IMG/VR virus record: IMGVR_UViG_3300027759_004177
Coordinates: 186,001 to 250,000 of that record
DNA: 64,000 bases
Direction: 5' to 3' (one strand)
A program made the position numbers and the translations under genes. This document shows positions 1 to 64,000 of the stretch, in pieces. The notes beneath the pieces were generated by a model, which saw only the letters and a list, made by a program, of their open reading frames with translations, ran no database searches and was not told the DNA's origin. The first letter of the stretch is position 1. Each line of letters begins with the position of its first letter.

Positions 1-12
1 TGATCCGGGGTT

Positions 13-1308
13 TTAATATCCAATACGTCGGAGAAAGTGTTTATATCTTGGTGCATAATCTAGTATCGTGTTGTTCCTGATTGTTTCAAAACTTTTTAAG
101 AAACTGACTAATTCTTTCAGTGATTCCTCTGCATCTGCAGGCGGGGTGTATGTTTTAACAAACTCCAGGTACTCAGTGGCCAACTGTGCAATAATCTCGT
201 GACTTAAATCACTTCTGCGAGTATTCACTTGCGGAGTATACGATCCTAATCGATCAACCACAGCCTGTAACTTTGCAACGGTTTCTTGTCTGATATCGTC
301 TGGCATCAGTTCCATACGCAAACAACGTGGTTGGTGCAATATGTTACAGCTCTCGGCGATAATGTTGTGTTCGATCATGAACTCAAAAACTTGGTCCAGT
401 TCGCTGATAGTAAACAAGTTAGGAGTGATACGTAGTTCTAGTTTTAATCCGGGATTACGATCACGCAAGGCCACAAACTTGAGAATGTTTGCCAAGATCT
501 GATCAGTAGGTCCTGGATAACGCACATAATCGTTTAATGACGTAACTGACTCTATACTGATACCTAGATGAAACTCTTGGAATCTAGGTATCAATTGTTC
601 TATACGTTCATCGTATATTGTGCCGTTGGTAGTTGTGCCAACTATTAGATCTTGTCCATCCAAGTGCTCGCAAATGTCGTAGAAGGCTTGATTATATAAT
701 GTTTCTCCACCCAGGAAGTGTATGTAACGTATGTATGGAAACGATTTTAACTCTGCAACAAAGCGATTGACTGTTGCTGAATCTTCAGTCCAAGACTGAT
801 ACGGCTTGGGTTCAGCAAATAATCGACTATCCAGCTTGTTTAATTTTTTATAGTCTGCAACAAGACGTGAGCTTGCTGTGGGGTCGCACATGATACAGGC
901 ACTATTACAAGTATTACCTAGGTCTATTTGTAAATCTGTTGGAAAATGTGGGCTGGCACCCGCATGACTGTTGCTGTATTCAAATACAGGCAAGTGTGGG
1001 CTAGAACGAAAGGTTAATGGAAACTCTGCAAGACCAATAGCACTTTTGTTTAGTTGTCTAACACGACCCGAAAGTTTTCCAAACTGATCTTGGTAGTAAC
1101 AAGGCTCACACTCTTTGGGTTTGTTGCCGGCTAATAGTTGTTGACGCAGGTCTCTCATGGGCCCACTGTTGTAAAAATCCATCAGCGAAGTTGTGCGTAT
1201 GTTGAAGGCGGTAGCACCGTTTTTGCTCCAGCGACACACATCATAACTACCATCGTAAGTTAATCTAATGTGGAACCAGGGACTTGAACAGAATGAGTCT
1301 TTTAACAT
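13..1308 (-). CDS. Radical SAM protein with N-terminal SPASM/twitch-like Cys cluster
   Basis: CxxxCxxC (CNSACIMC), GGE motif (FLGGETL), N-terminal CSSPW...C...CEPC. Confidence 0.85.
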   Translation of the reverse strand: MLKDSFCSSPWFHIRLTYDGSYDVCRWSKNGATAFNIRTTSLMDFYNSGPMRDLRQQLLAGNKPKECEPCYYQDQFGKLSGRVRQLNKSAIGLAEFPLTFRSSPHLPVFEYSNSHAGASPHFPTDLQIDLGNTCNSACIMCDPTASSRLVADYKKLNKLDSRLFAEPKPYQSWTEDSATVNRFVAELKSFPYIRYIHFLGGETLYNQAFYDICEHLDGQDLIVGTTTNGTIYDERIEQLIPRFQEFHLGISIESVTSLNDYVRYPGPTDQILANILKFVALRDRNPGLKLELRITPNLFTISELDQVFEFMIEHNIIAESCNILHQPRCLRMELMPDDIRQETVAKLQAVVDRLGSYTPQVNTRRSDLSHEIIAQLATEYLEFVKTYTPPADAEESLKELVSFLKSFETIRNNTILDYAPRYKHFLRRIGY

Positions 1309-1315
1309 AATTATA

Positions 1316-1405
1316 TGGCGGAGAGTGTGAGATTCGAACTCACGATAGTGTTGCCACTATGCCGGTTTAGTAGACCGGTGCCTTCAGCCGCTCGGCCAAC
1401 TCTCC
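1316..1405 (-). tRNA. tRNA-Ser with anticodon ACT (A34)
   Basis: Reverse complement GGAGAGTTGGCCGAGCGGCTGAAGGCACCGGT-CTACTAA-ACCGGCATAGTGGCAACACTATCGTGAGTTCGAATCTCACACTCTCCGCCA; long variable arm, G73, encoded CCA. Confidence 0.9.
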
Positions 1406-1432
1406 ATAAATACTTTTTTATAAAGGCAAAAC

Positions 1433-1708
1433 ATGAAAAAATTAATATTTCTATTGGCAACATTCTTTTGTGTTTCTGCCATGGCTTTTACTACTCAAAA
1501 ACCTGTTGACTGTTTTGGAACACCTGAAGTTACCAAAATGCTACGAGAAGAATTCAACGAAGTCATCATATTTGACAGTATCAACAACCTGACCGGCAAA
1601 AGCAGAATTTCTTTGTTTGTAAATTCTAAAACTGGAACATGGACCTTGGTTGAATACGACAACGACAATGCCTGCATTTTAGGTGCTGGTCAAAGTCGTT
1701 CCACCTGA
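1433..1708 (+). CDS. Small secreted/periplasmic hypothetical protein
   Basis: Signal peptide MKKLIFLLATFFCVSAMA, two further Cys; TAAATA at 1407-1412 upstream. Confidence 0.7.
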   Translation: MKKLIFLLATFFCVSAMAFTTQKPVDCFGTPEVTKMLREEFNEVIIFDSINNLTGKSRISLFVNSKTGTWTLVEYDNDNACILGAGQSRST

Positions 1709-2130
1709 CTGACTTCCACGCCCGACTTAGTTAAAAAATCAACGCCGGTGGTATCTCTGTAGGCTGTGCCAAACCACACCCGAGCTATACCACTTTGATA
1801 TATCAGTTTGGCACAGTCTAAGCAAGGGCTGTGAGTAACAAATAGATCAGCACCATGCCCAGACTCATTGCTACGTGCCAGTTTTGCAATAGCATTTGTT
1901 TCAGCATGGAGAACTTCTGGTTTGGTTTTAAGTTCATGATGTCCATCCTCTCTAAGTTCTATTATTTCTTCGCAGTCATTGTCCCAACCGGCGGGCATGC
2001 CATTATAACCAATACTGATGATCCTATCATCCTTGACCACAATAGCACCCACATGCAATCTACGAGCGTGACTGAGTTCAGCAAATGTTCTTGCTGTTTG
2101 CATGTAGGCTTGTACTAACTTGTCTTTCAT
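1690..2130 (-). CDS. dCMP deaminase (cytidine/deoxycytidylate deaminase family)
   Basis: VGAIVV...IISIGYNG, HAE and PCxxC (SPCLDC) zinc motifs. Confidence 0.9.
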   Translation of the reverse strand: MKDKLVQAYMQTARTFAELSHARRLHVGAIVVKDDRIISIGYNGMPAGWDNDCEEIIELREDGHHELKTKPEVLHAETNAIAKLARSNESGHGADLFVTHSPCLDCAKLIYQSGIARVWFGTAYRDTTGVDFLTKSGVEVSQVERL

Positions 2131-2345
2131 TTTACCTTGGCCAGATAATCGACTACATTTAAGTGGCCTTTTTGTGCTTCCAACAATGCGTCCACTGCTG
2201 TGACATGAGCTCCGGATTCTCTAGCACGGATTTTAAGTTCACGCACCCGCTGGGCGGCTGCAACAACTAGGTCAAACCGGCCAACACCTGTTTTGTCAAT
2301 ACATTTTTCAACATCTACTTCTGATGCACGAGTTTCTTTTCTCAT
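2127..2345 (-). CDS. rpoZ: RNA polymerase omega subunit homologue
   Basis: RFDLVVAAAQRVREL...ALLEAQKG matches the omega signature RFDLVLxAAxRARQ...ALxEIxxG; 72 aa. Confidence 0.75.
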   Translation of the reverse strand: MRKETRASEVDVEKCIDKTGVGRFDLVVAAAQRVRELKIRARESGAHVTAVDALLEAQKGHLNVVDYLAKVK

Positions 2346-2353
2346 TTTTTGCC

Positions 2354-3433
2354 TTAGTTTAAAAAATAATCATTTAGAATGGTTGTGTCTACTTTAAAGT
2401 TCTCTTTTATTATAACACGTTTATCTATATCTTGCAAGATCTTTATCAGATTACCGTAAGCTGAGTTAGCCACTTTTTGGAAGTGTAGTCTATTATGGTA
2501 GCTTGGTGCAGGATTGCCTGCTGTGAGCAAACTCTTAACTAGATGGTCTGCACGTTCTTGTGGATATGGTACACTATCGTAGGTTTCATCTATAGTATCG
2601 CCGAAGGTTTCAAATCCTAACTCTCGGATCTTGGCCAGGCTATGTTGTCCACCGTAGACCACAAACGGGTGACCTAGCATTAGACTCTTGTAGGTCTTTT
2701 CGGTTGGGAACCATTCGTTCTGTGTGGTTTCACTGGCTATGCTTATCGTGGTATTGTAGTAGTGACTAGGATAGTAGGCATAGAAACGAAAGTCCGGATG
2801 TACAAATGGATCAGGCCAATCTTGATCTGGTCCAAAGCCGTCTGCACTTTTACCTGACCTATGACTCCATATACTGGCATCAAGTAGCCCGGCTGTTTTA
2901 AATAATTCAAAGAATCGTTCTCTATTGGTGCGCCATTCTCCATTTAAGAACAGGAACCGGTGCGTCTTTACTGCTGTGTCAATTTGATTGCATGTGTACT
3001 CTAATCTGGCACGATTAAACTCATTGTTGATAATCCACGCAAAGAACTCGGGCATGTTATAGTTCTTTGCATAACCGTCAATATCCCAATCGCCACACTT
3101 GATTAAGTATCCATCAATATTTTTTGCTTGCAGTTGCTCTGCGGTTGGGCAAAAACTTGCCGATAAGGTTGCATAGCTTTCACTTGGATAATAAAATACA
3201 ATCTTGTTGTTGTGTCCTGCGGCACGATCAATTATGGCTTGAGCAATATCGTGTCCGGGATCACCACAGGCTGTCTCCATAACAAAGCAGTCTGTGACAA
3301 TGGTAGCACCGTCAGGTATTGCACTCACATCAGACTCCACGTAATCCACACCGTGCAGAGACAGAGTAGCACGTAATAAATCCGCTTGTTTTTCGGCTGG
3401 ACGTTTGAGTGGATGTAATATTAGATATAACAT
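2354..3433 (-). CDS. Glycosyltransferase-like protein (SET/TEKT family)
   Basis: SET...TEKTYKSLMLGHPFVVYG...LGFETF...DETYD, shared with 27914 and 29642 ORFs; resembles GT10-like C-terminal motif. Confidence 0.55.
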   Translation of the reverse strand: MLYLILHPLKRPAEKQADLLRATLSLHGVDYVESDVSAIPDGATIVTDCFVMETACGDPGHDIAQAIIDRAAGHNNKIVFYYPSESYATLSASFCPTAEQLQAKNIDGYLIKCGDWDIDGYAKNYNMPEFFAWIINNEFNRARLEYTCNQIDTAVKTHRFLFLNGEWRTNRERFFELFKTAGLLDASIWSHRSGKSADGFGPDQDWPDPFVHPDFRFYAYYPSHYYNTTISIASETTQNEWFPTEKTYKSLMLGHPFVVYGGQHSLAKIRELGFETFGDTIDETYDSVPYPQERADHLVKSLLTAGNPAPSYHNRLHFQKVANSAYGNLIKILQDIDKRVIIKENFKVDTTILNDYFLN

Positions 3434-3443
3434 GGATTTTTCA

Positions 3444-3453
3444 TAAATATTTA
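3444..3453. promoter_or_regulatory. Palindromic TAAATATTTA: overlapping T4-type late promoter cores for two divergent genes
   Basis: Lies between divergent starts at 3433 (-) and 3483 (+); same TAAATA core precedes many genes in the window. Confidence 0.55.
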
Positions 3454-3482
3454 ATCAAACATTCCCCGTTGGAAAATATTAT

Positions 3483-4112
3483 ATGAAAAATCTTGTCTAC
3501 TATCCAGATTTGCCCTCAATTCCTGAACACCTGTTGGTTGATGTTGAAAAAATAGTGTTAGAACGTATTGCCAATGATCCGCCACATCCAAATCCGTTGT
3601 GTCAAAGAGAAATGGCTGTTTCTCGCGGTGAAGAAAAAATTGTAGGTGGGCGATATCGCGGAGACGAAGCAGATGAACCACTACAATCTTGGGTTAGAGA
3701 AAATATTGGTGATGATCTAGCACCAAAAGCACGAGTACGGATTGCCAGCCACGGGGAACAAGGAAATTTAAGTGTTCCACACAGTGATGCTTCTAGAGAT
3801 TGGAGTCTGTTATATCTTGTCAATTTAGGTGGTGACAACGTGGAAACAATTTTTTGGCAAGAAAAAAATCAACCAGTGAGACGACCAAATGCAACTTTTC
3901 CTCCTAGCTATGATGATTTGATTGAACTAGAACGTGTGACATTCCCTAGTCATACTTGGGTCATGCTTGACTCATTGGTTTTACACAGCATAGAAAACAT
4001 GGAAAGTTTGCGTATAGCAGTACAGGTAGGATTCAAAGACGGTAGCACAACTCTACAAAAAATTTGGCCTGAAAGAGATTGGACTCAGCTAGAAATTCCC
4101 AGCTCTAATTGA
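3483..4112 (+). CDS. Putative Fe(II)/2-oxoglutarate oxygenase-like (DSBH) protein
   Basis: HxD (PHSD)...distal H (LHSIEN)...R (LRIAVQV) facial-triad pattern. Confidence 0.5.
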   Translation: MKNLVYYPDLPSIPEHLLVDVEKIVLERIANDPPHPNPLCQREMAVSRGEEKIVGGRYRGDEADEPLQSWVRENIGDDLAPKARVRIASHGEQGNLSVPHSDASRDWSLLYLVNLGGDNVETIFWQEKNQPVRRPNATFPPSYDDLIELERVTFPSHTWVMLDSLVLHSIENMESLRIAVQVGFKDGSTTLQKIWPERDWTQLEIPSSN

Positions 4113-5058
4113 TTTTTTGACCAATTGGTAACCAGGTGTTTCTCAAACGTTCTATGTGTTGATTAAATCCTGCGGTGGTTGCTTCGTCTGGGTTGGAAAA
4201 AATAAAATTTTCATTGTTAAATCTTTTTACTTCGTCAGTTTCTAATGCCCGGCTAAACTTTGTTTGATACCAAGCCACAATCTCAGGTGCTGTATCCGGC
4301 GGCAACATCAGTGCCCATGCTGCAAAAATATCAATACCCTTTCCATTGATCTTCAATGTTTCCACTGCCGGTAACTTGGCCAATCTTTTTTCTCCTGTGA
4401 TAGCAATAATTTTTACTTTGCCTGCTTCTACCAATGGGCGGGCAACACTGATTGGCATGATGCCAAACTCAATGTTGGATTCTGACGCCACTCCAGTTAC
4501 TGCCTGTAGCGGTCCTTGAAAGTTTACATGGCCGACTAAATTTTTATTTGCGCCACTGTTGAGCATAATATATTCAAATGCTAGGCGATGTACTGGACTA
4601 CCCACTGCAACATTAACTGGTTTTCCAGGACTTTTTATATATGATAAAAATTCAACAGGTGTATTTACACGACTACCGGGGTGTGCCACTATCGCTAATG
4701 GACTTTTTGCCATGCCCATCACATTGGTAAAACTGTTGTATTCCCATCGTTTTAGATCTTTTTGGAAGATATCGTTACCTACGTAGGTTGCAAAATAGCT
4801 GGGAACACTGATGGTGTATCCATCAGGTGCAGCTTCATACAATGCATTGCTGGCCAACACAGTATCTGCACCAGGTTTATGTTCTATCACGTATTGAAAG
4901 GTTGGATGATTTTTCTGTACTTGTGTGGCCAACAATCGAAACTGAACTTCGTTGCCACTGCCGGGAGCGAATCCAATTATTACTCTCACAGGTCTGGTAG
5001 GTTCCCATGCCCAGGCCATGAGAGGAGCCATAAGCAAAACAAACAATAATTTTTTCAT
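4105..5058 (-). CDS. Tripartite tricarboxylate transporter (Bug/TctC) substrate-binding protein
   Basis: Signal peptide; PTRPVRVIIGFAPGSGNE, VIEHKPGA, APDGYTI, LPPDTAPEIV. Confidence 0.9.
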   Translation of the reverse strand: MKKLLFVLLMAPLMAWAWEPTRPVRVIIGFAPGSGNEVQFRLLATQVQKNHPTFQYVIEHKPGADTVLASNALYEAAPDGYTISVPSYFATYVGNDIFQKDLKRWEYNSFTNVMGMAKSPLAIVAHPGSRVNTPVEFLSYIKSPGKPVNVAVGSPVHRLAFEYIMLNSGANKNLVGHVNFQGPLQAVTGVASESNIEFGIMPISVARPLVEAGKVKIIAITGEKRLAKLPAVETLKINGKGIDIFAAWALMLPPDTAPEIVAWYQTKFSRALETDEVKRFNNENFIFSNPDEATTAGFNQHIERLRNTWLPIGQKIN

Positions 5059-5080
5059 TTTTTCTCCGACTAATTGATTT

Positions 5081-5629
5081 TTACAACAAAAACAAATTTG
5101 ATATTTCAGTTGGTAACCAAGGTGTGTTCATACGTTCTGGATGCCAAACTACTCCTGCAATACGTTGATCAATCCAGGCTTCGCAGTGGCCATTGTTATC
5201 ATACACCAGTCCGGTTGCAGAAGAGTGTAACTGAGTAATAGCCTGAGTATGATACGAATTTACTGTGTGTTCTTGTCCAAAATATTCAACAGCGTGTTCT
5301 GTGTCCATGTGTCCTTCACATGCCTCAACCTGTCCGCCCAGTGCATCTGTAAGCAGAAATGCACCGTGACAAATTCCCAAGATTGGTTTCTGTTGTTTCA
5401 TCACAGCAGTGGCCAATTTAAATTCAACAGTTCGTCTGATTGCACTATCGTCGCCGCCGGTGATAATCAAACAGTCGTGACCGTCGGCTAATTGTTCAAA
5501 ATCTTGATCGAGTCTATTGGGAATAAAAGAAAGCGTGTGATTTTTTAAATAACGATACCAACCGTGTTCTATGCTATCGTATGCCCTACCTTTGTGATAC
5601 AGAACTCTTTGTGTAAGAGCTATCTTCAA
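5081..5629 (-). CDS. Class I glutamine amidotransferase (peptidase C26 / PuuD-like)
   Basis: IITGGDD, ILGICHG nucleophile elbow, VNSYH, WHPE; probable TTG start at 5629 just after upstream stop. Confidence 0.85.
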   Translation of the reverse strand: MKIALTQRVLYHKGRAYDSIEHGWYRYLKNHTLSFIPNRLDQDFEQLADGHDCLIITGGDDSAIRRTVEFKLATAVMKQQKPILGICHGAFLLTDALGGQVEACEGHMDTEHAVEYFGQEHTVNSYHTQAITQLHSSATGLVYDNNGHCEAWIDQRIAGVVWHPERMNTPWLPTEISNLFLL

Positions 5630-5630
5630 A

Positions 5631-6341
5631 TTACCAACCGTAGGCTTCTGCTGCCAATTCCCGAGCACCAGGACTGTCGCAAGTATTACCGACAATAATG
5701 TCGTATAATTCTTTACGCATTTTGGAGGCCATGGTCAATGCACGTTCAGCAACTTCTGGGTTTTCGTCTTGCAAGCGTTCTAAACGAAGTGCACCAATGT
5801 TGGCATGGAATGCTTCATCTTTGCCAATGCGATTGTATTTTTCAGCAACAAAAGAATCATAGGCACCAATTTCACTCATTGTTAACCAGCTGGTACTGGC
5901 ACGACCTTCGGCAATTATTTGATAAACAGCCAAGGCCACTTCGTCTTGGGCAGTTTCGTACGATTTCATTGTGGCAGCACCTTTGTCGTTGGCTTTGCGA
6001 CTAAATTCACGATCTAAATATTCTTGAGTGTTGACTTCTGCACCGGTAATGTGCTCTAACACTTCCTTGACCAAACGGAAGTGTGTCGCTTCATCTTGAG
6101 CTTGTTTGGCCAACAGCAACATTTCTTCAGCAGGAGCTGAAGTTGGAAGATTGGCAATTGCTTCAGCGACACCGACCATGTTCATGTATTCATTGGCTAA
6201 ACGACCTTGGAAATGCAACAGGTATTCTTCTTTTGTGCGTGCCGGATCGTTGAACCAATGGCGAATGTTCATCATGCTGGCTTCAAATAATGGTTTGTTT
6301 TCTTCTTGTATTTTTAGTACTAGTTCTTTGCCGGTCAGCAT
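5631..6341 (-). CDS. Ferritin-like di-iron carboxylate protein
   Basis: Two DExxH motifs (QDEATHF, KDEAFHA), each with an upstream E (NEY, AEG); helical; SD GGAG. Confidence 0.8.
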   Translation of the reverse strand: MLTGKELVLKIQEENKPLFEASMMNIRHWFNDPARTKEEYLLHFQGRLANEYMNMVGVAEAIANLPTSAPAEEMLLLAKQAQDEATHFRLVKEVLEHITGAEVNTQEYLDREFSRKANDKGAATMKSYETAQDEVALAVYQIIAEGRASTSWLTMSEIGAYDSFVAEKYNRIGKDEAFHANIGALRLERLQDENPEVAERALTMASKMRKELYDIIVGNTCDSPGARELAAEAYGW

Positions 6342-6371
6342 AGGAATCTCTCCAAATTAATTCAGTATATG

Positions 6372-6407
6372 TATTTATGTTTATTTGCAATTTATAAAAC
6401 ATAAATA
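6372..6407. promoter_or_regulatory. Back-to-back late promoters in an 11-bp inverted repeat
   Basis: tatttatgttt (6372-6382) / aaacataaata (6397-6407); each arm contains TAAATA pointing at a divergent gene. Confidence 0.55.
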
Positions 6408-6416
6408 GTTTACTCA

Positions 6417-7010
6417 ATGGATAAAAAATGGTTTTTTTACGGCTGTGCTGACAATGAGTTTACTGTTACGTATGCTCTGTATGAGCACACTTCTGACTGT
6501 TTTTTTCTAGTAGATACAGACGAAAAATCCATGAAAGATTTGGCTTTTTTGTTTTCCAGTAGATATCAACTAACAATTTGCCAGCTTAACACCGCACACA
6601 ATTATTTACCTGAGCTAATAGACAATACAGTATGTGTAAATTGGACTTTGACCAACAAACAAGACATTCCTATCGCTAGATTTCCACGTCCACATATGAT
6701 TGTTTCCGCAGAAGGCCTGGTTGAAAAATCGAATAACAATTTGCCATGGAATTACAACAACGAACAAAATTACTTGATGGCTGCAAAACATTGGTTGTCC
6801 CACCCTGCACTCAAAGGATATCCTACTGCTCTTGCTCACTGGGGTGATTTTTACCACACTTCTTCAATGGTGCCAGGAGCACCATTTGAAAATCGATTTG
6901 TATATACATTGTCCCAAATTAAAAAAATAATTTATCAAGAATTCGATCTACCAACTGCTCACCAAAAAATTAATCAACTGTTGACGACATATGAATTTGA
7001 TATACATTAA
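6417..7010 (+). CDS. Hypothetical protein
   Basis: 197-aa ORF after TAAATA, overlapping the next gene. Confidence 0.7.
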   Translation: MDKKWFFYGCADNEFTVTYALYEHTSDCFFLVDTDEKSMKDLAFLFSSRYQLTICQLNTAHNYLPELIDNTVCVNWTLTNKQDIPIARFPRPHMIVSAEGLVEKSNNNLPWNYNNEQNYLMAAKHWLSHPALKGYPTALAHWGDFYHTSSMVPGAPFENRFVYTLSQIKKIIYQEFDLPTAHQKINQLLTTYEFDIH

Positions 7011-8142
7011 TAGCAGAGTCGATTTGACTGCATACGAAAAACAGCTAGGCATTCAGTTCTGTCAAGAGTTTACAAACTATCAAACTATTTCTCAACAGCT
7101 ATGGTATGAACAACATTTCCCACACAATCGTTCTGGAGTTGATCCAATTTGGAGTCTTCAAACCCCCAAAAAATACCAATTGTGTTTGCCCTCCTTTTGT
7201 CATAACAAAACATTTGAGGATATCACAGATCAACGTGCAATCGAATTAATCAATCGTTGCCAACAAAAAAATCAACCCATGTTTATTACGTGGTCGGGCG
7301 GGATTGACAGTACTTTGATAGTTGCTGCATTATTTAAACATGCCGATCGAGAATATCTAAAACAGATAACTGTGCTAATGAACAATTCCAGTTATTATGA
7401 GAATCCTGTATTTTTTGATCGTATAATTTCTCCTTATTTTTCCTACAACAATATTGATCATGCAATTTGTTATTGGAAAGATTCTGTTGTTGTTAGCGGA
7501 CAACCGGCAGATCAAATGTGGATTCACGCAGATATTGTCAAACTTGAAAATCGCTTTCCAGGGGCCGGAGATATTGACCCACACACTGATCCGGATTTGC
7601 TATTGGATTTTCTTTCAAAAAAAAGCAATAAGAATCATGCTGAATGGTTTTATTGGCTAGTTTTAAATACTGCTGCCGAAGCAAAAATTTCAATTGTTAG
7701 CTATAGAGATTTTTTCTGGTGGGCAAATTTTAATTTTTACACCGTGGGAAACTGTTTAAAATCATACCTGGCTGAAGCTGAATGTTTCAACAACGAACAG
7801 TTTTTATTGTATCAGCAAAATTACATACCCTGGTTCTTGACAGACGACTACCAATTTTGGAGCATACACAATAACAACACCGGAGTTAAAATGTTGCAGG
7901 GCTTGGGAAGCTACAAATTGGTTGCAAAAAAATATATACTGGAAGTAGATAATAATCAATACTACTATCATTACAAATACAAAACAGGCAGTCCCAACCA
8001 GCATTTGTTTGCACAGAAAAAAACTACCGAAGATAAAATTAAAAAAGTTTTTGCGTTATATGATGATGGATCTGCTGTTATGTCAGATGATTCCAAGTCA
8101 ATTGGTCAATTAATTTTGAACAATATCAATCTTTATCATTGA
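6991..8142 (+). CDS. PP-loop (N-type ATP pyrophosphatase) family protein
   Basis: ITWSGGIDST PP-loop; VSGQPADQM resembles the asparagine-synthetase SGEGADE motif. Confidence 0.75.
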   Translation: MNLIYINSRVDLTAYEKQLGIQFCQEFTNYQTISQQLWYEQHFPHNRSGVDPIWSLQTPKKYQLCLPSFCHNKTFEDITDQRAIELINRCQQKNQPMFITWSGGIDSTLIVAALFKHADREYLKQITVLMNNSSYYENPVFFDRIISPYFSYNNIDHAICYWKDSVVVSGQPADQMWIHADIVKLENRFPGAGDIDPHTDPDLLLDFLSKKSNKNHAEWFYWLVLNTAAEAKISIVSYRDFFWWANFNFYTVGNCLKSYLAEAECFNNEQFLLYQQNYIPWFLTDDYQFWSIHNNNTGVKMLQGLGSYKLVAKKYILEVDNNQYYYHYKYKTGSPNQHLFAQKKTTEDKIKKVFALYDDGSAVMSDDSKSIGQLILNNINLYH

Positions 8143-8165
8143 TCAAATAATAAATACCTATTCCC

Positions 8166-9461
8166 ATGCAAAACAAAATAGAACATACCTCCGTTGCCGG
8201 TGTTAACTTTGAACCTAATAAAAAACTGGGCTACTATTTGGTCGACAACCAAATCTATTACAACAAATATCATGCGTTATTAAACGCATCTAAACAGAAA
8301 CAATCTATAAAATGGTTCTTTAACGAAGATGTGTTTGTACGTTACCCGTGGCACATTGAACCAGAAGAATCTTTAGATGAGTTGTATCGTCAAAGAGCAC
8401 AACAACTTAGAGATGAATATGATTATATTCGAGTGGAGGCCAGTGGCGGCAGCGATAGCACTACAGTTATTTTTAGTTTTCTACTTAATAACATACCACT
8501 AGACGAAGTGGTATTTCGATATCCCAAAGGTGGAGACAAGGATGTAGTAGGAAATGCTCGAGACCTACGCAGTGAAAATACTCTAAGCGAATGGGAGTTT
8601 GCAGCAAAACCGTTGCTAGATTGGATTGCTACAAACTATCCTGGTGTTAAAATTACTGTGTATGATTACGCAGGAACTTTAGTGCGTGAAGCCGAAGAGA
8701 AGGATGAAAGTTGGGTGTTCCGTACTAGACACTATTTACAACCCGGTCACATAAACAAATACCAAGCCATAGCCATAGACGACCATAAACGGTTAGTTGA
8801 AAAGAACCTGCGGATTTGTGTGTTATGGGGTGTTGATAAACCTAAAATTACTGTCAAAGACGGAAAGTTTTTTTTATATTTTCATGACGGGCAAGCCAGT
8901 CATAGCGATCAAGCGATAGGCGAATACACCAACATAACCAATGAATTTTTTTATTGGAGCCCTGACGCCTGCAAATTATTGGCCAAACAAGCACATTCAA
9001 TAAAAAACTGGTTTGAAATGCCCGCCCACTATAATATGCAAAACGTATTACATTGGCCCAATTCAAACTTTAGTGGTAGAACTATCTACGAACAAATTGT
9101 TAAAAGTGTAATTTATTCTAAATACGATTTGCAAACATTTCAAACCAATAAGCCAACTAACAATATTTGGAACGAAATGGATTATTGGTTCCATCACAAT
9201 TTTAAAGATACTCAAGCATATCGTGTATGGGAATCTGGTATTGACTATTTGATCTCTACCTTGGATCCTGCATTTGTTGAAAACCTACACGGTCGACCGA
9301 CCAATATCATGATGTTTGAAACCCCAATGTATTATTTTGGAGATAGCAATATACCTAATTTGGCCTTGCCGTTCACTCCCGGGGCAGATCTTAAAGAGAA
9401 AAGAGTCGATTCTTCTAAGCAACATAGACACGTGATCAACGGACGCCTGGTAATTTATTAA
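8166..9461 (+). CDS. PP-loop (N-type ATP pyrophosphatase) family protein, paralogue of 13538..14725
   Basis: LYRQRAQQLRDEYDYIRVEASGGSDST; WGVDKP. Confidence 0.8.
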   Translation: MQNKIEHTSVAGVNFEPNKKLGYYLVDNQIYYNKYHALLNASKQKQSIKWFFNEDVFVRYPWHIEPEESLDELYRQRAQQLRDEYDYIRVEASGGSDSTTVIFSFLLNNIPLDEVVFRYPKGGDKDVVGNARDLRSENTLSEWEFAAKPLLDWIATNYPGVKITVYDYAGTLVREAEEKDESWVFRTRHYLQPGHINKYQAIAIDDHKRLVEKNLRICVLWGVDKPKITVKDGKFFLYFHDGQASHSDQAIGEYTNITNEFFYWSPDACKLLAKQAHSIKNWFEMPAHYNMQNVLHWPNSNFSGRTIYEQIVKSVIYSKYDLQTFQTNKPTNNIWNEMDYWFHHNFKDTQAYRVWESGIDYLISTLDPAFVENLHGRPTNIMMFETPMYYFGDSNIPNLALPFTPGADLKEKRVDSSKQHRHVINGRLVIY

Positions 9462-9462
9462 T

Positions 9463-9538
9463 TGGTGCCCTGGGTAGGATTCGAACCCACAATGTCCGCT
9501 CGGTAAAGCGGTGACTATACCATTTTGTCTACCAGGGT
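9463..9538 (-). tRNA. tRNA-like gene, undetermined identity (6-nt anticodon loop TTACCG, A1/C72 mismatch)
   Basis: ACCCTGG acceptor, D arm, CCGCT/AGCGG stem, GTTCGAATC T-loop, CCA end. Confidence 0.75.
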
Positions 9539-9540
9539 GT

Positions 9541-9615
9541 TGGTTGCGGGGGACAGATTCGAACTGTCGATCTCCAGGTTATGAGCCTGACGGGTTGCCT
9601 CTTCCCTACCCCGCG
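9541..9615 (-). tRNA. tRNA-fMet (CAT), initiator type
   Basis: CGCGGGG...CCCCGCA-A-CCA with C1/A72 mismatch; loop CTCATAA. Confidence 0.9.
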
Positions 9616-9618
9616 ATA

Positions 9619-10221
9619 TTACATTGTAGGACCGTTGCCGTTCCTAAATCCAATACTTCCACCCTCTGCTTCAATCCGTTTGATAACATCTTCGAACAAG
9701 ATAGGTGCAAAATCTGTCTGTTCCACGCATACGCAATGATAACGGACATCAATCCATTGCCTTACTCCGCGGGTCATAAACTCGTGTGTGGTTTGTGCTG
9801 TTTTCATCACGCGATTAGCATGGAGGTGACCGTGGATGTTGACACCAAAACGACCCAGGCTTTCCTCATGGATAGGGATATGACTGAGTATCATTCCGTT
9901 CATCACATGGTAAGCACGCAGTTCACGAAAGTGTTCACGATAGTCGGTATCCCGGAAGATGTCGTGATTACCGCGGATAAGAACTTTGTCACCGTTGAGC
10001 CTACGCATAATAGCAAGACTCTTACGGCTCATAACTACATCACCCAAGTGGTAAACTTTATCGTTGGGACGTACACGTTCGTTCCAACGCTCAACCATGG
10101 CTTCGTCCATTTCGTCTGCTGAGTCCCAAGGACGAAGTTTTGTTACACCATCGTTACGGACAAAGCGACATACACCTGCATGACCAAAGTGCGTGTCGCT
10201 GACTAAAAATACTGCTGGCAT
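9619..10221 (-). CDS. Calcineurin-like metallophosphoesterase
   Basis: SDTHFGH, HLGD, RGNHD, SHIP, HGHLH motifs; SD GGAGG. Confidence 0.9.
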   Translation of the reverse strand: MPAVFLVSDTHFGHAGVCRFVRNDGVTKLRPWDSADEMDEAMVERWNERVRPNDKVYHLGDVVMSRKSLAIMRRLNGDKVLIRGNHDIFRDTDYREHFRELRAYHVMNGMILSHIPIHEESLGRFGVNIHGHLHANRVMKTAQTTHEFMTRGVRQWIDVRYHCVCVEQTDFAPILFEDVIKRIEAEGGSIGFRNGNGPTM

Positions 10222-10246
10222 ACGTGCCTCCTTTCTTTTCTAAACA

Positions 10247-10320
10247 TGGCGCCGGTCCAGGGAATCGAACCCCGATCAGCGGTTTTGGAGACCGCTGTAA
10301 TGCCATTATACCAGACCGAC
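10247..10320 (-). tRNA. tRNA-Trp (CCA)
   Basis: Anticodon loop CTCCAAA, full cloverleaf, CCA end. Confidence 0.92.
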
Positions 10321-10321
10321 C

Positions 10322-10399
10322 TGGAAGTGAGGGTCGGATTTGAACCGACGGGGTTAGGGATTTGCAGTCCCTTGCATTGGGCCACTCTGCCACCTCACT
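10322..10399 (-). tRNA. tRNA-Cys (GCA)
   Basis: Loop CTGCAAA, U73, CCA end. Confidence 0.92.
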
Positions 10400-10407
10400 G
10401 CTGTTAC

Positions 10408-10481
10408 TGGAGCGGGATATCGGAATCGAACCGATGACGAAAGATTGGAAATCTTTAGTTTTGCCCCTAAACTAATCCCGC
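10408..10481 (-). tRNA. tRNA-Gly (TCC)
   Basis: GCGGGA acceptor, loop TTTCCAA, U73, CCA. Confidence 0.92.
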
Positions 10482-10490
10482 ATTATAATC

Positions 10491-10566
10491 TGGCGCTCCC
10501 GACCGGATTCGAACCGGTGTACTCGCCGTGAAAGGGCGATGTCCTAGGCCTCTAGACGACGGGAGC
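10491..10566 (-). tRNA. tRNA-Glu (TTC)
   Basis: Loop CTTTCAC, cloverleaf, CCA. Confidence 0.92.
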
Positions 10567-10572
10567 CTAACT

Positions 10573-10656
10573 TGGTGGAGAACACTGGGATCGAACCAGT
10601 CGTGCCATAGGCGCCGGATTTACAGTCCAGTGCATCACCATTGATGCTTCTTCTCC
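10573..10656 (-). tRNA. tRNA-Tyr (GTA)
   Basis: Loop CTGTAAA, long variable arm, CCA. Confidence 0.92.
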
Positions 10657-10662
10657 AAAACT

Positions 10663-10739
10663 TGGCGGAGTAGACGGGACTCGAACCCGCGACCCTCGGC
10701 GTGACAGGCCGATATTCTAACCAACTGAACTACCACTCC
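10663..10739 (-). tRNA. tRNA-Asp (GTC)
   Basis: GGAG acceptor, loop CTGTCAC, CCA. Confidence 0.92.
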
Positions 10740-10748
10740 AATACTACT

Positions 10749-10777
10749 ATTATACATTAAACGGATTTAATGGTCAA
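10749..10777 (-). promoter_or_regulatory. Sigma70-type promoter of the tRNA array
   Basis: TTGACC-17nt-TATAAT ending 9 nt upstream of tRNA-Asp. Confidence 0.8.
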
Positions 10778-10847
10778 TACTTACTGCTTATCGTAGATTG
10801 TTTGCCCAAAAAACGTACCAGTCATTTTCATGACCTCGAGCCATTTA

Positions 10848-11015
10848 TCAGTGTGAGGGGTATTTCAACCCCCTTGCAGAATTCTTTGCTGTTGCAAGTT
10901 CTGCCAACGCTTTTATTTGTGCTTCTACTCTTGCTACCTTTGCTTCTAGTAACGCCGCTTTATCTTCCGGTGAGAGGACAAAATGCGAAAACTCTTTTTT
11001 AATTTTGCGTTCCAT
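10848..11015 (-). CDS. 55-aa hypothetical protein (amphipathic/coiled-coil) downstream of the attenuator
   Basis: SD AAGGAG before ATG at 11015; MERKIKKEFSHFVLSPEDKAALLEAKVARVEAQIKALAELATAKNSARGLKYPSH. Confidence 0.7.
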   Translation of the reverse strand: MERKIKKEFSHFVLSPEDKAALLEAKVARVEAQIKALAELATAKNSARGLKYPSH

Positions 11016-11033
11016 TTGCTTCTCCTTTATAAA

Positions 11034-11067
11034 CAAAAAACCCCGGAGTGTTTAATTCCAGGGTTTT
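11034..11067 (-). terminator. Intrinsic terminator (attenuator)
   Basis: ACCCTGGA-ATTAAACAC-TCCGGGGT followed by a U-run. Confidence 0.8.
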
Positions 11068-11106
11068 GGTTAAAATACGGTAATATGTATGTCTATCCAA
11101 CACCCT
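11060..11106 (-). promoter_or_regulatory. Predicted antiterminator hairpin, mutually exclusive with the terminator
   Basis: AGGGTGTTGG-A-TAGA-C-ATAC [loop] GTAT-TTTA-A-CCAAAACCCT; the 3' arm takes up the terminator's 5' arm (AAAACCCT). Confidence 0.7.
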
Positions 11107-11200
11107 TCAAGTGCTCTAAATTGCGATCAAGCCAACGGCCTAGCACACACAGCACTACGGTCGCATAAATTTCATGAAGGTAATTTTTCATTGTTTTCAT
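11093..11200 (-). CDS. Putative 35-aa leader peptide (not in ORF track)
   Basis: MKTMKNYLHEIYATVVLCVLGRWLDRNLEHLKGVG*; second ATG at 11191; last codons overlap the antiterminator arm. Confidence 0.6.
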   Translation of the reverse strand: MKTMKNYLHEIYATVVLCVLGRWLDRNLEHLKGVG

Positions 11201-11229
11201 ATTATACAATTATTTATCTTTATTGTCAA
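11201..11229 (-). promoter_or_regulatory. Perfect sigma70 consensus promoter with an embedded TAAATA late core
   Basis: TTGACA-17nt-TATAAT; TAAATA at 11211-11216 inside the spacer. Confidence 0.85.
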
Positions 11230-11232
11230 CCT

Positions 11233-11529
11233 CTAGGCTGACATAATAGCGATAGTGCTTTTAACAAACCTATATTTGGCAACAAAGGCATTGATAAAAC
11301 TGATCCATTCTTCGGCGGCAGATTGATCAGTGAACAGCCTAGTCGATATCAATGATGAACCTTTGCTCTCAACCATCGTATCTGCGGACATTTTGCCAAC
11401 GGCAATCATTTCCGCAGTCTTTGCATCTAATTCGGCTAACGCTACAGAATCATTTTCATTTCTATCGTTTGGATTCGAGTTAATATAATTATCTCTTTGC
11501 CAGGTAATTTTAACTTTTTTTGTGTACAT
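11233..11529 (-). CDS. Hypothetical protein
   Basis: 98-aa ORF starting 3 nt after the upstream stop. Confidence 0.65.
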   Translation of the reverse strand: MYTKKVKITWQRDNYINSNPNDRNENDSVALAELDAKTAEMIAVGKMSADTMVESKGSSLISTRLFTDQSAAEEWISFINAFVAKYRFVKSTIAIMSA

Positions 11530-11532
11530 ATT

Positions 11533-12021
11533 TTAAGCCTTTTTAATCTTGTCAATCAAACCAGGTGAAAATGTTGGTTCAAACTTTTCATAAACTGCTT
11601 GAGCTTTATGTTTCCACTCAGCTGTTTCTTCTTTGGAAAGTTCAATAACATCAATACCATCAGCAACCAATTGCTGTTTGGCATCTTCACCATCCTGGAT
11701 CGTGACTTCACGTTCTCTACGTCCTGCTTTGATAGCAGCATCCTTGATCACGGCTTGAACCTCGGGACTCAATGTCTTCCAGAAGTCGTCACGCATGATC
11801 ATGGTTGTCAAAAACAAACTGTGCTTTGAGTCAATCACGCTTTTGGTAACGTCATTCTGCTTCAAGGGATAGATACGACTGTAAACAGTTTCTCCACCTT
11901 CGCAATCACCTTCGATGATGTGGGCACGAGTGTCTTCGGTTTCACAAACAAACACGTCGACACCACCCAAGACCTTGAATGTTTCTTGTGCCACTGGATT
12001 ACGATTGGTTCTTAGCTTCAT
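11533..12021 (-). CDS. TRAP substrate-binding protein (DctP-like), C-terminal half
   Basis: MKLR...ETFKVLGG, H-S-L-F, FWKTLSPEVQAVIKDAA, LVADGIDVIELSKEE typical of DctP C-terminus. Confidence 0.8.
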   Translation of the reverse strand: MKLRTNRNPVAQETFKVLGGVDVFVCETEDTRAHIIEGDCEGGETVYSRIYPLKQNDVTKSVIDSKHSLFLTTMIMRDDFWKTLSPEVQAVIKDAAIKAGRREREVTIQDGEDAKQQLVADGIDVIELSKEETAEWKHKAQAVYEKFEPTFSPGLIDKIKKA

Positions 12022-12488
12022 TTCTTGCCTAGATCATCTAGACCAGAGACTGGCTTGTCAACAATAATGTTACGGAAACCGCCTGAGTAAGTGAATGCCA
12101 TACCGCGAACATTGGACTTTTCAGTGATCTTCTCTAATAGACCTTCGCCAACTTCACCTTCTAGCACACGGGTTGCATGGTCGTGATCTTCAAAAATAAA
12201 TGGCATTTCTAGGGCTAACATATCGTGCTCAATATCTTCGGCCAACCATGTGGTGTACATTTGGCTCATTTCAATCTTGCCTTGTTCCATTAGATCTAGC
12301 AAATCGTGTTTAGTAACCAACACACCGTCGTTGTACTTCATGCTGTACTCGCTTAGTGTCATAACTTCAACTTCGATCTTTTCTGCACTTTGAGCTTCGT
12401 TTACAAAACGCTGAAAGTCTTCTGCTGCACGTACAAATAGGCTTAGTGGCTCGTGAGCAATTACCCAACGAATTTTAGTAGTTTTCAT
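12018..12488 (-). CDS. TRAP substrate-binding protein (DctP-like), N-terminal half, no signal peptide
   Basis: LEMPFIFEDHDHATRVLEGEVG, SGGFRNI, DDL; SD AAGGA before ATG 12488; ATGA overlap with the C-terminal half. Confidence 0.8.
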   Translation of the reverse strand: MKTTKIRWVIAHEPLSLFVRAAEDFQRFVNEAQSAEKIEVEVMTLSEYSMKYNDGVLVTKHDLLDLMEQGKIEMSQMYTTWLAEDIEHDMLALEMPFIFEDHDHATRVLEGEVGEGLLEKITEKSNVRGMAFTYSGGFRNIIVDKPVSGLDDLGKK

Positions 12489-12513
12489 GTGTATTTCCTT
12501 TATAATTTTTTTG

Positions 12514-12592
12514 GCGGCGTTCCGGTGTAACACACCGGTAAAAGGGTTTGCTACCCTAGGCGTCTGACGTCAACTGAATGTCGGCGTTGCTA
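12514..12592 (-). ncRNA. Candidate structured cis-regulatory leader RNA
   Basis: Between TAAATA (12597-12602) and SD: hairpins AGGGT-AGCAA-ACCCT and CCGGTGT-GTT-ACACCGG, ACGCC three times. Confidence 0.4.
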
Positions 12593-12612
12593 CAATTATT
12601 TAGCTTTTTGTT

Positions 12613-13527
12613 TTATTTGTCCAGTTTAACTGTAGCACTCAAACGGCGCCATAACACCAGCTGACTGTTGTACCAGTTGTCTAGCTCAGAATCTGGAATT
12701 TGATTGTTAGGAATACAAGTATCTGCGGCATTGGCATCACGTACACTTTTGCTACGTGCAGCTTCTACAAAAATCTTGCGAATTTCACGAAACTTTTCTT
12801 CAGGAAATTTGCGTGGAATAAAGATCTGTTGCGAGCTACTCATGTCTGCAATTGCCGGTGCAAATCCTTGATTTTTCAACAAGGGAATACCTTTAATACT
12901 TTCTTTGCCGGTCATGCCCAACCAATAAACCCGTTTGGTAGCGTCTGGCTTTGTGTACTGCTCGCTATCGCCAATGAATCCCACAGCAAAATCAGTTTGC
13001 CCACCCAAGACATTTAACAATGCTTCGTTGGTGCTTTTAAACGGAACAATCTGCATGTTTGGATATTGTGCAGCCACTTGCAAGGCTACCAGGTGCGTGG
13101 TTGCCCCAAGTCCACTGATACCAATGTTTAACTTGGCGTTTCGAGGAACATCCTTCCATGTTTTATACTTTGTGCTTGTGATAACAAACGGTGCAATACA
13201 CATGGGCATTAGGCTTCTAAAGTCGGCCATGTTATGACTTTCCGTTGGAAACAGGTTGGGACGGATAAATCCTGCCGAACTGTTGATCCAGATTGAGTTG
13301 GGAGTGTTTAACACATGGTTGGCTGCAACTGTGCCACCAGCACCAGGTTTGGCATCAAATACAAATGTGTATTTGCTTTGAAGTTTGTTGCTTTCATCAG
13401 CAAGTGTGCGATAGAAGTTTGCTGCTGTGTCTGCTGGCGACCAAGAATAAAACATAGTTACTGTTTCTTTCTGCGCCATGGCAGATAAACTGACCATGGT
13501 TAATAGTGTGGCTAATAATCGTTTCAT
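12613..13527 (-). CDS. Tripartite tricarboxylate transporter (Bug/TctC) substrate-binding protein
   Basis: Signal peptide; KPGAGGTVAANHV, SGLGATTHL, VPFKS...VLGGQTD. Confidence 0.88.
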   Translation of the reverse strand: MKRLLATLLTMVSLSAMAQKETVTMFYSWSPADTAANFYRTLADESNKLQSKYTFVFDAKPGAGGTVAANHVLNTPNSIWINSSAGFIRPNLFPTESHNMADFRSLMPMCIAPFVITSTKYKTWKDVPRNAKLNIGISGLGATTHLVALQVAAQYPNMQIVPFKSTNEALLNVLGGQTDFAVGFIGDSEQYTKPDATKRVYWLGMTGKESIKGIPLLKNQGFAPAIADMSSSQQIFIPRKFPEEKFREIRKIFVEAARSKSVRDANAADTCIPNNQIPDSELDNWYNSQLVLWRRLSATVKLDK

Positions 13528-13537
13528 TTGATTTTCC

Positions 13538-14725
13538 TTAAAATTTGTAGTGTACGTTACGACCTGAATCTTGGTATGCTGCTTCGCCTAGGTAGTAGAA
13601 GGGACTGATAAATCCCACAAAACCCACCGGGCGACCCATTTCATAATTGAAATACTTGGCATCTATCGAATCAGTTAATAATTTATGCCCGGCTTGCCAT
13701 GCCCGATAAGCATGAGTATCCTGAAAGTTTGTGTAAAACCAATAGTCCATTTCGTTATAAAAACTGTTGGTGGGCTTGCTGGTTTGGAACGTTGTAGGAT
13801 CGTAGTCGGGATAAATTAAGGGTTTAACAATGTGTTCGAATGTGGTACGTTGTGCAAAACTGTAGTTGGGCCAACGTACCAAGTGCTGTAGATATTTATT
13901 TGATTCTTGGTTGAACCAGTTTTTTATTGTGTGTGCTTGTTTGTTGACCAGGTCTGGCAAGTCTGGCGCCCAAAAGAAATACACATTGGCAATGTTGGTG
14001 TAGTGTTTGATGTCAGGGTTGGCAGCATTGGCCTGGATGTCCATGAAGTACAGGTACCACTTTGAATCCCGGATACAGACCTTGGGTTTGTCAACACCCC
14101 ATAACATACATATTCGCTTACCAGAGTCTAGCAATAGTTTATGTTCGTGTACTGCATCAACTGTGTGTTTGAACGGATGCCCGGGTTGGAAATAGTCTCT
14201 AGTTTTAAACACCCATGACTCATCATGTTCACTGGCCAGCATGTCCGCACTATAATCGTGTACTGTAATTTTGACTCTGGGATAGTTGGTAGCAATCCAT
14301 TCTAGTGTAGGTCTGGCAGCATACTCCCATTCACTCAGTGTGTTCTCCGGTTTGGTGTTGAATGGATCTGCTGATACATTCTTTTCACCTGTTTTGGGAT
14401 AACGAAATACCACTTCGTCTAACGGAATGTTATTGAGTAAAAACGCATACAATACTGTGTTGCCATCAGCACCGCCACTTAGTTCTAAACGAATGTAATC
14501 GTATTCATCTCTAATTTGCTGTGCCCGTTGCCGATACAACTGTTGTAGATCAGTTTCAGGTTCTGTTAGCCAATCATGTGCGTCAAATACTGTGCGGTTA
14601 AAATGCCACTCAGGAAAGACGTTGGTTTTTGTACCCGCAATTAGGGCTTCTACCTTGCTGTAGTATCGGGTATCTCCAACTTGGTAAAAGCCTAATTTAG
14701 GGTTTTGTTCAATAGTGTACTGCAT
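13538..14725 (-). CDS. PP-loop family protein, paralogue of 8166..9461
   Basis: LSGGADG PP-loop; long identical blocks with the 8166 ORF (FLLNNIPLDEVVFRYPK, ENTLSEWE, NEMDYWF). Confidence 0.8.
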   Translation of the reverse strand: MQYTIEQNPKLGFYQVGDTRYYSKVEALIAGTKTNVFPEWHFNRTVFDAHDWLTEPETDLQQLYRQRAQQIRDEYDYIRLELSGGADGNTVLYAFLLNNIPLDEVVFRYPKTGEKNVSADPFNTKPENTLSEWEYAARPTLEWIATNYPRVKITVHDYSADMLASEHDESWVFKTRDYFQPGHPFKHTVDAVHEHKLLLDSGKRICMLWGVDKPKVCIRDSKWYLYFMDIQANAANPDIKHYTNIANVYFFWAPDLPDLVNKQAHTIKNWFNQESNKYLQHLVRWPNYSFAQRTTFEHIVKPLIYPDYDPTTFQTSKPTNSFYNEMDYWFYTNFQDTHAYRAWQAGHKLLTDSIDAKYFNYEMGRPVGFVGFISPFYYLGEAAYQDSGRNVHYKF

Positions 14726-14736
14726 TAATTGTAGAA

Positions 14737-15243
14737 TTAACTGTTCAAAACTTTGGCAACACTATTCATAACACTAGCAATACGTCCGATGTCACGTAGG
14801 TTTTCTACTGTGTATCCTTCTTGCTTGAGTGTTTCATAGTGTGCTTTCACACAGAAGTGGCACTTGCCAACAATACTAGCTGCCAGGCTAAATGCTTCAA
14901 AGTTTGACTTGGTAGTTCCGCCATGACTAGCAATAGCGTTCATGCGTAACTGTGCTGGCAGGCCTTTAAGAGCAGGATCGTCAGCCATTTCAACATATGG
15001 ATACCACACATTGTTTTGTGCCATAATACTTGCGGCAGTCATTGCTGACTCTGCATGTACAGGTGCGTCTGCTAAAATCAAACTGACTAGTTTGCCGTTG
15101 CCTGTTGCGGCTAGTGCGGCTACAGCACAACCCATAGCCACATCCGCATCCAATGTGCTACGCACTAGAACAGCATCAAGATTTAACTTGGTGTCCTTTG
15201 CGTAGTCTGGCAACGCTTCTTTGACGGCGTCGTTGAAAGCCAT
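14737..15243 (-). CDS. ahpD: Alkyl hydroperoxide reductase AhpD
   Basis: LPDYAKDTKLNL, MAQNNVWYPY, CHFCVKAH (CxxC). Confidence 0.92.
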   Translation of the reverse strand: MAFNDAVKEALPDYAKDTKLNLDAVLVRSTLDADVAMGCAVAALAATGNGKLVSLILADAPVHAESAMTAASIMAQNNVWYPYVEMADDPALKGLPAQLRMNAIASHGGTTKSNFEAFSLAASIVGKCHFCVKAHYETLKQEGYTVENLRDIGRIASVMNSVAKVLNS

Positions 15244-15782
15244 TATAGTGTTTCTCCGCCCACTGTACGATTACATGCACACAGTTCGCCAGTTTGTAAC
15301 GCATCTAATACACGCAATGTTTCTTCTGGTGAGCGACCAACATTCAAGTTGTTGACAGTAACGTGTTGAATTTCGTTGTTGGGATCAACAATAAATGTGG
15401 CACGAAGTGCGGCACCTGCTGGCGCATAAAATACACCAAGTTGCTCGATCAAGCTCAACTCACCACGCTGTGTGTCAGCAAACTGGGTGTGAGTAATTTT
15501 CTTCAAATCCGCATGTGCGTTTTGCCATGCTACCTTGCAGAACTCATTGTCTGTGCTACCTGTTAGCAGGACTGCATCACGATCTGCAAAGTCACCTGCT
15601 AGTTTATCGTATGCAACAATTTCTGTTGGGCATACGAATGTGAAGTCTTTTGGATAGTAAACAATTACTTTCCACTTGCCTTCAAATGATTTTTCTGTAA
15701 TATCAAAGAAAGCGTCTTCTGGTTGTCCTGGCCGGACGCCTGTTACTACAAAAGGATCTAATTTTTGACCTACTGTTTTCAT
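15243..15782 (-). CDS. ahpC: Peroxiredoxin AhpC
   Basis: YPKDFTFVCPTEI peroxidatic motif; DALQTGELC. Confidence 0.95.
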   Translation of the reverse strand: MKTVGQKLDPFVVTGVRPGQPEDAFFDITEKSFEGKWKVIVYYPKDFTFVCPTEIVAYDKLAGDFADRDAVLLTGSTDNEFCKVAWQNAHADLKKITHTQFADTQRGELSLIEQLGVFYAPAGAALRATFIVDPNNEIQHVTVNNLNVGRSPEETLRVLDALQTGELCACNRTVGGETL

Positions 15783-15819
15783 GTGCTTCTCCTTTAAGTT
15801 AATATGAAATTATTTTGAT

Positions 15820-15904
15820 TGGTGCCCAGAAAGAGACTCGAACTCTTAAGCCTTGCGGCACTGGCTTCTAAGACCAGCGTGTATACCAATTCCACCATCT
15901 GGGC
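15820..15904 (-). tRNA. tRNA-Leu (TAG)
   Basis: GCCCAGATGGTGGAATTGG..., loop CTTAGAA, long variable arm, CCA. Confidence 0.92.
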
Positions 15905-15910
15905 AATACT

Positions 15911-15987
15911 TGGTGGGCCTTGTCAGATTTGAACTGACCACCCAACGATTATGAGTCGTTTGCTCTAACCTAATGAGCTAAAGGCCC
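15911..15987 (-). tRNA. tRNA (CAT), probably Ile2 (lysidine type) rather than elongator Met
   Basis: GGGCCTT acceptor, loop CTCATAA, A73, CCA. Confidence 0.85.
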
Positions 15988-15996
15988 TATGCTCGT

Positions 15997-16025
15997 ATTA
16001 TATACTAATTGTGTTTAAAGGTCAA
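15997..16025 (-). promoter_or_regulatory. Sigma70-type promoter for tRNA(CAT)-tRNA-Leu-ahpC-ahpD
   Basis: TTGACC-17nt-TATAAT ending 9 nt before the tRNA. Confidence 0.8.
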
Positions 16026-16030
16026 ACGAT

Positions 16031-17761
16031 TTAACGGCGCGGTCTGACCGGTTGTGCAGCAGTTCTACGTTGTCTTGGCGCAGGTGTTGTTGAATCAATT
16101 TCTGGTTCTTCTACGTCTGGCTCAATATCGGGAACAGCTGGTGTTGGCATTGCTGGTGCAACCGGTTCTGGTGTTGCCTTAGCGGGTATTTTTGTTGGAG
16201 CAACTTTTTGTTGCGGTGCTGGTGTGGCTTGAACTTGTGGCGTTTCTAATTTTTGAACATCAGCAAGATCTTTTAAAAGACCACCGATTTCAACTACGTT
16301 TCTAGCTGCACCATCTTGCAAATAAGAACGCATTTGTACAAACATACTTTTATCATTGTTGACTCGTTTGGCTTTTTGATCTTTTGGATAGCCATAAACT
16401 AATAATTTATAATTGGTTTTTTCTACATCAAGCACAGGAACTAGATCATAGGACTCTAATGCTTTGTATAACTCTGTACCAAATTGTAATTCTGTATAGG
16501 CTTTTTTTGCACTGGGGCTAATAACTACAACTCTGATATCCTCACCCAAGGTAGCATGGTGCACAACTCCTTTGGTGACTTCTGTTACAAAGTCGTACTC
16601 GCTCTTGGTATTATCGCCTTTGAGGCGACGATTAATTTCCTTATATACCCAAGTATAAACAGCTTTAAGTGCTGTATAGTTATAATTCATTGCTGTTTGG
16701 ATTACTGCCGAGCGTTCAGCTTGAGACATTTTAACATATTCTGGGTTTGGTTGAGTCTTGTCTGCTTTGCCATCTGGGCCGGGTAGGTATTGTGTTGGAG
16801 GAGCTTTTTTAAATTTTTTACGGAACTCGTCCGGCAAATCAAAATTAACTACACTTCTAAAGAATTTATCAACGTGATCAAATTCGTATCCACTTACTGC
16901 ACCAATATGTTTTACTGTTGCGGTTTTAATACTTAACAGTCGTTCTTTCTTTCCACCAAGAGCGATCCATAAATCTGCCTTGGTACTGTGTTGAGCTTCA
17001 GCCGTAGCGCCATCGGCAGTGACTTCAATGACATCGTTTGCATTTGCCTGTCGTATTTTTTCTATGGCGGTAAAAACATTCGACGAATCGTTTACATAAG
17101 TTGCACAATCTTCGTACAACCTGTATATTTCAGTTGAGTTTTCAAATTTAATAAACTCTTGAGGTTGTTTAGCCGACATCTCTAATGCACGATAATCATT
17201 GCGACTTAAAACAATACGTAATTGTAATTTTTTACCAAATGATTTTGTAAGATAGTTACCTTCTGTTATTTTTTGCACAGTTTTAAATACATCCTGGCCT
17301 TGCAACTGTTTAGTGGGATTTTCAAATTTGGTAATGACCGCACAACTCATAATACCTTCTGCAACGTTACCTTTGTTCCACCATTTACTATTTGATTCTT
17401 CGCCTTCGGCACCAATTTTTTGTTTTATATCTTTGGTTTTTTCAATTTGATTTAATTTATATGCGTCACCAGCGGAATCTATCATGCGGAATGCTTGCAT
17501 TTGAGATATTTGGTTCGGCGTTGCTGTTTCTTTTGGATCTGTGCCGGTTGGGTTCCAAATATTTTCTAGTTGTTTGGCAACAGGGGCAGGAAATGTTACA
17601 TCAATAATCTCATCGGGGATACCTTTACCTTTTTTAATTCTCAAGGTAACTGGCTGTTTATTTTTAATAAGATTGATTAGGTTCCGCCAATAATTAGGAT
17701 TTCGTGATTCAAAATTTTCTAAATTTATTGCGGCTTCGGGTAAAATTTGTTTGTATCTCAT
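16031..17761 (-). CDS. Hypothetical protein, possible PD-(D/E)xK nuclease-like domain, Pro-rich tail
   Basis: GNVAEG...KADL...LLSIK pattern; start probably MRYKQILPE at 17761, 7 nt after TAAATA. Confidence 0.55.
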   Translation of the reverse strand: MRYKQILPEAAINLENFESRNPNYWRNLINLIKNKQPVTLRIKKGKGIPDEIIDVTFPAPVAKQLENIWNPTGTDPKETATPNQISQMQAFRMIDSAGDAYKLNQIEKTKDIKQKIGAEGEESNSKWWNKGNVAEGIMSCAVITKFENPTKQLQGQDVFKTVQKITEGNYLTKSFGKKLQLRIVLSRNDYRALEMSAKQPQEFIKFENSTEIYRLYEDCATYVNDSSNVFTAIEKIRQANANDVIEVTADGATAEAQHSTKADLWIALGGKKERLLSIKTATVKHIGAVSGYEFDHVDKFFRSVVNFDLPDEFRKKFKKAPPTQYLPGPDGKADKTQPNPEYVKMSQAERSAVIQTAMNYNYTALKAVYTWVYKEINRRLKGDNTKSEYDFVTEVTKGVVHHATLGEDIRVVVISPSAKKAYTELQFGTELYKALESYDLVPVLDVEKTNYKLLVYGYPKDQKAKRVNNDKSMFVQMRSYLQDGAARNVVEIGGLLKDLADVQKLETPQVQATPAPQQKVAPTKIPAKATPEPVAPAMPTPAVPDIEPDVEEPEIDSTTPAPRQRRTAAQPVRPRR

Positions 17762-17771
17762 AGTGTAGTAT

Positions 17772-18530
17772 TTATCTACGCTCGATATCTTGTTCCACAC
17801 AGGCTGTGCCGTACTGTATTTCCACCAGTTTGCAAGGCTCTTTAAATGGATTTGTTAGCTGGTGCCATTCGCCGACTCCCACCCTATAGGTATCGTGTGT
17901 ATGTAGATGTTTAGGTGGTAATGAATATCCATTTTCCATAGCAGAATTTACTACAGCTTGTCCACTGGTAACTAACCAATATTCTGCACGTAGCTGATGG
18001 CGTTGCATACTTAGGCTTTGCCCCGGCTCTACTGTGAGTTCCTTGACTTTGGTGCCTGCAACTTCGTGTAGCACACGATAATATCCCCAAGGACGCTGGG
18101 TTTTAGGTGCTTTCCACTCCTCAAGGATCCAACTACTGCTGTTGGCTTTGTTTTCGCCACCAACACCAAATGCAAATTCAATGTTGGTATCTTGCACATC
18201 CATCTCAGGGATATTATCTTTTGTTCTATCGCCACCATTGGCAAAAACCAGAGTTGCTGCAGGATAGTGTGCTCTGACCTGTTGGATAAAATGTCGAGCT
18301 GATCCATCTTCATCATCAAAGGTGTAAACTTCATCTATCATGGCAAGATTGTTGACAACGCACAAGCGTTCGTTCCAAGGCATAAATGCACGGCCCTTCT
18401 TGCGTTCTAGCCATTCGTCGCTGTTTAGGCCAACAATTAATAGGTCGCCTAGAGATCGGGCTGCTTTGAAATAAGCGATATGTCCAGAGTGTACAGGATC
18501 AAACCCGCCGGTTGCCATTACTATTTTCAT
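17772..18530 (-). CDS. Cytidylyl/adenylyltransferase (RfaE/TagD-like) fused to a mannose-6-phosphate-isomerase-type cupin
   Basis: GGFDPVHSGH (HxGH), GLNSD, NGGDR; RPWG...LSMQRH...EYW...WHQL...VEIQYG. Confidence 0.88.
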   Translation of the reverse strand: MKIVMATGGFDPVHSGHIAYFKAARSLGDLLIVGLNSDEWLERKKGRAFMPWNERLCVVNNLAMIDEVYTFDDEDGSARHFIQQVRAHYPAATLVFANGGDRTKDNIPEMDVQDTNIEFAFGVGGENKANSSSWILEEWKAPKTQRPWGYYRVLHEVAGTKVKELTVEPGQSLSMQRHQLRAEYWLVTSGQAVVNSAMENGYSLPPKHLHTHDTYRVGVGEWHQLTNPFKEPCKLVEIQYGTACVEQDIERR

Positions 18531-19285
18531 CAGTCTGTGATCTTGTAGTAGTCTTTGTCTAGCCAGGTCACAACTAAATCTTCCAGTCTAGCATAGCCGT
18601 GCTGGCTTACGCTGTTGATTAAGCTGTCGTTGATGAGATTGCGTTCAGCCAAATCGTACCAGGTGGCCTGTTGTGTCAAGGACTCGTGGCCGCTGGCATA
18701 TACTGCTGCATACAACCAAGGCGTGCCACGTTTACGATAAAAATATGCATCTCTGCAATCAAATCCCGAGATGGCCAACATGTAAATTAGATTTAAAATA
18801 TTGTAATTGTAATATTGGTGACTATGTTGTTCAACCACTAAACTGCTGTTTTTCACATAGGTGCCCTGAGGTACTGTCAAGATCAGCATGCCATTTTCTT
18901 GCAAGGTTTCTTTCCATATCCGCAAACACTTGAATGGATCTAGAGCATATTGAAAACTATCGTGTGCCCAGATTAGATCCACTTGTCTGGGTACTACCCG
19001 TTCTTCGAAATTTCGCTCAATCGGTATCAAGTTTGGGTTACGGGCTAATATGTCAGGATCAATCTTGTTCAAATCTTGGTCTATGGCATATACTGTGTAA
19101 TTTCTAGGCTCGGCCGGTTCATCTCTGGTCATAAGGCTGGCCCACCATTCGGCATCAAGGCCGGCTCCACAACCCATGTCTGCTACACTGGTCAAACTAT
19201 CAAGAAAACTGTCGTAGCCGTACAACAAGTTTAATACTTCTAAACTGTGTTCGTGACTTAGGTAGGGATTTTTAAATAGACCCAT
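18530..19285 (-). CDS. Class I SAM-dependent methyltransferase
   Basis: VADMGCGAG; DLIWAHDSFQY; L...GMLILTVP. Confidence 0.85.
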   Translation of the reverse strand: MGLFKNPYLSHEHSLEVLNLLYGYDSFLDSLTSVADMGCGAGLDAEWWASLMTRDEPAEPRNYTVYAIDQDLNKIDPDILARNPNLIPIERNFEERVVPRQVDLIWAHDSFQYALDPFKCLRIWKETLQENGMLILTVPQGTYVKNSSLVVEQHSHQYYNYNILNLIYMLAISGFDCRDAYFYRKRGTPWLYAAVYASGHESLTQQATWYDLAERNLINDSLINSVSQHGYARLEDLVVTWLDKDYYKITD

Positions 19286-19526
19286 GTTGTAGAATTTCCA
19301 TCACCAATTTTTCTTTTAATTGCGTGAGTCTAAATTCCAATTGATGGCATGCTTCGGCTACTTCGGCATCTGTGCCCCAACCACGCTGTGTATTTAGATG
19401 GTATGCAAATTTTGCTACTGTGTCTTTTTCTAACTGTATATTTACAGCATCGTGCTTAGGTTTGGCTTGACAACAAAGTTCAAACTCTCGCAACAACTCA
19501 TCGGCACGTTGACGCCAATCCGTCAT
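19272..19526 (-). CDS. Hypothetical protein
   Basis: 84-aa ORF, ATGA-coupled to the upstream gene. Confidence 0.65.
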   Translation of the reverse strand: MTDWRQRADELLREFELCCQAKPKHDAVNIQLEKDTVAKFAYHLNTQRGWGTDAEVAEACHQLEFRLTQLKEKLVMEILQHGSI

Positions 19527-19975
19527 ACCACAATGTCTTCCATTCCGGCTGTGCGTAGTCTGACCACATGTCCCAACATGAAGTTCTTTGACTCAATGCC
19601 TTTCATGACGCCCAGCCAGCGATTGCGTAACAAGGCTACTTCATTGATAATAGTTTCCATGTCGACCACTTCATCCTCGGCTTCGGCATACTTTTCGGCA
19701 TCTCTTGATGTTAATGCTCTAGCATAGGCTTCTAAATACTTTTTATAATGACGTTGGCGGATTTTACGTAATTGTATGTTAAGAAATTCTAGCACAGCTT
19801 CAATCTCTTGCAGTTGATTAAATCTGTGTTCAGTCATGCCTGGCAAGTCGGACAACTCTTTTTCTACGCGACCACGTATTTTAATTTCTGTTTTGGCTGA
19901 CGTCATCTCGCCTTCGTAGTAGTCGATGAATTCAGGAATAACGCTTAGGTCAGCTACAATTCGATTATAAAACAT
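19523..19975 (-). CDS. uvsY: Recombination mediator protein, UvsY-like
   Basis: About 150-aa helical protein (KYLEAY...RDAEKYAEAEDEV) near uvsX and gp32. Confidence 0.6.
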   Translation of the reverse strand: MFYNRIVADLSVIPEFIDYYEGEMTSAKTEIKIRGRVEKELSDLPGMTEHRFNQLQEIEAVLEFLNIQLRKIRQRHYKKYLEAYARALTSRDAEKYAEAEDEVVDMETIINEVALLRNRWLGVMKGIESKNFMLGHVVRLRTAGMEDIVV

Positions 19976-21212
19976 CAAGGACTCCGGTTAGCCAAGGAAA
20001 AGTTTCACGCCAGTTGGTGTTGCGTCTACGATCAAGTTCGTCAAGATAAGTACGCAACTTGTTGATTTCGGTGGGATTTTTTTTGGTACTAGCAATTTGT
20101 TGTCTAACACCTTGCATATACTTACGTGCTTCCTGTTGTTGCCAAGTGTCTGCAGGCATAACTTCTAGCACCTGTGCAAAGTACGGATCTAGCAGTTCGG
20201 AATCAAAGATGTCTGGGTTCATGTAAGTGGGTGTGTTTGCGGTTATCAAATGATGCCCTATTTCTCTATGTGGTCTAAATGTGTTTATGTAATTGATCAA
20301 TGCTGGCATGGTAGGCACAGCCAATGCAGTGACCACTTGGTTTATGTTCAAAGTTATCCAACGTTGATTGACCAAATATTCAAAATTCTTTTTCCATTTT
20401 TCTAAATCCAAGCCCGATCTAATATACTCTTGTTCTGGACCCCAACAATCTATACTGGCAGTCACTTCAAAACGTTTGATCTTGCGTTCAGCAACCAAAT
20501 GTTTGATACGTTCTACATGCTCTTGCAATCGTTTATTATCGATCATCAAGTTACTTACTACATTAAATTCCAAATCTTTGTTACTATGATTATACAGGAA
20601 ATCCAAACAAGTGTCAAATTGTGCTTGATAAAATGGTTCTCCGCCCAACACATGAAATCTGCGTACAGTCAAATAATTATCGTCTAGCCAGGCCCATAAC
20701 TGTTCAGTCAGCAGGGCCTTGTCTGGATGCGGCCGATATTGGTTGTCAATTACAACACCGCCCAATTCAAATCTGCCGTGTTGATCATTTTCGTGTTTGA
20801 TGCGACTGCTAAACCCATCGTGGCAATATATACATCGTAGATTACAGGTATTGTCAAAATACACTTCTACAATTCTAGGGGTGACCATGATGGCCTCAGG
20901 ATCTGTGTCTAGTTCTGGCGGTGTTAGGTCTGGTATTGCCAGGTGTAGCATACGATCACTACTACCACCCGCACGTTCTATTTTTTCACAGTAATCGCAA
21001 CCACCTGAGGGCCATGCACCCAACAACATGGTTTGCCGATCTTGTAATTTTTTAGCAGTATTATGAAACTGATCAAACGATTCAGTTGATAGCGAACTTT
21101 TTTCTACTCTATGACAACTGTTGGTAGTTCCTTCGTACAAATAGATACTGCTCCAGGTCCATTTGAGCTGGCATGCAGTCGCTGTCTGTATTGGAAAATA
21201 CTTGTGTTGCAT
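19965..21212 (-). CDS. Radical SAM protein (N-terminal twitch-like)
   Basis: CQLKW..SCH..CDYC; CNLRCIYC; LGGEPF. Confidence 0.85.
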   Translation of the reverse strand: MQHKYFPIQTATACQLKWTWSSIYLYEGTTNSCHRVEKSSLSTESFDQFHNTAKKLQDRQTMLLGAWPSGGCDYCEKIERAGGSSDRMLHLAIPDLTPPELDTDPEAIMVTPRIVEVYFDNTCNLRCIYCHDGFSSRIKHENDQHGRFELGGVVIDNQYRPHPDKALLTEQLWAWLDDNYLTVRRFHVLGGEPFYQAQFDTCLDFLYNHSNKDLEFNVVSNLMIDNKRLQEHVERIKHLVAERKIKRFEVTASIDCWGPEQEYIRSGLDLEKWKKNFEYLVNQRWITLNINQVVTALAVPTMPALINYINTFRPHREIGHHLITANTPTYMNPDIFDSELLDPYFAQVLEVMPADTWQQQEARKYMQGVRQQIASTKKNPTEINKLRTYLDELDRRRNTNWRETFPWLTGVLDVL

Positions 21213-21445
21213 TACCAGTTGGAATCTTCGCCTTCGTCATCATCTTGTTCGTCATCGGCGGTGTATTCTTTGAGAGCTTTTTTCAAGGTGCTGTCTGTTG
21301 TACCAAACTCTTTAAGCTCTTGATCGCCCAACATATCAACCATGACACTCATTAGGTTATCGGCACACTCTTGACGATCCTTTGCAGGAACATACTGTTT
21401 CATAATGGTATATAGTTCGCTTAAAACTTCTGTATCGATGGTCAT
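21212..21445 (-). CDS. Small acidic hypothetical protein
   Basis: 77 aa, acidic tail, SD GAGG, coupled overlaps on both sides. Confidence 0.7.
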   Translation of the reverse strand: MTIDTEVLSELYTIMKQYVPAKDRQECADNLMSVMVDMLGDQELKEFGTTDSTLKKALKEYTADDEQDDDEGEDSNW

Positions 21446-22578
21446 ACTTTTTCCTCTTTGTTAATCCACGTTGTAAAATTTTCTGGAAATACGTCTAACA
21501 AAAGTGATCTGCGATGAGCAAATTCTGTTAGATAATGCTTTAACTTGGTTTTTTGTTCCATTGTTGATTCTACTGCTAAAGTTTCTTTGATTTCTTGGTC
21601 ATGATATTTATATTCAATTTGACATAACTGTGTCTTGGACTCAGGATCTAACACACTGGCACTTAGATATGCAGGATCGTTGCAGGGATTTAACAAATCT
21701 TTGTCAGTTGAATATTCCCGTTGAAAATCATCGAATCCATGCACAGTTAAATTACTCAACACACTACAAAATCTATAGTCAAACTGTGCGGCTATCAAAT
21801 CCAAGTTACGTCTAAACTGATCCCAGGTATTACCATGCCTGTTAAATTCGTATAATGCACCTGTGTTTTCTGCACTGACAGTAAATGTAGTGCTTTTAGG
21901 TAACTGTGACAATATCTGCGTTAATCGCTTGGTATTAACTCCTAGGCCTGTAAAAATATCAACGGATCCTGTTAGTCCTGTTACCAACTCTGTTAGTCCA
22001 TTGTATAAAAATGGCTCGCCACCGGTAATTTCTATTTGCTTGACTGTTTTAAATCTTTTTATTTCTGACAAAATAGTTTGGTAACTATCGCTGGCTTTTA
22101 TAGCAGGTTGTCCTAGTTGTAACACAATTCTATCGTTGGCTGTGATTTGATATCTTGGCTCATCAAAATATGCACCGTGATCTTTAACATCACGTAACCA
22201 AGCAGTACTGTACTGTTTACAGCAATAACTACAGGTTAGATTGCAATCGCTACCAACATTGATGTGTAACACTTGAGGACCAGCATAGATATCTGTGTGT
22301 GTTCTTTCTCCAGAATTCATCAGAGTACGTCGGCTGGGCAATCCACGACGTTCAGCTGACCAACAAGTATCTTCGCAACTTGCCACAGGCTCGTTGTTTA
22401 ACATTGCTTGTCGTTCTTGTATTAGTACGGGCGTGTTAAACAACTGTCCTGGGTTATTTCTAAGCCAGGACAAGTCAATCTTGGTAGCTGTAGCAGCACA
22501 GCACGAATTCATAGTTCTTCGTTCAGGCTCTACAGTTAACCACCAAAATTTTTGCGAGCAATAATTACTCTGCGACAT
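21442..22578 (-). CDS. Radical SAM protein (N-terminal twitch-like)
   Basis: CSQKF..SCC..CEDTC; CNLTCSYC; TGGEPF; start probably ATG 22578 after GAGG. Confidence 0.85.
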   Translation of the reverse strand: MSQSNYCSQKFWWLTVEPERRTMNSCCAATATKIDLSWLRNNPGQLFNTPVLIQERQAMLNNEPVASCEDTCWSAERRGLPSRRTLMNSGERTHTDIYAGPQVLHINVGSDCNLTCSYCCKQYSTAWLRDVKDHGAYFDEPRYQITANDRIVLQLGQPAIKASDSYQTILSEIKRFKTVKQIEITGGEPFLYNGLTELVTGLTGSVDIFTGLGVNTKRLTQILSQLPKSTTFTVSAENTGALYEFNRHGNTWDQFRRNLDLIAAQFDYRFCSVLSNLTVHGFDDFQREYSTDKDLLNPCNDPAYLSASVLDPESKTQLCQIEYKYHDQEIKETLAVESTMEQKTKLKHYLTEFAHRRSLLLDVFPENFTTWINKEEKV

Positions 22579-23686
22579 CAACCTCTTTTTTAGACTTCTT
22601 TGGCTTGTCTTCAACCACTGCGTCTAATTCAGCTTCTAGTTCTTCAATGTCCACTGACTTCTGATGTGGATTGGCAACAAAATCTACCATGGCCTTGTCC
22701 AAGCATGAATCTTCGTTGCGTTCCCATGCCTTGCGAAACTTCTTGATAATTTCACCTGTAGCCAGTGTATACACCAGGCTGTTGCCTTCTTTCTTCAGCA
22801 AGTCTTTGCCTTCAAATAGGTCAACCAAACCCGAGTAAGGATTCATACCTTCTTCGTACGGAATCTTGACCTGAACAGATTCAAATGGTTTGGCATAGCG
22901 TGTTTTCATGATCTTGCAAGCGGCACGGATGCCTTTTACTTCTGAAATCTTGTTGCCATCCTCATCTTCTTTGAGTTTTAACTTACGCATAGCTACAACA
23001 ATAGAGCTTGCATAGATAAAACCTTGTCCTCCTGATATTTTGTCGTCCGGATCAAACATGTCCTGTGACGCATAAGTGTGTGCTGTTGTTACTAGGCCAA
23101 TATTCAAGCTACCAAACATGTTTACGCAATTACGTACCAGGGCGGCCAGTGCCTTGGGCTTACGACCCATGTCACCTTTCATGTCCCCTGCTTCGAATTG
23201 ATTTACATCCGTGGGGGTAAGTAGCATACCCAACGAATCTACTACAAATAGTACTTTGGGACGTTGATCTTCTGGTAGTGTTTTGTATTCTTTGACAAAC
23301 TCCGAGATCATCTTGCCCACATCATCGATCATGGCCATGTTTAGTTTGAGTAACTTGTCCTCACTGGTATCTACATTTAATGCATGTAGCCATTTCTCGT
23401 CGAGTGCGTTTTCGCTATCAACCAGGATCACATAAATGCCTTGCTTTTGTGCATTGGCTACCAAGTTGCCCGAACAAATAAAACTTTTACCTGCGCCAGA
23501 CTCGCCAGCAAACACAGTAACTTTACCTAGTGGAACACCTTTGTTAAAGTCTCCTGAAATTAGATAGTTGAGAGCATAGTTATTTGTACTGATCCAATCT
23601 GTGGGATCGGTAAAGCCAACGCTGATACCGTCAATACTTTTGGTAATGCTCTTGCGAAATTTTGATACGTCAAATGGTTTAGCCAT
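22565..23686 (-). CDS. uvsX: RecA-like recombinase UvsX
   Basis: Walker A GESGAGKS, DSENALD, VVDSLG, SGGQG. Confidence 0.93.
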   Translation of the reverse strand: MAKPFDVSKFRKSITKSIDGISVGFTDPTDWISTNNYALNYLISGDFNKGVPLGKVTVFAGESGAGKSFICSGNLVANAQKQGIYVILVDSENALDEKWLHALNVDTSEDKLLKLNMAMIDDVGKMISEFVKEYKTLPEDQRPKVLFVVDSLGMLLTPTDVNQFEAGDMKGDMGRKPKALAALVRNCVNMFGSLNIGLVTTAHTYASQDMFDPDDKISGGQGFIYASSIVVAMRKLKLKEDEDGNKISEVKGIRAACKIMKTRYAKPFESVQVKIPYEEGMNPYSGLVDLFEGKDLLKKEGNSLVYTLATGEIIKKFRKAWERNEDSCLDKAMVDFVANPHQKSVDIEELEAELDAVVEDKPKKSKKEVDVAE

Positions 23687-24833
23687 GATAGTTTTCCTTG
23701 ATGTTATATAAATCTTTAAATATTTTACTGCTGTCTACTTTACGTCTTTGATCCAATGTATATAGCTCTGCCATTGAACCTAAGAAATCTTTTTCGAATG
23801 GTTGCTCAATGTAATGTAGCATGTTACGGTAACTATCTTCTAATAGATAGCCCGGGCTTTCATTGATCCTAGTTTCCAAAGTGCTCTTAACTGATTGTAA
23901 CACAGAGTCTGGCAAATGTCTAATGTTTAGGTATTCTGGCTCTAATAGTGCACCAATCACAAATGCATTATTATGGAATCCCTGTGCTTTTAGGAGATCC
24001 ACACAACCAAATATGCTTTGGTAGTTTAATAGGAAGTGTAGCATATTAAACGTAATTTTATGATCAAGTGAGTTTATGTGTTTTAAATTGTCTTGGAAAT
24101 CTTGCCAACGACCACCGTGTCTAACGTACTCAAACTCATCTTCCGTAGTTTCTACACTCACTGTCCAGTGTACATTACGAAACTCACATATACGCTCAAA
24201 TACTCGGGTATCTACTTTACTTAGATTTGTGTTGATACGTAAGTTTACATCAGGATCTAACAGGTCTAGCAACTCTAAGTTTTCCCGCATCAGCAGAGGC
24301 TCGCCGCCAGCTAGATAAACATGCTCAAGTTGATCGGCACGGTCAAATATATACTGTTTAAAATTGGCACGTTGTTCTTGTGTCGGTGTTTGTTGTTTGA
24401 TATCCAATTCATCTGCCCAACGGCTGCTAAACTCTGGATTACAATATACACAAGCAAAGTTACACAAGTTGGTCCAACGTACATCAATGGTTTTTAAATC
24501 AAAGTTTCCAGCACGATATGTATCCAAGCTGACATTTTTTAATTCTCGTATGTAAAACTTACGATCGCTGATAATATCAAATCCTTTTTTACCATGCTCT
24601 AAATCATAGCATGTGCGGCACGAAGGTACCGCAACATCTGATACAATTTTATTTTGTATCAGTACATTGGTGTTGCCATGTACTACTTGTTCTATTGGAG
24701 TGTCTTTGATATTGCCAATAGTACCAGCACTACGAATACAATTTTTGACTGTACCATCAAATCCGTTGTACATGAGGCCAGTCCAAGGTATAGGACAAAA
24801 ATATGGATTAGTTAATACGTCCTTGGGTGTCAT
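23679..24833 (-). CDS. Radical SAM protein (N-terminal twitch-like)
   Basis: CPIPW..NC..CRTC; CNFACVYC; AGGEPL. Confidence 0.85.
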   Translation of the reverse strand: MTPKDVLTNPYFCPIPWTGLMYNGFDGTVKNCIRSAGTIGNIKDTPIEQVVHGNTNVLIQNKIVSDVAVPSCRTCYDLEHGKKGFDIISDRKFYIRELKNVSLDTYRAGNFDLKTIDVRWTNLCNFACVYCNPEFSSRWADELDIKQQTPTQEQRANFKQYIFDRADQLEHVYLAGGEPLLMRENLELLDLLDPDVNLRINTNLSKVDTRVFERICEFRNVHWTVSVETTEDEFEYVRHGGRWQDFQDNLKHINSLDHKITFNMLHFLLNYQSIFGCVDLLKAQGFHNNAFVIGALLEPEYLNIRHLPDSVLQSVKSTLETRINESPGYLLEDSYRNMLHYIEQPFEKDFLGSMAELYTLDQRRKVDSSKIFKDLYNIKENYHG

Positions 24834-25321
24834 GTCAATGAGATGTCCGGTATAATAAATCCGTTAGCTTCTGCTGTAGAAAAAAGTTTAACTAGTGTAC
24901 GTGCCCATTCTGCTGGATTGATTACTTTACCTGGACGCACCAAAGTTATATTTGGACCGGCGGCATTCATATAACGCAATTGATGTACTGCTTGTTCTAG
25001 TGCAACCTTTTGCAATCGATATTGATCCATGCCTTCTATAACACTAACTGGTTGCTGTGCCATCATTGTGCTAATAACAATAATATGCTTTTGCGTATTA
25101 TTCCAGCGACGATACACTTCAAACAACAATTCAGTTTGTGCAAAACCTGCTTGTGCATTGTTAATAAACACATCGCACGGCTCAATCAAGCTGGCAATCT
25201 TGGGAGTGTTGCGTATGTTGTTACCTTCGCGAGTGCTCAAACCAACAATCTCGTTGCCATAGTATGCTTCGGCCAGAGCTTGACCAATGCCTGCTGTGTG
25301 TCCTGTGATTGCTATTTTCAT
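24830..25321 (-). CDS. Short SDR-like Rossmann-fold protein
   Basis: TGHTAGIG, FINNA, YxxxK (YRLQK). Confidence 0.75.
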   Translation of the reverse strand: MKIAITGHTAGIGQALAEAYYGNEIVGLSTREGNNIRNTPKIASLIEPCDVFINNAQAGFAQTELLFEVYRRWNNTQKHIIVISTMMAQQPVSVIEGMDQYRLQKVALEQAVHQLRYMNAAGPNITLVRPGKVINPAEWARTLVKLFSTAEANGFIIPDISLT

Positions 25322-26202
25322 TCGATACCCCGTAATTGTTTTTGTTGTTGTATATATGCTTGTACTTGTTCTTGATTCTTATTATTGACATCTAATTCTT
25401 TGGGCTCTTTTAAATAAGCATAGCCATGATCGATTCCGTGTTCCTCGGCAAACTTTTTTATATTGGGCAAATCGTGCAAGTTCAACACACTAACTGTGGT
25501 CCACAAGTTTAGTTTCACAGGCATGGTTTTATATCGCATTAAGTTTTGATAAAATGTCGCCCACTTGATAGGCCAACGCACATATTCAAACACTGAACCG
25601 ATACCATCACAACTCGCTGTGACCGTGACTTCTATGCCACGGCCGGCAATCTCTGTTAGCTCTTCTAACACCACGTTACAATTGGTATTAAGTCTCAGTG
25701 TACGCAAGTTCGAAGGCAAGTTGGCCAATAGTCTTCGATAGTTTTTGCTATAACTGGGTTCGCCGCCGTTGATATCCAAATGCACAATACGATCTTGTGG
25801 CAAATCCCAAAAACGATTACTGTTATCTATTATAGTAAAAGTGCCACTGGTCAACGCACCTATCCTGGTGCTACATTCAGGACTGCAAGTCAGACAAGCG
25901 GCATTGCACACATTGTCTAATACTCCGCCTACTTGTAAATAATCCCTCTGCGTTTCTAGGGCATCCACAGCAATGGCGTGTATTCTTATACTGCTAGGCG
26001 ACTCTTGCTCGACTTCTTGACAACGTCGACATTCTACCGGCCACTCACCTTGTTCAAACTGTTCACGTATTTTACGCAACCAGCGACTGTTATTCATTTC
26101 TTCAAGGCTATCAAACTGTGCAGGATTGACCATGTGACCACAGCGGCTTACTGTGCCATTGGGGTTAAAGCGAACAAAGTGATCTAGTCTAGGACATTGC
26201 AT
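25318..26202 (-). CDS. Radical SAM protein (N-terminal twitch-like)
   Basis: CPRL..RCGH..CRRC; CNAACLTC; NGGEPS. Confidence 0.85.
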   Translation of the reverse strand: MQCPRLDHFVRFNPNGTVSRCGHMVNPAQFDSLEEMNNSRWLRKIREQFEQGEWPVECRRCQEVEQESPSSIRIHAIAVDALETQRDYLQVGGVLDNVCNAACLTCSPECSTRIGALTSGTFTIIDNSNRFWDLPQDRIVHLDINGGEPSYSKNYRRLLANLPSNLRTLRLNTNCNVVLEELTEIAGRGIEVTVTASCDGIGSVFEYVRWPIKWATFYQNLMRYKTMPVKLNLWTTVSVLNLHDLPNIKKFAEEHGIDHGYAYLKEPKELDVNNKNQEQVQAYIQQQKQLRGIE

Positions 26203-26795
26203 ATTTGAATGCTCCGATCAATAACTTCATCGTACAAAGCATGATGATTGTCTTGAACGAATCTAACGATTTGTTTGAGTGGAACTGTTTGTCCCATAAA
26301 ATCTTCGTAAAGTATTTTATCTAATTGTAGATAATATTTTAATTTTTGATTGGTGCCGAAATAGTCTATCAGCGTTCGATCTCGTGCCAGCACATTCCAT
26401 GTGTGTTCTGTGGCCGTGTGTAATTCTTCTATGGGTCTAAAGTACATCCAAGCATCGGTAAACTTTTGCAGATTGACGATCCAATGGAACTGCAAACTAA
26501 AATGACTGTTTAAAAACAAATACTGGTCGATCATGGTCAGTGCAGTTGCACGATCAAGGTGTGGATTTTGTCTTAGGTATGTTTGCACTCCGCTGACATA
26601 GCGTTCAAAAGGTTCACGTAAAAATATTTCAACTGTACGCAACTCCCGCATTTCAAAGTAATTGAGTTTTCTAGGGTTGGCAGCAAGTAAACTACTGCTA
26701 CCATTTTTAAAAATAGGATAGACATAGCGATCGGTCCCTACTTCAAGGATCTCGCATTGGTCTGGAAAGAGTATGGGGTCTAGATAAGACAGCAT
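26184..26795 (-). CDS. Sulfotransferase-family-like protein
   Basis: IFKNGSSSL (5'-PSB-like) and LREPFERYVSG (3'-PB-like), NSHFSLQ. Confidence 0.55.
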   Translation of the reverse strand: MLSYLDPILFPDQCEILEVGTDRYVYPIFKNGSSSLLAANPRKLNYFEMRELRTVEIFLREPFERYVSGVQTYLRQNPHLDRATALTMIDQYLFLNSHFSLQFHWIVNLQKFTDAWMYFRPIEELHTATEHTWNVLARDRTLIDYFGTNQKLKYYLQLDKILYEDFMGQTVPLKQIVRFVQDNHHALYDEVIDRSIQICNVLD

Positions 26796-26802
26796 AGGAA
26801 AT

Positions 26803-26823
26803 GTGGGGGACCGTCTCCCCCAC
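26803..26823 (-). terminator. Strong hairpin after the gp32 gene (terminator or stability element)
   Basis: GTGGGGGA-GACGG-TCCCCCAC followed by ATTTCC (weak U-tract). Confidence 0.55.
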
Positions 26824-26837
26824 TGACACAAGCAATA

Positions 26838-27812
26838 TTACTGTTTCTGACGGTTACGAATCATTGCCAAAATGTCTTCAGCACGTTGGCTGGATGGTTT
26901 GGCTTCTGCAGCCGGAGTTGCTATCGGTGCAGTTGGAGCAGGTACATCATCTTCTTCCGCTGGTTCTGCCGCCACAGCTGGTGCTGGTGCACTTTCTGCG
27001 GCTGGTGCAACGTTAGGAACATCCAAGCCATATGGCTTGTAGTAAGCACCCCAACGATCTGGATCGTATGGTTGGCCATCTACTGATGCTTCAAACATTT
27101 CTTTGAGAACCTTGAGCTCTACTTCGCTGGGTTTCTTAGGCAAGAAGTCTGACAAGTTGAACAGGCCATGCTCATCAATTGCGGCTTGTTCTTCTGCTGT
27201 CAATGCTGACTCTTTGCGGCTCCACTTAGAAGTTGAGTAGTCTGCGTAGCCACCTTTGCTTGTTTTAACGATTTGGAAATCCAAACCACGTTGCAAGTCT
27301 GTTGGCAACTCTTCCATTTCTGGATCCATCAATGCAGCCTTGATGATGTTAAAAATCTGTGGGCTGATTGTAAAGCGACGGATTGGGTTGGCTGGAACCT
27401 TGTCGTCACTCAGTGCGTTTTCACGTACAAAGCCTTGGAACACATAAGATTTTTTCTTCCAGTACTTGCGACCCATTTCCTCTAGGCTAGGATCTTTGAA
27501 CCACGGACGAACTTCTGCCAAGATTGGGCAAGCTTCGCCGTACATTTCCATACATGGAACTTGTACAACCACAGGCTTACTATCTGCTTGACCTTTGACA
27601 CCAGCAAATGGTAGTCGGATCATTGCACGTTCAGCCCAAAAGAAGCTGTTCTTGGTGTTGCCGTCTGGGAGGAATCTAATGCGTGTTGTGGAACCTTCTG
27701 CAATGTTCCAGTGTGGATAGATAGCGTTGTCGCCACCTGATTGTCTGTTACCGCCTTTACCGCCTTCTGATGCTTGGAGCTTTGCTCTAATTTCTGCTAA
27801 TGTTGTAGCCAT
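26838..27812 (-). CDS. Single-stranded DNA-binding protein, T4 gp32-like
   Basis: IRFLPD, C...CPI, YWKKKSY, GYADYSTSKW, low-complexity tail; beside uvsX/uvsY. Confidence 0.88.
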   Translation of the reverse strand: MATTLAEIRAKLQASEGGKGGNRQSGGDNAIYPHWNIAEGSTTRIRFLPDGNTKNSFFWAERAMIRLPFAGVKGQADSKPVVVQVPCMEMYGEACPILAEVRPWFKDPSLEEMGRKYWKKKSYVFQGFVRENALSDDKVPANPIRRFTISPQIFNIIKAALMDPEMEELPTDLQRGLDFQIVKTSKGGYADYSTSKWSRKESALTAEEQAAIDEHGLFNLSDFLPKKPSEVELKVLKEMFEASVDGQPYDPDRWGAYYKPYGLDVPNVAPAAESAPAPAVAAEPAEEDDVPAPTAPIATPAAEAKPSSQRAEDILAMIRNRQKQ

Positions 27813-27876
27813 GATAATTTCCTTTTATAAAATGTGCCATAATATTTTTACTGCTTTGCCATGTTGCACATACCAC

Positions 27877-27906
27877 AGTATATGCTAATATATTTAGTCC
27901 TGTCAA
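27877..27906 (-). promoter_or_regulatory. Sigma70-type promoter with embedded TAAATA upstream of gp32
   Basis: TTGACA-18nt-TATACT. Confidence 0.6.
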
Positions 27907-27913
27907 ATGTTTT

Positions 27914-28888
27914 TTAAGACTTTTTTACAGTTTGGATATATTTGTTGTAGAGCTCGCAATTTTTGGATGCCAATTGATACAATGCGTCCATATGTTGTTG
28001 CCTACTAGGACTAGTATACAACACTTGTAGGCTATGCGTCAACCTTTTTATTCGATCATATGGATGTTGGGCTTGATCATATGATTCATCGATAATGCTA
28101 TCAAATGTTTGGAATCCCATGTTGCGTAATCTAGCCAAACTGCCTTCGCCGCTGACCAATACAAATGGTTTTCCGGTTGCCAAACAGTTGGCAGTCTTTT
28201 CAGTAAACCAAAAATCACTGATGCTGTCTGTTTCGCTTATGATTTCGATTTGGTATCGATTCCATACGTTGTTGTAGTTGCGACAAGCATCATACCAATC
28301 AATCATGCCCATGAAATGGGTACTGTTTAAATCTCGATCAAAAGTTTTTTGTTCGAGCCAGGCCAATTCTTTGGTGTACTGATTGTTAAAGTGTTTTAAT
28401 GAGTCTTGTATAAAAGAAACTTTGGGTTGAAATGTTATGTAAGTATCATCGGGAAATGCTTGATCTAATTCATATGCCAAGCGAAATCTATTTAAATTGT
28501 ATCGGCCAAGCAAACTGCCCACAAACTTTGCGTTGCTAATATTGCGGTCAAATTCCTTAGGCAAGTATTGATTGACACTGACAAAGATGCCCAAAGACAA
28601 ACAATCAATTTTAAAATTGCTATCAGGATCAGGATCGTGTGTTTCTATTGTTATTTTATTGTGTGGTATACCAACCTTGTTGCAGAGAAATTCAATAAAC
28701 TGACCAAATCCGCTAAAATCAAAATTTTCCCCATCCCATAATCTAATTAATACTTGTTGTCCAGTATACTGTTGCCCAAGTATGTCTAATAGTATGTCTT
28801 TTCTGGTGATAGAATAATCTTTATGTACAAAAAATTGTCCAAGTATTAAAATGTCTGTATCGGTTACGGTAACTGCTTGTTCTATCAT
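27914..28888 (-). CDS. Glycosyltransferase-like protein (SET/TEKT family)
   Basis: IEIISET...FTEKTANCLATGKPF...GFQTF..IIDESYD. Confidence 0.55.
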   Translation of the reverse strand: MIEQAVTVTDTDILILGQFFVHKDYSITRKDILLDILGQQYTGQQVLIRLWDGENFDFSGFGQFIEFLCNKVGIPHNKITIETHDPDPDSNFKIDCLSLGIFVSVNQYLPKEFDRNISNAKFVGSLLGRYNLNRFRLAYELDQAFPDDTYITFQPKVSFIQDSLKHFNNQYTKELAWLEQKTFDRDLNSTHFMGMIDWYDACRNYNNVWNRYQIEIISETDSISDFWFTEKTANCLATGKPFVLVSGEGSLARLRNMGFQTFDSIIDESYDQAQHPYDRIKRLTHSLQVLYTSPSRQQHMDALYQLASKNCELYNKYIQTVKKS

Positions 28889-29649
28889 ATTTGTTTTAGC
28901 AAGTAGTTGGCCCAAAGTTCATGACCATACTCTGTGGGATGACGGCTATCTTCTTTGTAAGTGTATTTGCAGGCGTCTAAAATATCAACTCTAGCCAATG
29001 CTTGATCAATCACAGCTGGAGTATCCGGATAGGTGTAATTGTAGTTTAGTTGTTTGATGTGCTCGCTGACCACTATGTGTGTGTCGTTTTGTATGCGATT
29101 GTTGGTTATAACTTCTAGCCAATTGCGATCACACACGTTTAATTTTGTTGGGCGACTATCAGTAAAGTTGTGTGCTACAACAAATTTTATACTGGGATAT
29201 TTTTTTTCCAGTTGCTCAATGTCACTGTAAGTACGATCTAACATTGCAATCAGATTGTTGTGTAATGTATCTAGTTCAGGTTTTAGCCAATTTATTTCTT
29301 CGTGGCGTCCCGATTCTGTTAGAGTGATAATGCACACGGTATTTTTGCCATGCACATGTCTTGACAACAGTTGTGCCAACCAGGCGCACATCATATGGTT
29401 ACTAATGCCTGGCAAGGCCAAATTGATCCAATCTGCCCCAATTTCTTCTGCTATTAACCCGCCATACACATGGCATAATCTATGTTCTGGGTCATCGCGG
29501 CCATCACGTACTCGTGTTTGGCCTAGGCTATCTCCGTATGTCCAACTATCGCCTACAGTTATAAGTAGTTGTTCGCTGTCAACACAACGATAATGATACG
29601 GATTATTGACCTGGGACCATTTGGGAATATCAACTATAGTATTAAACAT
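28885..29649 (-). CDS. SGNH/GDSL hydrolase-like protein
   Basis: VGDSWTYG, NLALPGISN, DSRHP. Confidence 0.75.
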   Translation of the reverse strand: MFNTIVDIPKWSQVNNPYHYRCVDSEQLLITVGDSWTYGDSLGQTRVRDGRDDPEHRLCHVYGGLIAEEIGADWINLALPGISNHMMCAWLAQLLSRHVHGKNTVCIITLTESGRHEEINWLKPELDTLHNNLIAMLDRTYSDIEQLEKKYPSIKFVVAHNFTDSRPTKLNVCDRNWLEVITNNRIQNDTHIVVSEHIKQLNYNYTYPDTPAVIDQALARVDILDACKYTYKEDSRHPTEYGHELWANYLLKQI

Positions 29650-30670
29650 AGCTGGTTAAATCTAATTCATACAATCTTTTCCACTGATCGTATGCATACT
29701 TCCTAAAATGATTTTTGTTGTATTGACAACGACCAAAATATTTTTGTTGATATTCTTGTGCAGGATTACCAACAGCATTTATAGCGGCAATAGCCACTTG
29801 AGCATATTGATACTGTCTACGTGGGTCGCCGGTGTTTTCATCAATAGTGGTATAGTTAAATACATCATCAAACACATCAAATCCCTGTTGCTTAAGGTGT
29901 TTACGTAAAGGTGCTTGTCCGTAGACAAAAAATGGTCGCATGCCAAGTATGGGCTTGAATGTTTTTTCACTGGCAAAAAAATTCTTGGGATAATAGTTGT
30001 TGAATTCTGTTTCAGTAACCAAACATAACAAACTATTTTGCCAAATATTCATATCGCCTAGGCTAAAAATATCGTTGCGTATTTTATGACTGACCCAAGT
30101 TTCGTCAGCGCCAAGTTGGCCGTATTCATCGTGTATGCCCTGTACATCGTCAAATGTTTCGTTTAATGTTATGGCACGATCACCCGGCAAGCCAAGACTT
30201 ACAAATCCTTGTTGTTGTAGGCCAGCGGCCAACAATTCATTTACCAACGACACTCTGTGCGGATGTGGTTTGCGATTCAAGCATATAAACTTACGAGCTG
30301 TGTCCATAACAGGAACATGATATTCTTCGTAGTTTTGAAAATACAAATCACACACCATGGCCCAGAAGTCCAAACGATATTGGTCAGCATTGCCCAATAT
30401 AAGATACGGGCGACCCGATTGTTCAATGGTTCTAAATATTCTAGGCACAGCAGGATCTACAAAATTATGACAGATAATAAAATCAGGGTCAGCGGCTTCA
30501 ATTTTTTTGGCTATGTCATTTTCGTGTAGCCAGGTAGGATTGATAAACATCACACGTTCGCAACCAAGCTGTTGTTGTGCTTTGTTTTCTAGTATGTTAC
30601 GTATTAGTTGTTCAACTCGGCCGGCTTTCCATGCATAGGGAAACCCGTTGGTATCTTTGATAATTTGCAT
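29642..30670 (-). CDS. Glycosyltransferase-like protein (SET/TEKT family)
   Basis: CLNRKPHPHR...LVTET...SEKTFKPILGMRPFFVYG...GFDVF. Confidence 0.55.
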   Translation of the reverse strand: MQIIKDTNGFPYAWKAGRVEQLIRNILENKAQQQLGCERVMFINPTWLHENDIAKKIEAADPDFIICHNFVDPAVPRIFRTIEQSGRPYLILGNADQYRLDFWAMVCDLYFQNYEEYHVPVMDTARKFICLNRKPHPHRVSLVNELLAAGLQQQGFVSLGLPGDRAITLNETFDDVQGIHDEYGQLGADETWVSHKIRNDIFSLGDMNIWQNSLLCLVTETEFNNYYPKNFFASEKTFKPILGMRPFFVYGQAPLRKHLKQQGFDVFDDVFNYTTIDENTGDPRRQYQYAQVAIAAINAVGNPAQEYQQKYFGRCQYNKNHFRKYAYDQWKRLYELDLTSYV

Positions 30671-30692
30671 TTTGGATAACTTGTTTAATAAG

Positions 30693-32162
30693 TTATTTAC
30701 GAATTCCTGCTAGACTACGAATAAAATCTAGGTCGGTGTTTTCCATGGTCATGTTGCTGACGTTTGGATGATCGGGTTGTGATCCGTATTGATCTTGAGG
30801 ATCGGCTTGTCTTGGACTCACTGGCAATGCCTGAGCTGTTTGTGCCGCATCTGCGTTGTTACGACCAAACTCAATTTGATTCAACAATGCGGGCATGTTG
30901 TCATTGATCCAGGTTTTGATCAAGGGTCTTGCATCAGCATCGGGCCCTTGACTGTCTGCCAAGTGATACACAGCATCATACAAGTCATCATCACCAATGA
31001 GCGGTTGCAATGCAGATACTGCATCAACTCCGTCTATGCCAACAGGCACACTGGATTGCAACAATGCTTTTAATGCCAAAACTTTGTCTTTGTTGTCAGG
31101 GGTAGACCAAGTGCCTTCTGTGACTGTGTCGGCCCATTCTTCCAGTTCTGCACCCAACTGCTCGGCCGATTCTGACTTGTATTTTTTGTAGGCTTTGAAC
31201 ACGATAGGAAGTGCTTCTGTAAAACGATCATCATAGATTTTTTTAACAAAACGTTCACGCAAGGCATCCACATCTACTTCGTCTTCGATAATGGTGTTTT
31301 CTGCTTGCCAATTTTCAAAGTAGCTACGATAGCCGCGTGCTCCACGCATTTGACGTAGTGTACGTTTTAATTCATCGTAATGATGAACAGCAGATTTAGT
31401 CATGTCCATTGTTTCTTTATCTTCAAATTGACGATGTTTAGTGCTGCGAACAAAATGTCGCATGTCGGCCATTTCTTTTACAATACCGTTGATGTGTTCA
31501 GCTATTTGATCATACATGGTGCCGCCGGCGTTTAGGTGTTCGGCCATGGCGTAGGCACCATGCAAATTTGTATGATTTAATAAGAAGCGTTCGCCGCGGT
31601 CAGTTTCTAAGAAGATTTCTTGTATGCGTCGTGCCCGAGCACCATGTATATCGTCGTTTACTTTGTCTTTGTGACGGATTAAAATTTTGGTTGCGCCTTT
31701 GTCAGCAAAGCTGTTGTAAGGACGTCCCGGAGTTCCGTATAATCTGCTTTCGGTTACAGCAACATCTTTGCTCGAGAATGTGTCATCTGCTTTGCTTTGT
31801 TGTTTAACGTCTTTGAGATCTAGGTTAGATTTGTTAATATCACGTGTGTCAAATGTCAGCAAGTTACGCTTGGCAAACTTGCGTAGGCCGCGTAAAAATC
31901 CATACCATTCTTTGCGTTGTTCTCTATCCATCTCGCCTGAGATGTTCTGTCCAAAATATACTTTCAATGTGGTTTCATCAATAAGACTGATTGTCACTGT
32001 GCCAAATTCTGCACCATCTTCGCCGGTATAGGTAAAGTTAAAAAAACGAGCCTTAGAAGGGTCTGAGCTAGCCTTGGCTTTTTCGTCGCCCAGCGTTACA
32101 TTGCTGAAGCGTGAGCGAATTTTGTCAAATAGTGCAGAGGAGATTGATTCAATTTCTTTCAT
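30693..32162 (-). CDS. Hypothetical (probably structural) protein downstream of terminase
   Basis: 489 aa, late TAAATA 5 nt upstream, C-terminal IRSLAGI motif. Confidence 0.7.
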   Translation of the reverse strand: MKEIESISSALFDKIRSRFSNVTLGDEKAKASSDPSKARFFNFTYTGEDGAEFGTVTISLIDETTLKVYFGQNISGEMDREQRKEWYGFLRGLRKFAKRNLLTFDTRDINKSNLDLKDVKQQSKADDTFSSKDVAVTESRLYGTPGRPYNSFADKGATKILIRHKDKVNDDIHGARARRIQEIFLETDRGERFLLNHTNLHGAYAMAEHLNAGGTMYDQIAEHINGIVKEMADMRHFVRSTKHRQFEDKETMDMTKSAVHHYDELKRTLRQMRGARGYRSYFENWQAENTIIEDEVDVDALRERFVKKIYDDRFTEALPIVFKAYKKYKSESAEQLGAELEEWADTVTEGTWSTPDNKDKVLALKALLQSSVPVGIDGVDAVSALQPLIGDDDLYDAVYHLADSQGPDADARPLIKTWINDNMPALLNQIEFGRNNADAAQTAQALPVSPRQADPQDQYGSQPDHPNVSNMTMENTDLDFIRSLAGIRK

Positions 32163-32173
32163 AGTTATATTTA

Positions 32174-33736
32174 TCAGATCATTATAAACGGCATGGGTTC
32201 AATAAACTCACCAGCGTCTTTGATTTCAGCATCTAAATTGGCATCATAGTTTTGTAGGGTTTGCATCATGCGTAGGGCCAACAGGGTTGACATGACTAGG
32301 TCGTCAGTTTCGCCTATTTTGGCTGCAAAACTATTGCCGTGTGCAACAAAGGTTTTTAACTCTGACACCAGAGCTTTACTAGCAATAATCATACGGCGGG
32401 TTTCTACTAGACTCTTGAGCTTGGAACAAGCAGTTAATTTTGATTTGTTGGTAGTGTTAAATCCTTTGCGGAATCTGCGTACATTGCCGGCTCGGGCAGT
32501 TTCACTTAGGAATACCCCACGTATGTTTTCTTCGCCAATTTCTTCGATCACGACCAATGCGGCTTCGCCTAAGGTGTTGTTCTCTACGCTGTAGTAAACA
32601 TTGTTTGGTGATCCGCTGGCATCAGATATATACTGACAAATTTCTTGCAAGATACGTACCTGACGCTGTATAGGAGTTTTGTTATCACGCCACTCGGCCA
32701 CTTGTTTAAGTCCAGGCATTTCAAATACTTGTAAGGCCGCAGGATCTCCACCGGTACCTAAACTGGGATCAAGTGCTACAAAGTAAGTGTGATCTCGTTC
32801 AGGACGTTTGTACCAACGCACTTGGCCCTGTCGTTCAAACGGATCGATGCCCGACATCTCAGCCAGGTGTAAGGGATTGATTAAGGTCTCATCAAAGATA
32901 ATAAATTCACATTCCATCTCACGACGGAAACGTTCTTCACCCAGTTGTGCTCGCATGTTTGCAGCCCAGGCTTCATCTCGTTCAGGATGTTCTTCCCATT
33001 TGCTACGGAATGCTTTGAATCCGTTGACACCCACTTCTGTTTCATTGCCATTGATGTCTATACACTTGTTGGCTCCTCGCCAGATCTGTGCAAATTGATC
33101 TTCGTCACTGTTTGGTGTTGATGTGATAATACATTTACCACCAGTGGCCAAGGTAGGAGTAATGGAAGTCCAAAAGTCTGTGGCAATAGTAGGCCGAACG
33201 AAAGCAAACTCATCACAATATAATAATGATATACTCATACCTCGTCCGGTGTTTTCTGTTGTGGTTTGACTTACTATGCGGCTACCATTTTCAAAGTCTA
33301 AGCTACCTTTGTTGTAACTGGTTACACCTGCTCGGATATAATCTGGACAGTTTTCATAAGCATAACGGACACGTTGCATGATCTCTTGAGCGCCTAGGTA
33401 TTTGTGTGCGGCAACCAATATGGTTGAATCCGGCACAAACATGGCGTACCATAACAGGTAGCCGGCGGCCGTAGTGGATTTGCCCGTTTGTCTTGGCATT
33501 AGGCTTATACTGAATCTATAATGATGATAAGACTCAATCAATCGTTCTTGGTATTCAAAAGGATGATATTGTATGGCACCGCGGGTAGGGTGTTGTATAA
33601 AGAAATAGTTCTTCATAAAGTAATCTGGGCCTGTTACAGGATCAGCACAGCGGGCTAACTCTAAGATCTGTTGCTCAGTGTAAGACATCCGTTTGTACGG
33701 TGCCTTGATAATTGCAGTCTCTAACTCTTTACTCAT
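32174..33736 (-). CDS. Terminase large subunit (T4 gp17-like)
   Basis: PRQTGKST Walker A, LYCDEFAF Walker B, TSTPN, DPSLG, DDLVM. Confidence 0.95.
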   Translation of the reverse strand: MSKELETAIIKAPYKRMSYTEQQILELARCADPVTGPDYFMKNYFFIQHPTRGAIQYHPFEYQERLIESYHHYRFSISLMPRQTGKSTTAAGYLLWYAMFVPDSTILVAAHKYLGAQEIMQRVRYAYENCPDYIRAGVTSYNKGSLDFENGSRIVSQTTTENTGRGMSISLLYCDEFAFVRPTIATDFWTSITPTLATGGKCIITSTPNSDEDQFAQIWRGANKCIDINGNETEVGVNGFKAFRSKWEEHPERDEAWAANMRAQLGEERFRREMECEFIIFDETLINPLHLAEMSGIDPFERQGQVRWYKRPERDHTYFVALDPSLGTGGDPAALQVFEMPGLKQVAEWRDNKTPIQRQVRILQEICQYISDASGSPNNVYYSVENNTLGEAALVVIEEIGEENIRGVFLSETARAGNVRRFRKGFNTTNKSKLTACSKLKSLVETRRMIIASKALVSELKTFVAHGNSFAAKIGETDDLVMSTLLALRMMQTLQNYDANLDAEIKDAGEFIEPMPFIMI

Positions 33737-33749
33737 ATAAGTATATTTA

Positions 33750-34277
33750 ATGTCAGATACATTGTTACTCAATCAAAATTACCAACCAATTAGTGTGCTA
33801 CCCCTTAGTGTTATCAATTGGCAACACGCAATCAAACTCATGTACCTGGGTCGTGTTCATGTGTTGGAAACCTATCCCAATTGGATAGTACACTCAGAAC
33901 GCCTGGCTCTAAATGTGCCCAGTGTTTGTGTGACCCGAGACTACTTTCACTACAAACAGGCTGTTAAATTCAGCAGATATAATCTTTACATGCGAGACTT
34001 ATTCAAGTGTCAATATTGTGATGATGTGTTTGACTACGAAGATCTGACCATTGATCATGTGAAACCTCGTAGCCTGGGTGGCAAAACAGTCTGGGAAAAT
34101 TGTGTTACCAGTTGTAAAACTTGTAATCATGCCAAAGGCAGTCATTTGCTATTGCCCAAGGTAAAACCGTACAAACCAGATTATTATAGTCTAGTTGGAC
34201 AATGGAAGAAAATGCCGTTTACAGTTAAACAAGATTCGTGGAATCAATACTTGGGGTTAGATAAGCGAGTAGCTTAA
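33750..34277 (+). CDS. HNH endonuclease (McrA/HNH_5-like)
   Basis: LLLN..Y.P; RDLFKCQYC, TIDHVKPRSLGG..WENCVTSCKTCNHAKG. Confidence 0.9.
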   Translation: MSDTLLLNQNYQPISVLPLSVINWQHAIKLMYLGRVHVLETYPNWIVHSERLALNVPSVCVTRDYFHYKQAVKFSRYNLYMRDLFKCQYCDDVFDYEDLTIDHVKPRSLGGKTVWENCVTSCKTCNHAKGSHLLLPKVKPYKPDYYSLVGQWKKMPFTVKQDSWNQYLGLDKRVA

Positions 34278-34289
34278 AGGAAAATAAAA

Positions 34290-34847
34290 ATGAAAATAGC
34301 CATTACCGGACATACCATGGGAATTGGAAAAGCCTTGGCAGAAGTATATCAACAACACGGACATGCTGTAGTTGGGTTTAGTCGATCCACAGGTCACGAC
34401 ATTTCGACTATTGATGGTCGCACACGTATTATTACAGAATCAGCCGATTGTGATTTATTTTTCAACAATGCTCATGCCGACTTTTCACAATGTGATTTAT
34501 TATTTGAGTTATGGATGTCTTGGAAAAATCAAAAAAAATATATTGTAAACATTTCATCTGCTCACAGCGTAAAATGGGTATATTTTTTAAAAGATCAGGT
34601 CAGTGATATCAAGTATTGTAGCGTTAAAAAAGCACTAGAGGAATCTGCAGAATTTTTGTGGAACCAATTGGATTGGCCCGCAGTATCAATCGTTTCTCCG
34701 TGTCGTACAGATACTCCCAGAGTAGCACATAGAGATTGGAGTAACAAAGTTGATCCGACGGAATTTGCTAACCTGGTATATACCACGTTGATTCAGAATA
34801 ATTTTAGAGTGCAGAGATTAAGCCTGGCCAACAGACCCATCGATTAG
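34290..34847 (+). CDS. Short SDR-like Rossmann-fold protein, paralogue of 24830..25321
   Basis: MKIAITGHTMGIG, FFNNA, YCSVK. Confidence 0.75.
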   Translation: MKIAITGHTMGIGKALAEVYQQHGHAVVGFSRSTGHDISTIDGRTRIITESADCDLFFNNAHADFSQCDLLFELWMSWKNQKKYIVNISSAHSVKWVYFLKDQVSDIKYCSVKKALEESAEFLWNQLDWPAVSIVSPCRTDTPRVAHRDWSNKVDPTEFANLVYTTLIQNNFRVQRLSLANRPID

Positions 34848-35239
34848 TTGTTGTTAGGGAAACTTCTGGGACGATACTCAGGATGTTTGGTTAGATATTC
34901 TTCTACCTTGTCACGCAGGCTACCTGTCATATAAGGCAAACTAAAATTAATCAAGAACCATAGATCAGTTCCAGGCATGACATGATATTCTTTTAATAGG
35001 TCATTGCGTTCTTTGGCGGTATAACTGATGTTACTGCCCACAGGACTCTGTATGCCTGCTTCGGCAGCTTGTGGTACTGTGTTATGACCGGTGTACATGC
35101 CAGCACCAGCTTCTAGCAAGCCTGTTATCCCAGCAAGACGTTTAATTTCTGCCAGATCGTTTGTATCCATGACAGTATCGGCATCGCCAGACTCACCGGG
35201 TAGTACAAAATCTTCTTGTGTTATACGATACTGTTTCAT
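34844..35239 (-). CDS. Hypothetical protein
   Basis: 131 aa; IKRLAGI motif similar to those in the 30693 and 36459 ORFs. Confidence 0.65.
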   Translation of the reverse strand: MKQYRITQEDFVLPGESGDADTVMDTNDLAEIKRLAGITGLLEAGAGMYTGHNTVPQAAEAGIQSPVGSNISYTAKERNDLLKEYHVMPGTDLWFLINFSLPYMTGSLRDKVEEYLTKHPEYRPRSFPNNN

Positions 35240-35583
35240 TTTAGTTTACGGATAGGACCACGTGCTGTGACTGGACTTTGATGATTGATAACATCTAGTT
35301 CAGAAGAATCTTTGCCGGTGTTGTTTCTACTGGTGTAGCCCATGTTTTTGGCTGCACCTTGTATTATTTCACGCTCAGCGTCGGTATAAGCCACTGTTAC
35401 TAATTCTGGGCCAGTTGGGCCTTCGGTGTCTGTGTCACGATGTGGTTGTGCTGCCATGCTTAGACCAAATCTATAAGCGGCATACGGGTTGTTATTGGTT
35501 TCTGGCCAACTGGCTAGATCAGGGATTGCGTTTATCGCAGCTTTGCGAAACTTACTTTCCTGGACAATTTCGACAATTTTCAT
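35236..35583 (-). CDS. Hypothetical protein (tandem paralogue A), possible internal head protein
   Basis: MKIVEIVQE start; NNNPYAAYRFG; ends GPIRKLK. Confidence 0.7.
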   Translation of the reverse strand: MKIVEIVQESKFRKAAINAIPDLASWPETNNNPYAAYRFGLSMAAQPHRDTDTEGPTGPELVTVAYTDAEREIIQGAAKNMGYTSRNNTGKDSSELDVINHQSPVTARGPIRKLK

Positions 35584-35954
35584 TTTGGTTTACGGATAGG
35601 ACCTTGAGCTTTAACTGGACTCTTGATGTTAATCAAATCTGTTTCAAACGATCCATCACCGGTTTCATTGTTTGGTTTTATACCCAGGTAGTTTTGTGCG
35701 GCACGTATTTTGTCATTGTCAGCGTCACTATAACCAATGGTAGTAAATCTACCGCCAATTGGTCCATACGGTTTCATTGGCAAGTCAGGTGCACCTGCTA
35801 GTGCAAGACCATAACGATAGGCAGCATAAGCATTGTTATTGTTGTCTAGTTCGTCCCAAGTTTTCAAGTTTGGTATAGAACGTCTGGCACTGGGACGTAA
35901 TTTTTCACGACCCGTTTTTACTTGACCTTCTTGAACGATTTCTTTTATTTTCAT
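35580..35954 (-). CDS. Hypothetical protein (tandem paralogue B), possible internal head protein
   Basis: MKIKEIVQE start at 35954; NNNAYAAYRYG; ends GPIRKPK. Confidence 0.7.
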   Translation of the reverse strand: MKIKEIVQEGQVKTGREKLRPSARRSIPNLKTWDELDNNNNAYAAYRYGLALAGAPDLPMKPYGPIGGRFTTIGYSDADNDKIRAAQNYLGIKPNNETGDGSFETDLINIKSPVKAQGPIRKPK

Positions 35955-35955
35955 A

Positions 35956-36459
35956 TTACCAGGCCCTGCATGACCAATAACGTGCCTTGGTGCGTGGGCC
36001 AGGATTGGCGCAGTTGTGTCTGGCACGAAAACTCTTGCGACGCTTGGGATTGGATTTTTTGATTTTCATGGTTTTGTCACCAAAGTTTACTTTGACAACT
36101 TTACCAGTTTTAGGATTTTTTACATACACTTTAGATTTTTTAACATCGCCTGCCATAGGCTTGCCTAGTGCAACTTCACGGCCCTGATACTTGGCTTCGG
36201 GTACATCATCTTCTTCCACTGCTTCTTCTTCTGAGTGAAGGTTGATATGATCGTAGTGTGTGTTGTGATCTCTTGAGTAAGTTTCTAATAGAGAAACCAC
36301 AGAATCTGTGCCGGCGATCACAATGCCGTCTTCCGTAATAGCAATTACTTCAGATTCAATCACTTCAGTTGGGCTCAGCTCAAGATCAAACAAATCGCCT
36401 ACAACTGGGTTGTTGTAGGCGTGTTCTGCATCAGAGACATAGTCCTTGAACGTTTTCAT
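35956..36459 (-). CDS. Hypothetical protein with basic C-terminal domain
   Basis: MKTFKDYV start; EAKYQGREVALGKP...RRKSFRARHNC...KARYWSCRAW. Confidence 0.7.
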   Translation of the reverse strand: MKTFKDYVSDAEHAYNNPVVGDLFDLELSPTEVIESEVIAITEDGIVIAGTDSVVSLLETYSRDHNTHYDHINLHSEEEAVEEDDVPEAKYQGREVALGKPMAGDVKKSKVYVKNPKTGKVVKVNFGDKTMKIKKSNPKRRKSFRARHNCANPGPRTKARYWSCRAW

Positions 36460-38267
36460 TAGCTGACTTTCTTGATACTCTCGTATTCAGCAGCTAGTTG
36501 AGATTCTAATGAAAGTGTTGCTTCGCTTACACGGCTACCTTTGTTGGTAAAAGGGTTTGCGGCCTTGTTAGCAGTAGCAGGATCTTGACTCTTTTCACGA
36601 TTCATGTCGTCACCTTGTGTGGTGATTGTTTTGATACTGGCATACTTGGGACGAGGCTTGTTGACTGCTTCGGGAGCATCAGCAACATCAACCTTAGCTT
36701 CATCAATGTCTTTGGTTTTGATAGCATTGGTGCCAGGAATCTTGTCGCCAATTTTGACATCGTCGTCTGCTAGGCCCGCTGTAAATGCGTTGCCTTCGTT
36801 GGGTTCTTCTGTGATTTCATCTGTGTTAAAAATTTGACCAAATGCATTGAACTTGTCTTTGCCTGACTTCTCTGCAGCAGCATCTTGTTGTTTGATATAT
36901 TCGCCACGACTGACTTCGCTTAGTCCAGCCAATTTGGCCAGTTCATCCAGTTCAGACTCTAATGAATCTTCTTCGTAATAGTTACGACCTTGGCCTTTTA
37001 ACAATGCCGATTTGCCTGGGATTTGACTTGCTGGCAAGTTGCCTGGAATACCCATTGGTGGCTTAGGAGCATCTTTGACATAGGCAAATGGATCAGGGTT
37101 ACTTGGACGTTGTACTGGCTCGGAGCCTTCGTCGGCCATCATTTTGCCATGATAACCTTTGATCTCCATACAGTCACGCAACAATTCACTGCAATGACCT
37201 GTTTCTTTAAATACCTTCATGTCGTTGCTGAGTTCAGCCAACATTTCGTCAACTGTTTGATGTTTTTCTTTTAACAGGTTAGCAAAGTTTACACCTTCGG
37301 TGAGTCTACGTGCTAGATTGTCCATGCTTTCTGCCACTGATTTTTTGGAGTCTTTTTTTGCAACGGTTTTTTCAGCGTCTGGTTTAACACGACCAAATGG
37401 ATCATGACCCATTTTGTTTTTGCTGGAGAATGGCAAACTGTCTTTGCTACTTTTCTCACCGGTGCTGTGTTTGCTTGGACGACCACGACCACGCTTTTCA
37501 CCTGTTTCTTTTTTCTTGGCATGCTTGCGTGGACGACCACGTTTGCCTTTGTTTTCATCTTCTTCGTCATCATCAAGATCATCACTTGGATAACCAGGGA
37601 AGTCAGTTTTACGATGTTTGGTTACACCATCTTTGTGTGTGGTTTCACCTTCGTTGTACTGATCGTGCTGGTCACGAATTGTATCTAATTCTTTTTCGCT
37701 AGCGCCTTCGCGACCAGCTTTGGCCAAGGCTTCCATGCCTTTTTTGCCATACTTCTCGTAGCCTTTGGCTGCACGGCTCATGTCTTCGTTGGTATGATCA
37801 CAACTGCATTTGCTTTCATACATGCCACACTCATTACACTTGCTTTCGTTTGTTGGGCACTCGCATGGCTCACAATCACACTTGGAGCAATGACCTTCTG
37901 CTACGTGTTGTGGCAAACCTTTGTGCTTGGTAGCGGCAAAGTCGCGAGCATCTTTCTTGCCCATTGACTTGGCAACTTTGGCTACAGCCGGACTTGCGGC
38001 CTTTTCACCTTTTTGTGCGGCATGGACCATGCCCATAAATTTTTGTTGAGCTTGGCTAACTGCCTTCTCTTCAATTTTGCTTTTGGCAAACTGTTCAGCT
38101 AGACGTTGTTGTACTGAATCAACTCCGGCAATGATTGATCCTTGTGCCTCAACACTTTCGCGGATTTCTTTTACAAGAGCAAAACGCTTTTCTTCTGCGG
38201 TTGGCTTTAGTGCTTCTAGTTTGCCTAGAATACTGTAGATGTTATCGTGTGAATGATTGTTGCTCAT
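36459..38267 (-). CDS. Large low-complexity protein with AT-hook-like motifs, possible head core/internal protein
   Basis: KRGRPRK and RGRGRPSK, Cys/His cluster, many xE/ExE junctions. Confidence 0.65.
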   Translation of the reverse strand: MSNNHSHDNIYSILGKLEALKPTAEEKRFALVKEIRESVEAQGSIIAGVDSVQQRLAEQFAKSKIEEKAVSQAQQKFMGMVHAAQKGEKAASPAVAKVAKSMGKKDARDFAATKHKGLPQHVAEGHCSKCDCEPCECPTNESKCNECGMYESKCSCDHTNEDMSRAAKGYEKYGKKGMEALAKAGREGASEKELDTIRDQHDQYNEGETTHKDGVTKHRKTDFPGYPSDDLDDDEEDENKGKRGRPRKHAKKKETGEKRGRGRPSKHSTGEKSSKDSLPFSSKNKMGHDPFGRVKPDAEKTVAKKDSKKSVAESMDNLARRLTEGVNFANLLKEKHQTVDEMLAELSNDMKVFKETGHCSELLRDCMEIKGYHGKMMADEGSEPVQRPSNPDPFAYVKDAPKPPMGIPGNLPASQIPGKSALLKGQGRNYYEEDSLESELDELAKLAGLSEVSRGEYIKQQDAAAEKSGKDKFNAFGQIFNTDEITEEPNEGNAFTAGLADDDVKIGDKIPGTNAIKTKDIDEAKVDVADAPEAVNKPRPKYASIKTITTQGDDMNREKSQDPATANKAANPFTNKGSRVSEATLSLESQLAAEYESIKKVS

Positions 38268-38269
38268 GT

Positions 38270-38854
38270 TTACTTTCCTTTTGCCTTGTATACTTTGTTT
38301 TGGTTTGTGCCAACTGGACTGGTGGTGCCAACATTTTCTGCTGTCATTACGCCAGTGGTTTTTTCAGTAGCGGCAAAATCAAATTTGCGACTTTCCAATT
38401 CTTTGATCAAACTACCAATACGAAGTTGTCCGGCTAACTCTTGACCGCCTTCGTCAGCTTTTAACTCTTCTTCATCCAGCAAAGCACCTTCATGATCTTT
38501 GCCACGTGCTTCTGCTTCGTCTGTGTTGACTGCGTCACCTAAGGTACGTACACAGATCCAGTCTGGATTCAATTGAGCACGTTCTTTGATTGTTTGGCGG
38601 ATTGCAGGAACCGTAACAGGGTATGCAACTTTGATGTCAAATGTCCAACACTCGCAAGGACCCCATTGTGGGAATTCACGGTGTTCTTGTATGGGCAAAC
38701 TTTTAACAGCACTGACGCTTTCTAACTGATAAGTTTCCAGTGCATGTTTAATGCGGTCCATTACTTCCCCTTTGGGGTTAATGGTAGCTAGTTTGATACG
38801 AAACTCGTATGGCTTGTTTAATTCGGCGATGTAAGTTTGGAATGGTTTCATCAT
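38270..38854 (-). CDS. Hypothetical virion protein
   Basis: MKPFQTYIAE start; TAAATA 38872-38877 and SD. Confidence 0.7.
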   Translation of the reverse strand: MMKPFQTYIAELNKPYEFRIKLATINPKGEVMDRIKHALETYQLESVSAVKSLPIQEHREFPQWGPCECWTFDIKVAYPVTVPAIRQTIKERAQLNPDWICVRTLGDAVNTDEAEARGKDHEGALLDEEELKADEGGQELAGQLRIGSLIKELESRKFDFAATEKTTGVMTAENVGTTSPVGTNQNKVYKAKGK

Positions 38855-38874
38855 TATAATCCTATATTCAGTAT

Positions 38875-39357
38875 TTATACTTTTTTGTTTAATATTTGTT
38901 TTAGCAATTCGTTGCGATCCAGCACAACTCCTTGCCCGTCTATGGCTGCTTCCACTGGATCTTTGGCATCTTTTTTGATCTGGTGATCCAGCTTGGCTTT
39001 GGCCAACTGTAACTGTACCATTTTTAACTTTTTATCTAGCTTGGCAGTTTTGGCTGTGATAGCGTGTCCCAACATTACACCAGCTGTTTGTAAGATAACA
39101 CCCGAAAAGCGTGGCTCTACATTCATGCCCAGATCTATCAGATCTTCAGCTTTGCTCTGTGCCAACTGTGCCAATTCATCCAGCTCGGTATCACCGGTGT
39201 CTAAATTGTGTACTGTGGGTAGTGCAGCATCAATCTTATCTATAGCAAGATTAACTTCGGTGATTATGTCGCGGTTTTCTTCAATTATCTGCTCGGCTTC
39301 TTCGGCAGTAGCATCCGTGGATGGTAGGTTAAACAGCTCTTCTAATTTTTTAGTCAT
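38875..39357 (-). CDS. Putative terminase small subunit
   Basis: 160-aa helical/coiled-coil protein ending DRNELLKQIL; position beside the gp4-like gene (inference). Confidence 0.45.
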   Translation of the reverse strand: MTKKLEELFNLPSTDATAEEAEQIIEENRDIITEVNLAIDKIDAALPTVHNLDTGDTELDELAQLAQSKAEDLIDLGMNVEPRFSGVILQTAGVMLGHAITAKTAKLDKKLKMVQLQLAKAKLDHQIKKDAKDPVEAAIDGQGVVLDRNELLKQILNKKV

Positions 39358-39365
39358 AGCAATAT

Positions 39366-39800
39366 TTATTTGCTACGGCCTTGGTGGAAAATCATATCTT
39401 CGGTGACAACTCTAAAGGTCATTCCGTGTGCTCGAGCCCAAGCACGAGCAGCCTCCCATTTGGCCATGTTCAATATGGCACTGGCTTGATCACGTATGTT
39501 TTTGGCGCCTTCTAGCGTGGTTTCTTTTTTGGGTTTGACTTCGACCAATTCAGCACGTTGGGCACCGCCAGCATCTTGATAGGTAATCAAAAAGTCTGGA
39601 ACATAAATGGTATTTTTACCTGTCAACGGATTGCGATAGTTGATATGTACTGCCTCGCTAGCCCAGTTGATTATGCTGGGATTGTTGTCGCAAAATTGCA
39701 TAAAAACAAATTCCCAGCTGGATCTATAGGTAGGTGTTTTGTTGCCCACATACTTGGCAGGGTTCTGTATTTGAAATTTGCCTTGCGAGTATTTGCTCAT
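39366..39800 (-). CDS. Head completion nuclease (T4 gp4-like, TnsA fold)
   Basis: NPAKYVG..YRSSWE..CDNNP..WASE..YVPDF..VEVKP..KWEAA..TE. Confidence 0.9.
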   Translation of the reverse strand: MSKYSQGKFQIQNPAKYVGNKTPTYRSSWEFVFMQFCDNNPSIINWASEAVHINYRNPLTGKNTIYVPDFLITYQDAGGAQRAELVEVKPKKETTLEGAKNIRDQASAILNMAKWEAARAWARAHGMTFRVVTEDMIFHQGRSK

Positions 39801-40180
39801 ATCAATACTGTGCGAGAAACCAGGGGATTAGTATTGTTTGTTCGTTTGACGCCAATGGTACTAGTAGGTGCTCGATTGGCGTTTAAGAATGCAGCAAGAT
39901 AGTTGTTGAGTTCACCAGCTGGTAATTTTTGAAACTCGCTCAGCACCATCATTGGATCCAAGTCTTGTGCTTGTGCTGTGTACAACACCACCGCAGCTAA
40001 ATTTTTAGCTGAAGTTTTGTTCTGTGTGCGTTTTTCAAAGAATGCCACGATAGCATCATCGGCTGGGCCTGATGCAAATTCTTTAGAATAGAAATTATTA
40101 AAATATTTTCTAGCGTCATTGACAGCAACCGAAGTGTCTGGTGGTGCTAAATTAGTTGCGGTAGAGATTTGATTGTTCAT
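39797..40180 (-). CDS. Hypothetical protein
   Basis: 127-aa ORF, ATGA-coupled within the structural operon. Confidence 0.7.
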   Translation of the reverse strand: MNNQISTATNLAPPDTSVAVNDARKYFNNFYSKEFASGPADDAIVAFFEKRTQNKTSAKNLAAVVLYTAQAQDLDPMMVLSEFQKLPAGELNNYLAAFLNANRAPTSTIGVKRTNNTNPLVSRTVLI

Positions 40181-41652
40181 ATGAGATTGGTCACACGTTC
40201 AGCCAAAGCGTCGGTGGAGAATGATGCACTAAATTCGTTAGCAATGTCTCTCGCGAAATCACCAAACGCTATTGAAATATCACCGACTACACTTCCAACT
40301 TGGTCCTTGATAAATCCTGATGCTTGATCAATTAATGGCTGTGTTAGCTCAGTCACATAGGATCCAACCTGTTGCATAGCATAGGTGGCTGCCATGTTGG
40401 TCACTGTGGCCAGAGCCGCTTGAGGGTTTTGTATAGCTGACGCAATTAGATTAATAGTGGCTCCGCCATTGGGCCCAAGTCCAGCAGCCAATCCACCAAT
40501 CAGTCCATTGGCCGCGGAGCTTACTACGCCGCCCACGATATTAGACGCTTGTGCTTGTATCTGTTGCTGTATTTGTGCGGCACTGGTAATGCCCTGTGTT
40601 AAACTGCCAAGACTTGGCACACTGAATCCACCGGCATTGACTCCGCCCACACCTGCAGAAATTGATGTGCCAGTACCAAACAATCTTCCAAACACACTGG
40701 GTTGTGCTGATGTTGTACCGGCACCAAAATTTATGGGTGCGGTTGCATCGGTGTATAGTGGACTAATGCCTGCCAGGTCAGTGATTTGATCTGGCGCACG
40801 GTTATATCCACCTTGGCCATTGTCTACCAGGTCTGTTCCGTCTCTTGGAGCAATAGGACTTGGCATCTTGTCATAGTGCAAATCAATAAATCCGCCGGCG
40901 TTGTTGGCAGTGGTATAGCCTGTTAGATATTTTACTGTTTCATACTGTATGGTCATTTCGTGACTTAACAAACTGGTTTCGCCATTCACATGATCACCGT
41001 GTTTGAACGCAGTGATAGTGGGATTGACCAATTGGTATTCACTAAAATTCTTTTGATACAAGCTGTAAATTCTTATAGCTTGTATGTATTGATAGGCCTG
41101 TTGCCCATTTAGGTTGGTACCAACTGTGGGACGTCTTGGACTATAACCCCAATCAAAGCTGGGACGACTGGCATACTTGTGTGGAGTATTATAGGTGGCG
41201 TCAGCATAGTCAGGGTCACGAAAAAAGAAACTGTAGTAGTCATACCAGAAATTTCTTACATTGTCGCTTTGGTCATCGTGGAATGATATTTGCACAGGAT
41301 CATACTTGATGCTATTTTGCACAATGTTTTTACGATTGTAAGCATTGTGTGTTTTGGTGTCGATAGTAAACTTTGGTAGCGTGGCACTTTTGACCAACAT
41401 GCCTAATTCTCTTGCTGGAGCATTGCCACTACCCATGCTTTTGTATTGCAAGGTTTGATCGGAGATATTTGTAATCAATGGATTAAAATCAAATTCCACA
41501 TAAAACAAAAATCCATATTTGGGACTTAGTCGGAAATTGTCGTCGGTGAATATTCTTGCCGCATGGCGGTAGTCATACATTTGCCCGCGAGGATTTGTAA
41601 CTGTATTTGGGTAATTAACTTGAGACGATGATAAATGTTTATTAATGCTCAT
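40177..41652 (-). CDS. Tail-tube-like / baseplate tube initiator protein
   Basis: LVKSATLPKF..YDPVQISFHDD..MTIQYE gp19/gp54-like N-domain, Gly/Ala-rich tail. Confidence 0.6.
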   Translation of the reverse strand: MSINKHLSSSQVNYPNTVTNPRGQMYDYRHAARIFTDDNFRLSPKYGFLFYVEFDFNPLITNISDQTLQYKSMGSGNAPARELGMLVKSATLPKFTIDTKTHNAYNRKNIVQNSIKYDPVQISFHDDQSDNVRNFWYDYYSFFFRDPDYADATYNTPHKYASRPSFDWGYSPRRPTVGTNLNGQQAYQYIQAIRIYSLYQKNFSEYQLVNPTITAFKHGDHVNGETSLLSHEMTIQYETVKYLTGYTTANNAGGFIDLHYDKMPSPIAPRDGTDLVDNGQGGYNRAPDQITDLAGISPLYTDATAPINFGAGTTSAQPSVFGRLFGTGTSISAGVGGVNAGGFSVPSLGSLTQGITSAAQIQQQIQAQASNIVGGVVSSAANGLIGGLAAGLGPNGGATINLIASAIQNPQAALATVTNMAATYAMQQVGSYVTELTQPLIDQASGFIKDQVGSVVGDISIAFGDFARDIANEFSASFSTDALAERVTNLI

Positions 41653-41669
41653 ACTAATATTTATCCAAT

Positions 41670-41698
41670 AAAAAACCCGAGGTTTTTAAGCTCGGGTT
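41670..41698 (-). terminator. Intrinsic terminator after the tail tube gene
   Basis: AACCCGAG-CTTAAAAAC-CTCGGGTT followed by a U-run. Confidence 0.8.
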
Positions 41699-41717
41699 AG
41701 TTGATAAAATTTATCAA

Positions 41718-42329
41718 TTAGTTAACGCTGTCACCTCTTGGGAAAGTAACAGTAGTACCAACACCGCCACCGATTGTTTGTACAGCATTGTCAAAGCGGA
41801 TGTTGACTGCAATTTGCACAGGATCATTACTGTTATAAGCCATGTCGCCATAGTCAACTGAACTTAGGAAACAACCTTCTAGGTCCCACTGCTCAAGAAT
41901 CACCGGAGTTGTTTGACCATTGCCACCGTCTAGGATGTCGAATTCCATACGGAACTTGTAATCAACACCACTTGGTGCAGAGCTTTGTTCCATAAAGTCA
42001 AACTGCTTCTGGATCTGTTCACCAATAAGTTTACTGACTTGACCAGTTGCATCATCACGGAAGTTGATTGTGGTTTCTTGCCACTCTGGCTTGCCTTGCA
42101 AGTATACTTTGCTGTTATAAACATCAATAGTAACAGGTGCAAATGTTACGTTTGGACGCTTGATATCCACTACTTGCTTGGTTAGTTCTGTGGTTGGGTT
42201 AGTTACACCAAGATTATAAAAGCTCGCACGGAAGCGATACTTTAACTTGGGCATCAAAAGACCTTGGCTACTTGCACTTTGGTCATTTGATAGTGGAACT
42301 GTAAATTTGCTTAAACTTGCTACGGCCAT
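41718..42329 (-). CDS. Tail tube protein (gp19-like)
   Basis: PKLKYRFR, RPNVTF, W.ETTINFRDD, GCFL, IRFDNA; directly after sheath; strong SD. Confidence 0.85.
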   Translation of the reverse strand: MAVASLSKFTVPLSNDQSASSQGLLMPKLKYRFRASFYNLGVTNPTTELTKQVVDIKRPNVTFAPVTIDVYNSKVYLQGKPEWQETTINFRDDATGQVSKLIGEQIQKQFDFMEQSSAPSGVDYKFRMEFDILDGGNGQTTPVILEQWDLEGCFLSSVDYGDMAYNSNDPVQIAVNIRFDNAVQTIGGGVGTTVTFPRGDSVN

Positions 42330-42362
42330 GTTATTCTCCTATACTCTTATTTATCTATATTC

Positions 42363-45300
42363 TTAAGTTGACGATGTACCTAGGCTTGCTAATGCACCTG
42401 GGTTATACAACGCGATAGGAATGTAAATAAACTCAACATCACGTGCTGGCTCAATCGCAACATCAACATACAGTTGGTTGTTAGCAATGGTGCTAGAAGT
42501 GTTATTACTGCTATCACATACCACCAAGAAATCGTAAATACCACGTTTGCTCAAAATGTCGTTTAATGCACTTTCAATTTGAGTTGAGATTGACTTACGT
42601 GTGACTTGATCGTTTGGCTCAAACAAGTAACCATTGGATATGGATTTAAATATGGTTCTTAGATAGTTTTCTAAACGAACCACGTTTACACGATTACGTG
42701 CTGTACTTGTACCCGACTTGGTCTCTTGACCCCATACCACAATACCAACTCCTGGTAACTGTGTGATTGGGTTGATGTTCATGGTATACAAACTGTCACG
42801 TAGACCTTGTCCAATTGAGTTGTGAGTCCATGCGCCTGTGTTGGCATCAACATAACCAACATCTTGAATGTTGCTTACTAGACCACGATGTGTTCCAGCT
42901 GGAGCAAACCAAGGATAGCTGACGTTGTCACTGTACAAGAATGTGCGTAACACTGAATAACTTGCAGGAACTGCTACGGTGTTACCAGTCAAGTCGGTTG
43001 TTACACCGCTTGGATAGTAAACAGCCAGGTATGGACTTGCTGTTGCTAGACCATTACCGTCTGTGTTGCTGTTCCAATTATTAATTGCTGTGCTTGTAGC
43101 AGCCAATGTCATTGGTGTGTCGCCAATAACAAAACCTGTGTCGCCACGATCTGAGTTCAATGTTACTAAATTGTCAATCAACTCTGGGTAACCAGGAGCT
43201 ACCAACAAGTTAAATTGATACAGGTCTTCGCGAACTTCTAAATTGCTGTCAATAGCACTAGACATAGCAGCAACAACAATGGCTCGTTGTGCAGCTGTAC
43301 CAGCTTTCATTGATCCATCTGTGTTCAATCCACTGGAGCTAACCCATGCACCAGCTTCTGCTGGCAAACTGGTTGGTAAGCCAATACTGTTAGCACCAAC
43401 ATCTGGGAAACTTACATCATTGTAGTAGTTTGATCTGTACTGTTTGACATTGTAGCCTGAGCGACGTGTGTTAAACAATAGTGCGCCACGCGGATATAAG
43501 CGATAGTCTGGAGCATCTAGATCAAGATAGTTACTGGTTAACAAACTGGTGATTGCTGGCAAATCATCAACGATCGGATCTTTGGTGCCATCTGTGTCCC
43601 AACGTGCATCAGCAAACACAATACCATTGCTGGTTGTTTGATCTGATGTGTTAATAGCAGCCCAGGCTGTGCCTGTGTAGCGATATAGTTTAGGATAATT
43701 AATTAGATCACTAGTATCTAACCACAAATCGCCTGCTACCAATGCACTGGCATCGCTTTGTGTGAGTGGTTCTGTGGCAGTAACAATAACGCCGGCTGGA
43801 TCTGTGTTGCCCAGGTTGTAACCACGACTGTCACTGCTTACGTTTTGATAGCCTTTCCAACCATTGTTGTTGATCATGATGTCAACATCAGCAGCACTAC
43901 TGTAATACCAGTATGTGCCATTGGCTGGAGCAGCATATGGAGCTGAATCGGTTATTTCAAGTTGACTTTCATGTGTCAAATTATTGAACGCAGAAATTAC
44001 AAAAGCGCCGGTCACGGTATTTTGTATATATCCAGACCCTTTTGTAGCTTCTCCATCTGCATCTGCTGCAAATCCAGCAGCAGTCAATGGAGTTCCACTA
44101 ACATCTAACAGTATCAATTGACCACCAGTTTGATGAGTAATTTTAATTGTGCCGTTGCTTTCAAGGCTGGCTGTCACATAAGGAATGTTGGCAGATAAAA
44201 TGTCAGTCACAAATGAAGCAGTTGTTGTGCCTGATAAGGTGATTGTTATAGGTGCACCAACTTCTTCAACGCCAGGTGTGGTGTAGTCAATACTGAAGCT
44301 GTTACCTGCGGTAAATGCTGTAGGAGTTCCTGTAAAGGCAACCGATTCTCCGTTGGGTTCGTAGGCATTACGAGCTCTGTGATTGTAAAATCTTAGACCG
44401 TTGCTGGTGGTATCATTTACACTATAAGTTACAATGGTTTGACCTTCGGCAATGTTTACGCCACCGCCTATAGGATCAAGACCATAAACAGCATTGTCGG
44501 TGTTTAAAAACGCTGGCACATTTAATGCTTGGAAAGTACCTGTGGCTGAACTGTATTTTTTCATTATAGGATTTAGACCAGCGCCGGTAGATCCCAATTT
44601 CCACCAGATACTGCCGGTTGGACGTGGTTGGGAGTCTGTGGTAAACCAACCACCACTGGGAGTTTCAGCATAATCACCGTAGAACAAGTATGGTGCAAAA
44701 TAAGTACCAGGAGTAATTCCCAGTACTGTACTTACGTTCATTGTTCCGCTGGCCACTGTGACTCTGCCGCTAGTGGCAGCACTTGTACAGAATAATGTAA
44801 GTTTACCGCCAACTGCAGCCGCTTTAACACCTGTGATAGCCGCTGTATTAATATCGCTGGCCAAGGTGGTAGATGTTATACCTGTTGCAGTAACGGTGCT
44901 TCCGTTAAGAACCAATGTTTGTCCGATTGTAACGCCCGGGGTAGCAATAGTGCCGGTTACAGCCGGTGTTGACAACTGCCAAGCAGTAGATCCTACTTGT
45001 ACCCAGACATTTGATCCGGGTCCACCAGTTCCTGTAGCAACTGAATCGGTTCCAGTCTTTTTCCATAGACGCAATACATTAGGGTTTGTACCATCGGTGT
45101 CTACTGCTACAATGGCGTAGGTACCAATTGCACCAACAGATTGTTTGGGTTTTGGTACATTGTAAGCAAAAGCATTGTCGTTTTCAACTTGAGTAGAATC
45201 TGTGATCACTAAAGGAGTAACGTGGTCAAAATCGACATCAGTGCGATTCAAACTGTAAATACCCCATTCTGTATTAACTGAGTCTAACCAGTATGTTCCA

Positions 45301-45689
45301 TCAGCAGGTGTGTTGCTTGGACGCACACTGGTACCGACCAATTGATCCAGGTCAATGTCGGCACGAATAGCATATAACTGATTGCCTAGGCCCAAGGCAC
45401 TATAAGCTGTCATTAATCCGTATTCGTTTAGTTCGCCAGCGTGTATTGGTGTACCCGCAGAACTTAGTCGGAATGTGGGTGTGCCCATTGCTGTCACCAA
45501 GTCACGCTGACTGGTAAAGCTCTGCAATTTGCCTGCATTGGCTGCAGATGTACCCGATGCTATTGCACCGTTATAAGTCTTATCTTGTGCTGTTGCTAAT
45601 ACCACTAGTGGTACTGATCCAACTGCGTTAGATACGTATTGACTCTGATCGTTAATGGAAATTTGAATTCCTGGGGAAACTAGTGCCAT
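42363..45689 (-). CDS. Contractile tail sheath protein (gp18-like) with large insertion domains
   Basis: LVSPGIQI..D.S, PWFAPAG..RG, LY..NINPI, WGQET, RVNVVRL, LFEPND, PARDVEFIYI. Confidence 0.93.
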   Translation of the reverse strand: MALVSPGIQISINDQSQYVSNAVGSVPLVVLATAQDKTYNGAIASGTSAANAGKLQSFTSQRDLVTAMGTPTFRLSSAGTPIHAGELNEYGLMTAYSALGLGNQLYAIRADIDLDQLVGTSVRPSNTPADGTYWLDSVNTEWGIYSLNRTDVDFDHVTPLVITDSTQVENDNAFAYNVPKPKQSVGAIGTYAIVAVDTDGTNPNVLRLWKKTGTDSVATGTGGPGSNVWVQVGSTAWQLSTPAVTGTIATPGVTIGQTLVLNGSTVTATGITSTTLASDINTAAITGVKAAAVGGKLTLFCTSAATSGRVTVASGTMNVSTVLGITPGTYFAPYLFYGDYAETPSGGWFTTDSQPRPTGSIWWKLGSTGAGLNPIMKKYSSATGTFQALNVPAFLNTDNAVYGLDPIGGGVNIAEGQTIVTYSVNDTTSNGLRFYNHRARNAYEPNGESVAFTGTPTAFTAGNSFSIDYTTPGVEEVGAPITITLSGTTTASFVTDILSANIPYVTASLESNGTIKITHQTGGQLILLDVSGTPLTAAGFAADADGEATKGSGYIQNTVTGAFVISAFNNLTHESQLEITDSAPYAAPANGTYWYYSSAADVDIMINNNGWKGYQNVSSDSRGYNLGNTDPAGVIVTATEPLTQSDASALVAGDLWLDTSDLINYPKLYRYTGTAWAAINTSDQTTSNGIVFADARWDTDGTKDPIVDDLPAITSLLTSNYLDLDAPDYRLYPRGALLFNTRRSGYNVKQYRSNYYNDVSFPDVGANSIGLPTSLPAEAGAWVSSSGLNTDGSMKAGTAAQRAIVVAAMSSAIDSNLEVREDLYQFNLLVAPGYPELIDNLVTLNSDRGDTGFVIGDTPMTLAATSTAINNWNSNTDGNGLATASPYLAVYYPSGVTTDLTGNTVAVPASYSVLRTFLYSDNVSYPWFAPAGTHRGLVSNIQDVGYVDANTGAWTHNSIGQGLRDSLYTMNINPITQLPGVGIVVWGQETKSGTSTARNRVNVVRLENYLRTIFKSISNGYLFEPNDQVTRKSISTQIESALNDILSKRGIYDFLVVCDSSNNTSSTIANNQLYVDVAIEPARDVEFIYIPIALYNPGALASLGTSST

Positions 45690-45801
45690 GGTTATAATCC
45701 TTTATATATCATGTTAAAGTTATTTATTACGAAGTGGCATTTTTTGGGCACAATGGTGCCCTTATTTAAGGTTTGTTAATGCGTTTGCGGTTAAATACAG
45801 T

Positions 45802-46149
45802 ATGACCAGACCGTTATGCCCGACTTGTAATGCCAGACCCGTAGCTATCAATTGCTATCGTGGTGAACACACCTACTATCGTCGGCAATGCGACGCTTGT
45901 TTACGTATAGGGAAAAAATTAAAACCCAAACCGCCAGCTTGGGCCCAGAGTGGTTATAAGAAAAAAGAACGTTGCGAACTATGCAACTTCAAAGCCAAAC
46001 ATATAAAACAGTTGTTTGTGTATCATGTGGATGGCAATTTAAAAAATACCAACACGTTCAATTTGAAAACTGTGTGTGCCAATTGCACCATTGAATTAGC
46101 CGTTAGTCAGATGCCGTGGCGGCAGGCTCCGCTAGTACCAGATTTTTAA
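45802..46149 (+). CDS. Zinc-binding HNH-like protein
   Basis: Four CxxC pairs; YHVDGNLKN...NLKTVCANC. Confidence 0.7.
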   Translation: MTRPLCPTCNARPVAINCYRGEHTYYRRQCDACLRIGKKLKPKPPAWAQSGYKKKERCELCNFKAKHIKQLFVYHVDGNLKNTNTFNLKTVCANCTIELAVSQMPWRQAPLVPDF

Positions 46150-46744
46150 TGTTTGTGTACAACTCATCAATGGTGCCGTTGTTGTCAATTTCATAATCAA
46201 ATCGAGTACCTACCCAGGCAGTTTCACTGATGTGAACACCTTGTGCCAGTAAGTATGCCACAGCACTTTGCACCTGTTGATTGGCTGCCACTGCTGAATC
46301 ATACCAGTATGGCAATATACCGCGTTTGACCCAGACAATTTTACCGCCGGCGTTGCGTATGCTTTGTATTTCATTAGGGAATCGCACATCACTGATGACA
46401 GTATTGTCGCTACGACGGCTTAGACGTGCTTCTAGTGCAGCAATCCAGATATCATCATGGAATGCTCGACGACATACCTCAGTACCCCAGTATTGCAACA
46501 CCCAACGTGGGGTAAGATTTGGCATATTTAAACGCTTTGCCCACCAGGCATCCACCTGTTCTCTCCAGGCTCTAGCTTCTGGAGTACGACCTTCTAATAG
46601 CTCTCGGTCCCATCCAAACACAGCCGCCACAGCATCTTTGAGTGTGCCAGCAAAGCTGTCTCTACGATAGCCGTGAAACCCAACCAAATAGTCAGCAATG
46701 GTATCTTTACCGCTACCAATAAACCCACATACGCCGATGATCAT
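46103..46744 (-). CDS. Deoxynucleoside monophosphate kinase (T4 gp1-like)
   Basis: GFIGSGKDT P-loop, SFA..LK, TPRWVLQYWGTE, ISDVRFPNE, HISE. Confidence 0.9.
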   Translation of the reverse strand: MIIGVCGFIGSGKDTIADYLVGFHGYRRDSFAGTLKDAVAAVFGWDRELLEGRTPEARAWREQVDAWWAKRLNMPNLTPRWVLQYWGTEVCRRAFHDDIWIAALEARLSRRSDNTVISDVRFPNEIQSIRNAGGKIVWVKRGILPYWYDSAVAANQQVQSAVAYLLAQGVHISETAWVGTRFDYEIDNNGTIDELYTNIKNLVLAEPAATASD

Positions 46745-46748
46745 AAAA

Positions 46749-46798
46749 ATGCTCCGTGTTATAGGAGCATTGTAACATGTTTCGTCGTAGTGTGTCAA
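46749..46798 (-). promoter_or_regulatory. Sigma70-type promoter plus SD-occluding hairpin for dNMP kinase
   Basis: TTGACA-18nt-TACAAT; ATGCTCC-TATAACAC-GGAGCAT hairpin contains the GGAG SD. Confidence 0.6.
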
Positions 46799-46799
46799 G

Positions 46800-47756
46800 T
46801 TAGCCGGTTACCCAGGTTAGTGGCTGACTTCCATCTACGTAGGTTTTTAATTCTTCTTCTAGTTTTTCCATTTCGGCCAAGGCTTCTTGTTTGAGAGCAT
46901 CGCCATTTAGACTTGCTCCACCTTGTGGTCCGGCAATTTGGCTGAACTTGCTACGTGCTTCTCCCAAAATACGCTTGCAGAAGCTATAGGCGTACTCTTG
47001 AATCCAAGGAAAAGCATAGGTGTCATTGAGAATCATTTGGTCTGGTTTGGTATTGTACATCCAAAGCAGTACACTTTCTTGTTGATCTATTGGGGGATTA
47101 ACACCCTGGAACGGCATTTTACGAACCACTGTTAATTTTTTAGTTGTGGGATTGAATGTGTAATTCATAAAGCCACCAAACATCTTCATGGCCAATTTTT
47201 GATAGTCTACAAATAGCTCGTAACTTGTTAGTCCTCCCACACGACCTGCTACCAGCATGTATGTGTTCAAGTATCCGGACGCAAACGGTTCAAATTGGCT
47301 AGCAGTTGTACCTGTCACGCTGCCGATACCACGACGATAAACAGCACGGACTGTTTGTACTTCTTTAGGTAAAATATATTCCTGCGTTTCAGGCATCAAC
47401 TGTAAATGACAGTAACTTTCTTCTACGCTATTCTGTGCTTTTTGACGATACTTGATCAAGGCCTGTGTAATGCCCATTTCATAGTGTTCTTTGTCTAGCT
47501 CAACATCAACAATGCCATCGCCTAGACGCATACGAACATAATCAGTGATTGCGGCTCGTAGACTGTTGGTGGTGCTGCCGTATTCCCAGTTAGGATCTGT
47601 GACGCCGCTTTGACTTACAGTGGCACTTCCTGGAAAAGCTATGTGTGCGCCGGACTGTGTACCTGTGTTGGCGTTGAACAGGCTGGCTGTATCTATGTTG
47701 TTCTTAGCGTCGTATCCAGCTTCAGCTGTTACGTTACCTGCAAATGGTGTGGCCAT
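46800..47756 (-). CDS. Neck protein (gp13-like)
   Basis: RLGDGIVDVEL, LGEARSKF..IAGPQGGASLNG..LK.EA..E. Confidence 0.75.
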   Translation of the reverse strand: MATPFAGNVTAEAGYDAKNNIDTASLFNANTGTQSGAHIAFPGSATVSQSGVTDPNWEYGSTTNSLRAAITDYVRMRLGDGIVDVELDKEHYEMGITQALIKYRQKAQNSVEESYCHLQLMPETQEYILPKEVQTVRAVYRRGIGSVTGTTASQFEPFASGYLNTYMLVAGRVGGLTSYELFVDYQKLAMKMFGGFMNYTFNPTTKKLTVVRKMPFQGVNPPIDQQESVLLWMYNTKPDQMILNDTYAFPWIQEYAYSFCKRILGEARSKFSQIAGPQGGASLNGDALKQEALAEMEKLEEELKTYVDGSQPLTWVTG

Positions 47757-47781
47757 TGATTACTCCGTTATACAGTATTTA

Positions 47782-48963
47782 TTACTGTACACGAAGTAAG
47801 ATGGTTTCTAGATTGATGCGTCCGTTGAGCTTGGTTTCTGTGGCTTTGATATTGTCCAAGAACTTACGCAACTCCACTTTGGTAGCACGAGCAAACTCCT
47901 TGAGCTTTTCCTCGGGTTTACGTAGTGTTTTTGACGTAGATCTGTGTTCATCGTAGCCAATAATGCCGGTTCCTTTGACGTTTAAGGGTCCTTTTAAACT
48001 GTCAGCTATGTACTTGCCCAGCTTGCGTGTTTTGGTATTATAAACCCATAGCTCTTGTGCGCCAATGATGTCTGCGGGATTGACGCTGATCAGTCGCATG
48101 ACCTTGTCTTCTCGGGCATACTTGAGCTTGCTGACTACTTTTTCTTTGCTTACCGATTTAGGAGCACGTACCTTCTTGGTGGCTTTTTTAACTCCGCGAT
48201 ATTGAATAATGTCGTTTAGGATTTGATCAATAAAAGCAAATATACGTTTGAAGTCTGCGGTTTTATAATGGCTGTATCCTTCTTGTAGCTGTTCGTCGGC
48301 TCGTTCAAATGCCAGTTTAAGTTCATCGAACCTGGCTTGATATACTGCTTCGTACTTGCTTAACTGACTTTGAGGGACATTGTTGGCCACAAGATAATCA
48401 TAAGGCTTGAACTGATACTTGGGATTTGCAATAAATTCATCATAGTGTCCTTCTAGTTCGCCGATGGTGTCGGCTGTTTTTTCGTTTAGTCTGTCCTGGA
48501 TGGTAGGAACATGGGCTCGGGGTTTTTCTTCTACCACAACTTCAACAACTTCTTCTGCACTTTTACTGTTGATGCTTTCAAGTATGTTGGCATCAATGAA
48601 CTCGATGTGTCGTTCCTGTAAAGGCATGCCTTGGCGATGTGCCATGATGAGTCCGCAAGTGGTCATGCTTACTGTACGGTCGCTGGCACGTTCGAATGCT
48701 CGGATTTCATCGGCATCGAAGTCCTTGACCACTTTCATCCAGGCAACCACGTGCTTTTTTAAATCCTTTTGAGTATAGAAATAATTGTAATAGGTCAAGC
48801 TCTTACGCATGAAGTGGTCAAATTCTTCGAACGACATGGCCTTGGCACGTTCAGTGTCCCACTTGGGTTCTTCGCCTATGTACTTTTCATCAAGTAATAA
48901 ACTGTTTCTGGGTGCTGCTTTTTTAGTCTTGCTTGTTTTACCGTTGATTTTGATATTTGCCAT
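47782..48963 (-). CDS. Hypothetical protein
   Basis: 393-aa basic ORF; C-terminal LWVYNTKTRKL...KTLRKP...NGRIN. Confidence 0.75.
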   Translation of the reverse strand: MANIKINGKTSKTKKAAPRNSLLLDEKYIGEEPKWDTERAKAMSFEEFDHFMRKSLTYYNYFYTQKDLKKHVVAWMKVVKDFDADEIRAFERASDRTVSMTTCGLIMAHRQGMPLQERHIEFIDANILESINSKSAEEVVEVVVEEKPRAHVPTIQDRLNEKTADTIGELEGHYDEFIANPKYQFKPYDYLVANNVPQSQLSKYEAVYQARFDELKLAFERADEQLQEGYSHYKTADFKRIFAFIDQILNDIIQYRGVKKATKKVRAPKSVSKEKVVSKLKYAREDKVMRLISVNPADIIGAQELWVYNTKTRKLGKYIADSLKGPLNVKGTGIIGYDEHRSTSKTLRKPEEKLKEFARATKVELRKFLDNIKATETKLNGRINLETILLRVQ

Positions 48964-48972
48964 AGTGAATCC

Positions 48973-49224
48973 TTAGTTTAATAGTGTGGCTAAAACAATA
49001 TACTGTTCCAGTGTTGTCAATGTTTCTAATAATTTATCATTAAGTTCTTTGTATTGTACAGTATTTTTTCCTACTTTGCGACAGTTAATTTCTTCTTTAC
49101 TTATTTCACGCTGTATATCATGGCAATTCTTCCAGATCTTTTTCAAATCTGTGCTTTGATGTCCGGGCAATTTAACTATAGTGAAAAAAGCCTGGTCCAA
49201 ACGATACTTGATATCCGGGTCCAT
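48973..49224 (-). CDS. Hypothetical protein
   Basis: ATG 49224 just downstream of a sigma70 promoter. Confidence 0.65.
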   Translation of the reverse strand: MDPDIKYRLDQAFFTIVKLPGHQSTDLKKIWKNCHDIQREISKEEINCRKVGKNTVQYKELNDKLLETLTTLEQYIVLATLLN

Positions 49225-49230
49225 AACAAC

Positions 49231-49259
49231 ATTATACATTAAAAGGATTTATGGGTCAA
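49231..49259 (-). promoter_or_regulatory. Sigma70-type promoter, near-identical to the tRNA-array promoter
   Basis: TTGACC-17nt-TATAAT; 26 of 29 positions match 10749-10777. Confidence 0.75.
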
Positions 49260-49293
49260 GCCACGATAAATACTACAATTAACAGGATTCTAT

Positions 49294-50664
49294 ATGCCAC
49301 GTTTAAGCCTTTGGCAAGATGGTAAACACTCAAATGATTACAAGTTCATGGATAGACGCATATCCGAAATGTTTACCATTGGTGGTACGGGTATCCTGGT
49401 CAACAAATACCTGGGCGTAAATACCCAGGGCACCAACAAAGCCACCAGCGCCGCACAAGCATCTGAAGATTTTGATTTGAGTTTTTCCAATACTACTGGA
49501 ATTAATGTCAAAGATTTTGCATTTGGGCCTGGCATTCCTGCTGGAGCACAGGTAGCCAGCAAAACCGCAACCACAGTAACATTAAACACAGTGACCACAT
49601 CTGCTGTGGCCAGCGGAACAACTGTTGGCTTTGGCCCGGATGCTACCAAACCCAGTTACGCTAACCAAAGTGAACAAAACATACAAGACTTGCTGTGGTT
49701 AGAAAATCGTGATCGCAAGTATGATCGTGATGTTTATAAAATGCGTGGTATCTATCAACGTGCTGATCAAGACTTTGATCTAAGCCAATTTGGCCTGTTC
49801 CTGCAAACTGGTACAATCTTCATGGTGTTTCATTTGCGTGACATGGTTGATCAGATTGGTCGTAAGCTCATAGCCGGCGATGTGCTAGAGCTACAACACC
49901 TAAAAGATTACGATGCCTTAGACGGAGATTTGCCTGCGGCATTAAAACGTTACTATGTGGTTGGTGATGCCAGTTTTGCAAGCGAAGGATTCAGTCCCAC
50001 TTGGTGGCCACACCTGTGGAGAGTTAAACTTAACCCGCTGGTAGACAGTCAAGAGTACAAAGATATCTTGGATAATATTGCAGCCAGCGATACCACAGAT
50101 ACTCCAGTGGGACAAATTTTAAGTACCTACAACACATTCTTGGATATCAATCAAAGTATTATTACTCAGGCCGAGATCGACGTACCCAAAAGTGGTTACG
50201 ATACCAGTCCAATTTTTACTTTGCCGACCACTGCACGTGGCAGTGATCCAATCGGTGCTCCCATCACTGCTGACAATGCCAGTATCAACTCCGGCAATAC
50301 TAGTCCTACCGCGGATTCAGGTGTGTCAAGTCCATTACGCAAGGTGTCTGGTTATTTAACTGGCGATGGTGTTGCTCCAAATGGTTTAGCCACTGGTGCC
50401 GGTGTTGCATTTCCTGCCAATCCAACCGAGGGGGAATATTTCTTGCGTTTGGATTACTTACCAAATCGTTTATTTCGTTATAGTGGACGTCATTGGGCTC
50501 GTGTAGAAGATAGTGTAAGAACTTCATTAACTCCAGGCACAGATAATAAAACACAACGTGGTAGTTATGTAAATAATACTAACACTTACACAGACGCTGA
50601 CGGCGTGACGCATAATGAGCGTCAACCGCTGAGTCGTGTACTAACACCGAAAGCAGATAATTAA
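49294..50664 (+). CDS. Neck/head-closure protein (gp14-like)
   Basis: IQDLLWLENRDRKY, DLSQFGLF, GDVLEL; TAAATA and SD; precedes gp15-like gene. Confidence 0.65.
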   Translation: MPRLSLWQDGKHSNDYKFMDRRISEMFTIGGTGILVNKYLGVNTQGTNKATSAAQASEDFDLSFSNTTGINVKDFAFGPGIPAGAQVASKTATTVTLNTVTTSAVASGTTVGFGPDATKPSYANQSEQNIQDLLWLENRDRKYDRDVYKMRGIYQRADQDFDLSQFGLFLQTGTIFMVFHLRDMVDQIGRKLIAGDVLELQHLKDYDALDGDLPAALKRYYVVGDASFASEGFSPTWWPHLWRVKLNPLVDSQEYKDILDNIAASDTTDTPVGQILSTYNTFLDINQSIITQAEIDVPKSGYDTSPIFTLPTTARGSDPIGAPITADNASINSGNTSPTADSGVSSPLRKVSGYLTGDGVAPNGLATGAGVAFPANPTEGEYFLRLDYLPNRLFRYSGRHWARVEDSVRTSLTPGTDNKTQRGSYVNNTNTYTDADGVTHNERQPLSRVLTPKADN

Positions 50665-52040
50665 TGCCAGTTCAATTTGCCTATGATGGCCAAATACGCC
50701 GTTTTGTCCTGCAGTTTGTACGCATGGTATCAAACTTCCAAGTAGAATTTGGAAAAAATGCCGACGGTGATCGTACCTTACAAACTGTTCCTGTGTACTA
50801 TGGAGATATCAGTCGCCAGGCTGCAATGATTTTAAACAATGGTAGTGAAAATACACTTAATGCTGTGCCAGCCATGGCCTGTTATATCAGTGGCTTGTCA
50901 TACGATCAATCAAGACTACAAAATCCTTACTACGAAGGTGTTGTTCGTATTCGTGAACGTGTGTATAACGATGTTGATCAAGAATACGAACGCAGTCAAG
51001 ATGGCATCTATACTGTGGAACGACTAATGCCGGCTCCATATAAACTGACCATGAAGTTGGACATATGGACCAGCAATACAGAACAAAAACATCAGATGAT
51101 TGAACAAATGATGCCCCTGTTTAATCCTGGCCTAGAAATACAAAGCACAGATAATTATGTAGACTGGTCAAGTCTAAGCGTTGTTCTGCTAACAGATGTG
51201 CAGTATTCTAGTAGAACTGTGCCGCAAGGCGGAGAAGAAAACATTGATGTTGCTACACTGACATTTGAAATGCCCATATGGCTCAGTCTACCTGCCAAGG
51301 TCAAGAAGATGGGCGTTGTTGCACAAATTATTGCCAGTATCTATGACGCACAAGGCGATCTCAGTCCCGAAGTTGTGTTTGCAACACAGGGTCTAATGAG
51401 TCAGCAAAGGTTTACTCCAATGAGTTACGAATTGGTCTATGTGGGCAACACATTAACATTATACAAAAACAATGCCACCGAGGCTGAAGATGGTGTCATA
51501 TATGGTACCAAAGTGCGTTGGGCCAACTTGGTTAATTTATACGGCAAGCTGACCAATGGTATCAGTGAAGTTAGACTAACGTTTGCATATCCAGACGGCC
51601 CGCATGAAATTGCTGGGACAGTTGCATTTAGTCCCACAGACGAAACACAGTTGTTGTTTACTCCGTTTGAAGCCACATTGCCGGCCAATACCTTAGATGC
51701 GGTTGATGCCATTATTGATCCAAGAAACGTTACTGTAGACAGCAACATACTGAGTCCTGCCGCAGGTACTAGATATTTGATATTGAATTCAATTGGCGAC
51801 ATTGCCACTGAAAGTCCTGTTGCATGGGCCGGTGAACCAGGGACCAATTTGGTTGCTCGTGCCAATGATATCATTGAATGGAATGGTAGTTATTGGACAG
51901 TGGCGTTTGACAGTAGAGAACCTGCTGTGCAATATGTGTCTAACTTGACTACCACTGTACAATATCGCTGGACCGGATCAGAATGGGTCAAGAGTTACGA
52001 AGGCTTGTATGGATCAGGCGAGTGGAGTTTGGTACTGTAA
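50664..52040 (+). CDS. Tail terminator / sheath stabilizer (gp15-like)
   Basis: YDGQIRRF, VPVYYGD, PAPYKL...QKHQMIEQMMPLFNP, LTFEMPIWLSLP. Confidence 0.75.
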   Translation: MPVQFAYDGQIRRFVLQFVRMVSNFQVEFGKNADGDRTLQTVPVYYGDISRQAAMILNNGSENTLNAVPAMACYISGLSYDQSRLQNPYYEGVVRIRERVYNDVDQEYERSQDGIYTVERLMPAPYKLTMKLDIWTSNTEQKHQMIEQMMPLFNPGLEIQSTDNYVDWSSLSVVLLTDVQYSSRTVPQGGEENIDVATLTFEMPIWLSLPAKVKKMGVVAQIIASIYDAQGDLSPEVVFATQGLMSQQRFTPMSYELVYVGNTLTLYKNNATEAEDGVIYGTKVRWANLVNLYGKLTNGISEVRLTFAYPDGPHEIAGTVAFSPTDETQLLFTPFEATLPANTLDAVDAIIDPRNVTVDSNILSPAAGTRYLILNSIGDIATESPVAWAGEPGTNLVARANDIIEWNGSYWTVAFDSREPAVQYVSNLTTTVQYRWTGSEWVKSYEGLYGSGEWSLVL

Positions 52041-52468
52041 TGGCCGCACACACCGAGGGCGTTGGTGCATTAATTTACGCTCGATCATCCAATCGTTACT
52101 TGTTCTTGTTGAGAAACAAAAGCCGACATGCTGGATCCTGGGGCATTGTGGGTGGAAAAATTGAAACAGGTGAGACTGTCATACACGGGCTAGTTAGAGA
52201 AATACGTGAAGAAATTGGTGTTGACTATTCTGCTCGTAAATTTATTCCATTAGAAACGTTTACCGCAGACAATCGTAAATTTGTTTATTATACATTTGTG
52301 GTCAGTGTAGAAGAAGAATTTGTGCCACGCTTGAATGATGAGCATCGTGGATATTGCTGGGTAGGATTAAATGATCATCCGATGCCGTTGCATCCAGGAC
52401 TTTGGCGAAGTTTTAATTTTGACATTGTCAAAAAGAAAATTAAAACTTTAGAATCAATCTTAAAATAA
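52040..52468 (+). CDS. Nudix hydrolase
   Basis: Nudix box GGKIETGETVIHGLVREIREEIG. Confidence 0.9.
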   Translation: MAAHTEGVGALIYARSSNRYLFLLRNKSRHAGSWGIVGGKIETGETVIHGLVREIREEIGVDYSARKFIPLETFTADNRKFVYYTFVVSVEEEFVPRLNDEHRGYCWVGLNDHPMPLHPGLWRSFNFDIVKKKIKTLESILK

Positions 52469-52469
52469 A

Positions 52470-53153
52470 TTAACCAATATCTGCTTCAAGCACAAAATCA
52501 CGGAAACTGATTTGTCTAAAATTTAATTTATTAACAAGAGCACCCGAACAGTCTGCTGCAGCCGACATCATAATACGTACAAATTCTACATCAGAATAAA
52601 CATCCATCACAGTTGATAGTGTTTTTACATAAAAAGTATCTTCGGTTGCATTGGTATAACCGTCATAGCCCATCAGATAAACTTTTTTGTGTCCGTCAAA
52701 GCAGGCCAGGTATGCAGCCAAGGCTCCAGCATCGTATGTTGGGTTTTGTGGGGTTAAATAAAACTTACCTGGGTATTGTACAATATATTGAGCATTGGTG
52801 TAAACGATATGATCGTCACAATAGCCAGACTCTGCAATGGTTTTAACTTTTTCTGCGTCAACTGCAACTAAAAAATCTGGAGTAAACTCTTGATATATCA
52901 AATTACAGGCATAACTTTGTAACTTGTCTCTGGCCAATATTCCGCCTCTGTGATTGGCAATATGTGCCAAATCAAAATCTTGACGACTGGGTCCATTACC
53001 TATTGCAATAGCCTGTGTTGTTGTAAACGAATTAAACACGCTGTTGGCAATATATTCTGTGCTGGGTTGCCATTCATTGTTGCCAAGTACTAGTTCGGTA
53101 ACAATGGATTCGCCGGCATAGTTACTGCGATAAAGTTTTTTTATAATTTGCAT
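52470..53153 (-). CDS. Hypothetical protein, MAF/GT29-like Rossmann motif
   Basis: AIGNGPS, YACN, PDFLVAVD, VYLMGYD. Confidence 0.55.
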   Translation of the reverse strand: MQIIKKLYRSNYAGESIVTELVLGNNEWQPSTEYIANSVFNSFTTTQAIAIGNGPSRQDFDLAHIANHRGGILARDKLQSYACNLIYQEFTPDFLVAVDAEKVKTIAESGYCDDHIVYTNAQYIVQYPGKFYLTPQNPTYDAGALAAYLACFDGHKKVYLMGYDGYTNATEDTFYVKTLSTVMDVYSDVEFVRIMMSAAADCSGALVNKLNFRQISFRDFVLEADIG

Positions 53154-53155
53154 GA

Positions 53156-53845
53156 TTAATGTTTTCCAACTACTATTTCAATAGTTTTTATATCATTGGC
53201 ATCAACAGAGTCCAGTGCCTTTCCTAAAATACATCCAGGCGCAAAAGAATCATTGTCAATCAACTGTGCTACGCCAGGCATATTGCTGGTTACCAATATA
53301 TCGCCTTTGGCAACTGGTCCTTGTACACGACAAGGAACACGACCAGTCAATGCCACTGACACCACTGTGTCGCCTTTCAATGTACCGTTCATTAGATATG
53401 CAGGATTTGTACTCACTACACCGGCTACAGCAGTACTGTGTGTTTGTTTGGAAATGGTAACTTCGTGTTCGCCACCAAATACAACCACTGTGGCAGGCTC
53501 ATATGGAGCATCGGCTACATAATTTTCTGCTAGGTCGGCGTATTTGGACTGAGAACTTACGCCATAAAAGGTGCCAAACCAAGCACTGGAACTGCCAATG
53601 TTTACTGCATTGTTGGATGTAGGCAACACGCTGGTTGACACATTAAGTATTGGTACTGTAAGGTTGGCCGTGGCATGAATCTGTGGCGCACTTACTTTGG
53701 CACTCAATGTGACTGAATTTGCTGTTAGATCAAAACTGGCCACACCAGTGGATCTGACCCATGCACCTTTGGTACTGTTATAGGTATAGATAACATTGTT
53801 TATTGTGGTTGTTTGATTGTTTGTTGGACTTGATGGAAATGCCAT
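53156..53845 (-). CDS. Short fibre protein with C-terminal intramolecular chaperone (peptidase G2/IMC-like)
   Basis: MAFPSSP N-terminal repeat; ADLAENY...GVVSTNPAYLMN...VALTGRVPC. Confidence 0.75.
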   Translation of the reverse strand: MAFPSSPTNNQTTTINNVIYTYNSTKGAWVRSTGVASFDLTANSVTLSAKVSAPQIHATANLTVPILNVSTSVLPTSNNAVNIGSSSAWFGTFYGVSSQSKYADLAENYVADAPYEPATVVVFGGEHEVTISKQTHSTAVAGVVSTNPAYLMNGTLKGDTVVSVALTGRVPCRVQGPVAKGDILVTSNMPGVAQLIDNDSFAPGCILGKALDSVDANDIKTIEIVVGKH

Positions 53846-53847
53846 GA

Positions 53848-55977
53848 TTAATATCTCCCTACTGCTATTTCGATAGTTGTTATATCATTGCCGTCATAGT
53901 CTTCAAGACTTTTTGCAATTATACAACCTGGTTCATATTTTGTTTTGTCTAAACGTTCTGCTACACCTGGAATATTGCTGGTAACCAGTCTATCGCCTTT
54001 GGCTACTGGTCCACGCACCTGACATGGTACACGGCCTGTGAGTGCCACTGGCAAGCCAGGTTTGGCAGCATTCATCAGGTATGCTGGATCGGTGCTTACT
54101 ACTCCAGCTGTTCGCGGATCGTGGCTAACGTCTGTGGTTGTTATTTCTGCGGATCCACCAAACACAACTACTGTGCCTGGAGCATATTCCGCATCAGCCA
54201 CATAGTGTTCTGCTAGGTCAGCATACTTGGCTTGGACGCTGACACCGTACACGTTGTTCCACCAAGCTGTGGTGGATCCAAGATTGACGGCCAAATTAGA
54301 TGATGGTACAACAAAACCAGATACTGTGATGTTAGCACAGGTCACTGCACCCAATGATGTGGCGCCGGTTACTGTTATGCCTGAAGAAAATGTGTTGGCC
54401 TGTGATGCCACAAAACCGCTGGTGTCAACCCACTGGGAGCCAGTGCCATCATATAGGTATTGGAATACAGTATCACTGGCGCTGTCATACCAGGTGTCGC
54501 CAGAATATGGATTGGCTGGTGATGTGGTTCCTGTAAAGTTTGTGACTAATGGTCTAGTATTACGGAATGCTCCACTACCTACGTTGAGGTTTCCTGTGAT
54601 TGCAGCTCCACCAGACACCTGCAATGCACCGGTAACGTTGCTGGTACTGGCTGTGGTATTGGATAGCACCAAGCTACCAAAAATCACATTGCCACGTGTG
54701 CCAGAGTTGACGCCTCCAGAAGTTTCAGTGGCATCTGCCAGATATTCCAATGCTCCTGTGGAATTTTCCCATCCCAGGAACGCATGTTTGTCTGCACCTT
54801 TGTAGTAGTGGAATCGAACACCGATGTCACGACCATCATCTGACGACAATGCTGCCAAATTGGCAAATGTGTGTAATTCAATAACTGAGTCAGTGACCGT
54901 CAAGTTGTTGGAACCAATGGTCACTGTGTTACCCAGCACAGTCAAGTTTCCTTGAACTGTCAGCCCGCTTGCATTCCATCCACCAGCTTTGGTTGTTGCT
55001 GTACCGGCAAGATTTTCTACGTAAAATTCTAATTCACCGTTGCTGGCGCCTGCACTGGTTTCTGCCAGAATATAAGTGAATCCGTCAACTGATTTGACTC
55101 CACCCAACGAACTCCATGCACCCGATGCATAGCCTTCAAAACTGCTGATAGTGGTATTGTATCGAACCATACCTAACGCAGGACCACTTGGTCGTTGTGC
55201 GGTATTGCCCACTGGCAAGGTCAAGTAGTTGTAACTGTTGGCACTCATTACTATGTTGCCAAGTACGTACACGTTACCGCCAACACCCACACCGGCTGCT
55301 ACAGTCAATGCTCCTGTACCAGGGCTGGTACTGGTTGTGTTTCCATTGATACCAATACTGGATAAACCTGTGATTGAGGCAGTATTGCCGCCCAAGGCCA
55401 CTGTGGTGTTACCAAATCTTACGTCAGCTGTGGCCCAACTTGGTGCATATCCTGCACCTTCTGAACGCAAGAATGTACCAATTGCACCTGCTGTAATGAA
55501 AGTGGTCACGTTGGTGTCTTGCTGAATCATCAACTGACCAGCTGATCCGCCTGTAATGTTTGTGGCACTGGTTGCTGTGGTAGCTGTACCAACAGTCAGT
55601 GCTGAACCTGAAACCCAGGTTGGTGAACTAGTACCACCCGAAATAAGAAATTGTCCAGCTGTACCTGCTAGACTTAGGCCCAGTCCAGTTGCAGTACTGT
55701 AAGGGACGGCCCCTGCGGCAGCAGTTAATACACTACCAGTTCCGCCATAGGCCAATGCCACAGCATTACCTTGCCAGAATGATCCACTACTAAAAGTTTT
55801 GTTTAATACAGTTTGTGTAGCACCTGTGGTTAATACTGTGGCGCCGCCGCCTGCTGTAGTTCCGTCGTGTAAACGTAGGGTTTTGGCGTCAGTATCGTAG
55901 GTAATTTCACCGGCGGCACCAGTAAAAGCGTTGTTTTGTGTTGTAGTTCCTCGTCTAAACTGTACTTGGGTTGCCAT
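53848..55977 (-). CDS. Tail fibre protein (Mtd-N-like N-terminus, C-terminal IMC chaperone)
   Basis: QVQFRRGTT..N..FTGAAGEITYDTD..LRLHDG; Gly/Thr-rich shaft; ADLAEHY. Confidence 0.8.
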   Translation of the reverse strand: MATQVQFRRGTTTQNNAFTGAAGEITYDTDAKTLRLHDGTTAGGGATVLTTGATQTVLNKTFSSGSFWQGNAVALAYGGTGSVLTAAAGAVPYSTATGLGLSLAGTAGQFLISGGTSSPTWVSGSALTVGTATTATSATNITGGSAGQLMIQQDTNVTTFITAGAIGTFLRSEGAGYAPSWATADVRFGNTTVALGGNTASITGLSSIGINGNTTSTSPGTGALTVAAGVGVGGNVYVLGNIVMSANSYNYLTLPVGNTAQRPSGPALGMVRYNTTISSFEGYASGAWSSLGGVKSVDGFTYILAETSAGASNGELEFYVENLAGTATTKAGGWNASGLTVQGNLTVLGNTVTIGSNNLTVTDSVIELHTFANLAALSSDDGRDIGVRFHYYKGADKHAFLGWENSTGALEYLADATETSGGVNSGTRGNVIFGSLVLSNTTASTSNVTGALQVSGGAAITGNLNVGSGAFRNTRPLVTNFTGTTSPANPYSGDTWYDSASDTVFQYLYDGTGSQWVDTSGFVASQANTFSSGITVTGATSLGAVTCANITVSGFVVPSSNLAVNLGSTTAWWNNVYGVSVQAKYADLAEHYVADAEYAPGTVVVFGGSAEITTTDVSHDPRTAGVVSTDPAYLMNAAKPGLPVALTGRVPCQVRGPVAKGDRLVTSNIPGVAERLDKTKYEPGCIIAKSLEDYDGNDITTIEIAVGRY

Positions 55978-56008
55978 GTTCTTCCTCTGTTTCTATATTT
56001 ATGCTCGA

Positions 56009-58873
56009 TTACGCCTGTGCTTCCGACCAGAACAAGTTAACATTGACTGACGCAGTATTTGTACTGCTTAGATTTTTTACAACCACTGCTAATACGTCTG
56101 GGCCGTCAGGGAAATTACTGTATCCGCCAATGGCAGAGTTTGTTAATTCTTTCAGCTGACTTAGGTCAATCTCAGAAAAACCATTAGGTTGTCCCAAAGT
56201 ACTAAAGTTTTGTTCTCCGGGCGTGGCAGCTGTGCTGGTACTGGTGCTGATCTGAGCAAAACTTGGCTGACTTCCCAGTGCTGTACTATTAACTGCTGTC
56301 CAGGTCAATGAGCTGGCATCAATGTTTCCTGGATTTAAAATACCGTATACCTGAACAGATTGATCAGCTTGCACCTGCAATTTTTGTAGCAACAACTGTG
56401 AACGGTTAATAAGATCTCTGTCTCCAAATGCACCTGCAATTGAGTTTGATACGCTGGGCGCCAAACGCAAGAAAAATGCTGTTTCGCTTTGGCTGGCAAG
56501 AATGGTGTTGTTCAATGAGGTATAGTTAAAGTAGTATCCGCGATCACTGTCATAACTACCGTCCATAATATAACTGGAGCCCCAGTGGTTAACAATTGGG
56601 GAACAGGTACAACTAATCAATGTAACCGCTGTGTAACCGTTACCTATGGCATGACTGGCAGCTGTTCCGCCGGTGAAAGTTTTGTTAGATCCGCCCACAA
56701 ACATCTGAAAGCTGGCACCACGAGTTAACCCAGTTAACGTATTAACGTTTTTTCCTGTATATGTCATAACTTCGTTATCTACCATTATGGTTCCCCCGGT
56801 GGCTGGAAAGCGGCTGGCATCGTATAAATCAATTGATGTAACACTGGAATTCATTGCTGTGGCCAATCGATCTCTAGCACTTTCGTTGATGGCTTGATAA
56901 CGTACTGTTGAGTTACCGGTACGCATGTATGCTTCATCATTGATGTTGTTTTGTTTCATACGATGGGCAAGAATCATGTTGCCGTCAGGACCACGTAGCA
57001 TAAAATCAATAAAGCCAGCACCGTACCAACTGAAACTGATTCCCAACATCTGCATTTTGTTTAGGTTAATATCATAACCACTAATACCGTTGCCATCTAA
57101 GGTATCAAAATTAAATTGACTTTGTGGTGTGCGGCGATCAATAACTGCAGCTATCTTGACACTACTTGCATTGTTGACTCCGCGATATTCTGGATTGATA
57201 GTCATGGTATTGTCGTCGGTAATGCTGCCAACCATATAAGTCATACCACGTATGACTATGCGATCGCCTGTTTTTAACTGTTGCGTAAAACGACAGTTGG
57301 TTCCAGCCACTGACTGACTGCCGGCGGTGACACTGACAAAACCCGACAACTGATAGGTGGCACTACGTTTGACCACTGCCAATTCAATACCGTCATATTC
57401 CCAAAACAATCCGTTTTGATCATCGAATGCACCAACACGGGTTGTAGCTCCGTGCCAATTTTTTACAGTCACACGTGGTAAGTTGGTAATTACCGCCGAT
57501 GTACTACCCAAAGTCGTTGTAGCTGTAAGAGTGAACACGCTTTCACTAGTGACACCAACCACACCATAGGTACCGTTGTAACCCGAAGTGACCACACCAG
57601 ATATTTCTATCGTGGCACCGGCCTGTAGGCCGTGATCAGTTTCTGTGGTCACTGTGATTGTGCTTCCAGCTGAGGTTCCTGTTGCACTGATTTGATCAAG
57701 ATTGATAACTGGATTAAACAACACCCCCGATGTCCAAAGAATACCCTTACCAGACTGGTAACGCATGTATTTTTTGGTTTGACGTGATACTGACGCACCA
57801 TGGCTAGGCAAGAATGTGCCTACGTTAATACCGCCATCAAATGGTCTGTGTTGAATAAACGCATCACTTCGTGTGTATGTTGTCGCGGTGATTGATAAAT
57901 TTTGCACGGCGCCGCCCACTCGTGCAGTAAATGTAAATGTGGTTGCAGTGGGAACTGTTTCAACAAAGAAATTGCCGCCCATTAACGCATGATTGGTTCC
58001 GGAACTTGTGACAACGTTGACAATTGGTGCACCCGGAACCAGCCCGTGTGCTGCTGAGGTAGTCACTGTGATTGTGCTTGGACTTGATGCGTTGCTGACA
58101 TATCCTGAAACTGGCATGGCTGATCCGGCATAAAAACCTCCGCGTCGCCCATATGTACTGCCTGTGAATATAGAAGCTCCTGCGGTGCCCACAAGGCCTT
58201 TGGCAAAATATGTAAATGATGTTGAATCAGGAACTGTGGCTACCACAAACGCACCTTCGGCACGTGCGGCATTACTAACATTGCCAAGACCGTGTGTTAT
58301 CACTGGCTGTGCAACACTTAGTCCATGATCAGCACTACAAGTCACTGTGATAATACTGGGGTTTCCGCCATCGGTGACGATAGCAGTGACAAACAAATCT
58401 AGACCAGGTCTTTCATATATACCTGGAATATTACGGATGTCGGTGTAGTTTTGCCACTTGGTTGGTTGCAGGCCGTATTCAAAGTCAGCATCAATCAAAC
58501 TTTGTGGATTGGCCACACGTTGGCGTTCAATGGCATCAACACCGAAAGCATAAGGTCTAACCACATTACCAATCTGTTTTGGAGCATCAGAGTAGATAGC
58601 AATGGCATCCGAACTCAACATGGCCGATGTGTCAGCACTGAATGTCACTGTGCTTACTCCGTTCTGTTCTGAATAGAACGTGGTATTGTCATCGGGGTCG
58701 TAACTGATGGTTCCATTTTTGGTAGGATCTCCAATGGCGTAGATATTGGTCTGTTGTGTTTTGTTGGCAATGATCAACAGCTGAGTTAGATCAACTTTGC
58801 CCGGAAACTTTAATGTTCCTGCCCCTGCTGTGTTGGGACTAAAAATATACTTTTCTATCAGTTGGCGTGCCAT
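56009..58873 (-). CDS. Large virion/receptor-binding protein
   Basis: Three ITVT...HGL beta-repeats, RYQSGKG and WYGAG motifs, within the fibre cluster. Confidence 0.65.
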   Translation of the reverse strand: MARQLIEKYIFSPNTAGAGTLKFPGKVDLTQLLIIANKTQQTNIYAIGDPTKNGTISYDPDDNTTFYSEQNGVSTVTFSADTSAMLSSDAIAIYSDAPKQIGNVVRPYAFGVDAIERQRVANPQSLIDADFEYGLQPTKWQNYTDIRNIPGIYERPGLDLFVTAIVTDGGNPSIITVTCSADHGLSVAQPVITHGLGNVSNAARAEGAFVVATVPDSTSFTYFAKGLVGTAGASIFTGSTYGRRGGFYAGSAMPVSGYVSNASSPSTITVTTSAAHGLVPGAPIVNVVTSSGTNHALMGGNFFVETVPTATTFTFTARVGGAVQNLSITATTYTRSDAFIQHRPFDGGINVGTFLPSHGASVSRQTKKYMRYQSGKGILWTSGVLFNPVINLDQISATGTSAGSTITVTTETDHGLQAGATIEISGVVTSGYNGTYGVVGVTSESVFTLTATTTLGSTSAVITNLPRVTVKNWHGATTRVGAFDDQNGLFWEYDGIELAVVKRSATYQLSGFVSVTAGSQSVAGTNCRFTQQLKTGDRIVIRGMTYMVGSITDDNTMTINPEYRGVNNASSVKIAAVIDRRTPQSQFNFDTLDGNGISGYDINLNKMQMLGISFSWYGAGFIDFMLRGPDGNMILAHRMKQNNINDEAYMRTGNSTVRYQAINESARDRLATAMNSSVTSIDLYDASRFPATGGTIMVDNEVMTYTGKNVNTLTGLTRGASFQMFVGGSNKTFTGGTAASHAIGNGYTAVTLISCTCSPIVNHWGSSYIMDGSYDSDRGYYFNYTSLNNTILASQSETAFFLRLAPSVSNSIAGAFGDRDLINRSQLLLQKLQVQADQSVQVYGILNPGNIDASSLTWTAVNSTALGSQPSFAQISTSTSTAATPGEQNFSTLGQPNGFSEIDLSQLKELTNSAIGGYSNFPDGPDVLAVVVKNLSSTNTASVNVNLFWSEAQA

Positions 58874-58881
58874 GTTTTTCC

Positions 58882-59805
58882 TTAAAATCCAAAAATAATT
58901 GAGTAACCCAAATAATCCGACTTGATTGATTGGTCTATGTTATTTAACGAAATAATACCTGTGAAACTTAAAACACCCAGGTCGTAGATGTTGTTGGTTA
59001 CATCCGCAACCGATCCTTCATCTTCTGTGATAGTCAACACCAAATCAGTGACATAACCCAAATCGCTTTGACTTGACGCAAACACCGCAGATGCTACTAC
59101 AGCATTTGAGTCAGCATTGACCCAGTTGGTACCATCGTAGGTTAAAACTTGTTGTACCTGTGGGCTACTTAAATTAACATCAGTTAAACTGTCTAAAGTT
59201 CCGGTATCTCTAGTGACCCATTGTACCCCAGATCCAGTACTGACCAACAGTTGTCCGTTTAGGCCTGCGTTGCCGGTGTAATCTCTCAGTCTAGCACTCA
59301 CTATCAGATTGCCAGTGGCAGTTACGTTGGCAAACGACGGAGTTGCTGTGGTATGTAGATTTTGATTGAGGTTTACAGTTTGATTTGGAGCATATATGGT
59401 TATACCACTGCTGTGTGCTTGGATATTGGCTTGGCCAAGAACTAGGGTATTACCGCTTAGATACAAATCTTTCCACCGCTGTGTTGGACTACCTAAATCA
59501 TATGTTACGTTGGCACTGGGTAATACATGTCCAGTTACAGTTATGTTACCGCCAACAGATAATACATTGCCAGTGGGATTAAAAGTTAGACCAGCACTAT
59601 TGACCAACACATTGGCTGTGCCTAGATAAGCAAGGCCGTTGACGGTGCTTCCGCTGACAGCAGAATTGATTCTGGTGATTGTGTTTGCTGAAGTTTTATA
59701 CCAGAGTACACCGTCGGTGTAGTTGATTGTGACTTCACCGTACTCTAATGTTGTCGGGACCTTGCCGGCCACCGAACTGCGTTTTAATAAAACTGTGTTT
59801 GGCAT
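58882..59805 (-). CDS. Tail fibre-like protein
   Basis: MPNTVLLKRSS..GKVP..GE N-terminus; LPSANVTYDLGS; LDSLTDV..QVLTYDGTNWVN. Confidence 0.7.
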   Translation of the reverse strand: MPNTVLLKRSSVAGKVPTTLEYGEVTINYTDGVLWYKTSANTITRINSAVSGSTVNGLAYLGTANVLVNSAGLTFNPTGNVLSVGGNITVTGHVLPSANVTYDLGSPTQRWKDLYLSGNTLVLGQANIQAHSSGITIYAPNQTVNLNQNLHTTATPSFANVTATGNLIVSARLRDYTGNAGLNGQLLVSTGSGVQWVTRDTGTLDSLTDVNLSSPQVQQVLTYDGTNWVNADSNAVVASAVFASSQSDLGYVTDLVLTITEDEGSVADVTNNIYDLGVLSFTGIISLNNIDQSIKSDYLGYSIIFGF

Positions 59806-59882
59806 CTATTAACCTAAAAAGGCCCGTTATATGTTGGTAAAAAAACCAACGGCCCGAGGATAAAAATCCCCTGGCTCAAATT

Positions 59883-62417
59883 TTAATAAGTACCACCATC
59901 AATGGTAGCACTGGTACTCAATGCATCAGTAATTCCATAACCAGTCAATGTGGTTGGTATTGCTGTCAAAGAAGCAAACGGTAAACTAATAGCTGTGTTG
60001 GCCAAAGTTGCCACACGACCATATGCATCTGTTGTTATAACTGGTATGTAGTTTGCACTACCAACTGTGGTTGCACCTGGTCCAGCGGCTGTTAAATTGA
60101 TTGCTCCAGCGGAAATAGTCAGATTACCAGCACCACTACTGGTACTGACTACACGATTGCTGCTGTCATATAAAGTCTGAGCATACAGGCTACTATTGAT
60201 AGCTGTGTTACCACCCACCGTCAATACTGTGGCAGCAGTATTGCTCAGAGTCAAGCTACCAAATTGTACGTTACCTAGTGTTCCTGTGACATTACTGCTG
60301 ACTTCGTTTGCATTGGAAAAATACACCAAAGTTTCAGTGCCGTTTTCCCAACCTAGGAATGCATGTTTATCTGCACCTTTGTAGTAGTGGAAGCGTAAAC
60401 CAATGTCTCTGCCGTCATCTGATATCAATGGTGCACCATTGGCAAATGTATGTAGGCCAATGATTGAATCGGTGACTGTCAAGTTGTTGGAACCAATGGT
60501 TACTGTGTTACCTTGTATGGTCAAGTTTCCGCCAACAGTGACATCGCCTGTTGTGGTCAAACTAGACAATGTACCTACGCTTGTGATATTGGGTTGTGCA
60601 GCTGTACTTAATGTGCCTGTTAATGTAGCACCCGAGTTACCAATTGTACCTGCCTGTACTGTGCTGGCAATAATTGTTCCACTGCTGGTTACAGCACCAA
60701 CAGCCAAACTTGTCAGTGTACCAACTGAGGTGATATTTGTTTGCGCCGCAGTACTTAATGTACCTGTTAGGGTGGCACCAGCATTACCAATGGTACCAGC
60801 TTGTACTGTACTTGCGATGATTGTGCCACTACTAGTAACTGCTCCAACTGCCAAACTGGTCAGTGTACCAACCGAGGTGATATTTGTTTGTGCGGCTGTG
60901 CTTAGTGTACCGGTTAACGTAGCACCCGAGTTACCGATTGTGCCTGCCTGTACTGTGCTGGCAATAATTGTTCCACTGCTGGTTACAGCACCAACAGCCA
61001 GTGACGTTAATGTACCAACTGCGGTAATACTAGTGTAAGATCCAGATATTCGAGCACTTGGAACTGTGCCGCTGGACAAGTTACTTGCATTTAATGATGT
61101 GAGATATGTACCGGTACCAATCAGATTGGCACCAATGTTACCAATTGTACCTGCTTGTACTGTACTTGCAATTATGGTTCCACTACTTGTGACTGCCCCG
61201 ACTGCTAAACTTGTTAGTGTACCAACTGCGGTAATATTTGTTTGTGATGCTGTACTCAACGTACCTGTTAAAGTTGCGCCTGTGTTACCAATGGTACCAG
61301 CTTGCACGGCACTGGCAATGACTGTTCCACTGCTAGTTACAGCACCAACTGCCAAACTTGTCAGTGTACCAACCGAGGTGATGTTGGTTTGAGCTGCTGT
61401 GCTTAATGTACCTGTTAAGGTAGCACCTGAGTTACCAATAGTGCCTGCGTTTACTGTTGTAGCTGTTACTGTGGTAAAACGTCCGGTGTTTGGAGTAGTG
61501 GCACCAACGGTTGTGTTGTTTAAAGAACCGCCACTTATGACTGCATTACCTGTGCTGAAGTTTGTGGCTACCTCTGTGGTACTACTTAATTGTGTAGCTG
61601 TCAGTAAACCAGTGCTGGGGTTATACGTGAGTGTACTTGCTGAAAAACTTCCAGTATTACCGTCGGTCTTGTCCGACAGCATGGGATAGAATGTGGCATT
61701 GGTGGTTGATGCTGTAACACTTTCGTATAGACTTACGTTGGCTGTTAGAACTGTTCCGTTGCCTGATATAGTGATGGTACTGCCAGCCACGCTGGTAGCA
61801 ATACCATTCGATCCATTGACAGTTAATGTGCCACCACCGGCTACACTTCCAGATCCAGTGTTGCCCGCCAGGCTGATTGTGGTGCTGACTGCATTGGTTG
61901 TTAGGCTGGTGACACGTCCTTTGGCATCAACCACAATAGTGGGAATACTTGTGGCGCTACCATAATTGCCGGCAGATACGCCGGTGTTTGTTAAACTGAA
62001 TCCAACTGTGCCGACTGTGGCGTTGGCAGTGATTTCTGTTGTGTTTGCTGCATTGGTCACTGCCACTGTGTTGACAGCAATGTTACCAGCAGCTGTTATT
62101 AAACCTTTGCCGTTGACAGTGACAAAAGGAATCTGGCCATTTGCGCCACCCCAAGTGCCTGTGTTTGAGTTTACTGTGGCTAAAGTTACTGCCAAATTAC
62201 TATAGTTACCGCCAGCAGCAGGATTAGTACTTGTGCCTGTGGCATCACCGCTGAGCGTGATTTTGTCATTTTGTGTCAGGTCTACGATTGCACTACCGGT
62301 GGTGGTGTATAAACGCCCGTCTGTGCTGTTTATGCTTAACTCGCCCAGTGACAAGTTTGCCGTGACGGGAACCTTTCCTGCGGTGCTAGCTCTTTTTAAT
62401 AATATTGTATTTGGCAT
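59883..62417 (-). CDS. Long tail fibre protein with 49-aa tandem repeats
   Basis: Thr/Gly/Ala/Ser-rich; VDAKGRVT phage-fibre repeats; ends IDGGTY. Confidence 0.8.
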   Translation of the reverse strand: MPNTILLKRASTAGKVPVTANLSLGELSINSTDGRLYTTTGSAIVDLTQNDKITLSGDATGTSTNPAAGGNYSNLAVTLATVNSNTGTWGGANGQIPFVTVNGKGLITAAGNIAVNTVAVTNAANTTEITANATVGTVGFSLTNTGVSAGNYGSATSIPTIVVDAKGRVTSLTTNAVSTTISLAGNTGSGSVAGGGTLTVNGSNGIATSVAGSTITISGNGTVLTANVSLYESVTASTTNATFYPMLSDKTDGNTGSFSASTLTYNPSTGLLTATQLSSTTEVATNFSTGNAVISGGSLNNTTVGATTPNTGRFTTVTATTVNAGTIGNSGATLTGTLSTAAQTNITSVGTLTSLAVGAVTSSGTVIASAVQAGTIGNTGATLTGTLSTASQTNITAVGTLTSLAVGAVTSSGTIIASTVQAGTIGNIGANLIGTGTYLTSLNASNLSSGTVPSARISGSYTSITAVGTLTSLAVGAVTSSGTIIASTVQAGTIGNSGATLTGTLSTAAQTNITSVGTLTSLAVGAVTSSGTIIASTVQAGTIGNAGATLTGTLSTAAQTNITSVGTLTSLAVGAVTSSGTIIASTVQAGTIGNSGATLTGTLSTAAQPNITSVGTLSSLTTTGDVTVGGNLTIQGNTVTIGSNNLTVTDSIIGLHTFANGAPLISDDGRDIGLRFHYYKGADKHAFLGWENGTETLVYFSNANEVSSNVTGTLGNVQFGSLTLSNTAATVLTVGGNTAINSSLYAQTLYDSSNRVVSTSSGAGNLTISAGAINLTAAGPGATTVGSANYIPVITTDAYGRVATLANTAISLPFASLTAIPTTLTGYGITDALSTSATIDGGTY
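60583..61460 (-). repeat. 147-bp (49-aa) intragenic tandem repeat, about 6 units
   Basis: Registers at 60583, 60730, 60877, 61024, 61231, 61378 (one unit has a 60-bp insertion); unit TVQAGTIGNSGATLTGTLSTAAQTNITSVGTLTSLAVGAVTSSGTIIAS. Confidence 0.9.
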
Positions 62418-62432
62418 CTTCTAATCCTGTTT

Positions 62433-64000
62433 TTAAAAACTACCGCCATCCATCACTTCTGACCCGTTGATTATCTTTACCCACGTGGTCCATGCACTTG
62501 TACTATACTTGCTACGAGTCCAAAAAACATTGGGCCCAGTGGCGTTATCGTACGGTCTATAATTCTGTGTTATACTCACATTTCCTGTGTTTATAACTTC
62601 TAGTTGTCCAGTAAAATTCAACGTGTTTAGCGGTGTATTGCTAGTTCCTGTCCAGCTATCTCTATTTATCAAATATACGCCCATAACAGTCAGCGTGTTC
62701 CAGTCGTTTATGTCGTTGCCGCGATCCTGGAATATGTTTGTGGCTGAAATATTGCCACCAACGTTGAGATTGCCCGAGATGCCGGCACCGCCTACTACTA
62801 CCAGGGCACCTGTGCTGGTATTTGTTGATACAGTAGCCGAGTTTGCTATTAAATTTCCGCCTACTATTTCTGTACCCAACACCAACTCTGTTTGTGTTTG
62901 TACCACAGAGTTGGTAAAAGTCACAGTTCCGGCCACACTCAAATTGCCTTGTACTTCAAGATTGCCTGTGGTTTGTACGTTGGCAAAAGTTGTGAGTGCT
63001 GCTGCTGCTGCTGCATTGGCCACTGCGGCAATGTTGGCAGAAGCTACAGTACCACTTTGTGTTTGAATGGCGCTGATTGTGCCTGCTGGAGAAACAACAA
63101 TGGCCGTTGGGTTCGGAACTTGGACTGTGGGAATTGGTATGATCACAACAGCGCCAGATACTGCATCAGTTTTAATAGTTGCACCAGCTAGGTCAATGGT
63201 ATTGCCACTGAGGTACAAGCTACGGAAACGCTGGGTAGGACTACCAATATCGTAGGTTACATTGGCGCTGGGTAATATGTTTCCAGTGACTGTTATGTTG
63301 CCACCTATGTACAGGTTGCCAGCAACACCTGCCCCGCCTTTGACTACCAATGCACCGGTTATATTTGATGTTGATGCAGTTGTGCTTGTGACATTAATAG
63401 AGTCAGTGCTAATAACTTGACTGTATGAAATAGCTGCCAGTGATGTACCACCAAATGTGGAGTTTGCTTTGTCGTATACAGAGTGTAAGATAGAATAAAA
63501 ACCACCAAAACTGTTTCTTGCCACATTTGATAGATCGGGTATCAGTGTCTGACTGTTGTTTAATGTCAACACTGATCCAGCACTTTGTGTTATGGCGTTG
63601 GCCGTATTAGTGGCCGCGTAAACCAGCGTATCGGAAATCTGTAGCGTTCCTGCTGTCAAAACCACTGATCCCATGGTAGTAACTGCTTTGACCAAAACAC
63701 CAGCCGCGGCATTGTTTACAGTGACATTACCATAATTACCACCAACCATCACTGTTGTGCCAGTGCCAGTGATACTTAATGTAGATGAAGATAAATCACA
63801 TCCTCTAAAAACTGTATATGCACTTGATGTTTTTGTTGTTGCTGTGGATACTGTACAACCGATAATATCAACTGAACCAACCGATGAGTTTGCCGAGATA
63901 ACAAGATTGGTCATCTTTAGGCCTTCAATGGTACAACCTTTGGTTATGGTCAAATTGCCAGTTAAGGTTGTATTTTTGCCCACCAATTCGTGTGTGGTTA
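62433..64000 (-). CDS. Tail fibre/spike protein, 5' end outside the window
   Basis: Beta-helix-like N-terminal part, TGALVV.GGAG..GNL repeats, ends MDGGSF; frame open at the window edge. Confidence 0.75.
   Translation of the reverse strand, partial: TTHELVGKNTTLTGNLTITKGCTIEGLKMTNLVISANSSVGSVDIIGCTVSTATTKTSSAYTVFRGCDLSSSTLSITGTGTTVMVGGNYGNVTVNNAAAGVLVKAVTTMGSVVLTAGTLQISDTLVYAATNTANAITQSAGSVLTLNNSQTLIPDLSNVARNSFGGFYSILHSVYDKANSTFGGTSLAAISYSQVISTDSINVTSTTASTSNITGALVVKGGAGVAGNLYIGGNITVTGNILPSANVTYDIGSPTQRFRSLYLSGNTIDLAGATIKTDAVSGAVVIIPIPTVQVPNPTAIVVSPAGTISAIQTQSGTVASANIAAVANAAAAAALTTFANVQTTGNLEVQGNLSVAGTVTFTNSVVQTQTELVLGTEIVGGNLIANSATVSTNTSTGALVVVGGAGISGNLNVGGNISATNIFQDRGNDINDWNTLTVMGVYLINRDSWTGTSNTPLNTLNFTGQLEVINTGNVSITQNYRPYDNATGPNVFWTRSKYSTSAWTTWVKIINGSEVMDGGSF

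What the first reader, a model, noticed from the sequence alone, without database searches (positions are those of the whole stretch)
19965..26202. Radical-SAM paralogue expansion threaded through the uvsY-uvsX-gp32 operon, with the auxiliary Cys cluster at the N-terminus
Seen: four radical-SAM genes here plus one at 13..1308, all with an N-terminal C..(P)W...C...CxxC module before CxxxCxxC and GGE, overlapping the core recombination genes by a few bases. Established: SPASM/twitch domains are normally C-terminal. No precursor peptide is evident. Inference: a diversified tailoring family acting on sugars, DNA bases or virion proteins, co-expressed with replication.
Basis: partly seen in the sequence, partly recalled or inferred. 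Interest (0 to 1): 0.6.

Follow-up and report, generated by a model that had tools for sequence, protein, structure and literature searches.

The report
Phage radical-SAM enzymes with N-terminal twitch
A freshwater jumbo phage has inserted several deeply diverged iron-sulfur "radical SAM" enzymes of an already catalogued but uncharacterised family between its core recombination genes, most likely to tailor a sugar-like small molecule, though their chemistry is untested.

Summary
All five window genes (13-1308, 19965-21212, 21442-22614, 23679-24833, 25318-26202, minus strand) are radical SAM proteins. Each has four invariant N-terminal Cys ahead of CxxxCxxC and GGE, and they are packed with overlapping stops and starts among uvsY, uvsX and gp32.

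The architecture is not new. All five match NCBIfam NF033640, "twitch domain-containing radical SAM protein" (three above the cutoff). The N-terminal domain's only significant PDB sequence match is the C-terminal twitch of BtrN, with all four Cys columns aligned.

The window lies in a 357-kb freshwater jumbo phage with 12 such genes and 5 other radical SAM genes. None reaches the cutoff of a characterised family.

In about 30 related viral contigs:
- uvsX-(77 aa)-rSAM415-uvsY-methyltransferase-sugar nucleotidyltransferase/cupin is conserved.
- The block sulfotransferase-like/rSAM294/SDR/rSAM384 is mostly present or absent as a unit.
- A cultured relative has gp32-uvsX-uvsY directly adjacent.

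Context weakly favours tailoring of a sugar or other small molecule (about 0.4). Peptide/protein and DNA modification remain open. No precursor peptide, DpdA, second ThyA-like gene, TET/JBP match or C5 methylase was found.

Verdict: new members, in an unusually large phage set, of a known but functionally uncharacterised family.

The parts
13..1308 (-). rSAM431: N_Twi radical SAM paralogue
   Evidence: NF033640 231.7 bits (cutoff 170). Pfam SPASM at residues 7-70 (27.5 bits, over the cutoff) and Radical_SAM at 130-279.
14737..15782 (-). AhpC/peroxiredoxin (15243-15782) and CMD/AhpD-like (14737-15243) pair downstream of the operon
   Evidence: Pfam AhpC-TSA 1.6e-20 and CMD 4.9e-10. The pair recurs in relatives. 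Any link to Fe-S enzyme protection is inference only.
17772..18530 (-). Sugar-phosphate nucleotidyltransferase-like domain fused to a cupin (CTcupin252)
   Evidence: Pfam CTP_transf_like plus MannoseP_isomer C-terminal/Cupin_2. NCBIfam rfaE_dom_II 73.9 bits and the GMP_PMI cupin part, both below cutoff. Conserved downstream of uvsY in most relatives.
18530..19285 (-). SAM-dependent methyltransferase (MT251)
   Evidence: Pfam Methyltransf_11 23.2 bits, over the cutoff. Conserved after uvsY in relatives.
19523..19978 (-). UvsY-like recombination mediator
   Evidence: Pfam UvsY weak, E 0.0039. 71-84% identical in relatives at the same position. The cultured relative annotates PF11056 at this position.
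19965..21212 (-). rSAM415: N_Twi radical SAM, the copy found in all related contigs
   Evidence: NF033640 242.3 bits. AF2 model pLDDT 94.5. 2561 metagenomic relatives at E<=1e-5. It sits just upstream of uvsY in most of the relatives inspected.
20589..20617 (-). Perfect sigma-70 consensus (TTGACA-17-TATAAT) inside rSAM415, about 610 nt upstream of uvsY
   Evidence: 12 of 12 matches. This is a consensus match only; function is untested.
21212..21445 (-). Conserved 77-aa helical protein with an acidic C-terminal tail (small77)
   Evidence: No family hit. Orthologues of 29-97% identity lie next to uvsX or the rSAM genes in relatives. No Cys-rich or Gly-rich core typical of RiPP precursors.
21442..22614 (-). 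rSAM390: N_Twi-like radical SAM, present in only some relatives. Start is TTG 22614 or, more likely, ATG 22578.
   Evidence: NF033640 157.7 bits, below the 170 cutoff, over model positions 2-369. It has CxxxC in place of CxxC. Present or absent among relatives.
22565..23686 (-). UvsX/RecA-like recombinase
   Evidence: Pfam RecA 1.4e-13, PHROG 97 at 1.4e-65. 63-69% identical to the recombinases of GAP32, CBB, Atu_ph07 and Vibrio phage 2.275.O.
23679..24833 (-). rSAM384: N_Twi radical SAM, part of the four-gene cassette
   Evidence: NF033640 228.1 bits. Pfam SPASM at residues 13-76 (21.2 bits, just under the cutoff) and Radical_SAM 55 bits. 64-69% identical in most cassette-bearing distant relatives.
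24830..25321 (-). Short SDR-like protein (SDR163), part of the cassette
   Evidence: Weak NCBIfam SDR hits, E 1e-4. adh_short/Epimerase are 'faint' for the orthologue in L004. It travels with the cassette.
25318..26202 (-). rSAM294: short N_Twi-like radical SAM, part of the cassette
   Evidence: NF033640 153.8 bits, below cutoff, over model positions 12-335. Four N-terminal Cys plus CxxxCxxC. 52-78% identical in most cassette-bearing distant relatives.
26184..26795 (-). p215: sulfotransferase-like protein, first gene of the cassette. The true start is probably M13 at 26795.
   Evidence: K42, S46, R72, P74, R77, S80 and G81 are invariant; N43, G44 and S47 nearly so. Together these form the K-N-G-x-S-S and R-x-P-x-x-R-x-x-S-G motifs. 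Pfam Sulfotransfer_2 is weak in 3 of 14 orthologues. In the exhaustive structure search the top 11 chains are all sulfotransferases, Z 5.5-3.1. Foldseek found nothing significant.
26803..26823 (-). GC-rich hairpin between gp32 and the cassette
   Evidence: Terminator-like scan: 8-bp stem with 6 GC pairs and a poor T-tail. Its function is inferred only.
26838..27812 (-). gp32-type single-stranded DNA-binding protein
   Evidence: PHROG 1192 at 1.3e-64.

Best explanation
The five window genes, and seven more elsewhere in the genome, belong to the curated but functionally uncharacterised family NF033640 (N_Twi_rSAM).

Architecture:
- A BtrN-type twitch domain sits at the N-terminus instead of the C-terminus.
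- It carries four fully conserved Cys, predicted to hold one fully ligated auxiliary [4Fe-4S] cluster.
- A standard radical SAM core follows.

Origin:
- They are accessory genes inserted into the ancestral gp32-uvsX-uvsY module of an abundant freshwater jumbo-phage lineage, and are probably transcribed with it.

Function (inferred, not shown):
- Each paralogue uses the 5'-deoxyadenosyl radical to abstract a hydrogen atom from a different position or intermediate of a small-molecule substrate, most likely a (nucleotide-)sugar.
- The N-terminal cluster acts as electron acceptor, as proposed for BtrN.
- The enzymes work alongside the linked SDR-like, sulfotransferase-like, methyltransferase, nucleotidyltransferase/cupin and carbamoyltransferase genes to build a heavily tailored glycan or sugar-derived metabolite.
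- The destination of that product (virion, host envelope or DNA) is unknown.
For: Shown:
- Family membership and conserved Cys.
- The N-terminal domain hits Pfam SPASM across the whole model.
- As a profile, its only significant PDB match is the C-terminal twitch of BtrN (E 4.5e-4), with the four Cys columns aligned to four BtrN Cys at chain positions 169, 187, 232 and 235.
- BtrN's auxiliary cluster is ligated by four Cys, and BtrN oxidises an aminocyclitol (PMC9012708).
- A cultured relative has gp32-uvsX-uvsY directly adjacent, so the rSAM genes are insertions.
- p215/rSAM294/SDR/rSAM384 is mostly present or absent as a unit in relatives (two partial forms). rSAM294 and rSAM384 are about as conserved as gp32.
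- p215 is sulfotransferase-like.
- A methyltransferase and an RfaE-like nucleotidyltransferase/cupin are conserved after uvsY.
- GT8 and GT25 genes follow in relatives.
- A tandem array of five copies lies about 3 kb from a NodU-like carbamoyltransferase.
- No room for a precursor gene and no RRE-type hit.
- Two A-type Fe-S carrier genes are in the genome.
Against: - No substrate evidence exists at all.
- Most characterised SPASM/twitch enzymes modify peptides.
- This genome has no GT2, GT8 or GT25 hit and only one GT1-family hit, far from these loci.
- Most neighbours of the five-gene array have no family assignment.
- Bacterial homologues in MAGs sit in arrays without adjacent sugar genes.
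- The whole-protein fold search ties PFL-AE, SkfB, BlsE, viperin and anSME at Z about 13. BtrN is not among the listed top hits.
- The sulfotransferase call rests on Z 5.5 and short motifs only.
Confidence: 0.4

Rival explanations
1. The enzymes modify peptides or proteins, as RiPP-like maturases or as tailoring enzymes for phage proteins. The targets might be the conserved 77-aa acidic protein or virion proteins, with cross-links, epimerisation or oxidation as in SPASM/twitch maturases.
For: - SPASM-family homology of the auxiliary domain.
- The closest whole-fold matches include the peptide maturases SuiB, SkfB, anSME, ChlB and EpeE.
- A conserved small ORF (small77) accompanies rSAM415 in most relatives.
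Against: - small77 lacks a Cys/Gly/Ser-rich core, and its position relative to rSAM390 varies.
- There is only one such small gene for 12 enzymes.
- No RRE/PqqD, protease or exporter genes were detected nearby.
- The small ORFs next to the bacterial homologues look like toxin-antitoxin genes on reading their translations (no family search was run).
Confidence: 0.2
2. The enzymes act on DNA or nucleotides, as hypermodification or nucleotide-pool chemistry, which would explain their position among gp32, uvsX and uvsY.
For: - Tight translational coupling with recombination genes.
- rSAM415 keeps its place next to uvsY across the lineage.
- From my own knowledge, not checked here: radical SAM enzymes take part in phage thymidine hypermodification and in 7-deazaguanine synthesis.
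Against: - No DpdA/TGT.
- Only one ThyA-family gene, scoring like a canonical thymidylate synthase at 352 bits.
- No C5 DNA methylase.
- No TET/JBP hit, although that search had no positive control.
- The four-gene cassette and rSAM390 are dispensable in many relatives.
- Gaps between core genes are usual insertion sites for accessory genes in T4-like phages (my own knowledge, not tested here).
Confidence: 0.15
3. The paralogues have unrelated, independent roles, for example counter-defence or host takeover, and share only a scaffold. Their clustering would reflect insertion hot-spots rather than a pathway.
For: - Paralogues are 20-44% identical and interleave with bacterial members on the tree, so they are old subfamilies rather than recent duplicates.
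- Copies are scattered over at least five loci.
Against: - Co-inheritance of the four-gene cassette as a unit.
- Tandem arrays of 3-5 copies in both phage and bacteria argue for joint action.
Confidence: 0.15

Closest known systems
NCBIfam NF033640, N_Twi_rSAM (twitch domain-containing radical SAM protein)
   Same: Full-length HMM matches for all five window genes and twelve genome-wide. The four N-terminal Cys, CxxxCxxC and GGE are all present.
   Different: Two window copies (390 aa and 294 aa) score below the 170-bit cutoff, and the 294-aa copy lacks the C-terminal part of the model. The family itself has no assigned function, and no paper on it was found in the held library.
BtrN (butirosin 2-deoxy-scyllo-inosamine dehydrogenase), the archetypal twitch radical SAM enzyme
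   Same: The N-terminal domain profile aligns to the BtrN twitch (E 4.5e-4), with all four Cys columns matching. BtrN's auxiliary cluster has four Cys ligands.
   Different: The domain order is reversed: twitch first, radical SAM core second. The core is not specifically BtrN-like in fold searches. The substrate is unknown.
SPASM radical SAM maturases (anSME, SuiB, SkfB, PqqE)
   Same: Homologous auxiliary-cluster domain (Pfam PF13186 hits) and radical SAM core, at Z 12-14.
   Different: Only four Cys, so one cluster rather than two. The domain is N-terminal. No RRE domain or precursor peptide was found.
T4-like marine environmental viral genome with 12 radical SAM genes plus Fe-S carrier genes (Nishimura et al. 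2017, PMC5332604)
   Same: A large phage carrying a dozen radical SAM genes together with A-type Fe-S carrier genes.
   Different: That one is a marine 183-kb genome; this one is a freshwater 357-kb genome of a lineage whose UvsX is closest to GAP32, CBB and Atu_ph07. Whether its genes are N_Twi type was not checked. The paper proposed no function.
Ralstonia phage RsoM2USA and Vibrio phages K566/K567
   Same: The only cultured phages in the 50,697-record collection with detectable homologues. RsoM2USA has two copies over the cutoff.
   Different: Identity is 22-26%. In RsoM2USA the genes are annotated hypothetical; in K566/K567 the hit is annotated only as a radical SAM domain protein. The RsoM2USA copy inspected has only hypothetical neighbours; the other loci were not inspected.

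Membership tests
NF033640 N_Twi_rSAM | Whole-protein HMM score at or above the curated 170-bit cutoff | tested here: met
   242.3 (415 aa), 228.1 (384 aa) and 231.7 (431 aa) bits. Not met by the 390-aa copy (157.7) or the 294-aa copy (153.8), which still align over most of the model at E about 1e-45. Genome-wide, 10 of 12 copies are over the cutoff.
NF033640 N_Twi_rSAM | N-terminal Cys-rich twitch-like domain preceding the CxxxCxxC radical SAM motif | tested here: met
   C14, C33, C72, C75, then C123, C127, C130, are invariant in 36 sequences. The four N-terminal Cys are invariant in 17 N-terminal domains.
SPASM/twitch radical SAM enzymes | Auxiliary-cluster domain homologous to SPASM/twitch | tested here: met
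   PF13186 at 27.5 bits (over the cutoff) in rSAM431 and 21.2 bits in rSAM384. The N-terminal profile matches the BtrN twitch at E 4.5e-4.
SPASM/twitch radical SAM enzymes | The domain is a C-terminal extension of the radical SAM core | tested here: not met
   The domain occupies residues about 10-90, ahead of CxxxCxxC at about 100-135, in all copies.
SPASM (two-cluster) subtype | Seven or eight Cys binding two auxiliary clusters | tested here: not met
   Only four Cys are conserved outside the radical SAM motif. This is consistent with a twitch (one cluster).
SPASM/twitch radical SAM enzymes | The auxiliary [4Fe-4S] cluster is actually bound | not testable with these tools
   Needs Fe/S analysis, EPR or Mossbauer spectroscopy on reconstituted protein.
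RiPP radical SAM maturases | Adjacent precursor peptide and an RRE/PqqD-like recognition domain | tested here: not met
   Overlapping ORFs leave no room for a precursor gene. There are no RRE-type Pfam or NCBIfam hits. The only small neighbour, small77, is not precursor-like. The test is weak, because a remote RRE could be missed.
BtrN-type sugar dehydrogenases | Specific similarity of the catalytic core, and an aminocyclitol or sugar substrate | tested here: inconclusive
   The twitch domain matches, but BtrN is not among the listed top whole-fold matches. The substrate is untestable here.
Known phage DNA hypermodification systems | A starter enzyme: DpdA/TGT, a hydroxymethylase-type ThyA paralogue, or TET/JBP plus a C5 methylase | tested here: not met
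   No TGT. A single canonical-scoring ThyA. No Tet_JBP, but that search had no positive control. No DNA_methylase.

The most novel reading that the evidence does not exclude
The dozen N-terminal-twitch radical SAM enzymes, with their sulfotransferase-like, SDR-like, methyltransferase, nucleotidyltransferase/cupin and carbamoyltransferase neighbours, form a phage-encoded multi-step radical pathway. It would build a previously undescribed hypermodified sugar or sugar-decorated macromolecule, possibly on the phage DNA given the conserved embedding in gp32-uvsX-uvsY. If so, the function of a whole uncharacterised enzyme family abundant in freshwater viromes would be defined.
Probability: 0.2. Interest if true: 0.8.

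Novelty: new member of a known kind. Interest (0 to 1): 0.55.

Why it matters
Radical SAM enzymes are oxygen-sensitive and costly in iron, sulfur and Cys.

- One phage of oxic freshwater carries 17 of them, 12 from a single uncharacterised family.
- Some copies (rSAM294, rSAM384) are kept about as conserved as gp32 across the relatives that carry them.
- The lineage is seen in freshwater metagenomes from at least 13 studies.

This points to an important chemistry in infection that has not been identified. Defining the substrate would annotate thousands of metagenomic proteins. It would also show what a reversed twitch-then-core domain order does mechanistically, and it might reveal a new virion, envelope or DNA modification.

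Tried and rejected
- **Megablast against cultured phages:** the region gave no match.
- **Profile search of genome contigs:** A single-protein search then gave four bacterial MAG loci, whose context was uninformative for function.
- **Word-index protein searches:** both were saturated by close viral relatives and gave no named bacterial homologue.
- **Fold searches of rSAM415:** only a generic radical SAM core match.
- **Foldseek of p215:** nothing significant.
- **Complex prediction of rSAM415 with the 77-aa protein:** returned 'no answer'. It is evidence neither for nor against binding.
- **Literature:** searches for the family name, for an N-terminal SPASM/twitch, and for radical SAM in jumbo phages found no functional study. 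The Grell et al. review is not held.
- **Classical identities for the radical SAM genes:** QueE, NrdG, MoaA and viperin identities were considered and rejected for all 17. Every hit is far below its cutoff.
- **Big representative-protein search:** not used, because no claim here rests on an absence of relatives.
Full report
**1. What is in the sequence**

The minus strand between 19523 and 27812 carries a run of tightly packed genes:

| Coordinates | Gene |
|---|---|
| 26838-27812 | gp32-type SSB |
| 26184-26831 | 215-aa ORF; true start probably M13 at 26795 |
| 25318-26202 | 294-aa radical SAM |
| 24830-25321 | 163-aa SDR-like protein |
| 23679-24833 | 384-aa radical SAM |
| 22565-23686 | UvsX |
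| 21442-22614 | 390-aa radical SAM; start TTG 22614 or ATG 22578 |
| 21212-21445 | 77-aa acidic protein |
| 19965-21212 | 415-aa radical SAM |
| 19523-19978 | UvsY-like protein |

- Neighbouring genes from p215 to uvsY overlap by 1-19 nt (14 or 50 nt at rSAM390/uvsX, depending on the start codon). Only the gp32-p215 junction has a gap.
- A fifth radical SAM gene lies at 13-1308.
- Pfam finds Radical_SAM in four of the five and a SPASM domain at the N-terminus of two.
- The assignments of UvsX (PHROG 97, 1.4e-65), gp32 (PHROG 1192, 1.3e-64) and UvsY (weak Pfam hit plus conserved position) hold.

**2. The architecture is real but already catalogued**

- All five proteins match NCBIfam NF033640, "N_Twi_rSAM: twitch domain-containing radical SAM protein", over essentially the whole model.
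- Scores are 242, 228 and 232 bits for the 415-, 384- and 431-aa copies, above the 170-bit cutoff. The 390- and 294-aa copies score 158 and 154 bits, below it.
- In an alignment of 36 paralogues and orthologues the invariant positions are C14, C33, C72, C75, R87, C123, C127, C130, S135, G190-G191-E192, S253, R265 and R397.
- A profile of the N-terminal 85-130 residues has one significant kind of hit among PDB sequences: the C-terminal twitch domain of BtrN (E 4.5e-4). The four invariant Cys columns align with the BtrN Cys at chain positions 169, 187, 232 and 235.
- BtrN's auxiliary [4Fe-4S] cluster is ligated by four Cys, and SPASM/twitch domains are described as C-terminal extensions (PMC9012708). 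That those four BtrN Cys are the ligands is my own recollection of the structure paper.
- So this is a twitch, not a full SPASM domain, and it sits in front of the core instead of behind it. Cluster binding itself cannot be tested here.
- The AlphaFold2 model of the 415-aa protein is confident (pLDDT 94.5).
- Fold searches match only the generic radical SAM core. PFL-AE, SkfB, BlsE, viperin and anSME tie at Z about 13, with Foldseek TM-scores of 0.3-0.4.

**3. The genome**

- The window is part of a 356,865-bp viral record.
- Its UvsX is 63-69% identical to those of the jumbo phages GAP32, CBB, Atu_ph07 and Vibrio phage 2.275.O.
- The genome has 12 N_Twi genes, 10 of them above the cutoff, including a head-to-tail array of five at genome 318-325 kb.
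- It has five further CxxxCxxC radical SAM genes. One of these is a classical enzyme with a C-terminal SPASM domain.
- No copy reaches the cutoff of any characterised family. QueE, NrdG, MoaA, viperin and the RiPP maturases all score far below theirs.
- The paralogues share only 20-44% identity.
- On a maximum-likelihood tree they interleave with bacterial members. They are old subfamilies, not recent duplicates.
- The genome also encodes two A-type Fe-S carrier proteins. This echoes the report of a marine T4-like viral genome with 12 radical SAM genes and Fe-S assembly genes (PMC5332604).

**4. Distribution**

- Among 50,697 phage records, only Ralstonia phage RsoM2USA (two copies over the cutoff), Vibrio phages K566/K567 and one marine single-cell virus show homologues, at 22-26% identity.
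- Metagenomes hold thousands of relatives: 2561 and more than 7000 proteins at E<=1e-5 for two copies.
- The nearest ESM Atlas clusters are 88-100% viral.
- Near-identical DNA occurs in freshwater or aquatic metagenomes from at least 13 studies.
- Bacterial MAGs (Bacteroidota, Chitinophagaceae, Bacteriovoracaceae) carry 39-40% identical homologues, again in arrays of two to five. Their flanking genes are ordinary chromosomal genes.
- The small ORFs beside one such array look like toxin-antitoxin genes on reading their translations, not precursor peptides.

**5. Synteny**

- The cultured relative Vibrio phage 2.275.O has SSB, UvsX and UvsY directly adjacent. The radical SAM genes are therefore insertions into an ancestral recombination module.
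- I compared about 30 related viral contigs whose rSAM415 orthologue is 53-100% identical.
- The order uvsX, 77-aa gene, rSAM415, uvsY, then a methyltransferase and a nucleotidyltransferase/cupin fusion, recurs.
- rSAM390 comes and goes.
- The four genes p215/rSAM294/SDR/rSAM384 are mostly present together (about 11 contigs) or absent together (about 14), with two partial forms (L030, L050).
- Where the full cassette is present in distant relatives, rSAM294 and rSAM384 are mostly 64-78% identical, similar to gp32 at 60-67%. This argues for strong constraint.

**6. Clues to function**

For a sugar-like substrate:
- p215 orthologues conserve a K-N-G-x-S-S motif and an R-x-P-x-x-R-x-x-S-G motif.
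- Three of 14 give weak Pfam Sulfotransfer_2 hits.
- In an exhaustive structural search the first 11 chains are all sulfotransferases, at Z 5.5-3.1. This is a moderate call, not a firm one.
- The 252-aa gene after the methyltransferase combines an RfaE-domain-II-like nucleotidyltransferase with a GMP/PMI-type cupin.
- Relatives continue with GT8- and GT25-like genes.
- The five-gene array lies about 3 kb from a NodU-like carbamoyltransferase.

Against:
- The genome has no GT2, GT8 or GT25 hit and only one GT1-family gene, which lies elsewhere.
- Most neighbours are unassignable.

DNA-modification markers are absent:
- No TGT/DpdA.
- One canonical-scoring ThyA.
- No C5 methylase.
- No TET/JBP, though that search had no positive control.

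**7. Expression**

- Overlapping stops and starts imply co-translation.
- A promoter-like site precedes gp32.
- A GC-rich hairpin follows gp32.
- A perfect sigma-70 consensus lies inside rSAM415, upstream of uvsY. All of these are consensus matches only.
- Contigs from two freshwater metatranscriptome libraries match parts of the 77-aa gene, rSAM390, uvsX, the SDR gene and rSAM294, mostly without mismatch. Such libraries can contain DNA, so this is weak evidence.

**8. Verdict**

It is not new, because a curated family already describes it.
- The biology remains unexplained, and I found no functional study in the held library.
- I commit to radical-mediated tailoring of a sugar-like small molecule by a set of specialised paralogues, with the N-terminal cluster as electron relay, at about 0.4.
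- Protein/peptide modification (0.2), DNA/nucleotide chemistry (0.15) and unrelated independent roles (0.15) remain live.

Noticed in passing
window 1316-1405, 9463-10739, 15820-15987 (minus strand): Ten or eleven tRNA genes (Ser, Met x2, Trp, Cys, Gly, Glu, Asp, Leu and others). One, at 9463-9538, ARAGORN reads with an odd two-base anticodon. Rfam also finds a weak extra tRNA at 10576-10656.
   Followed up: no
window 14737-15782 (minus strand): A peroxiredoxin (AhpC/TSA) and an AhpD-like CMD gene pair lie just downstream of the operon and recur in relatives. They might protect oxygen-labile Fe-S enzymes, but this is speculation.
   Followed up: partly
window 24830-25321 versus L015:5851-6390 and L017:5848-6387: The SDR-like gene is only 49-50% identical, and 16 residues shorter, in two contigs whose flanking genes are 87-99% identical. 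It is 60-68% identical in more distant relatives. This looks like a local allele replacement.
   Followed up: no
window 20589-20617 (minus strand): A perfect TTGACA-17-TATAAT consensus lies inside the rSAM415 coding sequence, about 610 nt upstream of uvsY. By my rough estimate the chance expectation in this 19-kb scan is about 0.007.
   Followed up: no
L006:6488-19382 (genome 316488-329382, outside the window): A non-twitch radical SAM gene (278 aa), then a head-to-tail array of five N_Twi genes with overlapping ends, then several unassignable ORFs and a NodU-like carbamoyltransferase. The copy at L006:10917-12248 is the best match to NF033640 (398 bits) and is 75-93% identical in the 120 best metagenomic relatives listed.
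   Followed up: partly
genome 53591-53893 and 147031-147336 (outside the window): Two A-type Fe-S carrier (IscA/HesB, PF01521) genes, both over the Pfam cutoff. No flavodoxin was found.
   Followed up: no
L010:1487-2941 (genome 77487-78941): A classical radical SAM enzyme with a C-terminal SPASM domain (TIGR04085 domain hit; best full-length hits PapB-like and anSME-like, all below cutoff) in the same phage.
   Followed up: no
window 12613-13527 (minus strand): A phage-encoded TctC-like tripartite tricarboxylate transporter receptor (Pfam 29.7 bits, over the cutoff).
   Followed up: no
L096:8692-14717 (Bacteriovoracaceae MAG, 118-kb contig): A bacterial array of three full N_Twi genes plus two shorter radical SAM genes. 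One of the shorter genes also has an N-terminal SPASM hit (44 bits). The array is flanked by PrkA kinase, pseudouridine synthase and HAD hydrolase genes.
   Followed up: partly
genome 106711-107043 (outside the window): The only GT1-family glycosyltransferase hit in the genome lies about 2.4 kb from another non-twitch radical SAM gene at 103210-104328.
   Followed up: no
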